Shown: positions 1-64,000, counted from the first letter of the stretch. The stretch: DNA of 64,000 bases from Ruditapes philippinarum (GCF_026571515.1 NW_026852746.1:248001-312000); one strand, 5' to 3'. Notes: generated by a model from the letters alone, not told the origin. Translations and numbers: made by a program.

Positions 1-115
1 AATACGTGTACATATTTTCTACTGAGCAATTATAACAATGCAATTAGAGAAGTTTTTAGCAACTAACCAAAACATGAAATATTTATTTCTTTATGTTTTC
101 GAATGTATAACTCAC

Positions 116-3100
116 CTTTGCATGTTATGTAAACAGCTCTTGTACATTTATCGATGATAGCATTAGACATTGTGCAATCATTTAGAGATCTCTCGTTTCC
201 CGTGCATGTTAGTTTATTGTTAAATAATGGTATTGAGCCGGGATCACCTTCGGTAAAAGCTACCAAACCACTAATAACAATAAAAAGAGTGTTATAAATT
301 ATAAATTTACCTGTTTCTATTTTTGTTTATTTCATTCTATATACTGTAATGTATGAATTACATAGATTATTCCACACAAAAAAACATCATTTCTAAAGGA
401 AGATCAAAGGCAAACCTTTCTAAAATATTTGCAGGCTTGGCATGAGTCGTAAATGCAAGGTAACGTTCATGCCCATTCTTACCAGCTTAAGCTATGTTTA
501 TAGAACAGTGATACCCTATGCTGCATCAAAAAATATTGTATCCTAAACGTTTGTGTTTTAGTTACAAACGTAATTATTTGTCTTACGTTTTATGTGAATA
601 TTAAGTACATGTATTTCTTTACACCTATTTACAAAAATATAAGGCAGATCACTATATTTACTTACTTAAATTGTAAATGCTTACACACCACATCTCCTGC
701 GTTGATATCAAAACTTTCGTAACAAATTGTGTGTTGTGTGCCGGAAAACGCCGCTAGAAGCATGCCTGTATTTTGTGATATTCCTCCAGTCAGTTTGTAA
801 TCTATATGAATTTAGAAAAGTGGAAACCGTGAAAATCGTCCATAATGACCAAGATATAAACTTTAGTTTAAACATATTTCATTCATAACCATACACATGA
901 AATACTGTTCGATTTGATTATGCCAATTAATGGTTGGTATGCATGCTACTATACTATACCACCAGGATGCCTTAGCATTTACTTATTAAATTGTGTATAT
1001 AAGAATGAAGTTATATCCGCAGATATGTTCAAACATTCCAAACGTAATAATTGCTGTTCACTTAAAAAGCAAAAAAGGTGACTTATAAAATACTTAATCT
1101 TCATGAAATGCATTGGCAAAATTGATTTAAAGAAAATTATCTCAAACGCAAATATAATGCTATGCTGGTTTACCTTCAACGATTGGAATAATAACATCTT
1201 TGATTAATAAATACTCTTAACATTAGATTATAACCACAGATAAACAACAATATTACTCTAAGGTGTTTATAAAGATTGATAGAAGTTAACATGTTGCAAC
1301 ACATTGAAAATGATAGCATCAATCTTTCTGTCTAGATTCAGACATAGGCATTCTTGAATCATACAACAGAGGCAGAGATTGGTTAACATTAATTAGAAAC
1401 AAAAAGGTGAGTCATAACCTAGACCTCTAAGCCTCCCTATATGTCCCACGAGTGCAACTATAATGAAGACCGGATACATCAAACAATTATAAAGATTATA
1501 AAAAATGAAGATTATAAAGTCTATTTTAGTATAAAGATAAATAAACACTGAACCACCTGATAGCATAATAAACTGAATCTTGAACTGGACGTACGCGTAC
1601 GCGAGGAGCGTTGCACAACGAAATACAGCCTTTAACAAGCCTAGTGGAAAATAACGCGCTGTCTTTTTTTATTTTAAAACATCGTTCTTTATCGTTATCA
1701 AATAATCGTTCTTTTAAACTTCAATCCGAAAGCAGATACTGATTTGCAGGGGAGTGGGGGTCAATACACTTAGCTTTCCTTATTGGCGTCCGCGCCGAAG
1801 CGCGACGCCCTTTATGGAATAAAATCAGATTTTGTGAAAGGGCAATTGTAACTTCTCAGGCCTTTTCGTCGGTCATAATAGCCGATCATTCCGATTGGTA
1901 TGAAGTAGTTTGATTATCAAAAATAAAATGTTGCGATATATACAATGTATAGCGAACTGGAAAATTTCGCAATGCTAACATATTCACATTAAATTATCTT
2001 ATCCGTCTTTGAATTTATTATTATTCATTTTTTAGTTCACAGTGGGTTATTAAGTAAGGTGTACCTATAACTAGAATGATGACCTTAATATTGTGAAAGT
2101 CCGAAATTCTATTTATAGAATTAGTTTTAGTTTAACGAAACAGCCATTCGTGTCGCGCTATGATAATAAAAAACGAAGTGGAGAATTTTGCAGGAAATGA
2201 AATGCAAACACACTCAAACAATTAATTGCACTCTAAATGTAGGCCATTTTTACTAATTGTTATATCATAGTTTTATCATTTTGAATTTGACTTTTTGCTT
2301 CTTTCCGGTTACCGTGAATATTTAAATAGACCTAGTTCATAACTTTAAATGTCGCTTTTATTTTGACGTTGTGCGACAGTAGGTCTAGCACTAGTATACT
2401 ATGAAACCTATTCGATGTTCAAGTCTCTTTAGCTAAAATCGACCCTGATTTCCCGGATTTTCTGTTGTTCTATATTTTGTTTGAAGGCAATCGATTTTAT
2501 GGTTGTTTGAGTGGAATGTGGATTTGCCGAATATTGTGACATTTTAACAGAAACTTTCGTCTGCAATTTTAACATGACTTGTCATGGGTTAATTGATAGG
2601 AATGTAAACAAACTGGTGGGTCAGACGAGGTTTTTGAAGTTATTCATTAAAATAGTAGATTGACCTCCCAATAAATCAATTAACAGAATTTGTTCATTTT
2701 GACTACTATTTTGTACGTTCAAAAGAAAAACCACATAAACTTGCACTTCTATCAAATAACCAAAATTTATAATAATATCCAAAAATACCCTTTATATATT
2801 ATAAATAAACTTATACCATATGGGTGGTATATTTTTGACATTATCGTTAATATTGATAGAATTTCAAGTTCCCGTGGAAAAAAAACATTTAATCTTCTAA
2901 TCTCTAGCATGTCTACCAGAGTTCATTATGAACAATGTCTTTCGTCCGCCCATTCATAAATAATATACAATTCTGGTTAATACTAATTAAACGATGAAAA
3001 GTTTATAAGAATATCTGGTCATCAGATGTCTACTAGTTCATCTTTTCCTTGCTGCATATCTTACTTAATCGCGCTTTGATGCTTTGCACCAATGCTTTTC

Positions 3101-4823
3101 TTGTTACTTTTTGAATAATTGCAATACAAAGACACGGACACGAAAAATACGAAGACTAATTTAGAAAAATTGTATTTACTTACCCACACAATATAGCTTG
3201 CTGCCATAGCCCAAGTACCATGCACCAGATTGAGCGTAGTTCAATTGGTCAGTTTCAACACATTCATCAATACTACGTTCATTTCCATTGCATTCTAATG
3301 TCCGCAACCAGGAATATTTTATTGTATTGTATCCTATGTGCATGCGTCCGGCACCATATCCAAATAGACTATATTTTATAAATATAGATATTAAACAATA
3401 TACATGTGAAGTGATTTTATCAAAATTCGTTTCTCTATCTTTATTTGCCTCATATTCTTGTATACGTGTTCGTGTCAAAATGTATTCGTGTTATCTTTAT
3501 AGATTATCTCGTTTAAATGAATTTTTCGCAGACAAAATGTTTTTCAAATCTTTATTCTGGGAGGAAGGGCGATTTAACCACAACATACAAAGAATATTGA
3601 ATGTAGATAAGGTTTTCAATTGGGATAATTCATATAAAAGTGCCCAAGAAAAAGGCAAATATGATATTTTGAAACATTTTTAGTGTTTACAAATTAACTC
3701 TTACATTTCAAAATAGGTATGTTGGAAACACAATGACACTTTTATTTCATTAATTACCTCTTACCTACATGTAAAATTCCAGGTTAGCAAAACAATTTTT
3801 TCCAAAAGAAAAATGATTACGTGTAAACATAATTGTTCTGTTCATATATTAAAGATATTTTATATGATAAAACGTAATATATATAGTTACGTATTGTTTC
3901 AAATTAAAAGTAGTGTAGATTGAATCTTAAACTTTTATTTTGCAACAACATACCTTAAGTTTAGTGTTTTACATAAAATAGAGGCTGTGACGTCAGAGAA
4001 CCGAAAATCTGTGTCTCCAATAAATCCCCATAAACCATTGTAAAATATTTCTACAAAATTGATAAACACAGAATCCCTAAACCCTCTGTGCCTTGTGAGT
4101 TTGTTGGCAACAATCGTATTTCAAAGCCTAAATACAAGAAGTATTTTATACAATGTGTAACTGTCCTTAATCGTAACAGTTTATTTTAAATAATTTAATA
4201 TGTAACCCGTTGAATAGTTAAAACTTATATTTAAAGTAAAGGAACAAACGATCTGTTCATATATCATTGTATTGGCCTTCATAGTAGACAAAATACTCAC
4301 GATAAATCAATGATGTCATGAGGTTATTTCACAATGCTGAGAACAATTCCAAATTCTATTGGACGAGTGCAAAGTTGACAACCTATATTGCATTTTTGAT
4401 GAGACGCTAGCATAGTCGAGTATATGTTTTGAAGCTGTGTAAGAGTCCAACAGAATCGTATTGTATTAAACAAATTTAAAAGACTTCTTTATTTTACGTC
4501 AACAAATTGAATGTTTTCACACTTAGACACAGTTTTGTTTCTTCTAAATGGATATGATAAGTTTGTTTGAACACAAGGCTAACTTGAGAACAATAAGGAT
4601 TTGAATTGGGTGTTTCGGGACACGGGAAATGAGAACAAGGCTTAATTGATAAGTAATTTCTATTGGTAACATCTCATGGTACAAACGCTGGAAGTTTATT
4701 TTATAACGTGTAAAATAAAAGCAGATACAATGTACTTTAAATAAGTTAAAATTTACCTTCGGCAGATCGAGCATTCAATAGAAATATTGCCGCTAGAAGC
4801 ATCATTTTTATGATTTCCATCAT
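116..4823 (-). CDS. Secreted multi-SRCR (scavenger receptor cysteine-rich, DMBT1-like) protein, 5' part; continues past the left edge; this copy is frameshifted in exon 2
   Basis: Phase-compatible GT-AG exons: 4823-4757 (MMEIIKMMLLAAIFLLNARSAE, signal peptide), 4127-3954 (GFEIRLL..EG/FVEIFYNGLWGFIGDTDF..ASILCKTLNL), 3368-3184 (WLRTLECNGNERSIDEC..KLYCV), 801-666 (YKLTGG..TICYESFDINAGDVVCKHLQF), 270-116 (LTCTGNERSLNDC..AVYITCK). These form two SRCR domains. A 23-nt insertion at 4058-4080 breaks the frame. Confidence 0.85.
3462..3885. repeat. ~430-bp dispersed repeat, copy 1 (SRCR intron); copy 2 at 6737-7195
   Basis: Near-identical direct copies from ATACGTGTTCGTGTCAAAATG to GATAAAACGTAATATATATA; copy 2 has an extra short internal segment. 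Confidence 0.85.
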
Positions 4824-4935
4824 GTAACCTGAAAGGGCAAATACACATACTTTTAACAAGTAAGCAATAAATTAAATGTTGATGTTCTGCAACACATCAA
4901 AGCAAAATATTATATTTTATAAATAGACTTTAATG

Positions 4936-5524
4936 TATGTCGGCTGATTTGTGCAATTCGTATTTTCGCCCCACGACCCCACCAAGCGAATAGTCGAGAA
5001 TTAACAAGTTAAAATGGCGGGGGCGCTGGGCAAATGTCGCTTATAAGCGGGCTCGCGGGGCGAAGTTTAATAAATATGAATGGAAAAGCGAGATTTTAGA
5101 AATGAAACGACAGGGACGCAGTACGATAAACAAGCTAATTGGCGGGGGCGTGGGGCGAAGTTTAATAAATAAAACTTTGCCTGCGCCCCCGCTAATAAGC
5201 TTATTTTCGCTCCGCGCCCCGCTGTTTAATATCTATAATCATGCTTATTTATTTAATTACGCTCCCGCTTATTAATGTGTTTACGCTATAAAACTTATAA
5301 AACTTCGTATCGCCACCCCCCCCCCCCTTTTATTAACCCCCCGCAGTTGTATTTCTTAAATCGCGCTCCATGCCCTCGCGTGCGGAAGTTTTATTGATTA
5401 AACGCGCCACCGCTTTTTAGAGATTTTTCGTTCCCCGTCCCGCCATTTTAACTTGTTAATTCTTGACTTTTCGCTTGGCGGGGTCCCGGGGCGAAAACAC
5501 GAATAGCACAAATCAGCAACCATA
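4936..5524. mobile_element. Non-autonomous MITE with ~80-bp TIRs, IS3EU-type termini
   Basis: Left TATGTCGGCTGATTTGTGCAATTCGTATTTTCGCCCC..., right ...GGGGCGAAAACACGAATAGCACAAATCAGCAACCATA; TAT..ATA ends; flanks TTAATG / TTAATA (5/6 match, 6-bp TSD); internal GC-rich GCGGGGGCG motifs. Confidence 0.75.
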
Positions 5525-6736
5525 TTAATAATTGTTTTATGAGACGCACAATATTCATAACGGCTATCGTGGAATTTTCCACCATATTTGATTTTAAAGT
5601 GGGTTCCCCAGTTAATAGATAAGTGTATGTCTGGTAAAAGAATTATAATGCATCTGTGCTTCATCCAAATAAGATGACCAAACATATTACTTCCAGCAGT
5701 TCTCTAAACGGAGGAAAACAATCTGCTGGATATAGCAGAAAATGATTATAGATATCACATAAAATGACCACAGCGACTCATTTTACATCTTGTTAATGTG
5801 CAATATTTAGAGCAGTTTATTTTTTTATCAAATTCAAAATTAAAACATACCTTTTCAAGTAAATGGTCAAGTTATACCTTCTTTTAAGAACAGAGTAAAC
5901 AAGCATTGATTCACAAAATACCCTTGATTGTTTAATTGCATTCATTTAACTTCCTCTATCTGTAAGAATGTACTTAATTATTTACGGTGTTGATATTTAT
6001 TCTATGCATGTGGTAGTCAGTAATATCTATATCATATTACAGTTTTCATTGACGAGAGAAATTATAATATAATAATGGTAAGTTTACACGGCGGGTGATC
6101 ACGTGACGAAAATCGTACAATGGGCTCAATCAATGGCTGCCGGATCGCTCGGATCAAGGTAAGCATACATTAAACGATAAATTTATACCAAAGAGGTTGC
6201 CGCCTGTAAAAAACATATACTTATTTGCTTACCATGTAGCATACTCTGTTTAAGCCTGAAAATCGAACATTGTTTAAGATGTTGAGTTTAATAGGCACAC
6301 AGGCACATGATATCGTTGTTTTTTTTTGTTTTCTTTTGTTTTTTTTTGTTTCAATTAAACGTGCTTATAGCAATATTTGCAATAACAACTTGCACAAAAT
6401 TTTGATTTTGCCCTATATGAAAAATTTCAGTTGTTTTCAAAGTTGCATAACAAAGTCACATATCTATTTACGACAAAAACACACGTGTCAGACAAAATAA
6501 AATGAGTACAATGATAAAACGATTTCATTGCCAATCCAATATCATTCAGTCTTACATAACAAAATTTCTTGTTTCTTTTTTCAGAGCTAGTCTCAAAAAC
6601 CAAGAAATATTATATCTAAAAGTGAAAAAAAAGTTAGATTTTTTACAGTTGCATTGCAGAATTGATTTAGTTAATCAATATAATACTGTTTCGATAACAC
6701 GAATACATTTTTGTATAATTATACAACTATATTATA

Positions 6737-7195
6737 ATACGTGTTCGTGTCAAAATGTATTCGTGTTATCTTTATAAATTATCTCGTTTAAATGAATTTT
6801 TCGCAGACAAAATGTTTTTCAAATCTTATTTCTGGGAGAAAGGGCGACTTAGCCACAGCATACAAAGAATATTGAAGGTAGATAAGGTTTTCAATTGGGA
6901 TAATTCATATAAAAGTGCCCAAGAAAAAGGCAAATATGAGATTTTAAACATTTTCAGTGTTTACTTAGGATAATGCTGGGACAAAATGAATGGCTTCGTA
7001 CAAATTTACTCTTACATTTCAAAATAGGTAAGTAGGAAACACAAATGACACTTTATTTCATTAATTACCTCTTACCTACATGTAAAATTCCAGGTTCGCA
7101 AAACAATTTTTCCAAAAGAAATATGATTACGTGTAAACATAATTGTCTTGTTCATATATTAAAGGTATTTAATATGATAAAACGTAATATATATA
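6737..7195. repeat. ~460-bp dispersed repeat, copy 2 of 3462-3885
   Basis: Direct visual alignment to 3462-3885. Confidence 0.85.
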
Positions 7196-7309
7196 TACGT
7201 AAAAAAAACTGCGCGAGAGTGCCAGTGTCTTCTTTGCATGAGCGTAAATTACTTAGATAGTTTTCGATTTCGATTTACGCAGGAAGCACGAGTAACGATT
7301 TTTTTGAAG

Positions 7310-8112
7310 ATCGTTTTTAGAAAAGTGATTTACTCTTTATGTAGTTTTATCGACATGCAAAAAACACTTAACAGAATTTTTTGAAAAAATAAGAATTTGC
7401 AGGAAATTAACATGCGTAAAACTGATTTATAAATTATGTCCTAAATTCTCTGTTGTAGATTTACCGCTAGGCTTTACAATAAAAAATGAATCGTACGCAT
7501 GGTCCTCACATATCATTTTACACAAATGAACACGGTTGGTACATTTAGTCTCAGATATAAATATTTTCCTTCTTTAAAAAGGGCAAACATGAGATTTATA
7601 ACGTTGAAATAATGGTTTAAGAGCACTTCAGACGCTTGTCTCCCAATAAGTTAACACTAAATGTCATCAAAGTAGCAGATAAAAAATATAGTTTTTGGAC
7701 TTTCATATAAAAATACTTACACCATATAACCGTGCTAGTTTCTAAACAGCAACAGAACCAAAAAAAATGTTCAAGTTATTGGCCAATAAGTAACTTAAAT
7801 AACAAATAAGTTATACTACTTTCAAAACATACATACATACATATGTCAGTGAAGAAGCAGCGGCGTTGGACATAAGCTTTTTAAGCGGGATTTTGATGTC
7901 GTGAAAGGAAAGCATTTTCGCAAAGAATTTTGACGTTTTCTTAGTTTAGTAAATTTGACAAAAATAAAGTCAATTCAAATGAGATGTGTTATTCAAAACG
8001 ACAGGTTTCAAAAATCTGGAAAAAAAGTCTGGAAACTAAGTGATCCCTCGGAAGCATTAATCACAACAAAATTACAAGAGAATTGCAGACTCGGTTTGAT
8101 TGAGTCTGTACA
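7310..8112. repeat. Duplicated non-coding block, paralogous to ~14860-15850 (part of the TRIM-like gene duplication)
   Basis: Collinear shared segments, e.g. TGGTC(C/T)TCACATATCATTTTACACAAAT, GGTACATTTAG(T/C)CTCAGA, GTTATTGGCC..AGTAACTT, CAGACTCGGTTTGATTGAG. Confidence 0.8.
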
Positions 8113-8400
8113 TGGGGGATAATAAATACGTGCAACATCCCTCACGCCCCCTAGCACCGGTTTGTGCGGTACTCAATTCTCAACACTTAATAGTGCTAGC
8201 ATCAATGATCCCAAAGGACCAGAAAAATAAAACAACACTGAAGTGAAAAGTACGGGGCAACTTTTTACAGCTGCCACACGGCACTTGACGCCTGCTGTTT
8301 GATGTACAAAAATCTGGATACAAAGTGATCCCTCGGAAGCATTAATCACAACAAAATTACAAGAGAATTGCAGACTCGGTTTGATTGAGCCTATACATGA
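8039..8400 (-). mobile_element. Small terminally redundant repeat (retroelement-like, possibly a Penelope pLTR or retrozyme-like unit) with a conserved hairpin motif
   Basis: ~75-bp direct repeat at 8039-8114 and 8322-8399; shares blocks CCGGTGCTAGGGGGCGTG, CTCAATCAAACCGAG and GTGCCGTGTGG..GCTGTAAAAAGT..CCCCGTAC with the element at 51737-52435. Confidence 0.6.
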
Positions 8401-9109
8401 GGAGTCCAACCAAAGATATTAACTTCGCAAAATCTAATCAGCATCACAAATTAACTTAAACCAAAACCAAACAACACATTAAAAATAACATTAAAACGTG
8501 GTAAACGGTCGCATTACCATGTCCAAATACACTCAAATCATGTTGATAAATAGTTAAATAGCTAGTGCATCTACACAGTTACTTACATTCGTTTATATAT
8601 ATCATGTAAAAGACTGGCAGGTATGAATATATCAGTTCTCTGATACAATATAGGGTATAAAAGTAATGTATAATAATACACTTAACAAGGAAGTAAACCG
8701 ATAACATTGTCAGACACCTCATGGTTACCGTAATCGCATCCCTATACAGTTTTACCCGCACGCAGCTACCTGGCAGAGGATACAATTATGGGAGAAGTAA
8801 AAGAGGTAGTGATCTTAGTTGTGGTGTTGGTGATTGGGGGTGGTAGTAGTAGAGGAAACTTATGAAGCAGTAGCAAAAGCAGAAGGACAGACGAAGCAGT
8901 AGATGTTAAAGCATCATCAGTAAAAGAGTTTTGTGCATCCCTGGTTACACACATTGCCTGTATCATGTATATTGTTTACATTTATTGTGACTTTCTTTGA
9001 ATAAGTCCCGTTGTATCTTAGATGTTTGTAATTGAGATGACATTAAGAACAGTTGATAAGGTATGCATGTAGTAGATATAACTATGACATTTGAGAAGGA
9101 TAGAAAACA

Positions 9110-9447
9110 ATGTTCTGTTTTAGTTTATTTTATTTACAAAAAAGGAAAAAGAAAGATATACATACATGTAAAACCAGTTATAATGTATAATACAATGGTA
9201 TAACAAGGGTTGCCCATATGTTCTCTCTACAACGGATCCTCCTTTATGCAGTAAGTTACAAAAACATGTTATACAAGAATTATCACTAAGATAGAAGTAA
9301 CTTAAACATAAAGATGATTTGAACTTGACTTTGTTCTGTTTGATAAGGCGTTTGATGTTAAACACGATACTCATCGTAGCCTGATGGTAAAAGGAGTGAT
9401 AACTCTTGTTATTTGAAGTCAATATTTCTGTTTTGATTATTTCCCTT
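9110..9447. repeat. Duplicated non-coding block, paralogous to ~20630-20997
   Basis: Shared segments such as AGTAAGTTACAAAA, CCTGATGGTAAA..AGTGATAACT and TGTTTTG(A/T)TTATTTCCCTT. Confidence 0.7.
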
Positions 9448-10494
9448 CAGCTATACAATTCAAAGTGAAGAGAATATTTTTTGAAAATAAATCCTATAAT
9501 GGTGAAACAAAACTACTTTTAAATAAAATATTGACATGACATGTCCTGCATGATACACTCATCGCTTTTTAAATGTCATAACAACAATGCTAGTACAAAT
9601 GAATAAGCATTATACGTCAGAATTCAATCTATAAGATTGCATAAAATGTGTGTAATGAATGGTTTATAAGTTTTTGATGATTCTAACTATAAAACCAGTC
9701 TATTTAACATATAATAAATAAACAAACGAAGACCAATGTACTATTAAGATTGAAATTTTTTAAGACACTAAATACGTTTTTGGTTAAACGTCACAATGTT
9801 ACAATTTAGGACTTAAAGGTTACTTTTAAGGTGTCCTAGTGCAGGAAGACATCATGCAACCCGTCAAATACCTACATTAGTAAGCCAGATGCTAGTATCA
9901 ATATAAAACTTTATATCATTAGTTGCTTTATTTACTAACTATTGGCTTAAATATAAATTGATGTATGAATTAGATTTACGAGACTCACATAAATTTCATT
10001 TCATTTTGAATAACAAAATTGATAATACAAAATAACATTTTCTTGACCAATTCAAATACATTCATTAAGATGTGTTGCAAACATCTGATCATGATTATGA
10101 TATAATTGAAACTTAAAACTGTTTGACAAATGGGCAACATTAAAGTACATGCAAGGCTTGAAAATTGCTGTTATCGTGAACTTTGTAGTTTAATGTTTAT
10201 ATATGTATTATGCTATTACAAATCAGCTGTCTCAAGTTAACATACACTTCGTCAATATACATTTTAACTACTTTCCAGAGGTCATTACAATGGTACTAGT
10301 GGTAATTGTGGTAGTAAAATTAGCAGGAGCAGAAGAAGCAAACGAAGTTGAAGTATCAGCAGCAGTAAGGGAGTTTCGCAATTTAAAGATGTTTAAAAAA
10401 ACAATTTTAGATCATGGCAAAATGGTTTGGCAGAAAAAGTAAAATAAAATTTTTAGTTTTTCAATTCGCAATTTTGCTACATTTAGACGTAAAT

Positions 10495-10640
10495 GGGATT
10501 GCTGAGTCGGAATATTAATCTAAGTTTCGCCAGCCGAGTGGGTTTAAACTCCGTCAGGGACAAGCCGTTGCAAGATACTTTACACTCGTTGTGAAGTACT
10601 GGTTGGTTCTAGGATAGGATGAAAGAGTGTGTTTATATTC
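10495..10640 (+). mobile_element. Degenerate tRNA-derived SINE fragment
   Basis: B-box-like GGTTTAAACTCC followed by AGTACTGGTTGGTT, shared with the SINE at 30310. Confidence 0.4.
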
Positions 10641-11167
10641 ACTGAAACACAGTCCTGCTATTTATTTTCTTAGTTATACCTACAATGTATTTAGTAATTT
10701 TCATCATCTTGCAGTTGTATATACATGTGTTAGTAAAGTAACACAACATATTCCGATACAAGACATTTACATATGAAGTCCTTTCTATAAAATGTTGAAC
10801 CATTTAACTGTTTAAAATATTCTTTAAATTAGATTTTGCGACTCCGTAAATATGGTATTGCACGGCCGTGCATATATTTTGACGTGACATCATTAGCGTT
10901 ATACAAACATAGTGTAAAGACGCGCTAAATGTTAGCGTTATACTATAGGCGCGTCAATGAAATATGACTCTTATTTCACCTTAAACGGTCTTTATTTTTG
11001 GTATGTTTCGCCAGAGGCTCGCATAATATAATTTTATTCAACTCGTGCAATAAATTCAGTATTGAACTTACACTCATTCAATATCCTCTATATATTAAAT
11101 TATTAGCAGTTTAAAAATGCAATAAAGCAATAATACAATCGGCAAGAGTAAAAAACTTTACATTTAA

Positions 11168-11812
11168 AGCTACATTTAATAAATTTCATAAAAAACTAAA
11201 TAGCGACATTTCATAAATAAATTGGGTTTTATATCGACTCCATGTCTTATTTTGGTGTCCAGACAACCAAAATGAGCTTTATTAGCATAAAAATGGGTAA
11301 CCTCATTGTGGCGAAATGGGATGTACAATTTCTGTTTGCATGAGATACTCCGCCTTTGGATCATCCGTATATCAATCTTGAATCAACAAACATGACTATA
11401 AGTATCAGTCCTAATTTAACGGTATATTTCCGCACTGTAACGGATGTTTTCATACAAATTTAATCTTTTTAAGAGATGATTACTTTCACTGAACCCCACG
11501 CTTAGTGCACCATGAAGTTGAAACCGTTAAAGTGTGTTTGCACAAGAAAATATCATATTTGCTGTGCCCCGGATAGCAACTATAAAACTGTGACGTAGCG
11601 CATACACGAGCTGATTATATAGTCTTCATTTGCATGTTAAAATTTGTATACGAACTTTAGTGTTACCATGGGGTTTTCCGTTTAAAATCCTATTTTTTGA
11701 ACAATTTTTTGATGAGATTTACAACAATACTGTTAAACAGGTTAATGAAACTGTACAATGTTTGATTTTTAGGCCGACGGCAATTTTTTTTACATTTTTA
11801 TTTAATGTAGCT
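11168..11812. mobile_element. Kolobok-type non-autonomous DNA transposon, copy 1
   Basis: TTAA|AGCTACATTTAATAAA ... TTTATTTAATGTAGCT|TTAA: TIRs with AG..CT termini and TTAA TSD (Kolobok hallmark); second full copy at 62314-62948. Confidence 0.8.
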
Positions 11813-12120
11813 TTAATGTTGGTGGTATTTTACAAACGATAATCATCCTCATTTTTAATAAACATAGCATACATGTATGTAAAATTTGAACGTTAGACTT
11901 GTCCGTCAAATGCATAGAGTAGAACAAATACGGTGTTTTAAATCATTATCTTTTGTTTGATTACGATAAATGCCGACGTTACTAGATACGGTAAAATATT
12001 TTATCAAAATTTCGACTCATACAAACTTGAAATAAATGATTATCGGGTGATAACGACAAGGATCAGATACACACACAATCTTTGTGTTTATTGACGCGAT
12101 CGATATACATTATAACCATA

Positions 12121-13842
12121 ATGGCTGAGTGTAAAAGTAATATAAATGAAAAAGAATTAGTAAAGAAACTGTTGTGTCATCCATGCTTGTATAAGGATAA
12201 AAAAACGGACGCAATTTTTTTTTGTCGAACATGTAATGAATTTCAATGTAAGAATTGTTCAAAAGTTCATGAAACACATACCTTCCTAAGGAGTCACACA
12301 TTAGTGAATGCGAATGAAGCAGATACGGGACAAACCTCGTTTGATATGAAAGGAATAGATCAATGTATCCATCATCAGAAAGTTATAGAATTCTTTTGTG
12401 AAGATGAGGAAAAGCTTTGTTGCAGTACTTGTGCTATTGTTAATCATCGTAAATGTCAAAGTGTTGTAGACGTCCAGACGGTTGTCGAACAATCAAAGCG
12501 TAAAAAGTCAAATGTTAAAGTCAAATTGCTGGAAGTGAAACAGAAGGCAGAAATTATCAGCAACAGTGTTGCCTCCTCTAAAAGGAAACTGGAAGAAGAT
12601 ATTCAAAATATACCAGTAAAAATAAAGAAAAGGCGGGATGAAGTGAACAATATGTTTGATGAGTTGGAGCGGTCTGTTGTTAAAAACGTTGACTCATACA
12701 AGTCAGAAACATTTGGAAAGCTCACAAAGAAGCAAATACAGAACGATAACTATTTAGCCAATATATCAACGTGTCTGGATACAATTGAAAACGTGAATCA
12801 GAACGGAACTTCAGTTCAGCAGTTTATAGTGGAGCAAAAAATGAAGGAAGATATCAATGTTCTTTACAAAAAAGTCAATGCAGAGTGCAAAGGCTTAGAA
12901 ACCATGACGGTGAACTTTGAGTTTGACGAAACACTTAAACTTCCACCTCTACCTATCTCTGTTCATGTTCCGGGATATCTTACATTGAAGTCACATCTGC
13001 CAGAAGCTGCAAGCACTATAGCACCTGAGAAGAAGGCAATAAAACTGACACCAGTATGTACCATTGATTTAATGCAGGACGAAGGAAAAGAGCCCTTTTA
13101 TAAAGGGATAGATTTTTTGCCTGATGGTAGACTGGTTGTTGTAGATAATAAGAATAAGAAATGTTTGGTGTACAATACAAAGCTTGAAAAACTAGGATCG
13201 TTTCAGTTATCTTCGATACCACAATCAGTTGTTGCTGTATCTGATGAGAAAGTGATGGTTACGGGAGGTCGATCATATAAGTTAGACATATTACGTGTGG
13301 ATAAATCAAATGAAATAATGTTAGATAGATCTTTCACAATGACAACAAGATATGACTCGGTATGCATTAAAGATGATGAACATTTTGTTGGAGTGACTAT
13401 CGAACATCCACGACCAGTTCGTATTATAGCAACAACAGGTGAAGAGAAAGATTTCAATATCAACTTTCCGAGCAAGACATACCCCTTAGGAGCAAGTGCT
13501 TGTACTTACATTAGAAATAGTGAGAAAGTGGTGCTCACAGATAGATACGACCATACTGTCTACATATATGATATCAAGACAAACACGAGAGTCGTAGTAA
13601 AGAATGACCTGATAAAGGAGCCCTGTGGTGCTGCAGTTGGTCCCTTTGACACTATCCTTGTTTGTAGCCAAAACACTAATTCCATTGTACAGATCTCTCA
13701 AACCGGTCGGATCTTATCATCATACATCACAGACTTGAAATTTCCAACAACAATATGTGTGTCACGTGACAAATCATTTCTTGTTGTATCAAATGCATAT
13801 AATTTGGAGAGAAAACTACAGAAGTTGAAAATAACATATTGA
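12121..13842 (+). CDS. RING-less TRIM-like protein: B-box1, B-box2, coiled coil, C-terminal NHL-like beta-propeller (paralog A), single exon
   Basis: Intact ORF; ATG at 12121 preferred to TTG 12082. B-box1 CHPC..FCRTCNEFQCKNCSKVH..H; B-box2 CIHHQKVIEFFCEDEEKLCCSTCAIVNHRKC; heptad-rich middle; GIDFLPDGRLVVVD and EPCGAAVGPFDTILVC NHL-like blades. Confidence 0.92.
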   Translation: MAECKSNINEKELVKKLLCHPCLYKDKKTDAIFFCRTCNEFQCKNCSKVHETHTFLRSHTLVNANEADTGQTSFDMKGIDQCIHHQKVIEFFCEDEEKLCCSTCAIVNHRKCQSVVDVQTVVEQSKRKKSNVKVKLLEVKQKAEIISNSVASSKRKLEEDIQNIPVKIKKRRDEVNNMFDELERSVVKNVDSYKSETFGKLTKKQIQNDNYLANISTCLDTIENVNQNGTSVQQFIVEQKMKEDINVLYKKVNAECKGLETMTVNFEFDETLKLPPLPISVHVPGYLTLKSHLPEAASTIAPEKKAIKLTPVCTIDLMQDEGKEPFYKGIDFLPDGRLVVVDNKNKKCLVYNTKLEKLGSFQLSSIPQSVVAVSDEKVMVTGGRSYKLDILRVDKSNEIMLDRSFTMTTRYDSVCIKDDEHFVGVTIEHPRPVRIIATTGEEKDFNINFPSKTYPLGASACTYIRNSEKVVLTDRYDHTVYIYDIKTNTRVVVKNDLIKEPCGAAVGPFDTILVCSQNTNSIVQISQTGRILSSYITDLKFPTTICVSRDKSFLVVSNAYNLERKLQKLKITY

Positions 13843-14859
13843 TCACGTTGTCAGATATTTATGGTTTCAATTCGACAAAATTGTATCAGATTTAGCAATA
13901 GATATCACCATGTTCTGATTACCTACTATGAATATAGTGTAATGATTTATACTACATACTGAATGATGCCAAGTACTTGGTAGCTTTCTGTTTAAACAAC
14001 TTAGAAACTAGTAACGTTATAGGTGCAAACGCGTGTGCATGCAAATTGTTCGATTCATATGTCTATCCGCCTTTCTCGTGTATACAAACGTGCTTGTGAA
14101 CATAAATTTGTGCAACAGTACCAGTGTGTCTGCGTGCGCGTTTGTGTGCGCGCATGTATGTGTGTGCGTCTGTGAGTGTTGTTGTTGTTTGTTTTTTTTG
14201 TTGTTTAACGTTTTTAATTTTATTACTTTATATGGTAGATCAATTACTATTATAGTTAATTCAGAACTGTATTTGCTCTATAATTATACGATAATTAACT
14301 GTGCATGTTCATAGATAAGAAATTGATTTTAGTGTAAATATTCGCTTTTGCATAATAAATAAATTTCCATCAATCTGTTATGATTTAACAATTAACAAAT
14401 GAAATAGGCAAAATGTGGCCTATTGTCAAATGTATATGGCTCTCTTCAATGACATTATTGGTAATAACATAACTTTGGTAATAACCATGGGTCATCATAG
14501 TGAATCAGGACTTGCTTCTAAGAGATCTGTACTTTCATTATCATGAGATATAAGTTGATGAAACATCACCATCTATCTATATTTAGAGATTTTGAAAGGA
14601 TACAAACAAATTGTTAAAAGCTCTGTCCTACCATTTTAACATCGTTTCAGTTTCTCATCAAACGTACCTTGTCGTCAACTTCTACTGCTGAATTTGTTTT
14701 GTTTCTTTTTTTTCATATCTAAAATAATGAGCTGAGCTGTTTGGGAAATGTATACAAAGAAATCCTTGTTAAGATAATGTTATCTATTTTTTTTACCTGG
14801 CGTAAGATAGTTTTATCATCACCGTTCATTGAAAATCTCGTTTCGAGCCGGAAGTAACG

Positions 14860-15850
14860 ATATTTTTAGAATAAAAAACAGATTATTTGTTTAAAAAGAG
14901 ATTTTCTATCGGATATTTAAAAGCCCCACAACGGAAGATTTATTAACAAAATGAGTATTTACAGGAAATTGAAATGAGGAGAAACTGAACTATAAATTAT
15001 TTCCTAAATTGTCAGAGTTATAAGTTTATCGCTCTATTAACACATAGGCTTTAAAAATAAAATAAATGAATCTCATGGTCTTCACATATCATTTTACACA
15101 AATTAATTCTACGTTGTTGCGAATATGTGATAAAGGTACATTTAGCCTCAGAAATAAATATTTTTTCTTCTTCAGAAAGGACAAACATGATATTTATATA
15201 TCGTTGAAATAACGGTTTTAGAGCACTTTAGATGCTCATCTCCTTCACAAATAGGCGCTGAATTTCATCAAAGTAGCAAAATAAAAATAAAATAGTAGTT
15301 GTACTAACATACAAAATACTAATACGAAAGAACTGTACTAGTTTCCAAATAGCAACAAAAGCAAAAGATTGATCAGGTTATTGGCCGATGAGTAACTTTT
15401 TGGTATCTTAACCAGTAAAACAAAAATAAAAGCATTTCTCGGGCTTAAAGGACCTAAAGTTTCTATCAATATTTGGTTGCCATTTCTATCGCTTACTCAA
15501 AAACAAGCCAATTAACTTGCGACAGTCTTGTAGCGCGGCATTCTATCGCAAGCGGGACAGAATTCTTACACTAAATAAGTGATACTATTTTTCAAGCATT
15601 TATACATTATACGGTATGTCAGTGTATAAGCAGCTCTGTTTTAAGGCGGGATTTGATGTTGTGAAAGAAATGCATATATCTAACATCTTCTTACTTTAGT
15701 AGATTTGACAATTTTTTTTTTAATTCAAATGAGATTTGTAAGTTAAAAAGAAAGATTTTAAAAAATCTGGAAAAGGGTGATCTCCCCCTAAACATTAACA
15801 ACAACAAATTAACATGAAAATTTCAGACTCGGTTTGATTGAGCCTGTACA
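14860..15850. repeat. Duplicated non-coding block, paralogous to ~7310-8112
   Basis: Collinear similarity to 7310-8112; boundaries approximate. Confidence 0.75.
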
Positions 15851-16689
15851 TAAAGGATAATGTAATATTATGTAATGTAAAAGGGTGTTTGTCGTTGAAC
15901 GGACACTTTTGCCGTTTAATGGGTTCCATCTTTTTTGTTTTCTTCCGGAGAACCAGCAATCTCAATACTTTCTATTGCCGTGTAAACGGAGGAAGCATTC
16001 GATTGTGACTCGGGCGATCCGATATTTAGTCGGACATTTGTTTCCAGACATTGAATGAAGAAGTAACCAGTTAGGAATAGATTTGAAAGGGAAAGCAAAG
16101 GGACATTGCTTCATAACTGATCATGAATGTTTTGAGTAATATTTCGGTTATATGTTACGTTATTGGCGTTTACCTTAAATGAAATGGTTAATTTCGCATA
16201 AGCCATTTATACAAAATATCTTTTCACATATACGTTTTTATACAAAACAATACTAAACAACACGCGAGTCCAAACTCGAAACTAATGATAAAACAAAATA
16301 AAAGCGCAAGAAAAATACAAAATGATTTTTTTACAACTCTAAGATACCCGCAGCTACTTTCCAGTGAACATAAATATGGCAGAATTAAAAAATATAGTGG
16401 TCTTGATTTTGGTGATTGGGGTAGTAGTAGAAGAGGTAATATATGAAGCAGTAACAAAAGTAGAAGTTACAGACGCAGCAGTAGATGTTGAAGTATCATC
16501 AGTAAAACAGTTACAAGAGAATACAAAATATTCATATCATGACACGAAAGCTCGACAAAACCATTCCTTTTTTGTATGGCCAGTTTACCTGTATGTGGCA
16601 TTGCAACATTTCATAATAGCAGTCATGTTATTGTTATTTTGAATCTTTATGCATTTTTAAAGTTTCATTAATACAGAGAAAACGTTAAA

Positions 16690-17366
16690 GGCCACAACAA
16701 ACGGTAGGATTTCTACACTGTAAGAATCATCTGAGGTTTTCCCTTAAAAGGATCCCTTTACATTGATCCTTTACATACTTTACTCACTAAATACTTTTTT
16801 CGCCATGAGTAATGATTGAAACATCTCCATTTAAAAAAAATATAATTATATATATATTTTGTTTTTAATGTGAAGCTTGACTGAGACTCAAACCTGGGAC
16901 CCTCGGAATACCGTACTGCGGCTCTACTGACTAAGCTATCTGGCGGCCTCCAAACTGTCTCCCCTCCCCTAATTAGAGAACAATTCAATGTCGTGACATA
17001 ATCATTTTTGGAATAATTTGGGATTCGAACATAACACAACTTTGGGTCTCCTGAAGAGTTTTTCAACATCATTTTTACATGTACCCCATTTTACTACGAT
17101 GTTTACCTTTTAGCCTTAATTGTTCTGGAATTTCATTCATTACACCCCATTATCAGGAGATAATTTGGTTATCTGTTACTTGTCATTGTGGGAGGTCTGT
17201 AAAAATCTGTACGACAAGATTTTCAAAATAGAACATGTCCTATCCCTTACATCTAGACTTAAGGTTTCCGAAATCAAGAAATAGTAGCCTTCACACATTA
17301 AGATTTGTCAGTACATCCTAGTTTTAATTGGTGTTGTACTTCAAAATCCTACCGTCTGTTGGGGCC
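16690..17366. mobile_element. Kolobok-type MITE containing a tRNA-derived segment
   Basis: TTAA(A)|GGCCACAACAAACGGTAGGATT ... AATCCTACCGTCTGTTGGGGCC|TTAA; internal minus-strand tRNA-like sequence 16870-16948 (A box TAGCTTAGTCAGTAGAGC, B box GGTTTGAGTCT). Confidence 0.75.
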
Positions 17367-17792
17367 TTAAGATTGGTCTAGAAAATAAAACCTAATGTTA
17401 ACAAGTTACTAGTATATGTAAAGATAATATGTTTCTGATATTTTCAATCCAAGTTTCCTCATATATAGTTTATTATACATCGTCACCTTAGTGCAGTAAC
17501 GGTTTAACTTCTTATATAATTTCATAAAAGTTAACCTGTTACTTGTATGTGTAAAGATTGCTCTTTGTTACGTACATGAAATTTATATGGTAGAACATTA
17601 AGAATTAAGGAATAAAAATCATTCACGACTATAAACTTGTGCTTTAAATTGAAATTTGTCTAAGTTGTTAAATAAGATCAAATGCGTTATCTCCATTTTT
17701 ACATTCTGTGATTGATGAGGTCAGGTGATCTAATGATAACGACTATAATACAACACACGATCAAAAAAGCAAACCAAAATATATGAACTAAA

Positions 17793-19508
17793 ATGGCTGC
17801 CAATCGGAATAGCAATGCAAATCATGAACTGTCCTTGTGTCAGCCATGCTTGAATATGGATACAATAACAGATGCCAATATTTTTTGTCGAACTTGTAAC
17901 GAATTTCAGTGTATGGATTGTTCAAAAGTTCATGAAACACACACCTTCCTGAGAAGTCACACATTAGTGGATGCGAATGATTCAAACATCGCACAAACAA
18001 AATTTGATATGAAAGGTATAGATCAATGTATTCTGCATCAGAGGGATTTAGAGTATTTTTGTGAAGATGAGGAAAAGCTTTGTTGCAGTACTTGCGCTAT
18101 TGTAAATCACCGTAAATGTCAAAGTGTTGTAGACGTCAAGGCTGTCGTTGAGTCAGACCGTAAAAGGTCATATGCAAAGGTCAAATTACAGGAAGTTAAA
18201 GAGAAGGCAGAAAAAATTATAAATAACGTAGTCTGCTCTAAAAGGAAACTTGAAGAAGATGTTACAGACATACCAGTAAAAATAAAGAAAAGGCGGGATG
18301 AAGTAAATAAAATGTTCGACGAATTAGAAATGTCCATTGTTAAACAAGCTAAATCTTTACAGACAGAAACATTTGTAAAGCTTACAACAAAGCAGACACA
18401 GAACGAGAAGTATCTAGCCGATATAACAACGTGTCTAAAAACAATTGATGAAGTATATGAGAATGGAACTTCGATTGAGCAGTTTATTGTGGAGGAGAAA
18501 ATGAAGGAAGAGATCAACTTACTTCACACAAATGTCGATGCAGAATGCAAAGGCTTAGAGACAATGACGGTAAACTTTGCGTTTGACGAAGTATTTAACC
18601 TGCCACCACTTCCTTTCGCTGATTATGTTTCAGGACAACTGAGTTTGAGATCACATCTGTCAGAGACTGCCGGCATTATAACACCTGTTGACAAAGCAAT
18701 TAATATAACACCGGTATGCTGTGTTGATTTAAAGCAAAGTAAAGATGACGAAGGCGAACCGTTTTATACAGGGATAGATTTTCTACCAGATGGTAGACTA
18801 GTTGTTGTGGATAATACAAACAAGAAATGCCTAGTATACAATGAGAAGCTTGAGAAACTAGGATCATATCAGTTATCTTACAAGCCACTATCTGTTGTTG
18901 CCATATCTGATGAGGCAGTAATGATTACAAGTGGAAATGCATTGAGGTTAGACATTTTACGTGTAAATAAATCAAATCAGATAATTTTAAATAGAACAAA
19001 AATGGTAACCACAAAATATGACTCGATATGTGTAAACGATGAAGAAAATTTTGTCGGAGGAACATATGACCATTCAAGACCAGTTCGTATTATATCATTA
19101 ACAGGAAATGAAAAAGATATCAATGCAAACTTCCCCAAAAAGATATATCCAATAGAAGCAAGTGCGTGTACTTATGATAGGAATACTGAGAAACTGACAC
19201 TCACAGATAAATACGAGCATACTGTGTACATATATGATACCAAGACAAACACGAGAGTCGTGGTGAAGGATGATAAGATACAGGAGCCACGTGGTGTGAC
19301 AGTTGGACCATTGGACACTATTTTTGTTTGTAGTAAAAACACACACTCCATTGTGCAGATTTCTCAAACCGGTAGAATCGTATCGTCACACAAGACGGAT
19401 ATGGAATATCCAAGAACAATCTGTATATCAAGAGACAAATCATTTCTTGTTGTATCAAACGCATGTAATGGCAAGAGAAAATTACAGAAGTTACAAGTAA
19501 CATATTGA
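17793..19508 (+). CDS. RING-less TRIM-like protein: B-box1, B-box2, coiled coil, NHL-like beta-propeller (paralog B), single exon
   Basis: Intact 571-aa ORF collinear with paralog A (identical FCEDEEKLCCSTCAIVNHRKCQSVVDV, GIDFLPDGRLVVVDN, SIVQISQTGRI). Confidence 0.93.
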   Translation: MAANRNSNANHELSLCQPCLNMDTITDANIFCRTCNEFQCMDCSKVHETHTFLRSHTLVDANDSNIAQTKFDMKGIDQCILHQRDLEYFCEDEEKLCCSTCAIVNHRKCQSVVDVKAVVESDRKRSYAKVKLQEVKEKAEKIINNVVCSKRKLEEDVTDIPVKIKKRRDEVNKMFDELEMSIVKQAKSLQTETFVKLTTKQTQNEKYLADITTCLKTIDEVYENGTSIEQFIVEEKMKEEINLLHTNVDAECKGLETMTVNFAFDEVFNLPPLPFADYVSGQLSLRSHLSETAGIITPVDKAINITPVCCVDLKQSKDDEGEPFYTGIDFLPDGRLVVVDNTNKKCLVYNEKLEKLGSYQLSYKPLSVVAISDEAVMITSGNALRLDILRVNKSNQIILNRTKMVTTKYDSICVNDEENFVGGTYDHSRPVRIISLTGNEKDINANFPKKIYPIEASACTYDRNTEKLTLTDKYEHTVYIYDTKTNTRVVVKDDKIQEPRGVTVGPLDTIFVCSKNTHSIVQISQTGRIVSSHKTDMEYPRTICISRDKSFLVVSNACNGKRKLQKLQVTY

Positions 19509-21399
19509 TCACGTGAACAAAATTTAACTGCTTTAATTGTATGACAATATTATGTTAGCAGATAATCATGCTACGATAACTTAAAAAGTACAAAGTGTAT
19601 TATATGTATAACGTCTAGTTTTGATATGAGTGACACTGAACCTTGATCGAATGTTATGTTGACCCAAAAAAGTATAAAATATATTAAAATTGTGACATGT
19701 AAATATCGGTTATAAAGAACTTTTATGAAACTTCAATATTTTAAGGTGGTGTGCTTTATTATTGCTCGTATGTATATATTGTATACATTTATTGTGATCA
19801 GTCGTACTTGATTTTTGTTTGTAAGGAAGGAGAAGACATTATGAGCACTTGATAAGATACAAATGCTCATGTTTACAAGCATTAATGTACGTGTGATTAT
19901 CCTAGCATAAATGTAAATGATAGTTTGCGCATGCGTCCGGTATGTGTTCGCGCAGAATGTACGTGTGGGCGAGTGTTTGCGTTTGTGTATACACGTAACT
20001 AAACATGTGTAGGGCGACTGTGCCTATAGTTTCTATAGTTTTTGACTAGTCGTATTGTACCTGTGACAATATTGTTAAGTTTGACACTTAAATTGAATCA
20101 CAATTATAATTTTATTTAGGCATAACTACATTTTGTAATTTAATTTAGAAATAATATTTGCTCCATTTATTTTTTCTTTTTACTTTTTTTGCAATCATGA
20201 CAATATTTGGCATTGATGCTAAATTCATTATCATAAAAACTGTTAACCGATTGTAAAACATGGAAGCTAACAGAAAAGGCAAAGTGTGCTCAGTACCTGT
20301 CTTTCAATCTAGTTATAGTAGATTGTAGATAATCATGACATGCCCAGAGTTTCTTATATTGCACCAGTATGTAGTAGATCCAGAGAGATGCCTAGAGAGT
20401 TATCTAAAAACGCTCTTACATTTTATAACTTTTGAGTTGAAATCGAGGTTTTAATTTGAACATTATAAAAATGACACACCAATTTTCATCTTCTGTTACT
20501 GATAAAGAAGATCCAATAATTTCCAAAGTTGGTTGTCTTTTGATTCAGATAAAATGTTATCTTACCCATTCCGTCCCTCCCGTATTTAAGTGTAATATAT
20601 ATTACTGTCACCATTTAGAAGGAAAGAAAAACAATGTTATGTTTAGTTTGATTTTATTGACAAAAAAAGGAAATATATGTAAAGAGAGTTACAAAACAAT
20701 AGACTAAGTATAAAATCTAACGTATATGGCAAAAATAATTGACTCACAAGTTCTTTCTACATTAGCAACGGGTCTTCCCTTATGTCAGTAAGTTACAAAA
20801 CATGTTATTTAACAATGAATATTACTAAAATAGAAGTAACAAATCATTAAGATGTGTTGTACTCGACTTTGTTATGTTTGATAAGACTGTTTTATGATAA
20901 ACACTATGCTTGCTGTGACCTGATGGTAAACAAAGAGTGATAACTATTATATAATTGTCATTTAAATCCTTTATTTGTGTTTTTGTTATTTCCCTTTGAA
21001 ATAAAATGAAGAAAAATGTATTTGCTATCGAGTAGTTCATATGTAAAAGCATCTAAACTGCATTTTGATGTTATTCTTTTGCAGTTCAAGTTACATCAAT
21101 GTAATACGTTAGGTTTTAAACATCGTATGTACCTTATCATTTTTATATAAATAAAATAAATAAATGAATAAAGAATAAAGCAGACACTGAACAAGACATA
21201 TGTTCATAATAATATGTATATTAATTTAGATTCTAATTTTATTTCTAATGCAAATGGTACAATATACATACGTATATAGTTATATACATTTATTTATTTT
21301 GCAATATAAATATTATAGAGTTCGAACGAAATAATTTGCATTTAAAATGAACTTGTCTGAAAAATGTTTTTTTCTTAATTATCTTTATGATATTATATG

Positions 21400-22320
21400 A
21401 CCTCCAATGTGGAAACATTTTTTACTCGAAGTGCTTGGTTCATAAAACATTTATAGAGGTCTACTGCGCAATGCTATACCATCAAAAAATAGAGGCATAT
21501 TATGTATCAATAGAAAATCAAATCTTTAGATATGCTTAAAAGAGATTATTTTGATTTTTATAATTATCCACATTTAGAAGATAATGTACCTCATGCATCG
21601 TCATATGGAGTATATTTCTCTCAGTAAATTAAATTAGCTAGGGCGTGCGAGTCGTGTGGATGATTTTAATGAACGAAATCAATCTGTTACTAGCAAACTT
21701 CTTAAACAAACATATCGCTATCATAAATTGCGTAACATTTTTACTAATTTCTGCATTTTAATTCAGATTTAATTATAAAATTTGATTTTGATTTAACACT
21801 CTTTTACGATTATGTATTATGAAGTCTAATTTCTATGGAGATGAAGTTTATTAACTTCGTAGGTTCATATCTGGGCTTAGAAAACCTGTTAAAACTCCCT
21901 AGTAGTGTTAATTATACTACACATTTCAAGAAGGTACTATCTGTGTTCCTTCATTTGTTTAACATATGTGTATTGTTACATGTTTTAAATGTTTTCACTT
22001 TTTGAGATGTCTTATTTTGTTTAATTGTCGTTTACGTTATTTTCTTTCCATTTCCCATCGTATACAATTTTGTGCCTGCCCATTTCTACCTATTTTCCTT
22101 ACACCCCTTGTCGCTTAACTTTTCAGTATTTGCTCCTTTTAGTTCTTATCATTTATCATTTTTCACTTATTAAATGCCCCTCTCCTGCTTTCTCCGCTCA
22201 TGTGTCCTCTCCCGATTTTGGTTCGATGCCTTCTGGGTAGACTGCTGTTATGGCTGAATTGTGTCGGGGGCTGCGTTCTGTGAACGTCGTTTTTGCCTTG
22301 TTAATCTTTATTCTCATTTT
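21400..22320 (+). mobile_element. 5'-truncated, decayed Penelope-like retroelement (RT C-terminal part and 3' end)
   Basis: From 21562: NYPHLEDNVPHASSYGVYFSQ*IKLARAC../VDDFNERNQSVTSKLLKQTYRYHKLRNIFTNF, matching the invertebrate PLE RT thumb motif (FP.LDGDVP...SYGVYISQL.RFAR.C...F..RN..LT.KLL.QGYRYHKL). T-rich tail ending GGGCTGCGTTCTGTGAACG; boundaries approximate. Confidence 0.75.
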
Positions 22321-23670
22321 TCATTTCCTATACCTTAGTCTAGTTCAAGCAAATGACTTTCGGGACCCTGGGTAGGCCAAATTTTGATATAAATTCATGA
22401 TTTATATATTTTTTGTAGAAATATTTAAGTTGATGCTACATGTTAAATATCTAAGTTCTGGAAAAAAAATGAAATTGATACATAATGATTTAGTGTGACA
22501 TTAACCTTAGAAAGGTCGTCACATTAATAAATTGACTCAATTTTGCCAGGTACATGTAGTCTCAATTTGCTTCAACCGGTTTAAAAGATACAGACAGGTC
22601 GCAAAACTCCTATATAAGTCTATTATACTCAAGTAGTCTCTTGGTTGGGCAAATTGTCACCTCAAAAAGCTCGATCCTATGTTCTAGAGTTCGTCGCATT
22701 ATAAGTAATATATCTCTCAAATAGTTTTAATTTTTTTATCGGAACACAGAATGACGCCGCCTTAGAATGGTCAGCAGCTTATGCACTGCTGAGGAGTATA
22801 ATTAAGTCATTGGTGCACCAAACCTCACTCTTTCTCCCAACATGTTCCTTTTTGGTTACAAAATGTGAAAATAAGTAAAACACAGAAATGATCATGTAAA
22901 TACGTATAAAAGAAAACCAAATAAAAGTTCTTAATGTCATAAAGGAAGACTTCTTAACAAAGAAAGCATGAACAGCAAGAAAGTCACCTACAAGGGCCCG
23001 ATAAAGAAAAAATCCCCAAAAAGAAGAATATTATTAATTCTCCCGCCACCTTCGTACTAGAGTCAAAACGCGTTTTCATGCTTCTGCAGATCTTAATACA
23101 GATCTGAATGCACGGAAATAAGTTTAATTAATAATTATTCTACTAAAAAAAGTCAAGTGATAAAATTTCATGTTTCTTTCATAACGACTGAAGAGCATGT
23201 GTGTGTATAATAATCGTCCTGCCTAGCTAGCAAACACTTCATTTACTTCTATGATAAAAGGAATTAGTACAAGAGGTTTCCTATTGCCTAAGTTATTATT
23301 ACTCTGAAAACTTTATCTAATGAAATATTTGGTAACAGAAAATATATAGGTCACATCCTGTTTTTTAGTATTTATATATACTTTCATATAGTTGAACAAT
23401 TATATACTAAACAGTTTCTGATGTTTCGTTAAACTGCAGTTTTTGTTTTGTTTTTGTTGTGTTTTTTTTTCGGATTATAATCATTAAACTGTTTTTGTAA
23501 AAACAAGATGTGTGGAAGTTACTGTTTGTTTTTTGCTCTTCTAGTAACATTTCCAATTTTTCTTAAAGCAGCAAAACAGAATTTTCGTTTAAAGAGAGAA
23601 GTTAAGTTTACTTTTTATTATCTTGCTTCAATTTTAAAACTTAAATAATGTTCGCCGTCTACTGCTGACT

Positions 23671-26600
23671 ATGGATAAGCTTATAAATTGTATCTATGGT
23701 TTTTGCGTATTAGACGTTATAATCATTGGTATATAGCTCCTGACTTTGACTCACGCAGTCCGATAAGACAAAACATTGTCGTTGCCTAATTTCTAATTTT
23801 GATCAATTTTGTACACGATAATTTCTAAAACTAGAGCTGGAGAAAATAAAAATGTATGAGAAATAAAGAGGTAAATATTGACATCAGACATTAAATGGTC
23901 CACTAGGATTGTTACATACTAGTAAGCTTGTGACAACAGAACAGAATTAATCAAATCACTCTTAAACCTATGGGATTTTACTTAACGCTGCCGTTTGTAA
24001 AAATCAGCACTTATAGGTTGTAAAAATATTAGAAGGCAATGTTCTATTTATAGAAATGTGTGGCGGTGATATTGATTTTGAACTCATGGGTGGTGTTGCT
24101 GAAATTCGGCTAAGAACTGAAGTGAACAATGGCGTAGAATTTTACAGGTACTTGTTTTTGTCGAGTTATTCAGTTATCGTCATAAATTCGAGTTTTTATT
24201 TCTTTTCAAGAAGAAGAATAATGCTCTTATTTCTCGGTGCATCATTTTATACATGATATACATGTATATATAATACATTTCAGATTGATTCTTATCACAG
24301 CTTTTTAAAGGTGTTTTTTTCTTAGCTTTTTGTATAAAATATTTAATTTCGATATCTTCTTGAGTAAAATGTTATATTTAAAATCTTGCACGAGTCCCAC
24401 TTCATACTGGATTAAAAAGAACCATACTGTGCCTAGTATTTTTTTTTGCTGTGGATCAATAACATTCAATAAACGAGTAATAAAAAGTAACAAGAATTTA
24501 AGATTATTGCTATCAGAGTAAGACTTAAACATAATGCCAACAATACATTAAGAAATGTTAAAAGTGTGCATTTATAAATTATCTCATATGTGCGTCAACT
24601 TTGGTACGATCATTTTCAAATGTTCAGTAAATACACTTAAGAAACACAATATGATATTCCATTTATTAAACAGAGAAAAAAATAACAGCCACATATACAC
24701 GTAGACCCTAGCAGTTTAACACCGTTTTTTTCTTCTTTGTGTATAGTGAAAAAAATCACGGAGTGTTTAACATAGTATTACATGTATATTGAATTAATCA
24801 TAGGTATACATGTATTAATTTTAACAGAATTTTCATAGTTTTTATCTTTTTATCTATTAATTTTCTCTGCACATAATACGTTTAAAAAGACAAAGAGCAA
24901 TAACCTCAGTTCAAACATGTTATTCTCTTTTATATTTTGGATCAATCAAAAACAAAGCAATGTTCTAATCTGAATTGATCTGTAAACGTAGAACTAAAAG
25001 TTTGATCACTATATATTTCAGAGGTTCCGAAGAATGTACATGGACACTAAAGACGGCTCACGATCATTTTATGATATTAAAATCCGACTATTTTAGTATT
25101 GAAAAGAGTGAGAACTGTATGTAAGTCAGCAATAATTTTCTTACGTTAGATGCGCTCAATATCTAATATAACGCTTCTTGTCTTTACACAACGTAATGGA
25201 AAATATAGAAAAGATGATTGTATAATATTAGGAACTGTAATAGTAAATTTGTGTGAACTTATTTATTTGATTTTACCTATAAAAGATCGTGTTTTGTCAG
25301 TCAAATATGCATCAAAGCAAAAATGACGAGTAATATGAAAGCAAGCAAAGTTAGAATTCATATTTACAGTTTAGGACTACTATATCAGATGTTTATTTTT
25401 ACGGTAGTCAGTATTTCAGTTATAGATTTTAATATCACAAATCAAAGTAATAATACTGGTTATTTTCGCAATAAAATTCTACTTCGCTGTAAGAAAAAGG
25501 CATCGAAAAGGAGTTTTTTTAAGATTAATATATACATTAACAACTTTTACGTGGTAAATTTGAATGAACTTGAAAATGAATAGCTATTTATTTAGTTACA
25601 TCAATCAAACAATATGCTTTATTTAATTTCAACAACGAAATATGGTTCTGTCTAAGTCAAATATATTTCATATTTGTTGAAAACAAGTATAAAATATAAA
25701 TATGAAAATGGGCGGAATGAAAATTGATATTTATGTTTTAAATTAGTGACTTCTTTCAAAGGTGTTTTTCTTTTACAGTCATTAGCTTCAGTTATTCACT
25801 TCATTATCACAAATAAAAATGATAATTCTGGTAATGGTCCGACTTGTGATAATGCATGAAATTTCATCATATTTTGCGAAAATTTATTCCTCTATATTTT
25901 TCACTCTACCTTTTTTTTATAAAAATCAAATATGCTTCGTATTTGTTAAACACAAATTAAATGCAAATAATGAAAGCGAACGGAGACAAATTCATATTTA
26001 TTTTAGGTACTACTTTCTCAAATGTTTTTCTGTTACAATCAGTAACTTTAGTTATAGATTTCGATAATAATAATGCTTAATATGATTCATTCACAGAGTT
26101 CAAGTCGGCAACGATAAATTCTGTATTGAATTCTCTTCACGCGCTTATGAAATATCAATATTATTATATAATCCGTAAATTTCTTTGGCATACTTTTCCA
26201 TGATGGCTAAAACGTAAAATATTACAGGTCAATATCAGAGTAAATTCATTGTATTTCCCCTTAACTAGATTTTCAGAATATATTGACAGTTTTTGTTTTT
26301 CTGAAAAATAGATTTTCTTCAAATCGGCCTAAGGGTTTAGAATAGAACGTGACATCATGTCCAGTGTGTTGTTATAATTCTGAAAATTCTTTGTACGCCT
26401 TTTAAATAAAAGTCAAATTAGTTTTATTTAGTAAGTGTCTTTATTTTTTTAAGAATATTACGATTTTAGCATTCCCATTCTTCCTTTTTTTAATAAGAAT
26501 GGGCCCAATTATGAAAACGTAAACAAGATAAAGAAATATCGATTTGCGTCGTATTCAGATCAAATTTGATAAGCTTTTAATTTATATAGTAAATCAGATG

Positions 26601-29600
26601 AGGACTTTTTTATATATACAAATGTACATACTCACAAGCTAAAAAGTCAATATTTGTATAATATAACGGTGCGCTGTTTAATTCCAATTTCGCACAAAGC
26701 TAGGGATTTAAAGAATGTAAATTGCTTTTCTTTCTTGGCCTAAAAATTAAAGAAGAATAAAAAGGTACTTTATTTTCATTTTTCATTAAATATGAAATAA
26801 AATAAAATCTTAGATATTTTCACTCGCCGTTCCGTCCTGTAAAAGTGTATGGATTTCTTTTTCATATATCATGAAAATATATTCCATATTCCACACAAAT
26901 GAAAAGAAATATGCTCTTAATATTTGTCTTATGCTTTCAATGCTCCAGTTATTGCCTAAAATAAATACGAAACAGAATAAAATCTGACTTTAAATCATTG
27001 AACTTGTAATGCTGTTACAAACTTTGTTTAAGTTGAACCTCAAATTTCACGGTCAAAGTTTTGATTATATGATTATAGCGTTTTAGCTCCTGAAATTCTA
27101 TAATTGAATGGATTTATGTATTAATTTTTCTATTAAACATGAACAACAAAACAAACATATTTGTTATGGTCCAAAAGGAAAACATAGATGCAATGTAGAG
27201 TGTTCGTTTCAAACTTAACACACAATACGAATATTTAAATTATAAGGGTTTTCGCAGCAGAATGATAATGGTGAATTTGCGCTATTAAGTAATTTATACA
27301 TGTAAAGCCAACGGGCACATACTTGTTACGTGAATAACATAAGCGCTATATTACGAAAGACCGGTGGTGACATTTCACGTTCACGAATTCATGATTTCAA
27401 GACTTTAATATTTCATTACTTTTAGAGTGAAATGTTGAATTTTTAAATCTTGAATTCATGAATTCATAATTTCATAATTTCACGATTTCTCTTAAAAACC
27501 TGAATAAATGAAATAATGAAATCGTGAAATAATGAAATCGTGAATTCATGAATTCACGTATTCACAATTTCATTTTTTAAAGTGAAATCGTGAATTCATG
27601 AATTCGCGATTTCATTATTTCACGATTTCACTTTAGAAAATGTAATCGTGAATTCGTGAATTCACGAATTCACGATTTCATTATTTCATTTATTCTGGTT
27701 TTAAGAGAAATCATGAAATTATGAAATCGCGAATTCATGAATTCACGAATTCACGATTTCATTATTTAAAGTGAAATCGTGAAATAATGAAATCGCGAAT
27801 TCATGAATTCACGATTTCACAATTTCAATAATTCTATCAGTGACGTCAGAAATGACATGCGCGGTCAGACAATTTGTGAAAGGAAAAGCTCATTTGAATC
27901 TGCGCATATTACTGGATATCATCATGGCACGTTTTTTTAGCAATTTGGCAATGGTAAGTTGTTTTTATGTGATTGTTGAATTATATATCCAATATATATC
28001 TAGTTCACAGATTTTATAATCGGATTGTACATTTTGAAAAATCTTCAAACATCTTGACAGGGATGGATTTGGACAGTTTAATCATAAAACAGTAAAGTTA
28101 ATGTTATTGTTATTCTCTGGTTTTCATTTTAAAACTGTTTTCTTAAAACTGATTATAAACTTGGCTATTGTTTCTGGGAGTTTGAATTTAATGAATGGAA
28201 AAAAAGTATAAGCAACGAGCCAAAATCAGATTTTATAGATTAAAAAGAAAAAAGTATATTTGATATTCATATGAGTTCCAATAATTTAAGATTTTAATAA
28301 TTCATCATTATGTGACGTAATATCTACAAAGATTTTGCCAAAAATTGGCTCTTTTTGGTTGTTGCACGCTTCCGTTAAACATTAGGCAGAAATCATTATG
28401 GGTTAACCGACCTCCCTTGTCCTACGGCCATGAACAGCATTAAAATTTTTATTAAAGAATGTAGTGAATTAAACACTGATAGAATCTTCTTTTTTCTATT
28501 TTTCAGATTCTGCTATTGTCGCATGTAAAAGGATATTATGGCGTATTCACAAGACCCGCAGCGATTCATGAAACTACAATGCAGGTTATAACCCATTATT
28601 TCACCATGGGATATAAGTACAAAGAAATATAAAGTGCATAGAATAAAATTGAGTTTAAGACATTTGAAAAGAGTACTTAAATCTCTAAATTTACGTCGAG
28701 GGATCCCTGACAGCATGATTGACGAAGCGATTCGAGTAATACTTCAGGATTTTTCAGGGAGTGGGAAGTGTATTGGGTACAAAACAATGTGGAAACGACT
28801 AAGGCTGAAGTATGGACTAAGGATGTGTCGTTTTACCGTTCTTCGATTAATGTGGATTGCTGATCCAGCTGGAATGGAAAGGCGAAAGAGAAAGCGATTA
28901 CTCTGACGACAATATTTTTGTCCTGGTTCTTATATTTTGTTTGGCATATTGAAGGATATGACAAAATAAAGTCATTCGGATTCGCTATACATGGTCAATT
29001 GATGGATATAGTAGGCGAATCGTGTGTCTGTCTGTTGGAACAAGAAATAACGATCCAAAAATAGTTATAGATATTTTCTACAAACCGTTGATAATTAAGG
29101 CGCCATTATTTCAACTTTAATTCGTAGTGATCGGGGCACAGAAAACGTAATAGTTCGTCAGCTACAGATATTTTCAGACAAGGCCATGATGATGCCCATT
29201 CAGGACGAAGACGCTTTTTAGTGGGCAAAAGTACTTGAAACCAAAGGATAGAGTCTTTATGGGCAATGTTACGCCGACAAGGCATGGATTTCTGGATCAA
29301 CTTATTTAAAGATATGCGTTGCACAGGTCTTTATAATGATGCAGATATTTTTCATCGACAATTTTTATTATATTGTTTCATGCGATCTTCAAAATTTTAT
29401 GACAAAACTTGCATCAGTTGCATGACATTTCATCTTGTTCAAAGAAAGATGGTTCTCAAGGAAAACCTGAGATCTTGTTTACCATACCCGAGTTGAAAAA
29501 GAAGAAAAGTTATCACCGTAATGTTCACCATGGTGATATGGTGATATAGATATATGTAAAACATTATATATGCGGCAACCAAACACGTCGGGCTGTTTGC

Positions 29601-32600
29601 CTGAATGTATTAACTTGTTTGATTTGATAAGTTTTCACAGTAGAGTGGAACTGATGAATACTGAAGCTGCTTTTTATCTTTATATATCTATCATATAATT
29701 TATTGATCGAATGTAACAATATAAGTTTTCATGTATACATAATTTATGTTTATGTTTATAATGTATTTAATACTTTAGCTTCTTTGTACTTAAGTGCAGG
29801 GTAAACGTTGGCAACTTTAAATTTGTCCGTCGTAATAGTACGTCATTTATTCGTAAAACAGTTTCTATTCAAAGCACACTAAATAGCGGTTTCAGTCTTG
29901 TTATGACTTTGTCGAAAAATGTTCCACTTTTTTATGATTTTGGCTACACTTCAACAAAGGTAACACAGGTTGTTTCCCTATGAATGTTTCGACCCAAGGA
30001 CGATTCCATTCCAGAATTTTCCGGATGTTTCAAAACAAATTATTGACAAAACATATTTTACCATGTTATTCTATATTATTCCGAATAGTATAACAATGCA
30101 CTGGTTGAGGTAGAATCGTCTATTGTCAACTCGTAACTGGGGGTGGGGGTGGAAACGTTCAGTCACCATTTCATTTGTAGTGATTGAATTTTTGGTGTGT
30201 TTCCCTTTAGGTTTTATTCATCCATTGAAAGAACAAAATATTTCTGAGATTATTTTTGTAAATAATGTTATATTTTAACGCTGTACACATATATCACGAT
30301 AAAGTTTCAGGGGAGCGATGGCCTAATGGTTAAGGCGTCTGTCTCGCAACCTCGGAATCGTGGGTTCGAACCCTAACGGGTCACGACCATGATTCCTCAT
30401 ATGGCACCAGTACTGGTTGGTTCAAGGAAGCGGACTCGAGAATGATTTATATAAGTATAAGAACTTCTTTCACAGTCGAGCTAAAATAAATAAGTTTAAA
30501 CTAAACTAATGTGTCAGGTTTACAGAGATAACTCTTTTATATATCGTATCTAATATATTTAGTAAATATTCTGATAAAATACCACGAAATATTTGACAAA
30601 AAATTAAAATAGGTAGCCACACAACATAAGTATATCTGAAAATTCCATTCTAAAAGTCACTTGCAGCAATAAAAAACTTGTGAGCCTTGCAGAACGTTTT
30701 GACATTAATTATAGTTTCATCAAAGATTGTCCTTGCACTTTTATTAGCAGTTTTGGACATTTCCTGGGGTCTGGTCACGTAATTAACCGTAACGTACTTA
30801 ACAAAATTAATTTTCATTTTGGCTTTTCTTCCTTATTAAAAAAAGACTTTTATAGATTTTAACTGAATTGTAAAGGTTTCGTTTTCCTATGATCGTTTAA
30901 GCACGTTTTTACAATTCACTTGAAGTATTATATTATTGGTGTCATGTATACAGTTCATGTTAAAAATATTAGATAGTTTTTTTTATGCCTAAACAAAAAA
31001 AATGTGCTCGAAACATTTGGATTAACGACTATTTTTGCACCATAATAAAGTATAAAAAGTACATTGACAAAAATTGATTGTCACATTGTAAAAAAGTTAT
31101 AATGTGCACAAAAGTTGGTAATGTAATTTGGTTTTAGGGAACAAAGCAACTATATATTCGTTTATAAAGCATAAAAGTACCTTGTAATATTGATTTTACT
31201 ATTTATCAAGGCATATACATGTGTAATTTAAAACCTTATAATTTGTTGTTTTTTCTGAATGTTTCACAAATCTTCAAACCTTCAGTTTACGGCTTATTTA
31301 CATACTACATATACATACATTGGGGAATATTGCTGCAAACCAAAAGAAGAAAAACTTCAAACATATACTAGTACTTGGATATAATGACTGTTCAATAACA
31401 CGGCGCTCGTATTTGTAAAGTCAAAAAAGTGAAAAGCTCACTTACTTTTGCAGCTAATCATGTGACCAGATTCGAAATTTACTTTAGGATTTTATTATTA
31501 TAGTGGCGAGAGATTCAATTGTCTATTAATAATTGTCATGTCAAGTTACACTTGATTAGCTTTTAAATAACTACGTTTAATTCTGAAAAATGTCCATTAG
31601 AATTTTTTTTTTCGTCGACTACTTGTTTAAAATTTTGAGCGTTGTAATTCAGAACTCTATCACTACCGCACAAAAAGTACTATCACTTTGTAAATTTTTT
31701 ATCCATTCTTGTACATTATTATAATAAAGGCATTATAAGCTGTAACGTCTTAGTAGTCGTTACAGGAATGCTGTGGTGTTTCAAGATATTCTTTTTTATT
31801 TTAGAAGTGAAATACCATAATTTTGTTTTCATTTTTGTTCATAACAATGTCATCGGATAAGAGTTTTGGATTTTACATTTTGGCCTACAACAAACGCATA
31901 TAAGGGCTTATAGTCGTTATTAGAATATTAAAAATCCATCTTAAGTTTTTTTATTATACAAATGTATTGTGGACACAAAGCAAACGACAGACATTAACAT
32001 AAAAAGCTAAAATGTGATTATTTTTTATTATTAATACTGTTATCATTACTACCATAAAAGTTAAATTGAAAACAATTAAAATAACCATGATCAAACTAAT
32101 CCCAAATTAAAATCTAGTGATATTTAATATTAATCATCTTGAAAGAAGGCTGCATTAGCAAATGCCATACCACAGCATGTCAAACATCAAAGAACACATT
32201 AACTAAATGATTAACACTATGAGATAACAATGGAGTCAATAGACAAAGACCAGTCGTTGATTAGTCAGAATTATTTTATCAGTTGTAAAAATAAATCATA
32301 TTTCAGGTAATTCAGATTATTTTCTAAGTAACCATTTATAACACAGCTTTTAGACAGAGTAGTTGCGTTCTTAACCATTCGGATTTATAGACCGGTCACA
32401 CAAATGATCAGAAACCGAGTGGATTTAAAAAACCCTTCATAAAATATTTTATGATAAAAAGTGAACACAGATACATCTAAACATTAACATTTAAATAGCA
32501 ATATCAACTTTAAAATTGAGATATATATGGTGGCATTTTTCTGCCATCAGATAACCATATAACTAACTAATTAATTAAGAGGTTAACTAGTTACGTAACT

Positions 32601-35600
32601 AGTTAACCTCTTAATTACCTAGCTAGTTATGTGGTTAACTAGTTACGTAACTAGTTAATTTTTCAATAAATAAAAGATCATAACAGGAAATAAATGCATG
32701 TTAGTTCCTACAACTGCCATCCTTTTATTATTTTGCAACTTAATATTATGAGGTTAACTAGTTACGTAACTAGTTGACCTCCTAACTAGCTAGTTAATTA
32801 AGAGGTTAATTAGTTATGTAACTAGTTAACCTCTTAATTTACTAGTTAATTAAGAGATTAACTAGTTACGTAACTTGTTAACATTTTAATTAACTAGTTA
32901 GTTAAGTGATCGATATTCTTATAGTCAAGCTAAAATGTCTTTTGAATGTGATTACACACTAGGTATTAAGAAGACTTGCAGCATCTGCTACATTTTTTCT
33001 GCAAGTGTTGCAGTTTAACAACAATGTCAATAGCACTTGGTCTTTTTGTCATATCATACATTAAACATTTCTTGACAACTTCAATAACTGCATCTGGAAA
33101 TTCTTCCCCTCCTTGTAGATAACTCAGGCCATGGGGCTGCATCCCCTTTTTCATGTTTTCTTCCAGTATTTTAGTACCCTCACTATCAGAGTCATCATTA
33201 TCATCATCCCCTCCATCATCAATATTCCAGATTTCTTTTCCAGTATCACCCAGTCCAGGTTCAACATTCCCTTTAAAATGTTTTTCAACTTCACTCTTGA
33301 TATATGCATAAGTAGATTCATGCTTTTTCAGTCTAATTTCGTGTACTCCACCTTTTTCTTTATTTGATAGTCTGCGAGTGCCCGACATTGACCTCACTTT
33401 GCAGGCAATTTTTATTGTCATTTCTTTATCTTGCTCAGGCTGAAAAATCAAAATATCAATACAATGCATCGTATATGAACATATTGGGTATTTCAGGAGC
33501 ACACTGATATTTATAAGACAGCATTGATGGCTCAATATTGTTAACCTGAGTCCATCTGCAATAATATCGGCAACAAACTATGATAAACTATCAGTCTTAA
33601 AGAAAATTACGATCAATTGTATATTTCATATTTTTACTATCTGAAATGGTGATTTAATTTTCACTATAGCGATCATTTGACCAAGACTTGTGAAATCCTG
33701 ATGACAATGGCAGACTGTATGATAAATATAAGGTTATTTCTAAAATTTGACCTTGTGTCCTAGTTTCGGGTCTGACATGGCCATATTCAAATTAATCCAT
33801 TAGGCATGAATGGTAAATCATTTTGACAAAGTTTCATTGACATAACATAGAATTTTAGTCTCTTGATTGTAAACAATAAGATAAACAAGATCAACAAGGA
33901 AAGGCGGCATTCAAGGAACGTAATCCCCACATGACCCAGCAACAAGAACCAGTGGCAAGGAGCCCAGGCGGTCCCCGACAAAAACAGGACAGGGCACAAG
34001 GCGGAGCACGGACAGGCTCATCACCAAAACGACAAACAACCTGTCACCGACAAGGAACACAAAGAAAACAAGCAATTGAGCGAACAATAGAAAATAATAA
34101 GGTTTATGTAAGATTTATCTTGTGTTGTTTCATCATACATAAATTCAGACTATTCTTTTTTCCTAGATCAGTGATCACATGTGTCACCTGCCGATAGCAA
34201 TTTAATTATGGGCCAACTTGCTTTTTTCATTTACGAGCCATAACTCAGCTTAACTTATTCACCAATTTAATGGGTTAGACATGCTCTTGTACTTAAGGTA
34301 TCAATGCCATACCCACTCGTTTTAATTCAAACCTGAAACTATATGCTTCAGATCAAAGAAAAAGATGAATACATAGGTTAGATGTAGGCAACACATTCTT
34401 TTTATACTCAAGGCAAAAGCACAACATTGCATCGGCCTAGATGACCATGACCTCTGACCCAGCGAACTAGCTCATGTGCATGACAATTCATGACATATGA
34501 AATTCCTCCATGAACAAAGAAGTTATGGCACGAACAAACAAATACTGAATAGCCACTTTGACAACTATCTCGAGCTCAGTGGAAAAAAATCCTTTAATGA
34601 CTATGCATAATAACTTAAAGTATAAGCAAGATACAGTACCAATAAACACAAGATTTTTTTGCGAAACCCTCCGCCTCACTATGGAAATTATTTGTCCCCA
34701 GTAATATTAAAATCCCTCTATGCATGTAGGATTTACACTTGGGTCATGGGTTTGCGCTGACTCCCAAGTGTGACCTTGGCCTTTGAGCAGCAGATCTGGG
34801 TGTTGTATAAGATATACCACCACCATGGTGAAATTTGGTAACAAAATTGTTATCCTTTAAAGAAAGACAAAATATAGACGGGACAAAGCAGCTGCAGGAC
34901 AGACGCCAAGATGGACTTTCTTAAATTTTGGTTTCATGTGAGTGACTAATCTTTTGTTCTGAAAAGACACACAAACACCAAAGCAAGAGGGCCATGATGT
35001 CCCTATATCGCTCACTTGTTTCATAACCGCCTCCGTGGTCGACGGGTTAGAGTCGATGACTTCTAATCCAGTTACCTCTCTGGCGTGGGTTCGATCCCCG
35101 GGAGATGCTTTGGTAGTTGAGCGCGGAGGAAGGTAGTCTAGTACTGGTGTTACTCAGCAGGAAAGATGGTTAGGGAGCTACCCGCCAATATGACTGAAAT
35201 ACTGTTGGGGAAAAGGCGTAAAATGAAACAAACAAACAAACAAACCTGTTTCATCTGACATTTGGCTTTTGTCATGGCCAACATCCTACCAAGTTTACGA
35301 CTAATTTGACCCCGGGGTCATGATTTGAACAATCTTTGGTAGAGGTCCACAAGTCAATGCTACAGGTGTCGTATAGCTGGTTGCACAGGCTAATGAGTCA
35401 TACACGCTATATTCAAAAAGAATGACAAGTCAACATGTATATACATATAATAAGGTTTTTATTTCATAATGTGCACTATGGAACATGACATGATTTATGA
35501 GTATTATAGTTCAGGATGCATACGGACTGACCTTATGTCAGGATGATTAATATATGTAACTCTTAAACGTGTGTATTTATATACATTATAAAATGTCCTT

Positions 35601-38600
35601 AGGACAGGTTGATATTATATATACTATTCTCAAATGTCAGAGAGGGAGTTCGACTTTGGTATTCCACTCGTTCACTTTGTGTGTTTGTATTTGTATATTA
35701 AAAGTATGTAACATCCGTGAGTTCTTCCTACGTTATACGACAACGGTTGATTTGGCGCCTAAGACCAGCGATGTCGAAGCGACGATTTTGGATAGCGGGG
35801 ACACAACGAAGTACCTGTAACAGAAAATTAAAGGTGAGTGATCGTTAATATACCAGTAATTTGCTAATTTTGAAGATGTCAGATCAAGAAATAGCTACAA
35901 TTTTTGAAAATTTGTCAGATAAATTGAACAATATTTCAACTATCATAGGTACACAGGGTTTATCAGAAATAGTACAAAATTTTGATGGAAATACTAAATA
36001 TTTTAATGACTGGATAAAATCTATAGAAAAATATGCTGTTTTAAAAGGTTTGGATGATAATAAAATAAAATTAGTCGCATTTCAATCAAGTAAAGGGACT
36101 GTAAGCGATTTTATATGTAGATATTTGCGTGATAATCCTCGTAATTCGTGGAAACAATTAAAAGAAGAAATAAGTACTAGATTTGGGGAAATTAAAGATT
36201 TACATCATGAATTTTTATCTTTTGAGAAATTTTAAACAAGATTTGGAGAAAGTGTTCAAATTTTTGGGGGAAAAATTTATTAATTGTGCTGAAACCGCTT
36301 ATGAAAATTATAAACTAGGAGATAATAGTTTAATTGAACTTCAGTTAGTAGAATTGTTTACGGATAATTTAGCGCATAATTATTTAAAACTTAAACTTAT
36401 GAGAGAAAAGCCAAAAACTTTACAAGAAGCAATTACGTGCGCAATGAATGAACAGAATTTCAGAGCTAGATTTTCTGCCAGAGTAAAATTTTCAAATTCT
36501 CAAAATCACGCAAAATACAATAATTACAGAGCAAATAATTCTATTCATTATTATACAAGAAATTTTTGCGTGTACTGTAAGAGACCAGGTCACCATGTGC
36601 GTAGTTGTAGATTTAGGAAAAATGAAATATATTCTGTATTTCACCGACAAAATTTTTCACGATTTAAGAAAAATAATAGCAATAATAGTTTGAAATCAAA
36701 GATTAAGTGCTGGAAATGTAATAATTTTGGTCATATTATGCGAGAATGTCGTAAACAAAATTTTTACGACAGAAACAAATAAATTTTCAGGAAAACTAGC
36801 AAGTTCCTGTCACAAAGGGTCATTGACAGGAACGATAAAATACCAAAATTTAGTATAGCATTAGCTGGAAGCCCTAATTCGTGTTTGATTAAAAATAGAA
36901 AACTATAAATACAGATCGTTAGTAGATTCAGGTGCTGAAGTTTGTCTTCTGCATCGCAGAATATATAGAAAATTAAAGAATCCCCCTCAACTTATAAAAC
37001 AGAAAATAAATTTATGTTCAGTTGACGGAAATTATTTACATATAGATGGTTATATAAATCTTAATTTTCAAATAGGGAAACAGAAACAACTCAAAAAATT
37101 CTATGTTGTTTCTAAAATGAATAGAAATATTATTTTAGGCCGTGACTGGTTAACACAAAATGGCGTTAGATTATATTTTGATTTAGGCTGCTTAAGAGTT
37201 AATAATACATATGTACCCCTCGAAGAAGATATTCATATTGCATCAATTGTTAGATTAAAACAGGATGTTATTCTGAAACCTCAAACAGTTAATGTGTGCA
37301 CTGCTAAGTTAAAACAAAATCCAGGCTTGGAAAATGATAAATTATATGAATTAAAAAGTATAGAAACTGGAATTATTGCTTCTGAACCAGGCCTTATGAT
37401 AACAAATTCTGTTATGAAACTTTCGGCTGATAGAAGATTTCCTATTATGATTGTCAATAATACGCATAAAACTATAAGATTAAAACGAGATTCAGTAGTT
37501 GCTAAAGTTTCAGAAGTTGAGAGCATTAACTCGGTTACAGAGGCTCTTCAAACAACTTCCCCTCTTAACAACGATTTCGAACGTGATATTCATACACCTT
37601 CAGAGCATTTTAATATTGTTAGAGACTTATTAAGGAAAAATAGAAATATTTTCGCAAATAAAGATTCTGAATTATCACAGACAGATACTGTAACCATGAA
37701 AATACCAACAGGTAATCATCCTCCAATCAAATTACGCCCATATCGCACACCTTTAAACAATAGAAAATTTATGAGTGACGCAATCGATGAGATGTTAGAT
37801 GCTAATATTATAAGAAGAAGTCATAGCCCCTTATTCATTTCCTGTTGTTATTGTCGGAAAACGTGACGGCAGTAAACGGTTTTGTGTTGATTTTAGACAA
37901 TTGAAAATAAAAATTACAAAGCCAACATCATATCCTCTCCCATTAATTGACGATATTTTAAACACTACTAGGGTCTTCAAAATATTTTACAACACTAGAC
38001 ATGCGCTCAGGCTTTTTGGCAAATACCCGTGCATGAATCAGACAAGGAAAAAACGGCTTTTACGACATTCCGAGGCTTGTTTGAGTTCAACCGAACCCCT
38101 TTTGGCCTAAGTTTTCTGCCCCTGGAGTTTTCCAAGAACTCATGTCACATGTCTTACAAAGGTTTAGAGGCATTTGCTGTCAGTTATCTTGACGACATTC
38201 TGATATTTTCTAAGTCATTAAATGAACATTTATCACATATACAGACAGTATTTTCAAAGCTTAAAGAGCATAAATTAAAACTTAAACTGAAAAAGTGCAG
38301 TTTTATTCAGCAACAAACAAAGTACCTTGGTTTTATAATTGATCATGAAGGTATAAAACCAGACCCAGAAAAAGTAAAAGCTATTAGGTCACTTCCGGTA
38401 CCAAAATGTGTTAAAGATGTCAGATCTTTACTTGGTGCTGCTGGTTTTTATAGAAGATTTTGCCCTAAATATTCTAAAATTGTTGAACCTCTAATCAATC
38501 TTACAAGAAAACGTGTTTTGTTTAAATGGACAAAAGAATGTCAAGAAAGTTTTGAACAATTAAAGAAAATGTTAAACACGTATTCACTTTTAGCATTCCC

Positions 38601-41600
38601 AGACCCAAATAAGCCTTATATTCTATACACGGACTCCTCAGATTAAGTGGTCGGAGCATGTTTAAGTCAGAAATGTGACAACAATCTGGTATTGAAAAAC
38701 CTATATACTTCTTATCTCATAAATTAAGTGAATCTCAAAGAAAGTACAGTACCATAGAAAAAGAAGCATTCAGTATTCATTATGCGTTACAAAAATTAGA
38801 TGTTTATTTACATAATGCAGAGTTTACTATATTTACAGACCATAAACCTTTAAAATATCTTCTAGAAGCACCTATGCAAAACAAAAGAATTCAGCTTTGG
38901 GCTTTAAATATTTCTGCCTATAACTGTAAAATTGAATATTTGCCAGGAAAATTAAATTTAATTGCCGATTTCTTTTCTAGACCTCCAGCTGATGATAAAA
39001 ATGCTAACAAGTCCGATATTGAACTTTATGAGCCCGATATAAATGACAATGCCTTCGAAATAACAGTCTCAAATTCAAGTAATAATTCAAATAATGATAA
39101 TGTACATGCCGTGAAAACTGATGAAAGCTATGAAGTAAATGCTTTTGATTCTACGCACTTTAATGCCAAAGAAATAGCAAACAAAGAATACCAATTTCAA
39201 GAGCCAATTGTAGAAGATATTAAACAATTCGAAAAATTAAATATGGCCTCAGAGCAAGATAAAGATCAAACTATTCTCGAACTGAAAATGTTACTACGTC
39301 ACGGACAGCCAACTAAATCAGTGCAGAGCAAATATTTAGAAATTGACCAAGTTCTTTATTATCTGTCTAATGTAGATGATAATCCTAATCTTAGATTGTT
39401 TGTTCCGCAACACTTAAAACACCTTGTCATTACTCAATATCATTTAAATAATGGTCACCCAGGAACACAGAGGTTATTTACAACAATAAAACAAAAATAT
39501 TTTTGGCCAAATATGTTCAAAGAATTGTATGAATATGTTTTTAAATGTGTTGATTGTCAGTCACGTAATCTTACAAAAATAAAAGCACCTATGGGCGAAA
39601 CAAGAGTACCAATGTATTCATTCCAGACCATGAGTATCGACGTTATAGGGCCATATGAGAAAACAATGAGTGGTAACCGCTACATTATTTGTTTTATTGA
39701 CCTTTACAGTGGTTATCCCGAGTGTTTTCCTACTGCTGACAAAAGTACTGATACAATTATACATTTACTTTTAGAAGAAATTTACCCTAGATACGCATGT
39801 CCATTACAAATTGTCACTGACAATGGATCAGAATTCACAAGTAATGCTTTCAAAGAAACACTTAAAGCGTTAAGAATTGATCACGTGCGTACAACTACCT
39901 ATCATGCTGCCGGAAACGCGAAAAATGAACGTTCTCACCATGTCATACATGATATCTTAGCTAAAAGAATCCAGGGAAATCTCAAACAATGGGATATTCA
40001 TCTTAACATGACACTAGCCGCACTTAGATTCAATGTCTCTAGGACTTCGAAGCATAGTCCATTTTATTTGTTATATAACCGTGATGCAATTCTCCCGGTG
40101 GACCTGTTGCTACAACCAAGGCAGCGCTATCATGGCGAAGAGTATCACAAAATTGCATTACAAGAACAACATAATACTTTTCTATCTGTTTATAAGAACC
40201 TTAAAAAAGCAAAACGAGAACAAGCTAGCTATGCAGATAAGACCGCAAAAGATATCAAATTTGAAATAGGCGATCCCGTATTTTATAAAAATTTTCGTAA
40301 GAGAAGCAAACTAGATGTGAATTGGAAGCCATTTTATAGAATTATGGAGAAAAGGTCACCATTAACTTATATAATAAAAAATCAATTTGACAATTCAACA
40401 GTTAAAGTCCATGCAGAACAAATTAGGCTTGCAAATATTAATGACTGGTCAATACCAAAAGCAGATAATACAGGCAGACCAAAAAGAAATGCCACATTTG
40501 TAGTTACACCTGAAAATAGCGATACTGATGATGCTTCAGAAATACCAGAATCAGTATTACCCCAAGTTGCTAAGAATGTTAGAAAAGAAAGGTCAAATTC
40601 TGATAGTGAAGATGATGATATTCCATTAGCCGAATTACAGAAACATCTTCGACAACAACAACAAAGTTCAAATAATGACAATACTCAAAGTAATGCACAT
40701 TCAGAAGAAATGCAATCGCAGACTGATTCAGAATTATCAGACTCAAATTCCATACAAGTAAATAGCAATCCTCAGTCACAAAGCAGCATATAATGCTATT
40801 CAGTCAGATTCAATGGCTGATGATAATGATTCGGATAATGAAATGTTTATAAACTCTATTTTAGTAAAAAGAAAAGTATTGTAAAAACCTCGATATAAAG
40901 TATCTGGTAAGGTAAACACAAAAGTTACAAAGTAAAGATAAAGGGTCGAAATCAAGTTTTAAAATGATTTTACAAGGATTAGCTGAATTGTTATAGAACG
41001 TTATATTCCGTGTTTATATGCTATACTAATTTTCGGTAAATTGACCTCAGGCATTGTAAATAGTAATTATGGAAAGAAGAAAATATATATGTTAAAAGAA
41101 AACATTATAAAACAAAACAGAAAATTACATTATTTAACCATACATCTTTATATTTTTGGTGGTTGTATTCATTTACATTAATTTTCAAGTTGTTTTTATT
41201 AGAACTATATATCTTAGATTTTTTTTTATTGATTAAAATGATCGTTATTCGCTATATGTTTATTAATAGATCGGTTAATTAAAATGCATTTCAAAGTAAA
41301 TGACAGCACTTAATCATGAGTTTCAAATTGATTATTTACTTTATTTCATATTAGAATAACATGTGTATACATACATGTTTCAACTGTCAACGCACAATCA
41401 TTAAATAAAGTTTAAATTGGGATAAGTCTTATTGTGGAAATAAAACTAAAGTTAATAGCTTAGTTAAAAAGTAACAAAATACATGTTTGTCTAGAAAAGT
41501 AAAAAAAATTTTAAATATCAAGTATTACATAAATAAGATACTTACACTAGAGAACATCTTTCATTGGAATTCTTATCCTATGCATTTTATGACAGTTGTC

Positions 41601-44600
41601 TTGTTGTTCATATATCTGAAACAAAATTATGTTTATTGTATATAATATCTATTAACCGATCTGACAACGGACGAAAATGCAAAATATTGGTCTAACGATC
41701 ACTTGTCGTCCAGTCAAGACAGAGAGGTGCGAGCGAATTCGCCGGTACAGTAAAACACCTCCTGACTAGAAATATTACAGTCAGCCTCTACGATGTCAAA
41801 CTATGTACAACAAAAACCATGCAGATATAACCATAAACACCTTCTTCGATGTAAAACCATGCAGATATAACCATAAACACCTTCTTCGATGTAAAACCAT
41901 GCAGATATAACCATAAACACCTTCTTCGATGTAAAACCATGCAGATATAACCATAAACACATTCTTCGATGTAAAATGATATGAAATAAGCGTCTACGAC
42001 GTTTAAAATACATAACTATGATGTTACAGCCGACAACAACAACAACAACAACAACAAAATTGTGGAATCAAATAAACTTTTGTTCCTGTCTTCAACCAGA
42101 GAAGCCGAAAACTTCCGTTTATCAATAGAATGTGTTTTTCTATGTGTTATATAAACTTAAAAACAAAAACCCAGAGAAATACTGATGACAACTTCTTATC
42201 AAAATAATTATTTGTGCGCGACAGAGATATCCAAAATAAATATCACATAAACATTTGCGAGAATCGTGCAACAGCAAACTGTTAATTTAATTATCTTTTA
42301 CTCAAAAACATTGCTACATAACTGAAGAATTATAGATCTATCATCACTTTGTTGTATTGTTCAATACAAGACATTCTTTTTACAACGACGAAACAAGAAC
42401 AGCGTTTACAGATGTGCCAATAAATATTCAAATATAACTTTATCAACTTGTGTATAAAGTCTACGTTTACACATATCAAATACATATATATAAATTTAAA
42501 AGAATCTTCAAGAACATCAAACATTTATGAACAATTATGAGTGTCAATTTAAAATTATACTTTATAAAGCTACATACCAACGATTTGAAATTCCCGTCAC
42601 GACGACCAAGCCATACTGATGTCAGCAAGTACCTGTTACAAAAAACATACCTGTCACAGGAAGTGTTCAATGCGCATGCACAATACACGTTTTACAGGAA
42701 ATGAAACACCTGGACATTTTATCAATTATCAATTGTTTATAATATTTTTTAAACTTTTTCGTATATAAATATCTTTTCTACTCTTATCATACATATAATT
42801 CTGTTAAATTTTATACCTTAAAGTTTTTCTAATTAATATTCTTAAAATAATTTGTTCTTTGAAAATTGTTAACTTATTTGATTGTTTTTATGTTTACTAG
42901 ATCTATAGAAATTAACTTTTTTTTCTCTTTTTTTATGATGAAATAAAGGAAAATATTAACTGATAAAAAAAATTTCGAAAAGATTATCTTTACATTTAAC
43001 AATTATTATTTTTTTACTTATTAAAAACATTACAAAATTGTTGAAGTAAATTATAACTTACCCGACTGCAGTATCCGAAAACTTTTTAAAAAAGTGACAA
43101 GAAAATATATTGAGCGAATATTTCCGAATATTGTTTCCTAAGGCGTTTTTTCTTTTTAAAGATAAAGTAATAAAAAAAGTCATTAGATAACATCTCTGAC
43201 CGGACATCTCTGACCGGATATTACCTTAAGGGTAAAACAGATGTCAAGTTGATTTTAGATTTTAGATTTTTATAATTTGTTAGAACGAGTTTGAAATGTT
43301 TGATATTAAATAATAACTTGTTCAATACTTTTTTTTTAAATATTTTTTTTTAATAAGTAATGGTGGAATTGTCGTATAGCTGGTTGCACAGGCTAATGAG
43401 TCATACACGCTATATTCAAAAAGAATGACAAGTCAACATGTATATACATATAATAAGGTTTTTATTTCATAATGTGCACTATGGAACATGACATGATTTA
43501 TGAGTATTATAGTTCAGGATGCATACGGACTGACCTTATGTCAGGATGATTAATATATGTAACTCTAAAACGTGTGTATTTATATACATTATAAAATGTC
43601 CTTAGGACAGGTTGATATTATATATACTATTCTCAAATGTCAGAGAGGGAGTTCGACTTTGGTATTCCACTCGTTCACTTGTGTGTTTGTATTTGTATAT
43701 TAAAAGTATGTAACATCCGTGAGTTCTTCCTACGTTATACGACACAGGCAAAATATCTAAGCCCTAGGCCTTGTGATTCTTAAGAAAAAGATTTTCTAAG
43801 ATTTACCTACGTAACTCTATGTAAAAATCAAGTGGCCCCTGTGTCATGGTCAATTTGATCCCGGAAGTCATGATTTCGACAAACTGGGTAGAGGTCCACT
43901 AGTCAATGTTACATGCAAAACATCTAAGCTCTGGGCCTTGGGATTCTTAAGAAGAAGATTTTTCTAAGATTTTTCCATATAACTCTATGTAAAATCAAGT
44001 GGCCCCTGTGTCAAGGTCGATTTGACCCCGGGGCTCATGATTTGAACAATCTTGGTAGAGATCCACTAGTTCATAGGGTGAAAAGTAGGTTGGGATTCTG
44101 AAAAATATGAGTAAACCCCCATCCCCCCTCCTAGAATAGACACTGAGGATGCAAGTTCGAGACGTAGATCTAGCTCCGATTACATTTTTTTTCTTTCTTT
44201 TGTAAACCCCACAGATAACCACCCCCTCTTTTTATCGACCCAAAATAAAATAATCCCTTTTAAGATTTTAGAATATTGGTGAAACCCAAAAAATGCTGGA
44301 CTAACATAAAAAAATGAGGATTCTCTGTGTGGACAGATTCTAAAACTGTATCGATACCTGAAAAAGCTTATGTACATTTATGCATGATTATGAAAAATAT
44401 AGTGTCAAATAAACTTTAATCTAAAGGAAGAGTACTTACTTTAAAAAAAATGAATTGGAACTCCTGTAACTCTCGCCATCTTTACTCTGAACGGAAAAGG
44501 CCCTAAGCGCATGCTCAAGCGTCGTGTCAGACTTGACATCGTGACGTAACAACTGTGCAGATGAAATTGTGAATTCGTGAATTCCTGAATTCACGAATTC

Positions 44601-47600
44601 ATAATTTCACGATTTCACTTTAAAAAAATGAAATCGTGAATTCATGAATTCACGATTTCATTATTTCATTTATTCAGATTTTTAAGAGAAATAGTGAAAT
44701 TATGAAATCGCGAATTTTTTAAAGTGAAATCGTGAATTCGTGAATTCATGATTTCACGATTTCATTATTTCATTTATTCAGGTTTTTAAAAGAAATCGTG
44801 AAATTATGAAATTATGAATTCATGAATTCACGATTTAAAAATTCAACATTTCACTCTAAAAGTAATGAAATTTAAAGTCTTGAAATCATGAATTCGTGAA
44901 CGTGAAATGTCACCACCGGTCTTTCGTACTATATAGTTTTAATTTACAAATATCATCACAATATGAGTAAATATAATAAAATAAGGGTATAGGCCATCAT
45001 TTATTAATACAGGATCAGGGAAAATAATATAGTAATAATCACCTTGTATCATTTTTTAGAATTATTGGAAATAACATGAATCTTGTCAATTAAAATAAAA
45101 TAATGTTTGAAACGTCTTTCTCATGTCCAGTTATTTTGTTTATCAAATTTGAATAAGTAGACCAAATGCATACAAAAAACATGCCTGACAGTATGTTTAC
45201 TTTCATCGTCGGCAATTGACACAAGAAACGTCCAGTGCATTTTTATGTCTGTGATCTTATATTAGCCGTCATTGAAACGCTTGCACCAGCTGAAAAACCA
45301 TGTCCTTAGGTTAATTAATAGGTTTATTAATTGCTCTTCGTTTATTTAATCTTACGGCCTTCCCGTATAGAGGTGAAGTAGTATCCCCCTTTATTGGAAA
45401 TAAGTAACAACCGCACAAATTTTCAGTTTTTTAACGAGTATCTTATTTCTACATTTAACGCTATGATGAGCACTTAATGTATGAATAACGCCATACTTGA
45501 ACCTGAAAGCACTTAATAAATACGAAACTTGTAGTGAAATACTAATAGTTCCTCTTATATATTTATATTGCAATTATTTTGCAAGTTCGGACTATGTACA
45601 GATTACAGAAAAGGGCGTCGGTGGAACAACAAGCAGACACTGTGGCTTTGATCCATTGACATTTATCACATTCGGAAACGTAATGCAACTACAATTCAAG
45701 TCGGACGGTTCAACTGAATACAAGGGTTTCAAATTCATCATCAAGTCGGTGAAAAGTAATAATTTAATTTGATTGTGATTAAATATACATTTCATGAAGT
45801 CTGTATTTTTACTTTCAAAATATTCTATTTAATATATTCCTTTAAAATGATTTCTTAGCCTTTGGTCAAACAGTTGTGAACCCTTATAAAGCCCTGGCTG
45901 GTATAAATATGCATTCAAATCGTTATACCACTCTATCCAGCCCGCATAGCTCAATCGGTAAGAGCGCGAGACTTGTAATCTCAACATTGTGGGTTCAATT
46001 CCCGGGCTTGCTAACTAAAATTGAGGTTCCGTGTATGAGAGCTTAAACACTAGGCACGCTAAAGAACCAGGAGAAGCTTCTGCATTGGGGCATCTTTCTG
46101 TATCTGTATCTTGCACTATCCTCCAAAATATAAAATGACTAACAGTCTTCTGGAGGTCTCACCCATATTGGCAACCGGTGGCGAGTATAAATAAACTCAA
46201 ATACACACATATACCACTCTGCCGTTGTGACCTTTCTTTAATATTCATCATTATTATAATAATATATGAAATTGTATCTTACCCGCTTGATATAATCATG
46301 GCATGTTAAGATCATTGGACGTGATATTTGAATTACTCTTGTTGAATTTTTTGTGTTTACAAAAACAAATTTCACGTATTTGCAGAACTTTCGGATGACT
46401 TATTTTGCATTGGTAGTATATCAAGTGGCAAGAATTCGAGCATAATGAACAAAGAAACTTCAGGAGACAGTTGTTTTTACCGATTACAGGTGAAATAACT
46501 ATATTTAATAAACAGAAACAGTAATTTGGACAGACTTATATCTGTGACTTTATACAATGTTAACTTTATCTATTCTCTTTTAAAATTACTCATCTTTTTT
46601 TTTCGTCTCTCTCAGAATACGTTAACACGTTTTTACGTGTATAGTAGCAGGATTTTGATAAGAATTATTTCAATTGGTTATAATTTATGAGATTATGCCG
46701 TTTTGCAGGAATGCAAAAGATGTATGATTTACTATTAAATGAGAAAAATTATATACATTTAAAAGAAAAAAAATCTTTCAGTTTTAAAGAAAACAAAAAT
46801 AAAAACCGTAATTGTACATTTTTTGTAATCATCACATTTTAACCTTAATTATCACATTTTAACTTTCTCTGTGTCATCTCCTGTACAAATTAAACATATA
46901 TTAAATGTGATGCTAGCCAATAAGGTTTTGCAGGCACCAAAACACAATGATATAACGCTGACACTAAAATTGCTAGATTTTGGATCAGCTAGTTGTGAGG
47001 AGGAAAGTATAATCATTTATGAAGGACAAAGTACACGTAAGTTTTATAGAATTCTATCGCTCTATAATTGTATAGTGTGTTTAATAAAACATGAAATGTC
47101 TTTAAAGTTTAAAAACTCATCTCACAATTTCTTAGACTAGTATTTTTTTGTGTTAAGTCTTACTTAAGTCTTTGCAATAAAATCTTTACGTGAACACTTT
47201 CTATATCATTTTGCAAATTAGCACTATATTATAGTATAATATGAATAAACATGTCTAAGAACGTTCAAGTTAGTCATTTGCTTCCTTTTAAATGTTGTTT
47301 TTAATATGATTTTCAGAAGGAAGACCTTTAGGTACGATATGTAGTGATAGTGATCTCGGAATACAACCATACCGTGCAAGTTCAATGTTTATTGAGTACA
47401 GGAATCAAAATAGAATACATGTTTGTAGAGAACAATTTTGTATTATCAACGACCCATTTTTCGGTTAGGGGAAATGATGGTAATGCTTACTTTTTTAATA
47501 AAACAAAACAACAATAAAATATATATTAAATGTAAACAAAACATGTCTCTATGAAACGAAAATCATTTCCAATTTAAAACATACTAAGGCGAATGCGTTT

Positions 47601-50600
47601 TATGGAATGTGTTGAAAAATAGTAGAAAATAAAAACCAGCTATACAGACTTTTGATATAAACAAAATCAAGTGGCCAGTTGCTTATTGTCCCCCGCCTTT
47701 TCGAAGAAAAAAGGGGTGAAAAGAAATAGGCTCCGTCCGTCCGTCTGTCCGTCCGTCCGTCTCACTTTCGTGTCCGGTCCATAACTTTGTCATTTATCAA
47801 AGGAATTTTAAATAACTTGGCACAAATGTTTTTATAATAAGACGATGTGTCATGCGCAACAACCAGACCCCTACCTCCAGAGTCAAGGTCGCTTTTGCTC
47901 ATTCAAGGTCAACATTGTCTATTTGAGGGTACATGTATATGTCGTGTCCGGTCCATAACTTTCTTATCTATGAAGGGATTTTTTAAATACTTGCCACAGT
48001 TGTTCACAATAATCTGACGATGTGTCATGCGCAAAAACCTATCTCCAAGGTCAAGGTCACACTTGGAGGTCACAGATTAACATAGTCTGTTAAAGGGTAT
48101 ATTTTATGTCAGGTCCATAACTCTTTCATAGATTAAGGGATTTTCAAAATACTTGGCACAAATAGTCACTACAATAAGAGAATGTGTCATGCGCAACACC
48201 TGTATTCCTATCTCCAAGGTCAAGGTCACACTTAGAGGTCAAAAATTAGCATAGTCTGTTATAGGGTATATTTTGTGTCCGATCTAGAACTTATTCATAG
48301 TTCAATGGATTTTGAGATAACTTGGCACAAATAGTCACAATAATAAGACAATATTTCAAGTAGAACACCTGCTCCCCTACCTCCAAGGTCAAGGTCACAC
48401 TTAGAGGTCAAAGGTTAATAGAGTCTGTTATAATGTATATTTTGTTTCCCGTCCATAACTTCTTCATAGATTAAGGAATTTTGAAAATACTTGGCACAAA
48501 AAGTCACAATGATTAGATGATATGTCATGCGTAATATCTGTGTCCCTACCTCCAAGGTCAAGGTCACACTCAGAGGTCAAAGATTTACATAGCTTGTTAT
48601 AGGGTATATTTTGTGTCCAGTCCATAACTTTTTCATAGATCAAGGGATTTTAAAAATACTTTGAACAAATAATCACAATAATAAGACGATATGTCAGGCG
48701 CAAAACATGGATCCCTACCTCCAAGGTCACACTTAGAGGTCAAAGATTAACATTATCTGTTATATGGTATATTTTGTGTCCGATCTATAACTTCTTCATA
48801 GTTCAAGGGATTTTGAAAATACTTGGCACAAATAGCTACAATAATAAAATTATATGTCATGCACAACACCTGCATCCCTACCTCCAAGGTCAAGGACACT
48901 TAGAGGTCAACGCTTGATATAATAGATTTTTAAATTGTGTGTATCATTTTGTTTCTTTAATAAATTAATTGTTGCATTTGCAGATGTAGCATTGATCATA
49001 ATTTTTGACTGAAAATTCTGAGATCCATACCTCAGTCTTTTTAAATAGCACAATTTTATGCTTCATACTTCCCCGAGGCGGGGGACGTTGGTAACTCTGT
49101 TACAAATTCTTGTTATCTTTAAAGACTGTTTATTCTAAAATTATATATATATAAAATCACTGGAACCAATATTCAATCCGCATTTAAAGGATAAATATTT
49201 TTCTTTATAAAAATGTTTAAGAGATAATTAATACGTTATGCTCCATTTATTGAATAAGTAAGCCGTTTTACCTCTCCCCGATTACTTAATACTTTGCATT
49301 TAGAGTAGCAATCTTTAGCAAACAAGGCACGTGACTTTTGCAAAAATCAAGCCTCGATTTCTCTTCATATTTTACATTGAAGACGTCCTTGGGGAAATGT
49401 GTGGTTGGCACTCGTCCCTTTTAAATGAAGTTTAATAAATCATAATGGCAATTCACAGAAACTATATATCTAGTACATTCGGATTTCATAGGAAATATTA
49501 CGTTTCACTAATTATACGACCTTGCAATAAGAGAGAGAGCTCAGCTCTAATATTAAGGCATCTAACGGTTATCAGGACCAGACTAGGCATACGTTGACGC
49601 GTTTCTGTGCTTTATTATTATTATGTAAAATGTAAATTTTTTACCCAAGAGCCCAAATAACAAACAAAATAATGCGAGAAATCGGGTTGGCATCGCTTAA
49701 GAATGCAAAGACTATTCCATCAATTGGACAGGTTACAAACTTTGGTTTAGTTGGAAGAAATCATATTATGTATCACTTTTTAGATAATTATAAAAAAGTA
49801 AACCTACGCACGTCTTGATTGCCATGACTGCAATTTAAGACAGTGGCTTTGAATTTATTGAGTCTGTTTTAACAAAGTGATTAAGACTTGGTACCTACCA
49901 CCGATCAAATTATGATGTTAATTAATTTAAGAAAACAGAAATTTAAAGTAATATTAGGCCACTGAAATAACACTTACAAGATCGTTTATCTACTTAACGG
50001 AATTATACCAAATACCATATTCTTACAAAGAAGGCTTTATGACTTACCAATTAGCCCTTGTACGCCTAATTGCTTGTTCACATGCACAAACACGTACGTA
50101 CAATTTGAATAAAACTTAAATTAATTGCTCAATTATTGTATGCATTAAATAAACATGGTCACAAAATGAAAAAAGAACATGATGTCTTGTACTTTTATGA
50201 CAATATTCAATTTTGCGTTTTCTACAAGTGTTCATTATTTAATTTATGAATAATTATCATGTTAAATTTACTTGCAGACACTGATGGTTTGTTAAAAGAA
50301 AACAGTACAAACAGTGGTATCAATTTATGCACTGGATCAAAATACAAACACACCAAGAAGTGGGCAGTAGCGGTTTGTAATGATAATCTTCCTCGTCATG
50401 CTGTACAGGTAGAATTCGACTACTTTGACATGGAAAACGCAGATGACTGTATCTTTGGTTCATTGAAACTTTTGGCAGGAGACAGAGAAGGTATTTAAAT
50501 TCTATTATAACATTCCTCGTAATGTTGTCACTATACACAAAGAAGAAGAAAACGGTGTTAAACTGCCAGTAAACACTGGTTAGGGTATACATGTTTATTC

Positions 50601-53600
50601 GGCTGTTATTTTTCCCCTCGATAAGATAAACACCACTGAAAACGATATTATTTCTGAATCATTTCTTTTGATTTTTATAAAAGATTGAATATTATATTTA
50701 TATCTGACTTTCCAAGAATGCATACGTGCAAATTTACATAATTCGAAACGGGAACTAATTGATGATTTTATACTTTCTCTATCGAAAAACAGTCTCATGA
50801 CTAATTTTTTTTTGAAAATCCTTATAATATTGATGACAATTTTATCCCATATTTTTCAGAGACATCTTTTCTTAATGAACAATCTTGCGGAAAGAATAAA
50901 CATGGACAAACTTTTGTAACAATGGGCAAATCACTGAGTCTTGAAATTAAAACAGATGAATCATTAGCCCTTAAGAATTTTCAAGCAAAGGTTTCATTTG
51001 TACCAGATACAGGTTAGTCAGTATGTCTTTTTTGTTTTATGTCATTTCAAATAATTAAATGTTCTATCTATAAACATTTTCAGTCTCTATTTGTTCTTCA
51101 CCGTGTATCACTTGAACAGTTTGACCAATTGACTTGTCATTTCAGAAGCTTTTGGAAAGTCTTCTTTTGTTAACTAATTAAAACAAATGAATAATTCATT
51201 GTAGAATGTATATGCAAAGACAACATGGAATGCACTCGGGACAACACTGAAAAGTATGTAACTTTAAATCAAATAAAACGAAACCTGATATTTCCTTTTG
51301 ATATGTTTCCATTGATTTATAGAAGATGCTTTTCATTTTTAACTGATGTCTATGGACAAGAATCTTAAGTAAGTAAGATTATCAAAAACCACTTAAAAAT
51401 TTGAAGTTTCATATTAGATAGTTCTTGAATTAATCTCTGCAATGCACATAATTATAATCCATTGTCCAAAAAACATTGTTAATATAACAATTACATGGCA
51501 AATTTTCTCGTTCATTTTTGTTCAAATATGACTTTATATTTGATACTATAGATGTATTCACGGAAAATATTGTGATATAAATACATGCCAAAACGGCGGA
51601 ACATGTATCCAGACTAGTTTTGAAGAGAAATGTTACTGTCCTAAAGGTTTCAAAGGAGACGACTGTTCACAAAGATATGTAAGAATAATACAGTGTTATG
51701 TATATAACACTTCACTTGTGTTATGTATATAACACACGAGCCTGCAACATTTTCAATTTTTCCGTGTTAGGCTTTCTTTAGGGATTCTGTATTTATCTAT
51801 TTTATGATCATATCCGTGTTATTTGTGCCGTGTGGTGGCTGTAAAAAGTCTCCCCGTACATTTAATCAATGATGTTATATTTTCGATCCTTGAAGATCGT
51901 TCAGCACGACATTATTGTTGTGCTTGTGGTATTTTTAGTTTCAACTTTTTGGCACTTTCAAGTTGGGTGGTTCCAATATTCCTACTTGAATAATGTTGAA
52001 TCACCCTTAGGATAATGTTGCCTGCTTTTTAAATTTGTCTTTTGACGTCCAATCTGTGATACGCAGGCTTCATAACCTCAGATCCCTTTTCAAAATTCCA
52101 TTTTATTTAGTTCCGCCCATTGTTTTCTCGTTTAAGGCACACGCATTTTTTTACTTGGGGACCATATGCCGCTTTTCATGGAATGGTACTACCGTGTCAC
52201 ATTGAAGGTTCCATGATAACCGCCATATGAACACATCTGCGGATGTTTCAAAATTCAAAATTTTACCAGTTCATGTTAAATGTTGAATTCTGCTTAAGCC
52301 GGTGCTAGGGGGCGTGGACGGTAACTTGCACTTTCCAGTACCGTCTATGAACAGGCTCAATCAAACCGAGCCTGCAACATTTTCAATTTTTGCCGTGTTG
52401 GGCTTTCTTAAGGGATTCTGTATTTATCTATTTTATTTTAAATGTGTTCAGTTCCTATCTCCTGAATAACTCAGTAGGTAGAGTTCAGACCTGATAATCG
52501 CAATGTCGTGGGTTCGATACCTACTCATGTCACTATCATTTATAATAATTTTGTTTATTTGATGTTTATATAATTTTTCATGTTCATTTATCTTCTTCAA
52601 AAGAGTTCTCTTCATGCTCATTCTGGAATATTCTTTCTCTAAGTAGTTTAGTATTCTAGATTGCTCATTGATAGTATATATATTGAGAAGTGTTTGTACT
52701 TCGCGGTGTGTGTGCTAACTTGTGATAAAGTGTAATGTTGATATACTGATTGTGTGCTATTGTACTTAAGATATCGTGAAGCTTACATAGGAATATATAA
52801 GTTTGGATTCTGTTATTCTGTATGGGAAGTATTTTGGACATATTGTGATATTCTGCTGTGGACATTTGCCATTGATTAAATTAGAGTTGTGGAAAACAAT
52901 TGAATCTCAAACTGTGAGTTAAACTTTAGGACGTTTGTTAAATTTGATTTTTTTGATTTTGTATCATTGTAAATAACTGTTTTTCTTTAGTTAAAAGTTG
53001 TAAAATTTGTTGCTGGTTGCGTTTAGCTCGTAACAACAGAAGTTAAATTGAACATTGAGAGTTTCCTTGATGTCTTTGATGTTCTTTAAAATGTATTCCC
53101 AATTCATTTTGGTATCGTTATAATATTGTTATTTTAATCATCGTCATGGAAATATACTTCGTTCGTTGAAAATTGCTCATTCCCGTAACCGTGTACCGTA
53201 TTTCTTTTTCCAAATTGTTTCATATTTAGCTGAACTTCCCGAAGAATAGTGATGCTTTTGTCATGACTCTCTTTCTCAGTGATGGTATCGACGTTGGTTA
53301 ATTTTTTAATTACGGCAATTATTTTAGAAACTATAAAAACTATTCATATCCAACTTGGTATACATATTTATTGTCATAAAAGAACGCAATCTTGTAACAG
53401 CTCATACTCCTACAATTAGTTTTTGCATAATTATTTCCCCTCTTTCAATTAACATTTTCTGCCATTGTTAACCTTTTTATTCAGGTGCATTTTTACAGCA
53501 ACTGAAACTATTCACTTCCAATTGGTAAACATGTTCACTATTTATTTGTATACATGTTCTCTATTTAAATATGTCGCCTTTTCATCTGAAAAAAGTTCTA

Positions 53601-56600
53601 AATATCAGATTTGCAAAGTTATGTTTCTTTTTTCCAAAACGGAAGAAATGAAAATGTTGTAGACTCGATCAAAGTACAGCAGCCGGTTATTGCAAGCTAA
53701 CTTAATCGCCATTTAGTAAAACGCTCGATGTTATCGTTATATTCATTTCCTTGTTCAAATACACGTGTTTCATTCATGAAATATTTCTCCTTATCCAGTT
53801 TAATTTAGTGAGCTCATTTATAAATGTTTTCTCAAACGTTATTCCCTGAACAAAAACTTGAATACAGTTAAGTTTTACTACATAAAATTTATAAGTTGTA
53901 ACTAAATTAGATAATAAGGAAAACAATTATAATTTTGTTTACTTCCTGAAACTGTTTGTTTTGGCAGGGACAGACATGTTTTGTATAACTTTATCACTTT
54001 TTATTTAGCTGTCTTAAACAAATTTTTAAATAACGTTTAATTCAATATTTATTTTGCAAGGGTGAATTTTCGAACAAAATAACATTCATCAGTGCACCCG
54101 TGGACCGCACGCTAAAGAGAGGTCAAGGTCATATCGAAGAATGTCTAGTTGAAGTTCCATATGAAGAGGAGGTAGTATATAGTTGGTAAGAGAAGTAGCA
54201 TTATAACACATTTGTTTCTAAATTAATGAACTAAATAAGGGATCAACATGCTTAAAGGACGGCATAAGGAGAAAGAGTTAGATTTGAACAAATCTAAATG
54301 TTATAGACTTTAGTATTAGAAGTAAAGGGTAGTTAGAAGCTGCAGTATTGATTAAAACAAAGTTATCAATAATAATCACAATATTTATTGTAAATCAAAA
54401 ACCTAACTACTGTAAATAATACTTCTTTGAACATGCTAAGTCTTGGGATTGCTTGTTAAACGCGATATATAAATGATTTTTGTGGAATGTCTAATTTAAG
54501 GTGTATTACCTACACTTTAAAGAGTATTCAAATAGGCTAGAACTATTGTTAACTACATTGAAAATGAGGGCCCTGGGTTCAATCCCCAGAAGGGTCAACT
54601 TTTTTTTCTTTTTTTTTTCTTTTAACATTATTTATGTATCTCTCATGTCCCATTTGGAAAGAAAAAAGTGTTTAATTTTGATTTTTAAATTTATATAGAT
54701 ATCATTGGCTAAATTATGATAAATCTAGTAATAAATATGGTACCTGATATTTTCAAAGTGTAATAAAATCAAAACTAAACGGTAAAAGTATTTCATATTT
54801 CACAAGATCAACCAATATACTTCTTTAAAAATTTAGGGAAACTTTGAAAACAAGCACTCATTTAGGTAAATTTTAAGGATTTTTTTAGATTAGGCTCCAT
54901 AAGTAGGAAAATGGTCAGACACGTGGTAAAAATGGGTGGGGTGGGTAACATTTTTATACAGATTTCATAAATTTTAAGAAGATTATGTGGATTGTTAGCT
55001 AAATGGTACTATTTGTTTCTAACAAAAATTAATGGGAAAACATTTTTATTAGAATGTTATTGCAGATTATTTAAAGGTTGCACATTTCTAAAAATGGGCC
55101 CTTTAAACATCCTAGCTTTAGTTCAGAAAAATGGCCATAAAAATTTGTTTGAATTTTGCATACAGGTGTACTTTAAGGTATATATCTGACCTATGATGTC
55201 AATTTTTTAGTTCCTTATAGTGCCCATTAGGGTGATAATACCTTAAATCATTTTACACAAATAATTATGAAATATGAATTAAACAATCTAGTGATTGTGA
55301 TATTGAATGAAATTGAAATTCAGTCGCCCCTTTAAACAATCAGATGTACAATTTTTGCAAATACTTTAAAAGCAGAATTTGTTCTAACAATTTTAAAATT
55401 CTTACAAAAAGTCCTAGCGCCAATGCCGGTAGTGACATATGATGCATTGAGCAAGCAGCAGTTTTGATCGGCAGGGATTAAATTAAATAATTATTAACCA
55501 AAATAAAATATGGACGTGTTGAATTGTAAGAACCATTACCTTTTTCGAGCTATTAACGTACTGAAGTGAAAGATTGTTAGCATTCATAGCTAAATGCCAC
55601 TTAAAATATAGTTAAATGAAAATTAAACACAGTGTATTACGAAAATAAAAAAATGATACCTAAAACATGAAAAATTTAACAAACTAAGAACAAACAGAAA
55701 CAACATAAATTTTGCAGTCAAAAATGACTTTTGGTGTTGCAATACTTTATAGCTACATTTGATTTTTTTTATTTCCAGGTCATTACAAGGAACATTAATA
55801 AATCCGTATAATAACACAATAGGATTTGGAACTCATCCGGGTGGAATATTACAGGTGCGTTTTGAATATAAAAAGGTCTGTAGAGTTATTTTAATGTGAA
55901 GTTGGTTACAGTATAGTCTAAAATGATTTATTACGATACATAATGCTGAAATGTTTCTGTTTTTGAAATGAGTTATATCGTGAAGCAAAGGATATTAATT
56001 TAACATATTTGCTCGTCACCCTTCTTAACACTATTTTCTGAATTTACCATTTTTCTTATATATAGCTCTTTTATAGTTTTATTTATAGACCGATGTTTTT
56101 TATATTTGATATTTGGTTAACTTCTTACTTTAAATAGGTCAAGATCACCGGTAATTAAAATGGATGTTTTACATACTTTATAAATTGACTGATTCATATT
56201 TTGCCAGTAGAAACATTAGACAATTGATTAAGGTCAAGGTAATCTGTGATAGAAACTGATTTTAAAAATTGCTTGCTTAAGAATCATTTATCTTTTTTAA
56301 CCGGGTCATTTCACTTGTGTCAGGTGGATACCTTGGGTTGACCTCTTTCATTTAGTTGTATAATGGATTCCTTGGATCAAAGTTAAGGTTCTTTATTTGT
56401 CGTTTTAAATTGAAAAAAAAACTAGTTCACGTGTTCATCATTTTGCGCATTTGTCTTAAACGCGATAAGTTTTTTTTTATCACGGAAATCATCAGTACAC
56501 TTGTTTTATAAAAATGCACTGAATTATAATTTTCTGAATAATACGACGCCGTTGATACACACCTAATGTAAAAATGGATTCATGCCTTTCTGTAAATAAA

Positions 56601-59600
56601 TGAAAGTCACGCATTGGTTTTTCAACTTTTGGCCGAAACTGTCAAAACAAACCGATATCATAGATATCACACAACTGGAGAGATCCCTGATCATAACTCA
56701 TACTCTGCTATTGTATTGTTCAAAGTCCCTTTCAAACAACCAAAACGTAGAGCTTTTTCAAGTCTGTTTACCTTTATATTGATTCTACGAAACGATTTAT
56801 ATAATGTCTGACTCCTACTGCTTTGCTGCTTATATTCATCTTTATTTTGTCGTTATCTTTATTTTTTAAACGTCTTTTATTATCATTAACATTATTCCTT
56901 TTCAATCTTGCATTATCAAATGTGTTCACTTTCTGGTAACTTGTCAATTACAACCACCACTGACATTGTAGATTGTTCTTGCTAGAAAATGGCTTCCATA
57001 AGCTTCTGCTGTCGGCTAAAATCTATAATTAATTTTATGTTGTTATATTTATACATGTACAAATATTCTAAATAAAATATGTTTAAACCAATAAATCGCG
57101 GATACTTTGTTTCGCGGATTTCTACAAAAAACGTGAATATATCGAAAGTTAAACAGTTCCCGCCATACAGTATAAAAATACACTTTGATTTATTGAATTC
57201 TGTATTTTTTATATAAAGACCTTAATTGGTCTGTTAACTTTGGATGTAGATGAATGGCCTGGGGAAAAGGCTTGATCCTAGAAATTTTCACGGGAGGTTG
57301 TCTAATTTCAGTTTACCTTGCTGTAAAATAAACAGTGATGAACTTAATAAAAATTATATTTCCATTGGTCATTTATAGCCCCTCACAAGTGCCAAATGAC
57401 TTCCAAGACGCTTTTTAACGCGTGCGATCATTTTAGCCTATAGATTATGCGGTCAATATTTGACCTGAATGGAATATCATACTCGGTAAATTATTCAAAT
57501 GGCCTATGATACAATTCAAGTAAATTGCCACTAAGTATGACAAATATATTTAAAATATAGGTGTAAAGTGATTTATATCTAAACGAACGCTGAATGTAAG
57601 TCAAAATTATAAATAATGCATGCTCGAATTGATTCAGCCGGTTTAAGAAATGTAATATACAAGCCAACTACCATGTGACGAAGCAAAACCCAGCAATTTT
57701 TGTACAAGAGATTTTTTCATGACTTTTAAGCTAACTGCTAGTTTATATGTAATTGTATGTTATGAGATCACGAATAAAAAACTGCATGAAAAAAATGTAG
57801 GTAGGTAGGTAGTTTAATTGAAGAAGAGCATTGGAGGTTCAAAATTCTAAATAGTTAAAAGCATTAAATTTACTTGCGTTCATATTAGATTGACAAGTTC
57901 TCGGACGAAATGGAGGGGCAATATTCATGTATCGCTACAACCTCGGTCGAAACAGTGAATCACACTTTTACGTATACCATTGCAGAGGATTGTGACGTCA
58001 GTAAGTTCTTTATTTTAACTGATTTTTCCAGCTAATAACTCAAGCTAACTTTCACATAATTTTATGAAGTGAATGAAAAATAGAGTCAAATAAGCACTGG
58101 ATAATGTTTTAGTTCAATCTCATTATCAGCTCACAACACCCATTATATGTGGTCTTTTTTAATTAAAAAAACTTCAAGATTTCTGAAATCAAAAGTATTG
58201 CACGTTAATAATGCTAGTACTAAGTCCTTTTTATTTCCATGCGCGAATATAGATGGAATTTGTATTTTCCATACAAATTAAGATTTGTCTTGTATTCTGA
58301 TATGCTTTGTGATTTGTAACAAAACGCAAAGAAGAAAAATCCGGTGTTAAATTACAGTTACAAATAAACACTTGGTAGGTACTAGATAAATATGCAACTG
58401 TCCTTATTTTTCTTCCTCCCTTAAGGTAACAACAATAACGATTTTTATTGATATTTTCCATTTTCCATATATTTTCTGTTCATATGATAATAATAATGGC
58501 ACACATACCCAAACGCTACAGGTTTTATCTGTATCAGTTCAAATAAAATAATAAAGAAAAATCTAAGGCAATTCCAATAAAGCAAAATGCTGTCATCTAA
58601 GTATTTAAGTCATTCATAGACACCAGAATGACGTCATGACAAACTGACTTGGGTGGGTGATGACAATATACTGACATCGATGTTAACACAATACAATCTA
58701 GTATTACACGTAAGTTTAAATTGTTGAACAATTGATAATAGTCATTAAAGAATAAGGTGAACCTTTGGTTTTTATTATTTCCTTTTTGACAGAAGCGTGG
58801 TTTATTAGCCGATAAACACCGCCGAACAAACGTATTATAAGCTTCTACTTTTTCATCGGACCTTGCCAAATATTGCCTACTTTTGAGAAAACTGATATGT
58901 CTTGAAACAACAGTCTCAATTATTAAAATAGTATTCCATAGCAGCAACGATGCGTTGTGCGTTACTTTTTGCACTTTGATATATATCATCTTTTCAAAAA
59001 CTTGTTTGTAGTATTAGTGCAGTATTCAACTTTATATGCAATGTCAATACAACAATACATTGATGATTTAAAAAAGAATAAAAAACAAACCAAAAGCGCT
59101 TTTTATTTTTATAAGGAATATACCCAGGACCACAGTCAGAGATCAAAAAACCTAATGAAATAGCTTTACTTACGTGCCGCGTGAACCATCGAGTAAAAGA
59201 AGTTAGATGGAAGAAAGATGGTGTTTACATTGATTTTAACAAAGATGATAGAATCAAGGTACGTTTTCAAATGCATATACATGTAAATCATGAAAATAAT
59301 TAATAGAATTGTTGTCTTGTTTCGTATATCTTTCTTATCATTTTTTTCTGAAACATTTTATTATCATCCGTACGTAAAGGTTAGCGTTATGAGTTGTTGA
59401 ATATATTTAACTATTGTAAGACTTTCTATTTTCTGTTTTCACCACGAGGCGTATACAAAGAATACAAATAGCCTTTAAATAAATAATGACGTTTAGTGGT
59501 ACATTTATTATTTGTCAAAAGATTTGAAAATTATGTCTGTTACTTAAAAACAAAATATGAAATTGAAATAATGCAATATGATAAGGCATTTTTTAAATGA

Positions 59601-61371
59601 CAAGTTAACAAAATGTAAAAAAATTGAAAAAACGAAAGCAAAAAATGTGTTTAGTGAACTATAATAAGTTGAAAAAGTACACATTTTGACATTTTTAATT
59701 TGTTTATGATAATGAAAATATCTGAGACATTCACATAACGGGTTTTTTTACGAAAATACGAAAAGTATATGTTGACGGTATACCAGAATGTAATAGTAAT
59801 TGCAATAAGAAATGAAAAAGTAAACTCATATTAAGCTGCTTTTCTTTCATTGGACCTGCGTCTTGCAAATATATTCAAGAGAAAACGATTTACATATTAA
59901 ATGTAAAATACGCGAGCGAAGCTGAAGTCCTTTACAACGAAAGGAAGCATTTTCATGCAAGCAACCGTAAGCAACAAAGCATGCGAATGATATTTACAAA
60001 TATGTCAATAATTTGGTGTTTGTTTTAACAGTTTTTAATTCGTTAAATGGAATACATAGCGTTTTGTAATCATGGCAAAGAAGGTGAATAAAAAGGACGA
60101 TAAATAAGACCAGTCAAATTAATATATGTTGGACTATCAAACATTTTTTAACCCTTGAAAATAATTGCATATATTTATATTTTAATTTGAAGATAAGAAT
60201 TAAAAGGTGAAAATAATTGATTGTTACTTCTCTCTGCATAATGAAACCTGAGGGTCAAATGCAAATAAGGTTCGATCTGAGGTATATTATCACATAAACG
60301 GCGAGCAGCAACTAAGTATTAGAGTCTATAATATCTATGCTCGGTCTGGAATGAGATACGGTGTTAAGACATTGCCGTTTATTTTTTGTTGAAATTGACA
60401 GTTGTCGAATTTAACCCAAAAATTAATTTATTAAATGGTTTAAATTACATGCCGGAAAATTCCCATGTTTTTTTACAAAACCCTGAAAAAATAAAATTGA
60501 ACTGTTCTGATGTTTGTCATTTCTGAGAATAATTATAGGTGCAAGTTTTGTTGTGAAGTTAAATGCTTGAACAGATCATGATGTTGTCAGGAAACAAATC
60601 AAATAAATCTACATGTCATGGGAATATGATCTAGATAATTTCCCTGTATTGTTGATGGTTCCAGTTATTGGTTTCAAAATGTTATTAGAGTCTGAAGATG
60701 CAGACCTAAGTGTTGCCTTTTACGCGAGTCTTTGACTTATATTGTTTAAGGCTGCCTTCATGTTTACAGATCTACGGTAATTATCATGAGAAAATATTAT
60801 GAGGTTGTTTTTGTCATTTTGTGCGTTCGCTCATGCACTCAAGTGCCGAGTAGCAAGGTTTTAAATTTACATAATTACATATCGTAATTGTCTTTTAATA
60901 CTCTAAATTTAACTACATATTTTAAAAAAAGTATTTAAGTACATGTATATTTGATCGAAAAAAATGTGTAAAAGTCATGCGCCTTATTTTATGTTTATAT
61001 CTATAATTTATTCGTTACAACATAGTGATATTTTACTTTTTAATTGATCGTTATAAAAAATAGAAAATGTTATATTTTCTTATTGTTTGTCTCTTTTAAC
61101 AATGAGGCAACATACTTGTATATAAAACCATTTTTACCGTCATAATGAGACAGAGTAATATATTATATAAATTATGTTTACAAGTCATTAATAGTATTTT
61201 ATATAAGTACACAATAATCTTACAGAAAATGGCTAATAAATTATTTACTCATCTCAAACGTCCAGACATCGGACGCGGGAGTTTACCAGTGCGAGGCCGA
61301 AGACTACAACGGTTGCTATAGCTCCAAAGAAGGCAAACTACAGGTAGTAAATGTGAAGTCTCATGGAAAAT
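23671..61371 (+). CDS. Secreted modular protein, signal peptide-CUB-CUB-CUB-EGF-Ig-Ig; continues past the right edge (possibly a MASP-related serine protease)
   Basis: Phase-consistent GT-AG exons: 23671-23728 (MDKLINCIYGFCVLDVIII, least certain), 24054-24147 (MCGGDIDF), 25022-25120 (ECTWTLKT..FSIEKSENC), 45586-45755 (SDYVQI..HCG..FKSDGSTEYKGFKF), 46386-46489, 46934-47036, 47317-47479, 50278-50490 (FDYFDMENADDC), 50860-51012 (SCG..KTDES), 51205-51253, 51552-51678 (EGF CQNGGTC..CYCPKGFKGDDC), 54061-54185, 55779-55854, 57889-58000 (EGQYSC), 59116-59258 (LTC..VRWKKDG), 61226-61371 (DAGVYQC). Two +1 frameshifts in A runs (~47407, ~61238). Confidence 0.88.
27352..27828 (+). repeat. Left TIR, built from short palindromic modules
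   Basis: First ~175 bp nearly identical to the reverse complement of the right end, then arrays of GAATTCACGA / TCGTGAATTC / ATTTCA / TGAAAT. Confidence 0.9.
27841..27923 (+). promoter_or_regulatory. Candidate transposase promoter
   Basis: Perfect CRE TGACGTCA (27841-27848) and TGCGCA between the TIR and ATG 27924. Confidence 0.4.
27924..29716 (+). pseudogene. Decayed spliced DDE integrase-core transposase (IS3EU-type) with N-terminal HTH and hydrophobic leader
   Basis: Exon 1 27924-27953 (GTAAGT donor), exon 2 from 28507. Motifs: ITHYFTMGYKYKEI / KLSLRHLKRVLKSLNLRR (HTH), GYKTMWKRLR, DPAGMERRKRKRL, WHIEGYDKIKSFGFAIHG-IDGYSRRI, IRSDRGTENV, GKST*NQRIESLWAMLRR, FWINLFKDM. Several stops and frameshifts. 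Confidence 0.85.
30310..30509 (+). mobile_element. tRNA-derived SINE
   Basis: A box TGGCCTAATGG, B box GGTTCGAACCC, body CAGTACTGGTTGGTTCAAGGAAGCGGACTCGAG, tail AAACTAAACTAA. Confidence 0.8.
32560..32905. repeat. Array of AT-rich palindromes (core GTTAACTAGTTACGTAACTAGTTAAC)
   Basis: About five core copies; perfect 46-bp palindrome at 32572-32617. Confidence 0.9.
33880..34090 (-). mobile_element. Short 3'-end fragment resembling the tail of the Penelope-like element at 22240-22320
   Basis: Minus strand ends GGGATTACGTTCCTTGAATGCCGCCTTTCCTTGTTGATCTTG, similar to GGGCTGCGTTCTGTGAACGTCGTTTTTGCCTTGTTAATCTT. Confidence 0.4.
35025..35245 (+). mobile_element. tRNA-derived SINE with (AAAC)n tail
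   Basis: B box GGTTCGATCCC, tail GACTGAAATACTGTTG..AAAAGGCGTAAAA then (AAAC)n; flanked by TGTTTCAT on both sides (TSD-like). Confidence 0.8.
35367..35742 (+). repeat. 5' LTR (376 bp)
   Basis: I see only one substitution and one 1-nt indel relative to the 3' LTR; contains TGAGTCA (AP-1-like), TATAAAA and ATTAAA. Confidence 0.97.
35876..36799 (+). CDS. gag: Gypsy Gag with two CCHC zinc knuckles (frameshifted in this sequence)
   Basis: ORF pieces 35861-36235 and 36183-36782: FDGNTKYFNDWIKSIEKY capsid-like segment, CVYCKRPGHHVRSC, CWKCNNFGHIMREC; natural stop probably the TAG at 36797-36799. Confidence 0.9.
36790..36833 (+). promoter_or_regulatory. Candidate -1 programmed ribosomal frameshift signal at the gag-pol junction
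   Basis: G GAA AAC TAG, 6-nt spacer, then perfect 10-bp stem GTTCCTGTCA / TGACAGGAAC with an 11-nt loop. Confidence 0.7.
36790..40793 (+). CDS. pol: Gypsy Pol (protease, RT, RNase H, integrase), broken by several frameshifts and stops in this sequence
   Basis: PR SLVDSGAEVC..ILGRDWL; RT KLRPYRTP, FCVDFR, YPLPLIDD, KTAFTT, SYLDDILIFS; RH LYTDSSD, YTDHKPL; IN H..GHPG..CVDC, IVTDNGSEF, GNAKNERSH, GPY/F-like KLDVNWKPFYRI; acidic tail. Confidence 0.93.
41813..41976. repeat. 40-bp tandem repeat, 4 copies, in the Gypsy 3' non-coding region
   Basis: Unit GCAGATATAACCATAAACACCTTCTTCGATGTAAAACCAT; an (ACA)n microsatellite follows at ~42033-42057. Confidence 0.95.
43370..43744 (+). repeat. 3' LTR (375 bp)
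   Basis: Direct repeat of 35367-35742. Confidence 0.97.
44562..44928 (-). repeat. Right TIR of the IS3EU-like element
   Basis: Reverse complement of the left TIR over the outer ~175 bp; same palindromic modules in a different order inside. Confidence 0.9.
45935..46209 (+). mobile_element. tRNA-derived SINE with 11-bp TSD
   Basis: A box TAGCTCAATCGGTAAGAGC, B box GGTTCAATTCCC, body GAGGTTCCGTGT..GCACGCTAAAGAACC; TSD TATACCACTCT at 45924-45934 and 46210-46220. Confidence 0.85.
47683..49114 (+). mobile_element. Helentron-associated (HINE/pearl-like) element with an internal ~167-bp satellite array (~7 units)
   Basis: Subterminal inverted repeats GTCCCCCGCC / GGCGGGGGAC, (TCCG)n microsatellite at 47732-47760, tandem units with CCAAGGTCAAGGTCACACTTAGAGGTCA, 3' palindrome GTAAC-TCT-GTTAC, T-rich flanks. 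Confidence 0.85.
51737..52435 (+). mobile_element. Terminally redundant retroelement-like repeat, same family as 8039-8400
   Basis: ~67-bp direct repeat at 51737-51803 and 52367-52435; conserved blocks shared with 8039-8400. Confidence 0.65.
52461..52532 (+). mobile_element. tRNA-derived fragment (SINE head or tRNA pseudogene)
   Basis: A box TAACTCAGTAGGTAGAG, B box GGTTCGATACC; stems imperfect. Confidence 0.5.
54500..55242. mobile_element. Probable Kolobok-type MITE
   Basis: TTAA|GGTGTATTACC ... GGTGATAATACC|TTAA imperfect TIRs; internal B-box-like GGTTCAATCCCC. Confidence 0.45.
56430..57090 (+). mobile_element. Decayed CR1-like LINE 3' end
   Basis: Residual frame THWFFN..HTLLLYCSKSLSNNQNVELFQV..YIDSTKRF fits the CR1-group ORF2 C-terminus (H.FF.C..LL.G...L...N..IF..V..I..TKRF); 3' UTR ends AAATAAAATATGTTTAAAC. 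Confidence 0.55.
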
Positions 61372-62313
61372 GTAAGTTCAAATATTGCTTATAAATTTTG
61401 AGTCAATTTTTTTCCTTTTCCATAAAATTAATATAAACGCTTGTTAGTCTTACGGTAATGCTTTTATTATTTTGGCTCTTTTCATAGAAATAGTTTCTGC
61501 AGAATGGGTAATACTTATTATATAACGTCTTTACGTCACACATTCTTTGTAGAAAACTCATAAATTAAATATAAAATCAATCAGGTATGTAGTAACTTTA
61601 ATATTATCTTGCTTACGGCTTATAAGAATACTTTATAAACATTGGCAATTAAATCAAGTTTTAAACATCTTTGTTTCCGCTATATCTTAAGATACAAAAT
61701 AAAATTTGTCAATGTTGTTTGAATCATTTAATTTACTTGATATGATCTGCACATGGAAAAAAATACTAGTTTCCAAGGCAGTGTTCTATCAGTCAATTTT
61801 TAGGCCCCCTTTAGGCGGAAAAGTGGGATATTGTTTTGCAAATGTTAGCGATCGAAATTTAGTTCGTTTAACTTTAGCTTTCGAGCTTCATCGGAAATGG
61901 TCACCCTAAAAGACCACTACTGTTTTAAGGTGCCGATTCTTGAAAGTAAATGTCACAATGACCTTAAATTTTAAACTTTTAGCTCAATAACTTTAGAAAC
62001 ATGTGACCTTTACATTAAACATTTAATGTAACGATCGCTGTTATTGAGTTTAAATGCGTCTTTTGATTTTTGGACCTCGATAAATAAAGGCCAAAGTCAA
62101 AGTGAAAATGACAGTGAAAACTAAACTATTTTGTCATTAACTTATGAACCATTCACTAATTTGAGAACTTTTTAACCTTTTGAAACTTTATAATTATGTT
62201 GATTAATCTTATAAATTTATGGGTGCAGTATTTGTGCCGATTCTTAAAATTCAAGGACGCAGTGACCTTAAATAAAAATTTATTGATGCTCAACAATTTT
62301 TAAAATCAGTTAA

Positions 62314-62948
62314 AGCTGCATTAAATGAATTTCTTAAAAACAGAAATAGTGACATTTCATTAGTAAATTTGGTTTCATATCGACTCCAGATCTTATTATG
62401 GTGTCAGGGCAACCAAAATGAGTTTTATAAGCATAAACATCTGCGACCTCATTGTGGCGAAATCGGAATTTGCATGAGAAACTCCGCCTTCGGGTCATCC
62501 GTACATCAATATTAAATCAACAAACATGGTTATAAGTAGCAGTCCTAATATAACGGTATATTTACGCTTTGTAACGGTTGTTTTTATACAAATTTAATAT
62601 TTTTACGAGATGATTATCTTTTTTCTGAACGTTATGCCAAGTGCACCGTGAAGCTAAAACGGTTAAAGTGCGTATGCACATGAAAATCTCGTATTTGCTG
62701 TGTTCTGTATAGCAACTATAACACTGTGACGTATCACATACATGAACTGATTATATAGTCTTCATATGCATGTTAAAATTCGTATACGAACTTAAGTGTT
62801 ACCTTGGGGTTTTCCGTTTAAAATCTTAATTTGTGAACAATAATTGATGAGATTTACAACAATACTGTTAATAAGGTTAATAAAACAGTAGAATACTTGG
62901 TTAATATGCCGACTGCAAAATATTTTTACATTTTTATTTAATGTAACT
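62314..62948. mobile_element. Kolobok-type non-autonomous DNA transposon, copy 2 of 11168-11812
   Basis: TTAA|AGCTGCATTAAAT ... ATTTAATGTAACT|TTAA; collinear with copy 1. Confidence 0.8.
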
Positions 62949-63757
62949 TTAACCCATGGCATTCAAACTTTAAAAGATAATTACCTTACTTGGACGCCGA
63001 TGCACAAAGATCAATGTCAAAGTGACCTTGAATGTTTGAAATATTTTTCCTCATATATTGAGAACCATTTTACATTATAACGTTCAAATTTCATAAAATG
63101 ATAAGATCGCCGCCATTGAGAAGAAGACCCCTATGGTGTTTGGTCACAAACGCGTGCAGATCAATGTCACAGTGACTTTGATTGTTTTCAAACTCTAGAG
63201 AACCGATTAATCAACAGCCTTTACTTCATTTGATGATTACCCCCCAACATTAAAGATGTTTTGGGTACCTTTGCATAATGGATGCCAAACAGAAAACCCC
63301 AAAATTTTAAAAAATTTTTAATTAAAAATTTTGGAAAAAAAAAATCGTTTAATTTAAAAACAGAAAAAATAACAAAGTAAGTTATTCAACTTTTTGGTTT
63401 TTAAAAAGATATAATTGAATTGAAAAGTGAAAAAAAAAGTTTGAATGAAACCTCATTAAATTAGGGAACAGCTCAACTGAACACAAATCTTTTTTTAAGA
63501 TTATGAAGAAATTTTTTACATTTTTTAAAACAAAGCTCATTTTTTTTTTCAAAATTCCCAAATTAATACACTTTAAAGATCATGAGGGAAATCTTAGGGA
63601 CTTTTTAAAGTTTTTCCCTTTTTTTAAAACCTTACTTTAATTGAAAAAAGTATGCATGTATATATCTTAGTTCAGAGACTTTTAATGCAGTTTGGTGAAT
63701 ACATGTCACTTTTCAATAGGGATACTTATCAAATCAGATAAAAATTTGAAATTATTT

Positions 63758-63992
63758 GAGCCGTGTCATGACAAAACCAACATAGTGCGTTTGCGACCAG
63801 CATGGATCCAGATCAGCCTGCTCATCCATACAGTCTGATCAGGACCCATGCTGTTCGCCTACAAATCCTATTACAAGTAGAAAAATCGAAAGCGAACAGC
63901 ATGGATCCTGATCAGACTGCGCGGATGCGCAGGCTGGTCTGGATCCATGCTGGTCGCAAACCCATTATGCTGGTTTTGTCATGACACGGCTC
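63758..63992. mobile_element. Foldback MITE (~100-bp inverted arms)
   Basis: GAGCCGTGTCATGACAAAACCA..TTTGCGACCAGCATGGATCCAGA.. mirrored by ..TCTGGATCCATGCTGGTCGCAAA..TGGTTTTGTCATGACACGGCTC. Confidence 0.85.
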
Positions 63993-64000
63993 TTTTCGTT

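Follow-up and report, generated by a model that had tools for sequence, protein, structure and literature searches.

Positions 27352-44928 of the window, the stretch of 64,000 nucleotides of the Manila clam (Ruditapes philippinarum) genome that was analysed here, hold an old cut-and-paste DNA transposon of the IS3EU/GingerRoot superfamily, a non-autonomous copy that contains the C-terminal stump of its lineage's second gene. We propose, with a probability of roughly 0.85 for the joint reading, that this copy is a decayed IS3EU element with a kinase stump, that the second gene of its relatives encodes an adaptor joined to an enzyme, and that this function has been lost in the window element's own family, here called family A. 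IS3EU is among the least studied DNA-transposon superfamilies. Its second gene combines a conserved module with either a HECT ligase or a protein kinase and co-diverges with the transposase, from bivalves to cnidarian-type contigs; the testable idea is that of a eukaryotic cut-and-paste transposon equipped with a protein-modification enzyme of its own.

Ends, copies and history of the window element

The element termini, TACGAAAG...CTTTCGTA, are of the TA..TA type and form an inverted match that is identical over 57 nt from the tips (left tip TACGAAAGACCGGTGGTGAC; Table 1). A genome search recovered six further full copies with the same tips, each flanked by its own perfect 6-bp target-site duplication (TSD), and the TSDs of all seven full copies, that of the window included, are distinct. 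Chance ends are excluded because the six other copies carry the same tips together with six different perfect TSDs. The exact terminal match, the 6-bp TSD and the IS3EU-type assignment made by an earlier sequence-only reading of this DNA were all borne out, the last by the TA..TA tips, the TSD length and an rva_4 DDE transposase. Subterminal repeats extend over about 480 bp between the tips and the two ATGs that this reading took for gene starts; the left array matches itself (27405-27834) and the interval 44561-44876 many times, in direct as well as inverted orientation.

Without its nested insertion the element measures about 9.2 kb, the total of 17.6 kb being inflated by a Ty3/gypsy LTR retrotransposon with LTRs at 35367-35742 and 43370-43744 (ends TG..CA) and the TSD CAGG at 35363-35366 and 43745-43748. 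The insert gives Pfam matches to zf-CCHC, RVT_1, RT_RNaseH_2, Integrase_H2C2 and rve, and its TG..CA LTRs, a TSD in the 4-5 bp range and the order gag-PR-RT-RNaseH-IN place it in Ty3/gypsy. It is private to the window copy, as the six other copies join 35366 straight to 43744; the family A element was inserted first and was split by the retrotransposon later. The nested element is absent from the sequence-only reading.

Table 1. Features of the IS3EU element and its immediate flanks, in window coordinates
Feature	Position	Strand	Basis or remark
Left TSD, CTATAT	27346..27351		hexamer identical to 44929-44934
Left terminal inverted repeat (TIR), 57 nt exact, tip TACGAAAGACCGGTGGTGAC	27352..27408	+	inverted match to right end
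Left subterminal array, short direct and inverted repeats of GAATTCACGATTTCA type	27409..27840		self-matches
Proposed left first exon, MARFFSNLAM + GTAAGT donor	27924..27953	+	ATG 27924, GTAAGT 27954; coding status unsupported
Transposase pseudogene, HTH_21 + rva_4 DDE core	28483..29612	+	frameshifts and stops
Inverted-repeat-rich stretch, 895 bp	32044..32938		missing in copy C5121, present in other copies
203-codon open frame with kinase remnant	32969..33577	-	only residues 114-191 (33005-33238) align, subdomains X-XI
Filler between kinase remnant and LTR insertion	33880..35330		high-copy repeats; no kinase N-lobe or N-domain detected
Nested Ty3/gypsy LTR retrotransposon, 8,378 bp (~8.4 kb)	35367..43744	+	LTR alignment, Pfam
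Proposed right first exon of gene 2, MARVTGVPIHFF	44440..44479	-	in-frame TAA before GTAAGT donor 44439-44434
Right subterminal repeat array	44560..44871		repeat matches
Right TIR, 57 nt exact	44872..44928	-	inverted match to left end
Right TSD, CTATAT	44929..44934		matches left hexamer

Transposase and proposed first exons

The transposase side shows an IS3-like DDE transposase, with rva_4, an upstream HTH and no HHCC finger. The element owes its insertion to an enzyme of this rva_4 type, which generates target duplications of 6 bp. In the window copy HTH_21 is matched at E 2.4e-5 and the rva_4 pieces are weak; between 28628 and 29543 tblastn aligns these pieces collinearly, though in changing frames, with the transposases of two sister families (D and E), and a sister copy of the same family (L021:1994-2398) matches rva_4 above the cut-off at E 1e-10. 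No intact transposase is found among the seven family A copies, and the state of the window copy itself is one of ordinary decay.

Two spliced genes had been proposed, each starting within about 100 bp of a TIR, pointing inward and opening with a tiny first exon (MAR..) and a GTAAGT donor. Both ATGs (27924, plus; 44479, minus) and both donor signals are present, but the ATGs, 572 and 449 bp from the tips, are close to the TIRs in a loose sense only, and the right exon is closed by an in-frame stop. The left ATG is lost in copy C14861, and the right one reads GTG in two copies. No coding constraint is visible on these exons because the length of the T-run within both varies between 7 and 10 among copies and the ATG is missing in two. 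RNA was examined on the gene-2 side of a sister copy (L015:1-6000) with runs X22-X24 and the contigs of X1, reads being taken at 4-6% depth. No GT..AG joint appeared there, the equivalent site at about L015:700-750 included, and no strand-specific transcription of gene 2 was seen in the three runs at this depth: coverage was low on both strands, one contig was collinear over 2922-3887, and read and contig depth rose to 20-100x at nested repeats (1601-1800, 2801-3000), in parts that correspond to the filler of the window element. This is weak evidence of absence; together with the unconserved exon features it leaves the spliced model of gene 2 without support.

The kinase remnant of family A

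What can be recognised of the second gene is the final 75-90 residues of a kinase domain, homologous to subdomains X-XI of the C-lobe. That the open frame resembles kinases by chance, in an element without a second gene, would agree with its lack of any Pfam hit, with a word search that returned no homologue except its own gene call, and with a comparison to the PDB in which nothing was significant (the match to CSK reached only E 1.4); the link to kinases came only through paralogues within the genome. In these searches each exon or ORF piece served singly as query. These paralogues nevertheless refute the chance reading, to which we attach almost no probability. A six-frame search matches the remnant to an exon at C12191 (38% identity, E 2e-11) that is itself a true Pkinase exon (E 5e-17) in a sister element sharing its 20-nt tips with the window element; tblastn gives E 2.5e-11, a profile of transposon kinases scores 35.6 bits over positions 217-290 of 292, and a C-terminal HL(H/Q).KC.RC motif is shared.

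All seven full copies carry the kinase-derived gene in the same place, and its relatives are kinase genes convergent to rva_4 in other IS3EU families. Full copies without the kinase or a match to a single-copy host gene, either of which could have spoken against a built-in accessory, were not encountered, and the gene is supported as a part of the element instead of chance cargo of the window copy. The proposal that the window transposon encodes its own kinase fails, as only subdomains X-XI are kept: a glycine-rich loop, VAIK, HRD and DFG occur in none of the seven family A copies, and tblastn with the kinases of families D, E, B and C detects neither N-lobe nor N-domain in family A. The sequence-only reading stands for the ends, TSD, ATGs, donors, IS3EU type and accessory gene, lacks support for the spliced model on the gene-2 side, and fails for a kinase in this copy; its central inference holds for the lineage.

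An alpha-kinase, suggested by the fungal literature, was ruled out, since PF02816 has 21 matches in the genome and none at the contigs and positions of family A copies; a HECT domain is likewise not present in the window element, only in relatives. Peptide strings like those of the filler recur at unrelated loci (e.g., L025), and a tRNA-derived SINE in 33500-35400 was rejected for want of a tRNA gene. Since family A, without intact transposase or kinase, reached at least seven sites, the element can do without the accessory gene in cis. Family A would have lost the accessory function and would move, if at all, with proteins supplied in trans.

Intact kinase genes in sister families

Sister families in the same genome have TIRs, 6-bp TSDs, and a transposase convergent with a full kinase ORF that is TKL-like and 793-1076 aa long. 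Family B (tips TACGAAGGACC.., TSD GAATAA) has the same 20 nt at its tip as the window element and encloses a transposase on the plus strand and a kinase C-lobe exon on the minus strand. Family D, represented by the element at C12346:185788-199387, spans 13.6 kb, with 208-bp TIRs, the TSD ATCTTT, a tip (TACGGAAGCCC) related to that of the window element, a transposase (plus) and a 793-aa kinase ORF (minus); one of its copies, C11450, has no matching TSD. A full kinase domain with catalytic motifs is found in families D and E and in the metagenome contig L042 (Pkinase E 5.4e-42 for L036 of family D and E 3.7e-50 for L042), and GEGSFGTV, VAIK, HRDLKPEN, DLG and APE are read in the sister kinase ORF. 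The nearest solved kinases to that of family D are CTR1 and B-Raf.

In these intact relatives the second gene lies inside the TIRs, tail-to-tail with the transposase. Its product begins with a ubiquitin-like N-module and continues as a TKL-like Ser/Thr kinase in which every catalytic motif is present. The opposite orientation, seen in the window as a minus-strand remnant, is intact and convergent in D, E, L042, L051, L067 and L104, the kinase again being convergent to rva_4 in L042. Among 15 clam kinase paralogues, eight have rva_4 at 3-8 kb, all tail-to-tail; given no more than 742 rva_4 candidates in 1.4 Gb, chance would give about 1%. A second bivalve contributes a Mactra protein of 991 aa with N-domain and kinase. 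A homologue search with the 668-aa clam kinase returned, beyond the clam's own protein, generic kinases only.

A shared N-terminal module with a HECT ligase elsewhere

In other IS3EU lineages, both coral-type contigs and clam loci, a HECT E3 ligase takes the place of the kinase behind this N-module. The clam kinase and a coral-type HECT protein have the N-domain in common (BLASTP E 3e-12), and HECT genes occupy the same convergent position in the coral-type contigs and at other clam loci. HECT was confirmed at the C-terminus in L051, L067 and L104 (E 3e-15 to 7e-9), about 18 metagenome contigs have a convergent HECT-type ORF as judged by its C-terminal motif, and trios of HECT, N-domain and rva_4 occur in the clam genome too, as judged, like contig C8833, from coordinates only. 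In the intact relatives the lineage always has a convergent second gene, its ubiquitin-like front joined either to a kinase or to a HECT ligase.

The N-domain family comprises 1,741 cluster representatives, including proteins of Hydractinia (XP_057311866), Actinostola, Ptychodera (XP_070537118) and Mactra (Mactra antiquata, KAL4238672). It has no matching Pfam family; in a fold search the N-domain and a UBX-like region match di-ubiquitin, ISG15 and UBX. Transposase and N-domain co-diverge (r 0.97, Mantel p ~8e-4, n = 8 loci), which may partly reflect host phylogeny.

Proposed mechanism and alternative explanations

A docking model of a HECT-type pair from the metagenome contig L067 supports a predicted contact between the accessory and the transposase core. 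Transposase and accessory residues 75-380 score 0.62, a mark that 51 of 78 solved complexes attain, against 2 of 108 mismatched pairs, and the best of three controls scores 0.00; the runs share at least 51% of contacts, with a partner pLDDT of at least 69. The region forming the modelled interface, a helix plus UBX-like domain, is not recognised in the clam kinase proteins. The second protein is probably an adaptor plus enzyme that modifies either the transposase or else some host factor post-translationally; docking would fall to its conserved front and the chemistry to its exchangeable enzyme. Extended to animal IS3EU/GingerRoot elements at large, this gives a tentative picture that we hold to be somewhat less probable than its opposite: a front of SAM-like, ubiquitin-like, long-helix and UBX-like parts would dock on the catalytic core. 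As the swappable back, HECT would serve the majority of lineages and a TKL-type kinase the venerid and mactrid bivalves, and the alpha-kinase of fungal IS3EU may be a further case. If true, ubiquitination or phosphorylation would give these transposons a hold over their transposase or over the removal of the transposition complex.

The accessory might instead act on host defence or chromatin, for example on a silencing or repair factor, which HECT would mark for degradation and the kinase would inactivate. We consider this possible, if rather unlikely: the UBX and ubiquitin-like fold matches point that way, such folds being usually connected to p97 and proteasome pathways, as does the existence, in viruses and in some transposons, of enzymes directed against host control. 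For the TET/JBP of fungal transposons, a role in methylation escape has been proposed (PMC12730594). The docking model favours contact with the transposase core, but is compatible with a host target also. Less likely still is a single capture of a host TKL-type kinase by an ancestral clam IS3EU element, the kinase having no role in transposition and its recurring linkage reflecting descent from that event. Capture of host genes by DNA transposons does occur, and TET/JBP genes are passively carried from one transposon family to another (PMC12730594); moreover, the kinase domain is an ordinary TKL-like Pkinase, and families A and B spread while their kinase was dead or truncated. Against such a passive passenger, intact ORFs of 793 and 1076 aa persist although the transposases of their families are only 45% identical, and the kinase type is also present in a second bivalve family, in Mactra. 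Because the kinase is fused to an N-module that in other phyla is the ancestral IS3EU accessory gene, and sits in the HECT slot, a domain swap within a conserved gene is indicated and not a free-standing capture.

Relation to known systems

No defining feature separates the window element from described IS3EU/GingerRoot elements, with which it shares the IS3-like rva_4 DDE transposase without HHCC finger (PMC6839031; Kojima & Bao 2023, PMC10045372), the TA..TA termini, 6-bp TSD and long TIRs (PMC10045372), and an occurrence across cnidarians, hemichordates, fish and molluscs; it differs in being decayed and in holding a nested LTR element. The novelty of the kinase gene was overstated in the sequence-only reading. 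IS3EU elements are said to encode two proteins in the accessible text of PMC8232023 and PMC10853768, citing Kojima 2019, and in fungal TET+ IS3EU families an alpha-kinase gene runs opposite the transposase (Kojima 2025, PMC12730594). The latter resemble the clam elements in that a second gene opposite the transposase encodes a protein-modifying enzyme called a kinase; yet the fungal enzyme is an Alpha_kinase, whereas that of the clam is a TKL-like eukaryotic protein kinase (PF00069), fused to the ubiquitin-like N-module that carries HECT elsewhere. As far as its accessible parts go, the IS3EU literature mentions the two proteins and, in fungi, the alpha-kinase, and no searchable paper turned up that describes the exchange of kinase and HECT on one module.

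The coral-type accessories are like host HECT E3 ligases and UBX adaptors in their HECT end and ubiquitin-like folds, but they are transposon-encoded, between inverted subterminal arrays and convergent to a transposase. PIF/Harbinger (transposase and Myb-like ORF2) and CACTA (TnpA/TnpD) likewise pair the transposase with a second element-encoded protein; that protein serves in DNA binding or localisation, whereas the IS3EU partner carries an enzyme of post-translational modification. Mollusc, cnidarian and hemichordate annotations contain hundreds of multi-copy genes labelled "uncharacterized" that the IS3EU second gene explains. An example is the Mactra protein, mislabelled as "Rik1-associated factor 1".

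The Window Element and Its Mobile Relatives

The inverted ends of the window element are identical over 57 nt from the tips (TACGAAAGACCGGTGGTGAC...), and each tip is followed inward by roughly 450 bp of short GAATTCACGATTTCA-type repeats, both direct and inverted. A search of the whole clam genome (1.4 Gb) recovered many copies of the left end of this family, referred to as family A, and six more full-length copies of 7.8-12.7 kb that are collinear tip to tip with the window copy. Their tips are identical in all six, and each copy has its own perfect 6-bp TSD (AAATTT, GGAAGG, CCAATC, GCAAAG, CATTAG, and CTTTAA). Since the same tips recur with individual hexamers in six further copies, the element is a genuine transposon that moved as one unit at least seven times; the inverted termini and the 6-bp TSD proposed by the sequence-only reading are thereby confirmed.

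In all six other copies, window position 35366 is joined straight to 43744. The additional sequence of the window copy is bounded by 376-bp LTRs that end in TG..CA and are about 98% identical to each other, is flanked by a CAGG duplication, and encodes zinc knuckle, RVT_1, RNase H, Integrase_H2C2, and rve domains; minus this nested retrotransposon, the element measures about 9.2 kb. Past the integrase, in its 3' part, the retrotransposon holds a tandem array of a 40-bp unit, four copies of which are near-perfect (window 41773-42012).

Features of the window element, related families, and the L067 accessory protein
Feature	Location	Strand	Basis or content
Transposon (family A)	27352-44928	.	inverted ends and flanking hexamers
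TSD CTATAT	27346-27351 and 44929-44934	.	hexamer present beside both ends
Ty3/gypsy LTR retrotransposon insert	8,378 bp between 35366 and 43744		missing from six other copies; LTRs, domains
Gene-2 open frame, 203 codons	32969-33577	-	kinase-gene remnant
Family D	contigs C7309, C11450, C12346	transposase +, kinase ORF -	
Family E	contig C12824	kinase convergent to transposase	1076-aa open frame and overlapping 137-aa C-lobe frame
Short SAM-like helical head	residues 1-34, L067 accessory		AlphaFold2 model
N-domain	residues 80-200, L067 accessory		AlphaFold2, pLDDT 96-98
50-residue helix	residues 246-298, L067 accessory		AlphaFold2 model
UBX-like beta-grasp domain	residues 305-375, L067 accessory		AlphaFold2 model; Pfam UBX E 2.9e-4

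The DDE transposase gene survives in pieces. Pfam matches to HTH_21 (E 2.4e-5) and to rva_4, the DDE core, fall in three frames at 28592-29493, and the pieces are collinear with intact clam transposases in tblastn; rva_4 reaches E 1e-10 in a sister copy, but none of the seven full family A copies has an intact transposase frame. A hydrophobic, signal-peptide-like start of about 20 residues precedes the HTH region in IS3EU transposases of clam, scallop, and coral-type contigs (window 27924-28632; P0023, P0042, L067:323-1582, L072:1634-2893).

The tiny spliced first exons proposed for both genes fared less well. The ATGs and GTAAGT donors are at the expected positions, but the right-hand exon of the window copy has an in-frame TAA ahead of its donor, a T-run within both exons is 7 to 10 bases long depending on the copy, and the ATG is missing from two copies. 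Three RNA-seq runs and one contig set were aligned to L015:1-6000, a sister copy representing gene 2, the minus-strand second gene, free of the LTR insertion. Coverage was low, even, and on both strands, with spikes confined to nested high-copy repeats; no GT..AG joint was seen in these data, and one contig is collinear with genomic DNA over the gene-2 ORF and its upstream region, so that spliced models are without support on the gene-2 side. RNA-read and contig depth rises 20-100 fold at L015:1601-1800, 2801-3000, and 4601-4800 (window about 35100, 33930, and 31900), where reads continue into unlike sequence. Each peak marks a nested high-copy repeat whose transcripts come from elsewhere; one of these repeats encodes the recurrent string ...GDRTHAREVTGLEVIDSNPSTTEA.....

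A Kinase Gene Resident in the Lineage

The 203-codon frame of gene 2 matched no Pfam domain, a word search gave no match beyond its own gene call, and a PDB search reached the last 36 residues of CSK at only E 1.4. Decisive for the kinase link was a six-frame search of the clam genome, which besides family A copies returned contig C12191 (38% identity, E 2e-11). The exon found there encodes a genuine kinase C-lobe (Pkinase E 4.9e-17, APE and DIWS motifs) on the minus strand, 4.4 kb downstream of a plus-strand rva_4 transposase; both lie inside a sister element, family B, which is flanked by a GAATAA duplication and ends in the 20-nt tips of the window element. Against a transposon-kinase profile, the window ORF aligns at residues 114-191 only (profile positions 217-290 of 292, 35.6 bits), and tblastn found the N-lobe in none of the seven family A copies, so the family retains just subdomains X-XI. 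The kinase homology asserted earlier is therefore real, but Gly-loop, VAIK, HRD, DFG, and APE are all missing from the remnant. Window gene 2 is a kinase-gene remnant and not a kinase.

The outer 20 nt of the tips are nearly exact between family A (window 27352-27371) and family B (C12191:237089-244385), while the subterminal arrays are wholly unlike and the transposases, judged by eye, roughly half identical. This likeness suggests a single, putative transposase-binding tip with exchangeable arrays.

Further kinase paralogues were sought with a pseudogenised full kinase domain on contig C11165, and several were found within long open frames. Family D combines a transposase (NCBI model of 417 aa, P0023) with a 793-aa kinase ORF containing GEGSFGTV, VAIK, HRDLKPEN, DLG, and APE (Pkinase E 5.4e-42); its closest solved kinases are CTR1 and B-Raf, which marks it as TKL-like. 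On C12346 the element that encloses both genes is 13.6 kb long, has 208-bp TIRs with tips TACGGAAGCCC, and is flanked by an ATCTTT duplication. Family D copies also hold a private 1.6-kb tandem-repeat block at differing places (20419-22007 of the joined C12346 sequence L038+L037+L039; C11450, joined from L040+L036+L041). The C11450 copy is without a matching TSD (AAAATA vs TTCGTA), which may reflect a rearrangement or inter-copy recombination.

The kinase could have been cargo of one copy or a host gene. With 150 of 742 rva_4 candidates scored genome-wide, an rva_4 match lies 3-8 kb from 8 of 15 kinase paralogues, tail-to-tail in all eight, against a chance expectation of about 1%. Such linkage, together with convergent kinase and transposase genes in families B, D, and E, identifies the kinase as a resident of the IS3EU lineage and neither one copy's cargo nor a host gene; the built-in accessory that had been suspected is upheld at the level of the lineage.

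HECT-Type Accessory Genes

Metagenome contigs were scanned with a transposase alignment. In one of them (L042), a kinase 75% identical to that of family E is convergent to the transposase. In eight coral-type contigs, minus-strand sequence downstream of the transposase is homologous to the first 130 residues of the clam kinase proteins (pairwise BLASTP E 3e-12), with V.LGW.H, GGG.R, LFFP.G, and LYL in common, and the C-terminal part is a HECT domain, with no kinase (E 2.8e-15, 7.1e-9, and 9.4e-10). Among contigs of sufficient length, about 18 have a convergent HECT-type ORF, judged by C-terminal motif, and in L051, L067, and L104 both genes are enclosed by inverted subterminal arrays.

A profile of the N-domain, part of the ubiquitin-like module common to both accessory types, retrieved 1,741 cluster representatives from 1.84 billion proteins. 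The 37 long matches include HECT in seven and Pkinase in one, a 991-aa, multi-copy Mactra antiquata protein (P0200 / KAL4238672); others come from Hydractinia, Actinostola, and Ptychodera. The annotation of the Mactra protein, 'Rik1-associated factor 1', is apparently a wrong label for a transposon gene.

Both enzyme types coexist in the clam genome, as indicated by convergent HECT and rva_4 loci: at least four contigs (C5854, C6130, C9387, C7841) hold N-domain, HECT, and rva_4 matches in a convergent arrangement, and C12060 and C15684 have a HECT match convergent to rva_4. Judged from match coordinates, these six loci span 10-25 kb, and the HECT-type gene seems multi-exon in clam. Across eight loci, transposase and N-domain identities correlate (r 0.97, Mantel p about 8e-4) as co-inheritance predicts, although host phylogeny also contributes. 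Altogether, the IS3EU lineage carries a convergent second gene in which the ubiquitin-like module is joined to a kinase or a HECT ligase.

Predicted Structure and Possible Function

An AlphaFold2 model of the 441-aa front portion of the L067 accessory protein, built with 60 homologues, has a mean pLDDT of 80.9, and Foldseek matched it to di-ubiquitin, ISG15, FAT10, and the UBX domain of FAF1. When accessory residues 75-380 were modelled in complex with the L067 transposase, the score was 0.62 (best of three controls 0.00), with at least 51% of contacts common to runs and partner pLDDT of at least 69. Among 78 solved complexes, 51 attain the docking-score mark, compared with 2 among 108 mismatched pairs (in eukaryotes, 39 of 65 solved and 2 of 126 unrelated). 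The modelled interface sets the accessory helix (274-297) and residues 339-343 against transposase residues 225-255, adjoining the second catalytic aspartate, and 362-371. The complex model supports a predicted transposase-accessory binding for the HECT type; the helix was not recognised in the clam kinase proteins.

Most likely, the ubiquitin-like module acts as an adaptor and the enzyme part modifies the bound target, which could be the transposase, as the docking model favours, or a host factor. Keeping the front part while protein-modifying enzymes are exchanged would suit a protein that regulates or clears a protein complex. As family A spread with both genes dead, the proteins probably act in trans and would be dispensable in cis.

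Relation to Known IS3EU Elements

The defining traits of IS3EU are TA..TA ends and 6-bp TSDs (PMC10045372), and GingerRoot belongs to the same lineage (PMC6839031, PMC10045372). According to passages in PMC8232023 (citing Kojima 2019) and PMC10853768, the IS3EU elements described so far 'encode only two proteins'; the GingerRoot paper (PMC6839031) makes no mention of a second gene. In fungi, every TET+ IS3EU pairs its transposase with an oppositely oriented alpha-kinase gene (PMC12730594), whereas the clam families have an ePK-type kinase. The two-gene layout and a kinase partner were thus already known in outline. No paper in the searchable literature was found to join IS3EU and HECT, nor did we find described there the ePK-type kinase in bivalves, the HECT alternative, or the common ubiquitin-like module, some of which Repbase entries may note.

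The window element itself is a decayed IS3EU copy, an ordinary decay within a known superfamily. The sequence-only reading is partly confirmed: its ends, TSD, and ATG and donor positions stand, but its spliced gene-2 model is unsupported; its two-gene interpretation holds for the convergent second gene of the lineage, but the window copy encodes a kinase remnant only. The lineage-level architecture reached from this copy is testable. On clam contig C8833, an Alpha_kinase match cluster (43595-48254, plus strand) is convergent to an rva_4 match 11 kb away (59709-59927, minus strand), and this pair may represent an alpha-kinase-type IS3EU resembling the fungal ones.
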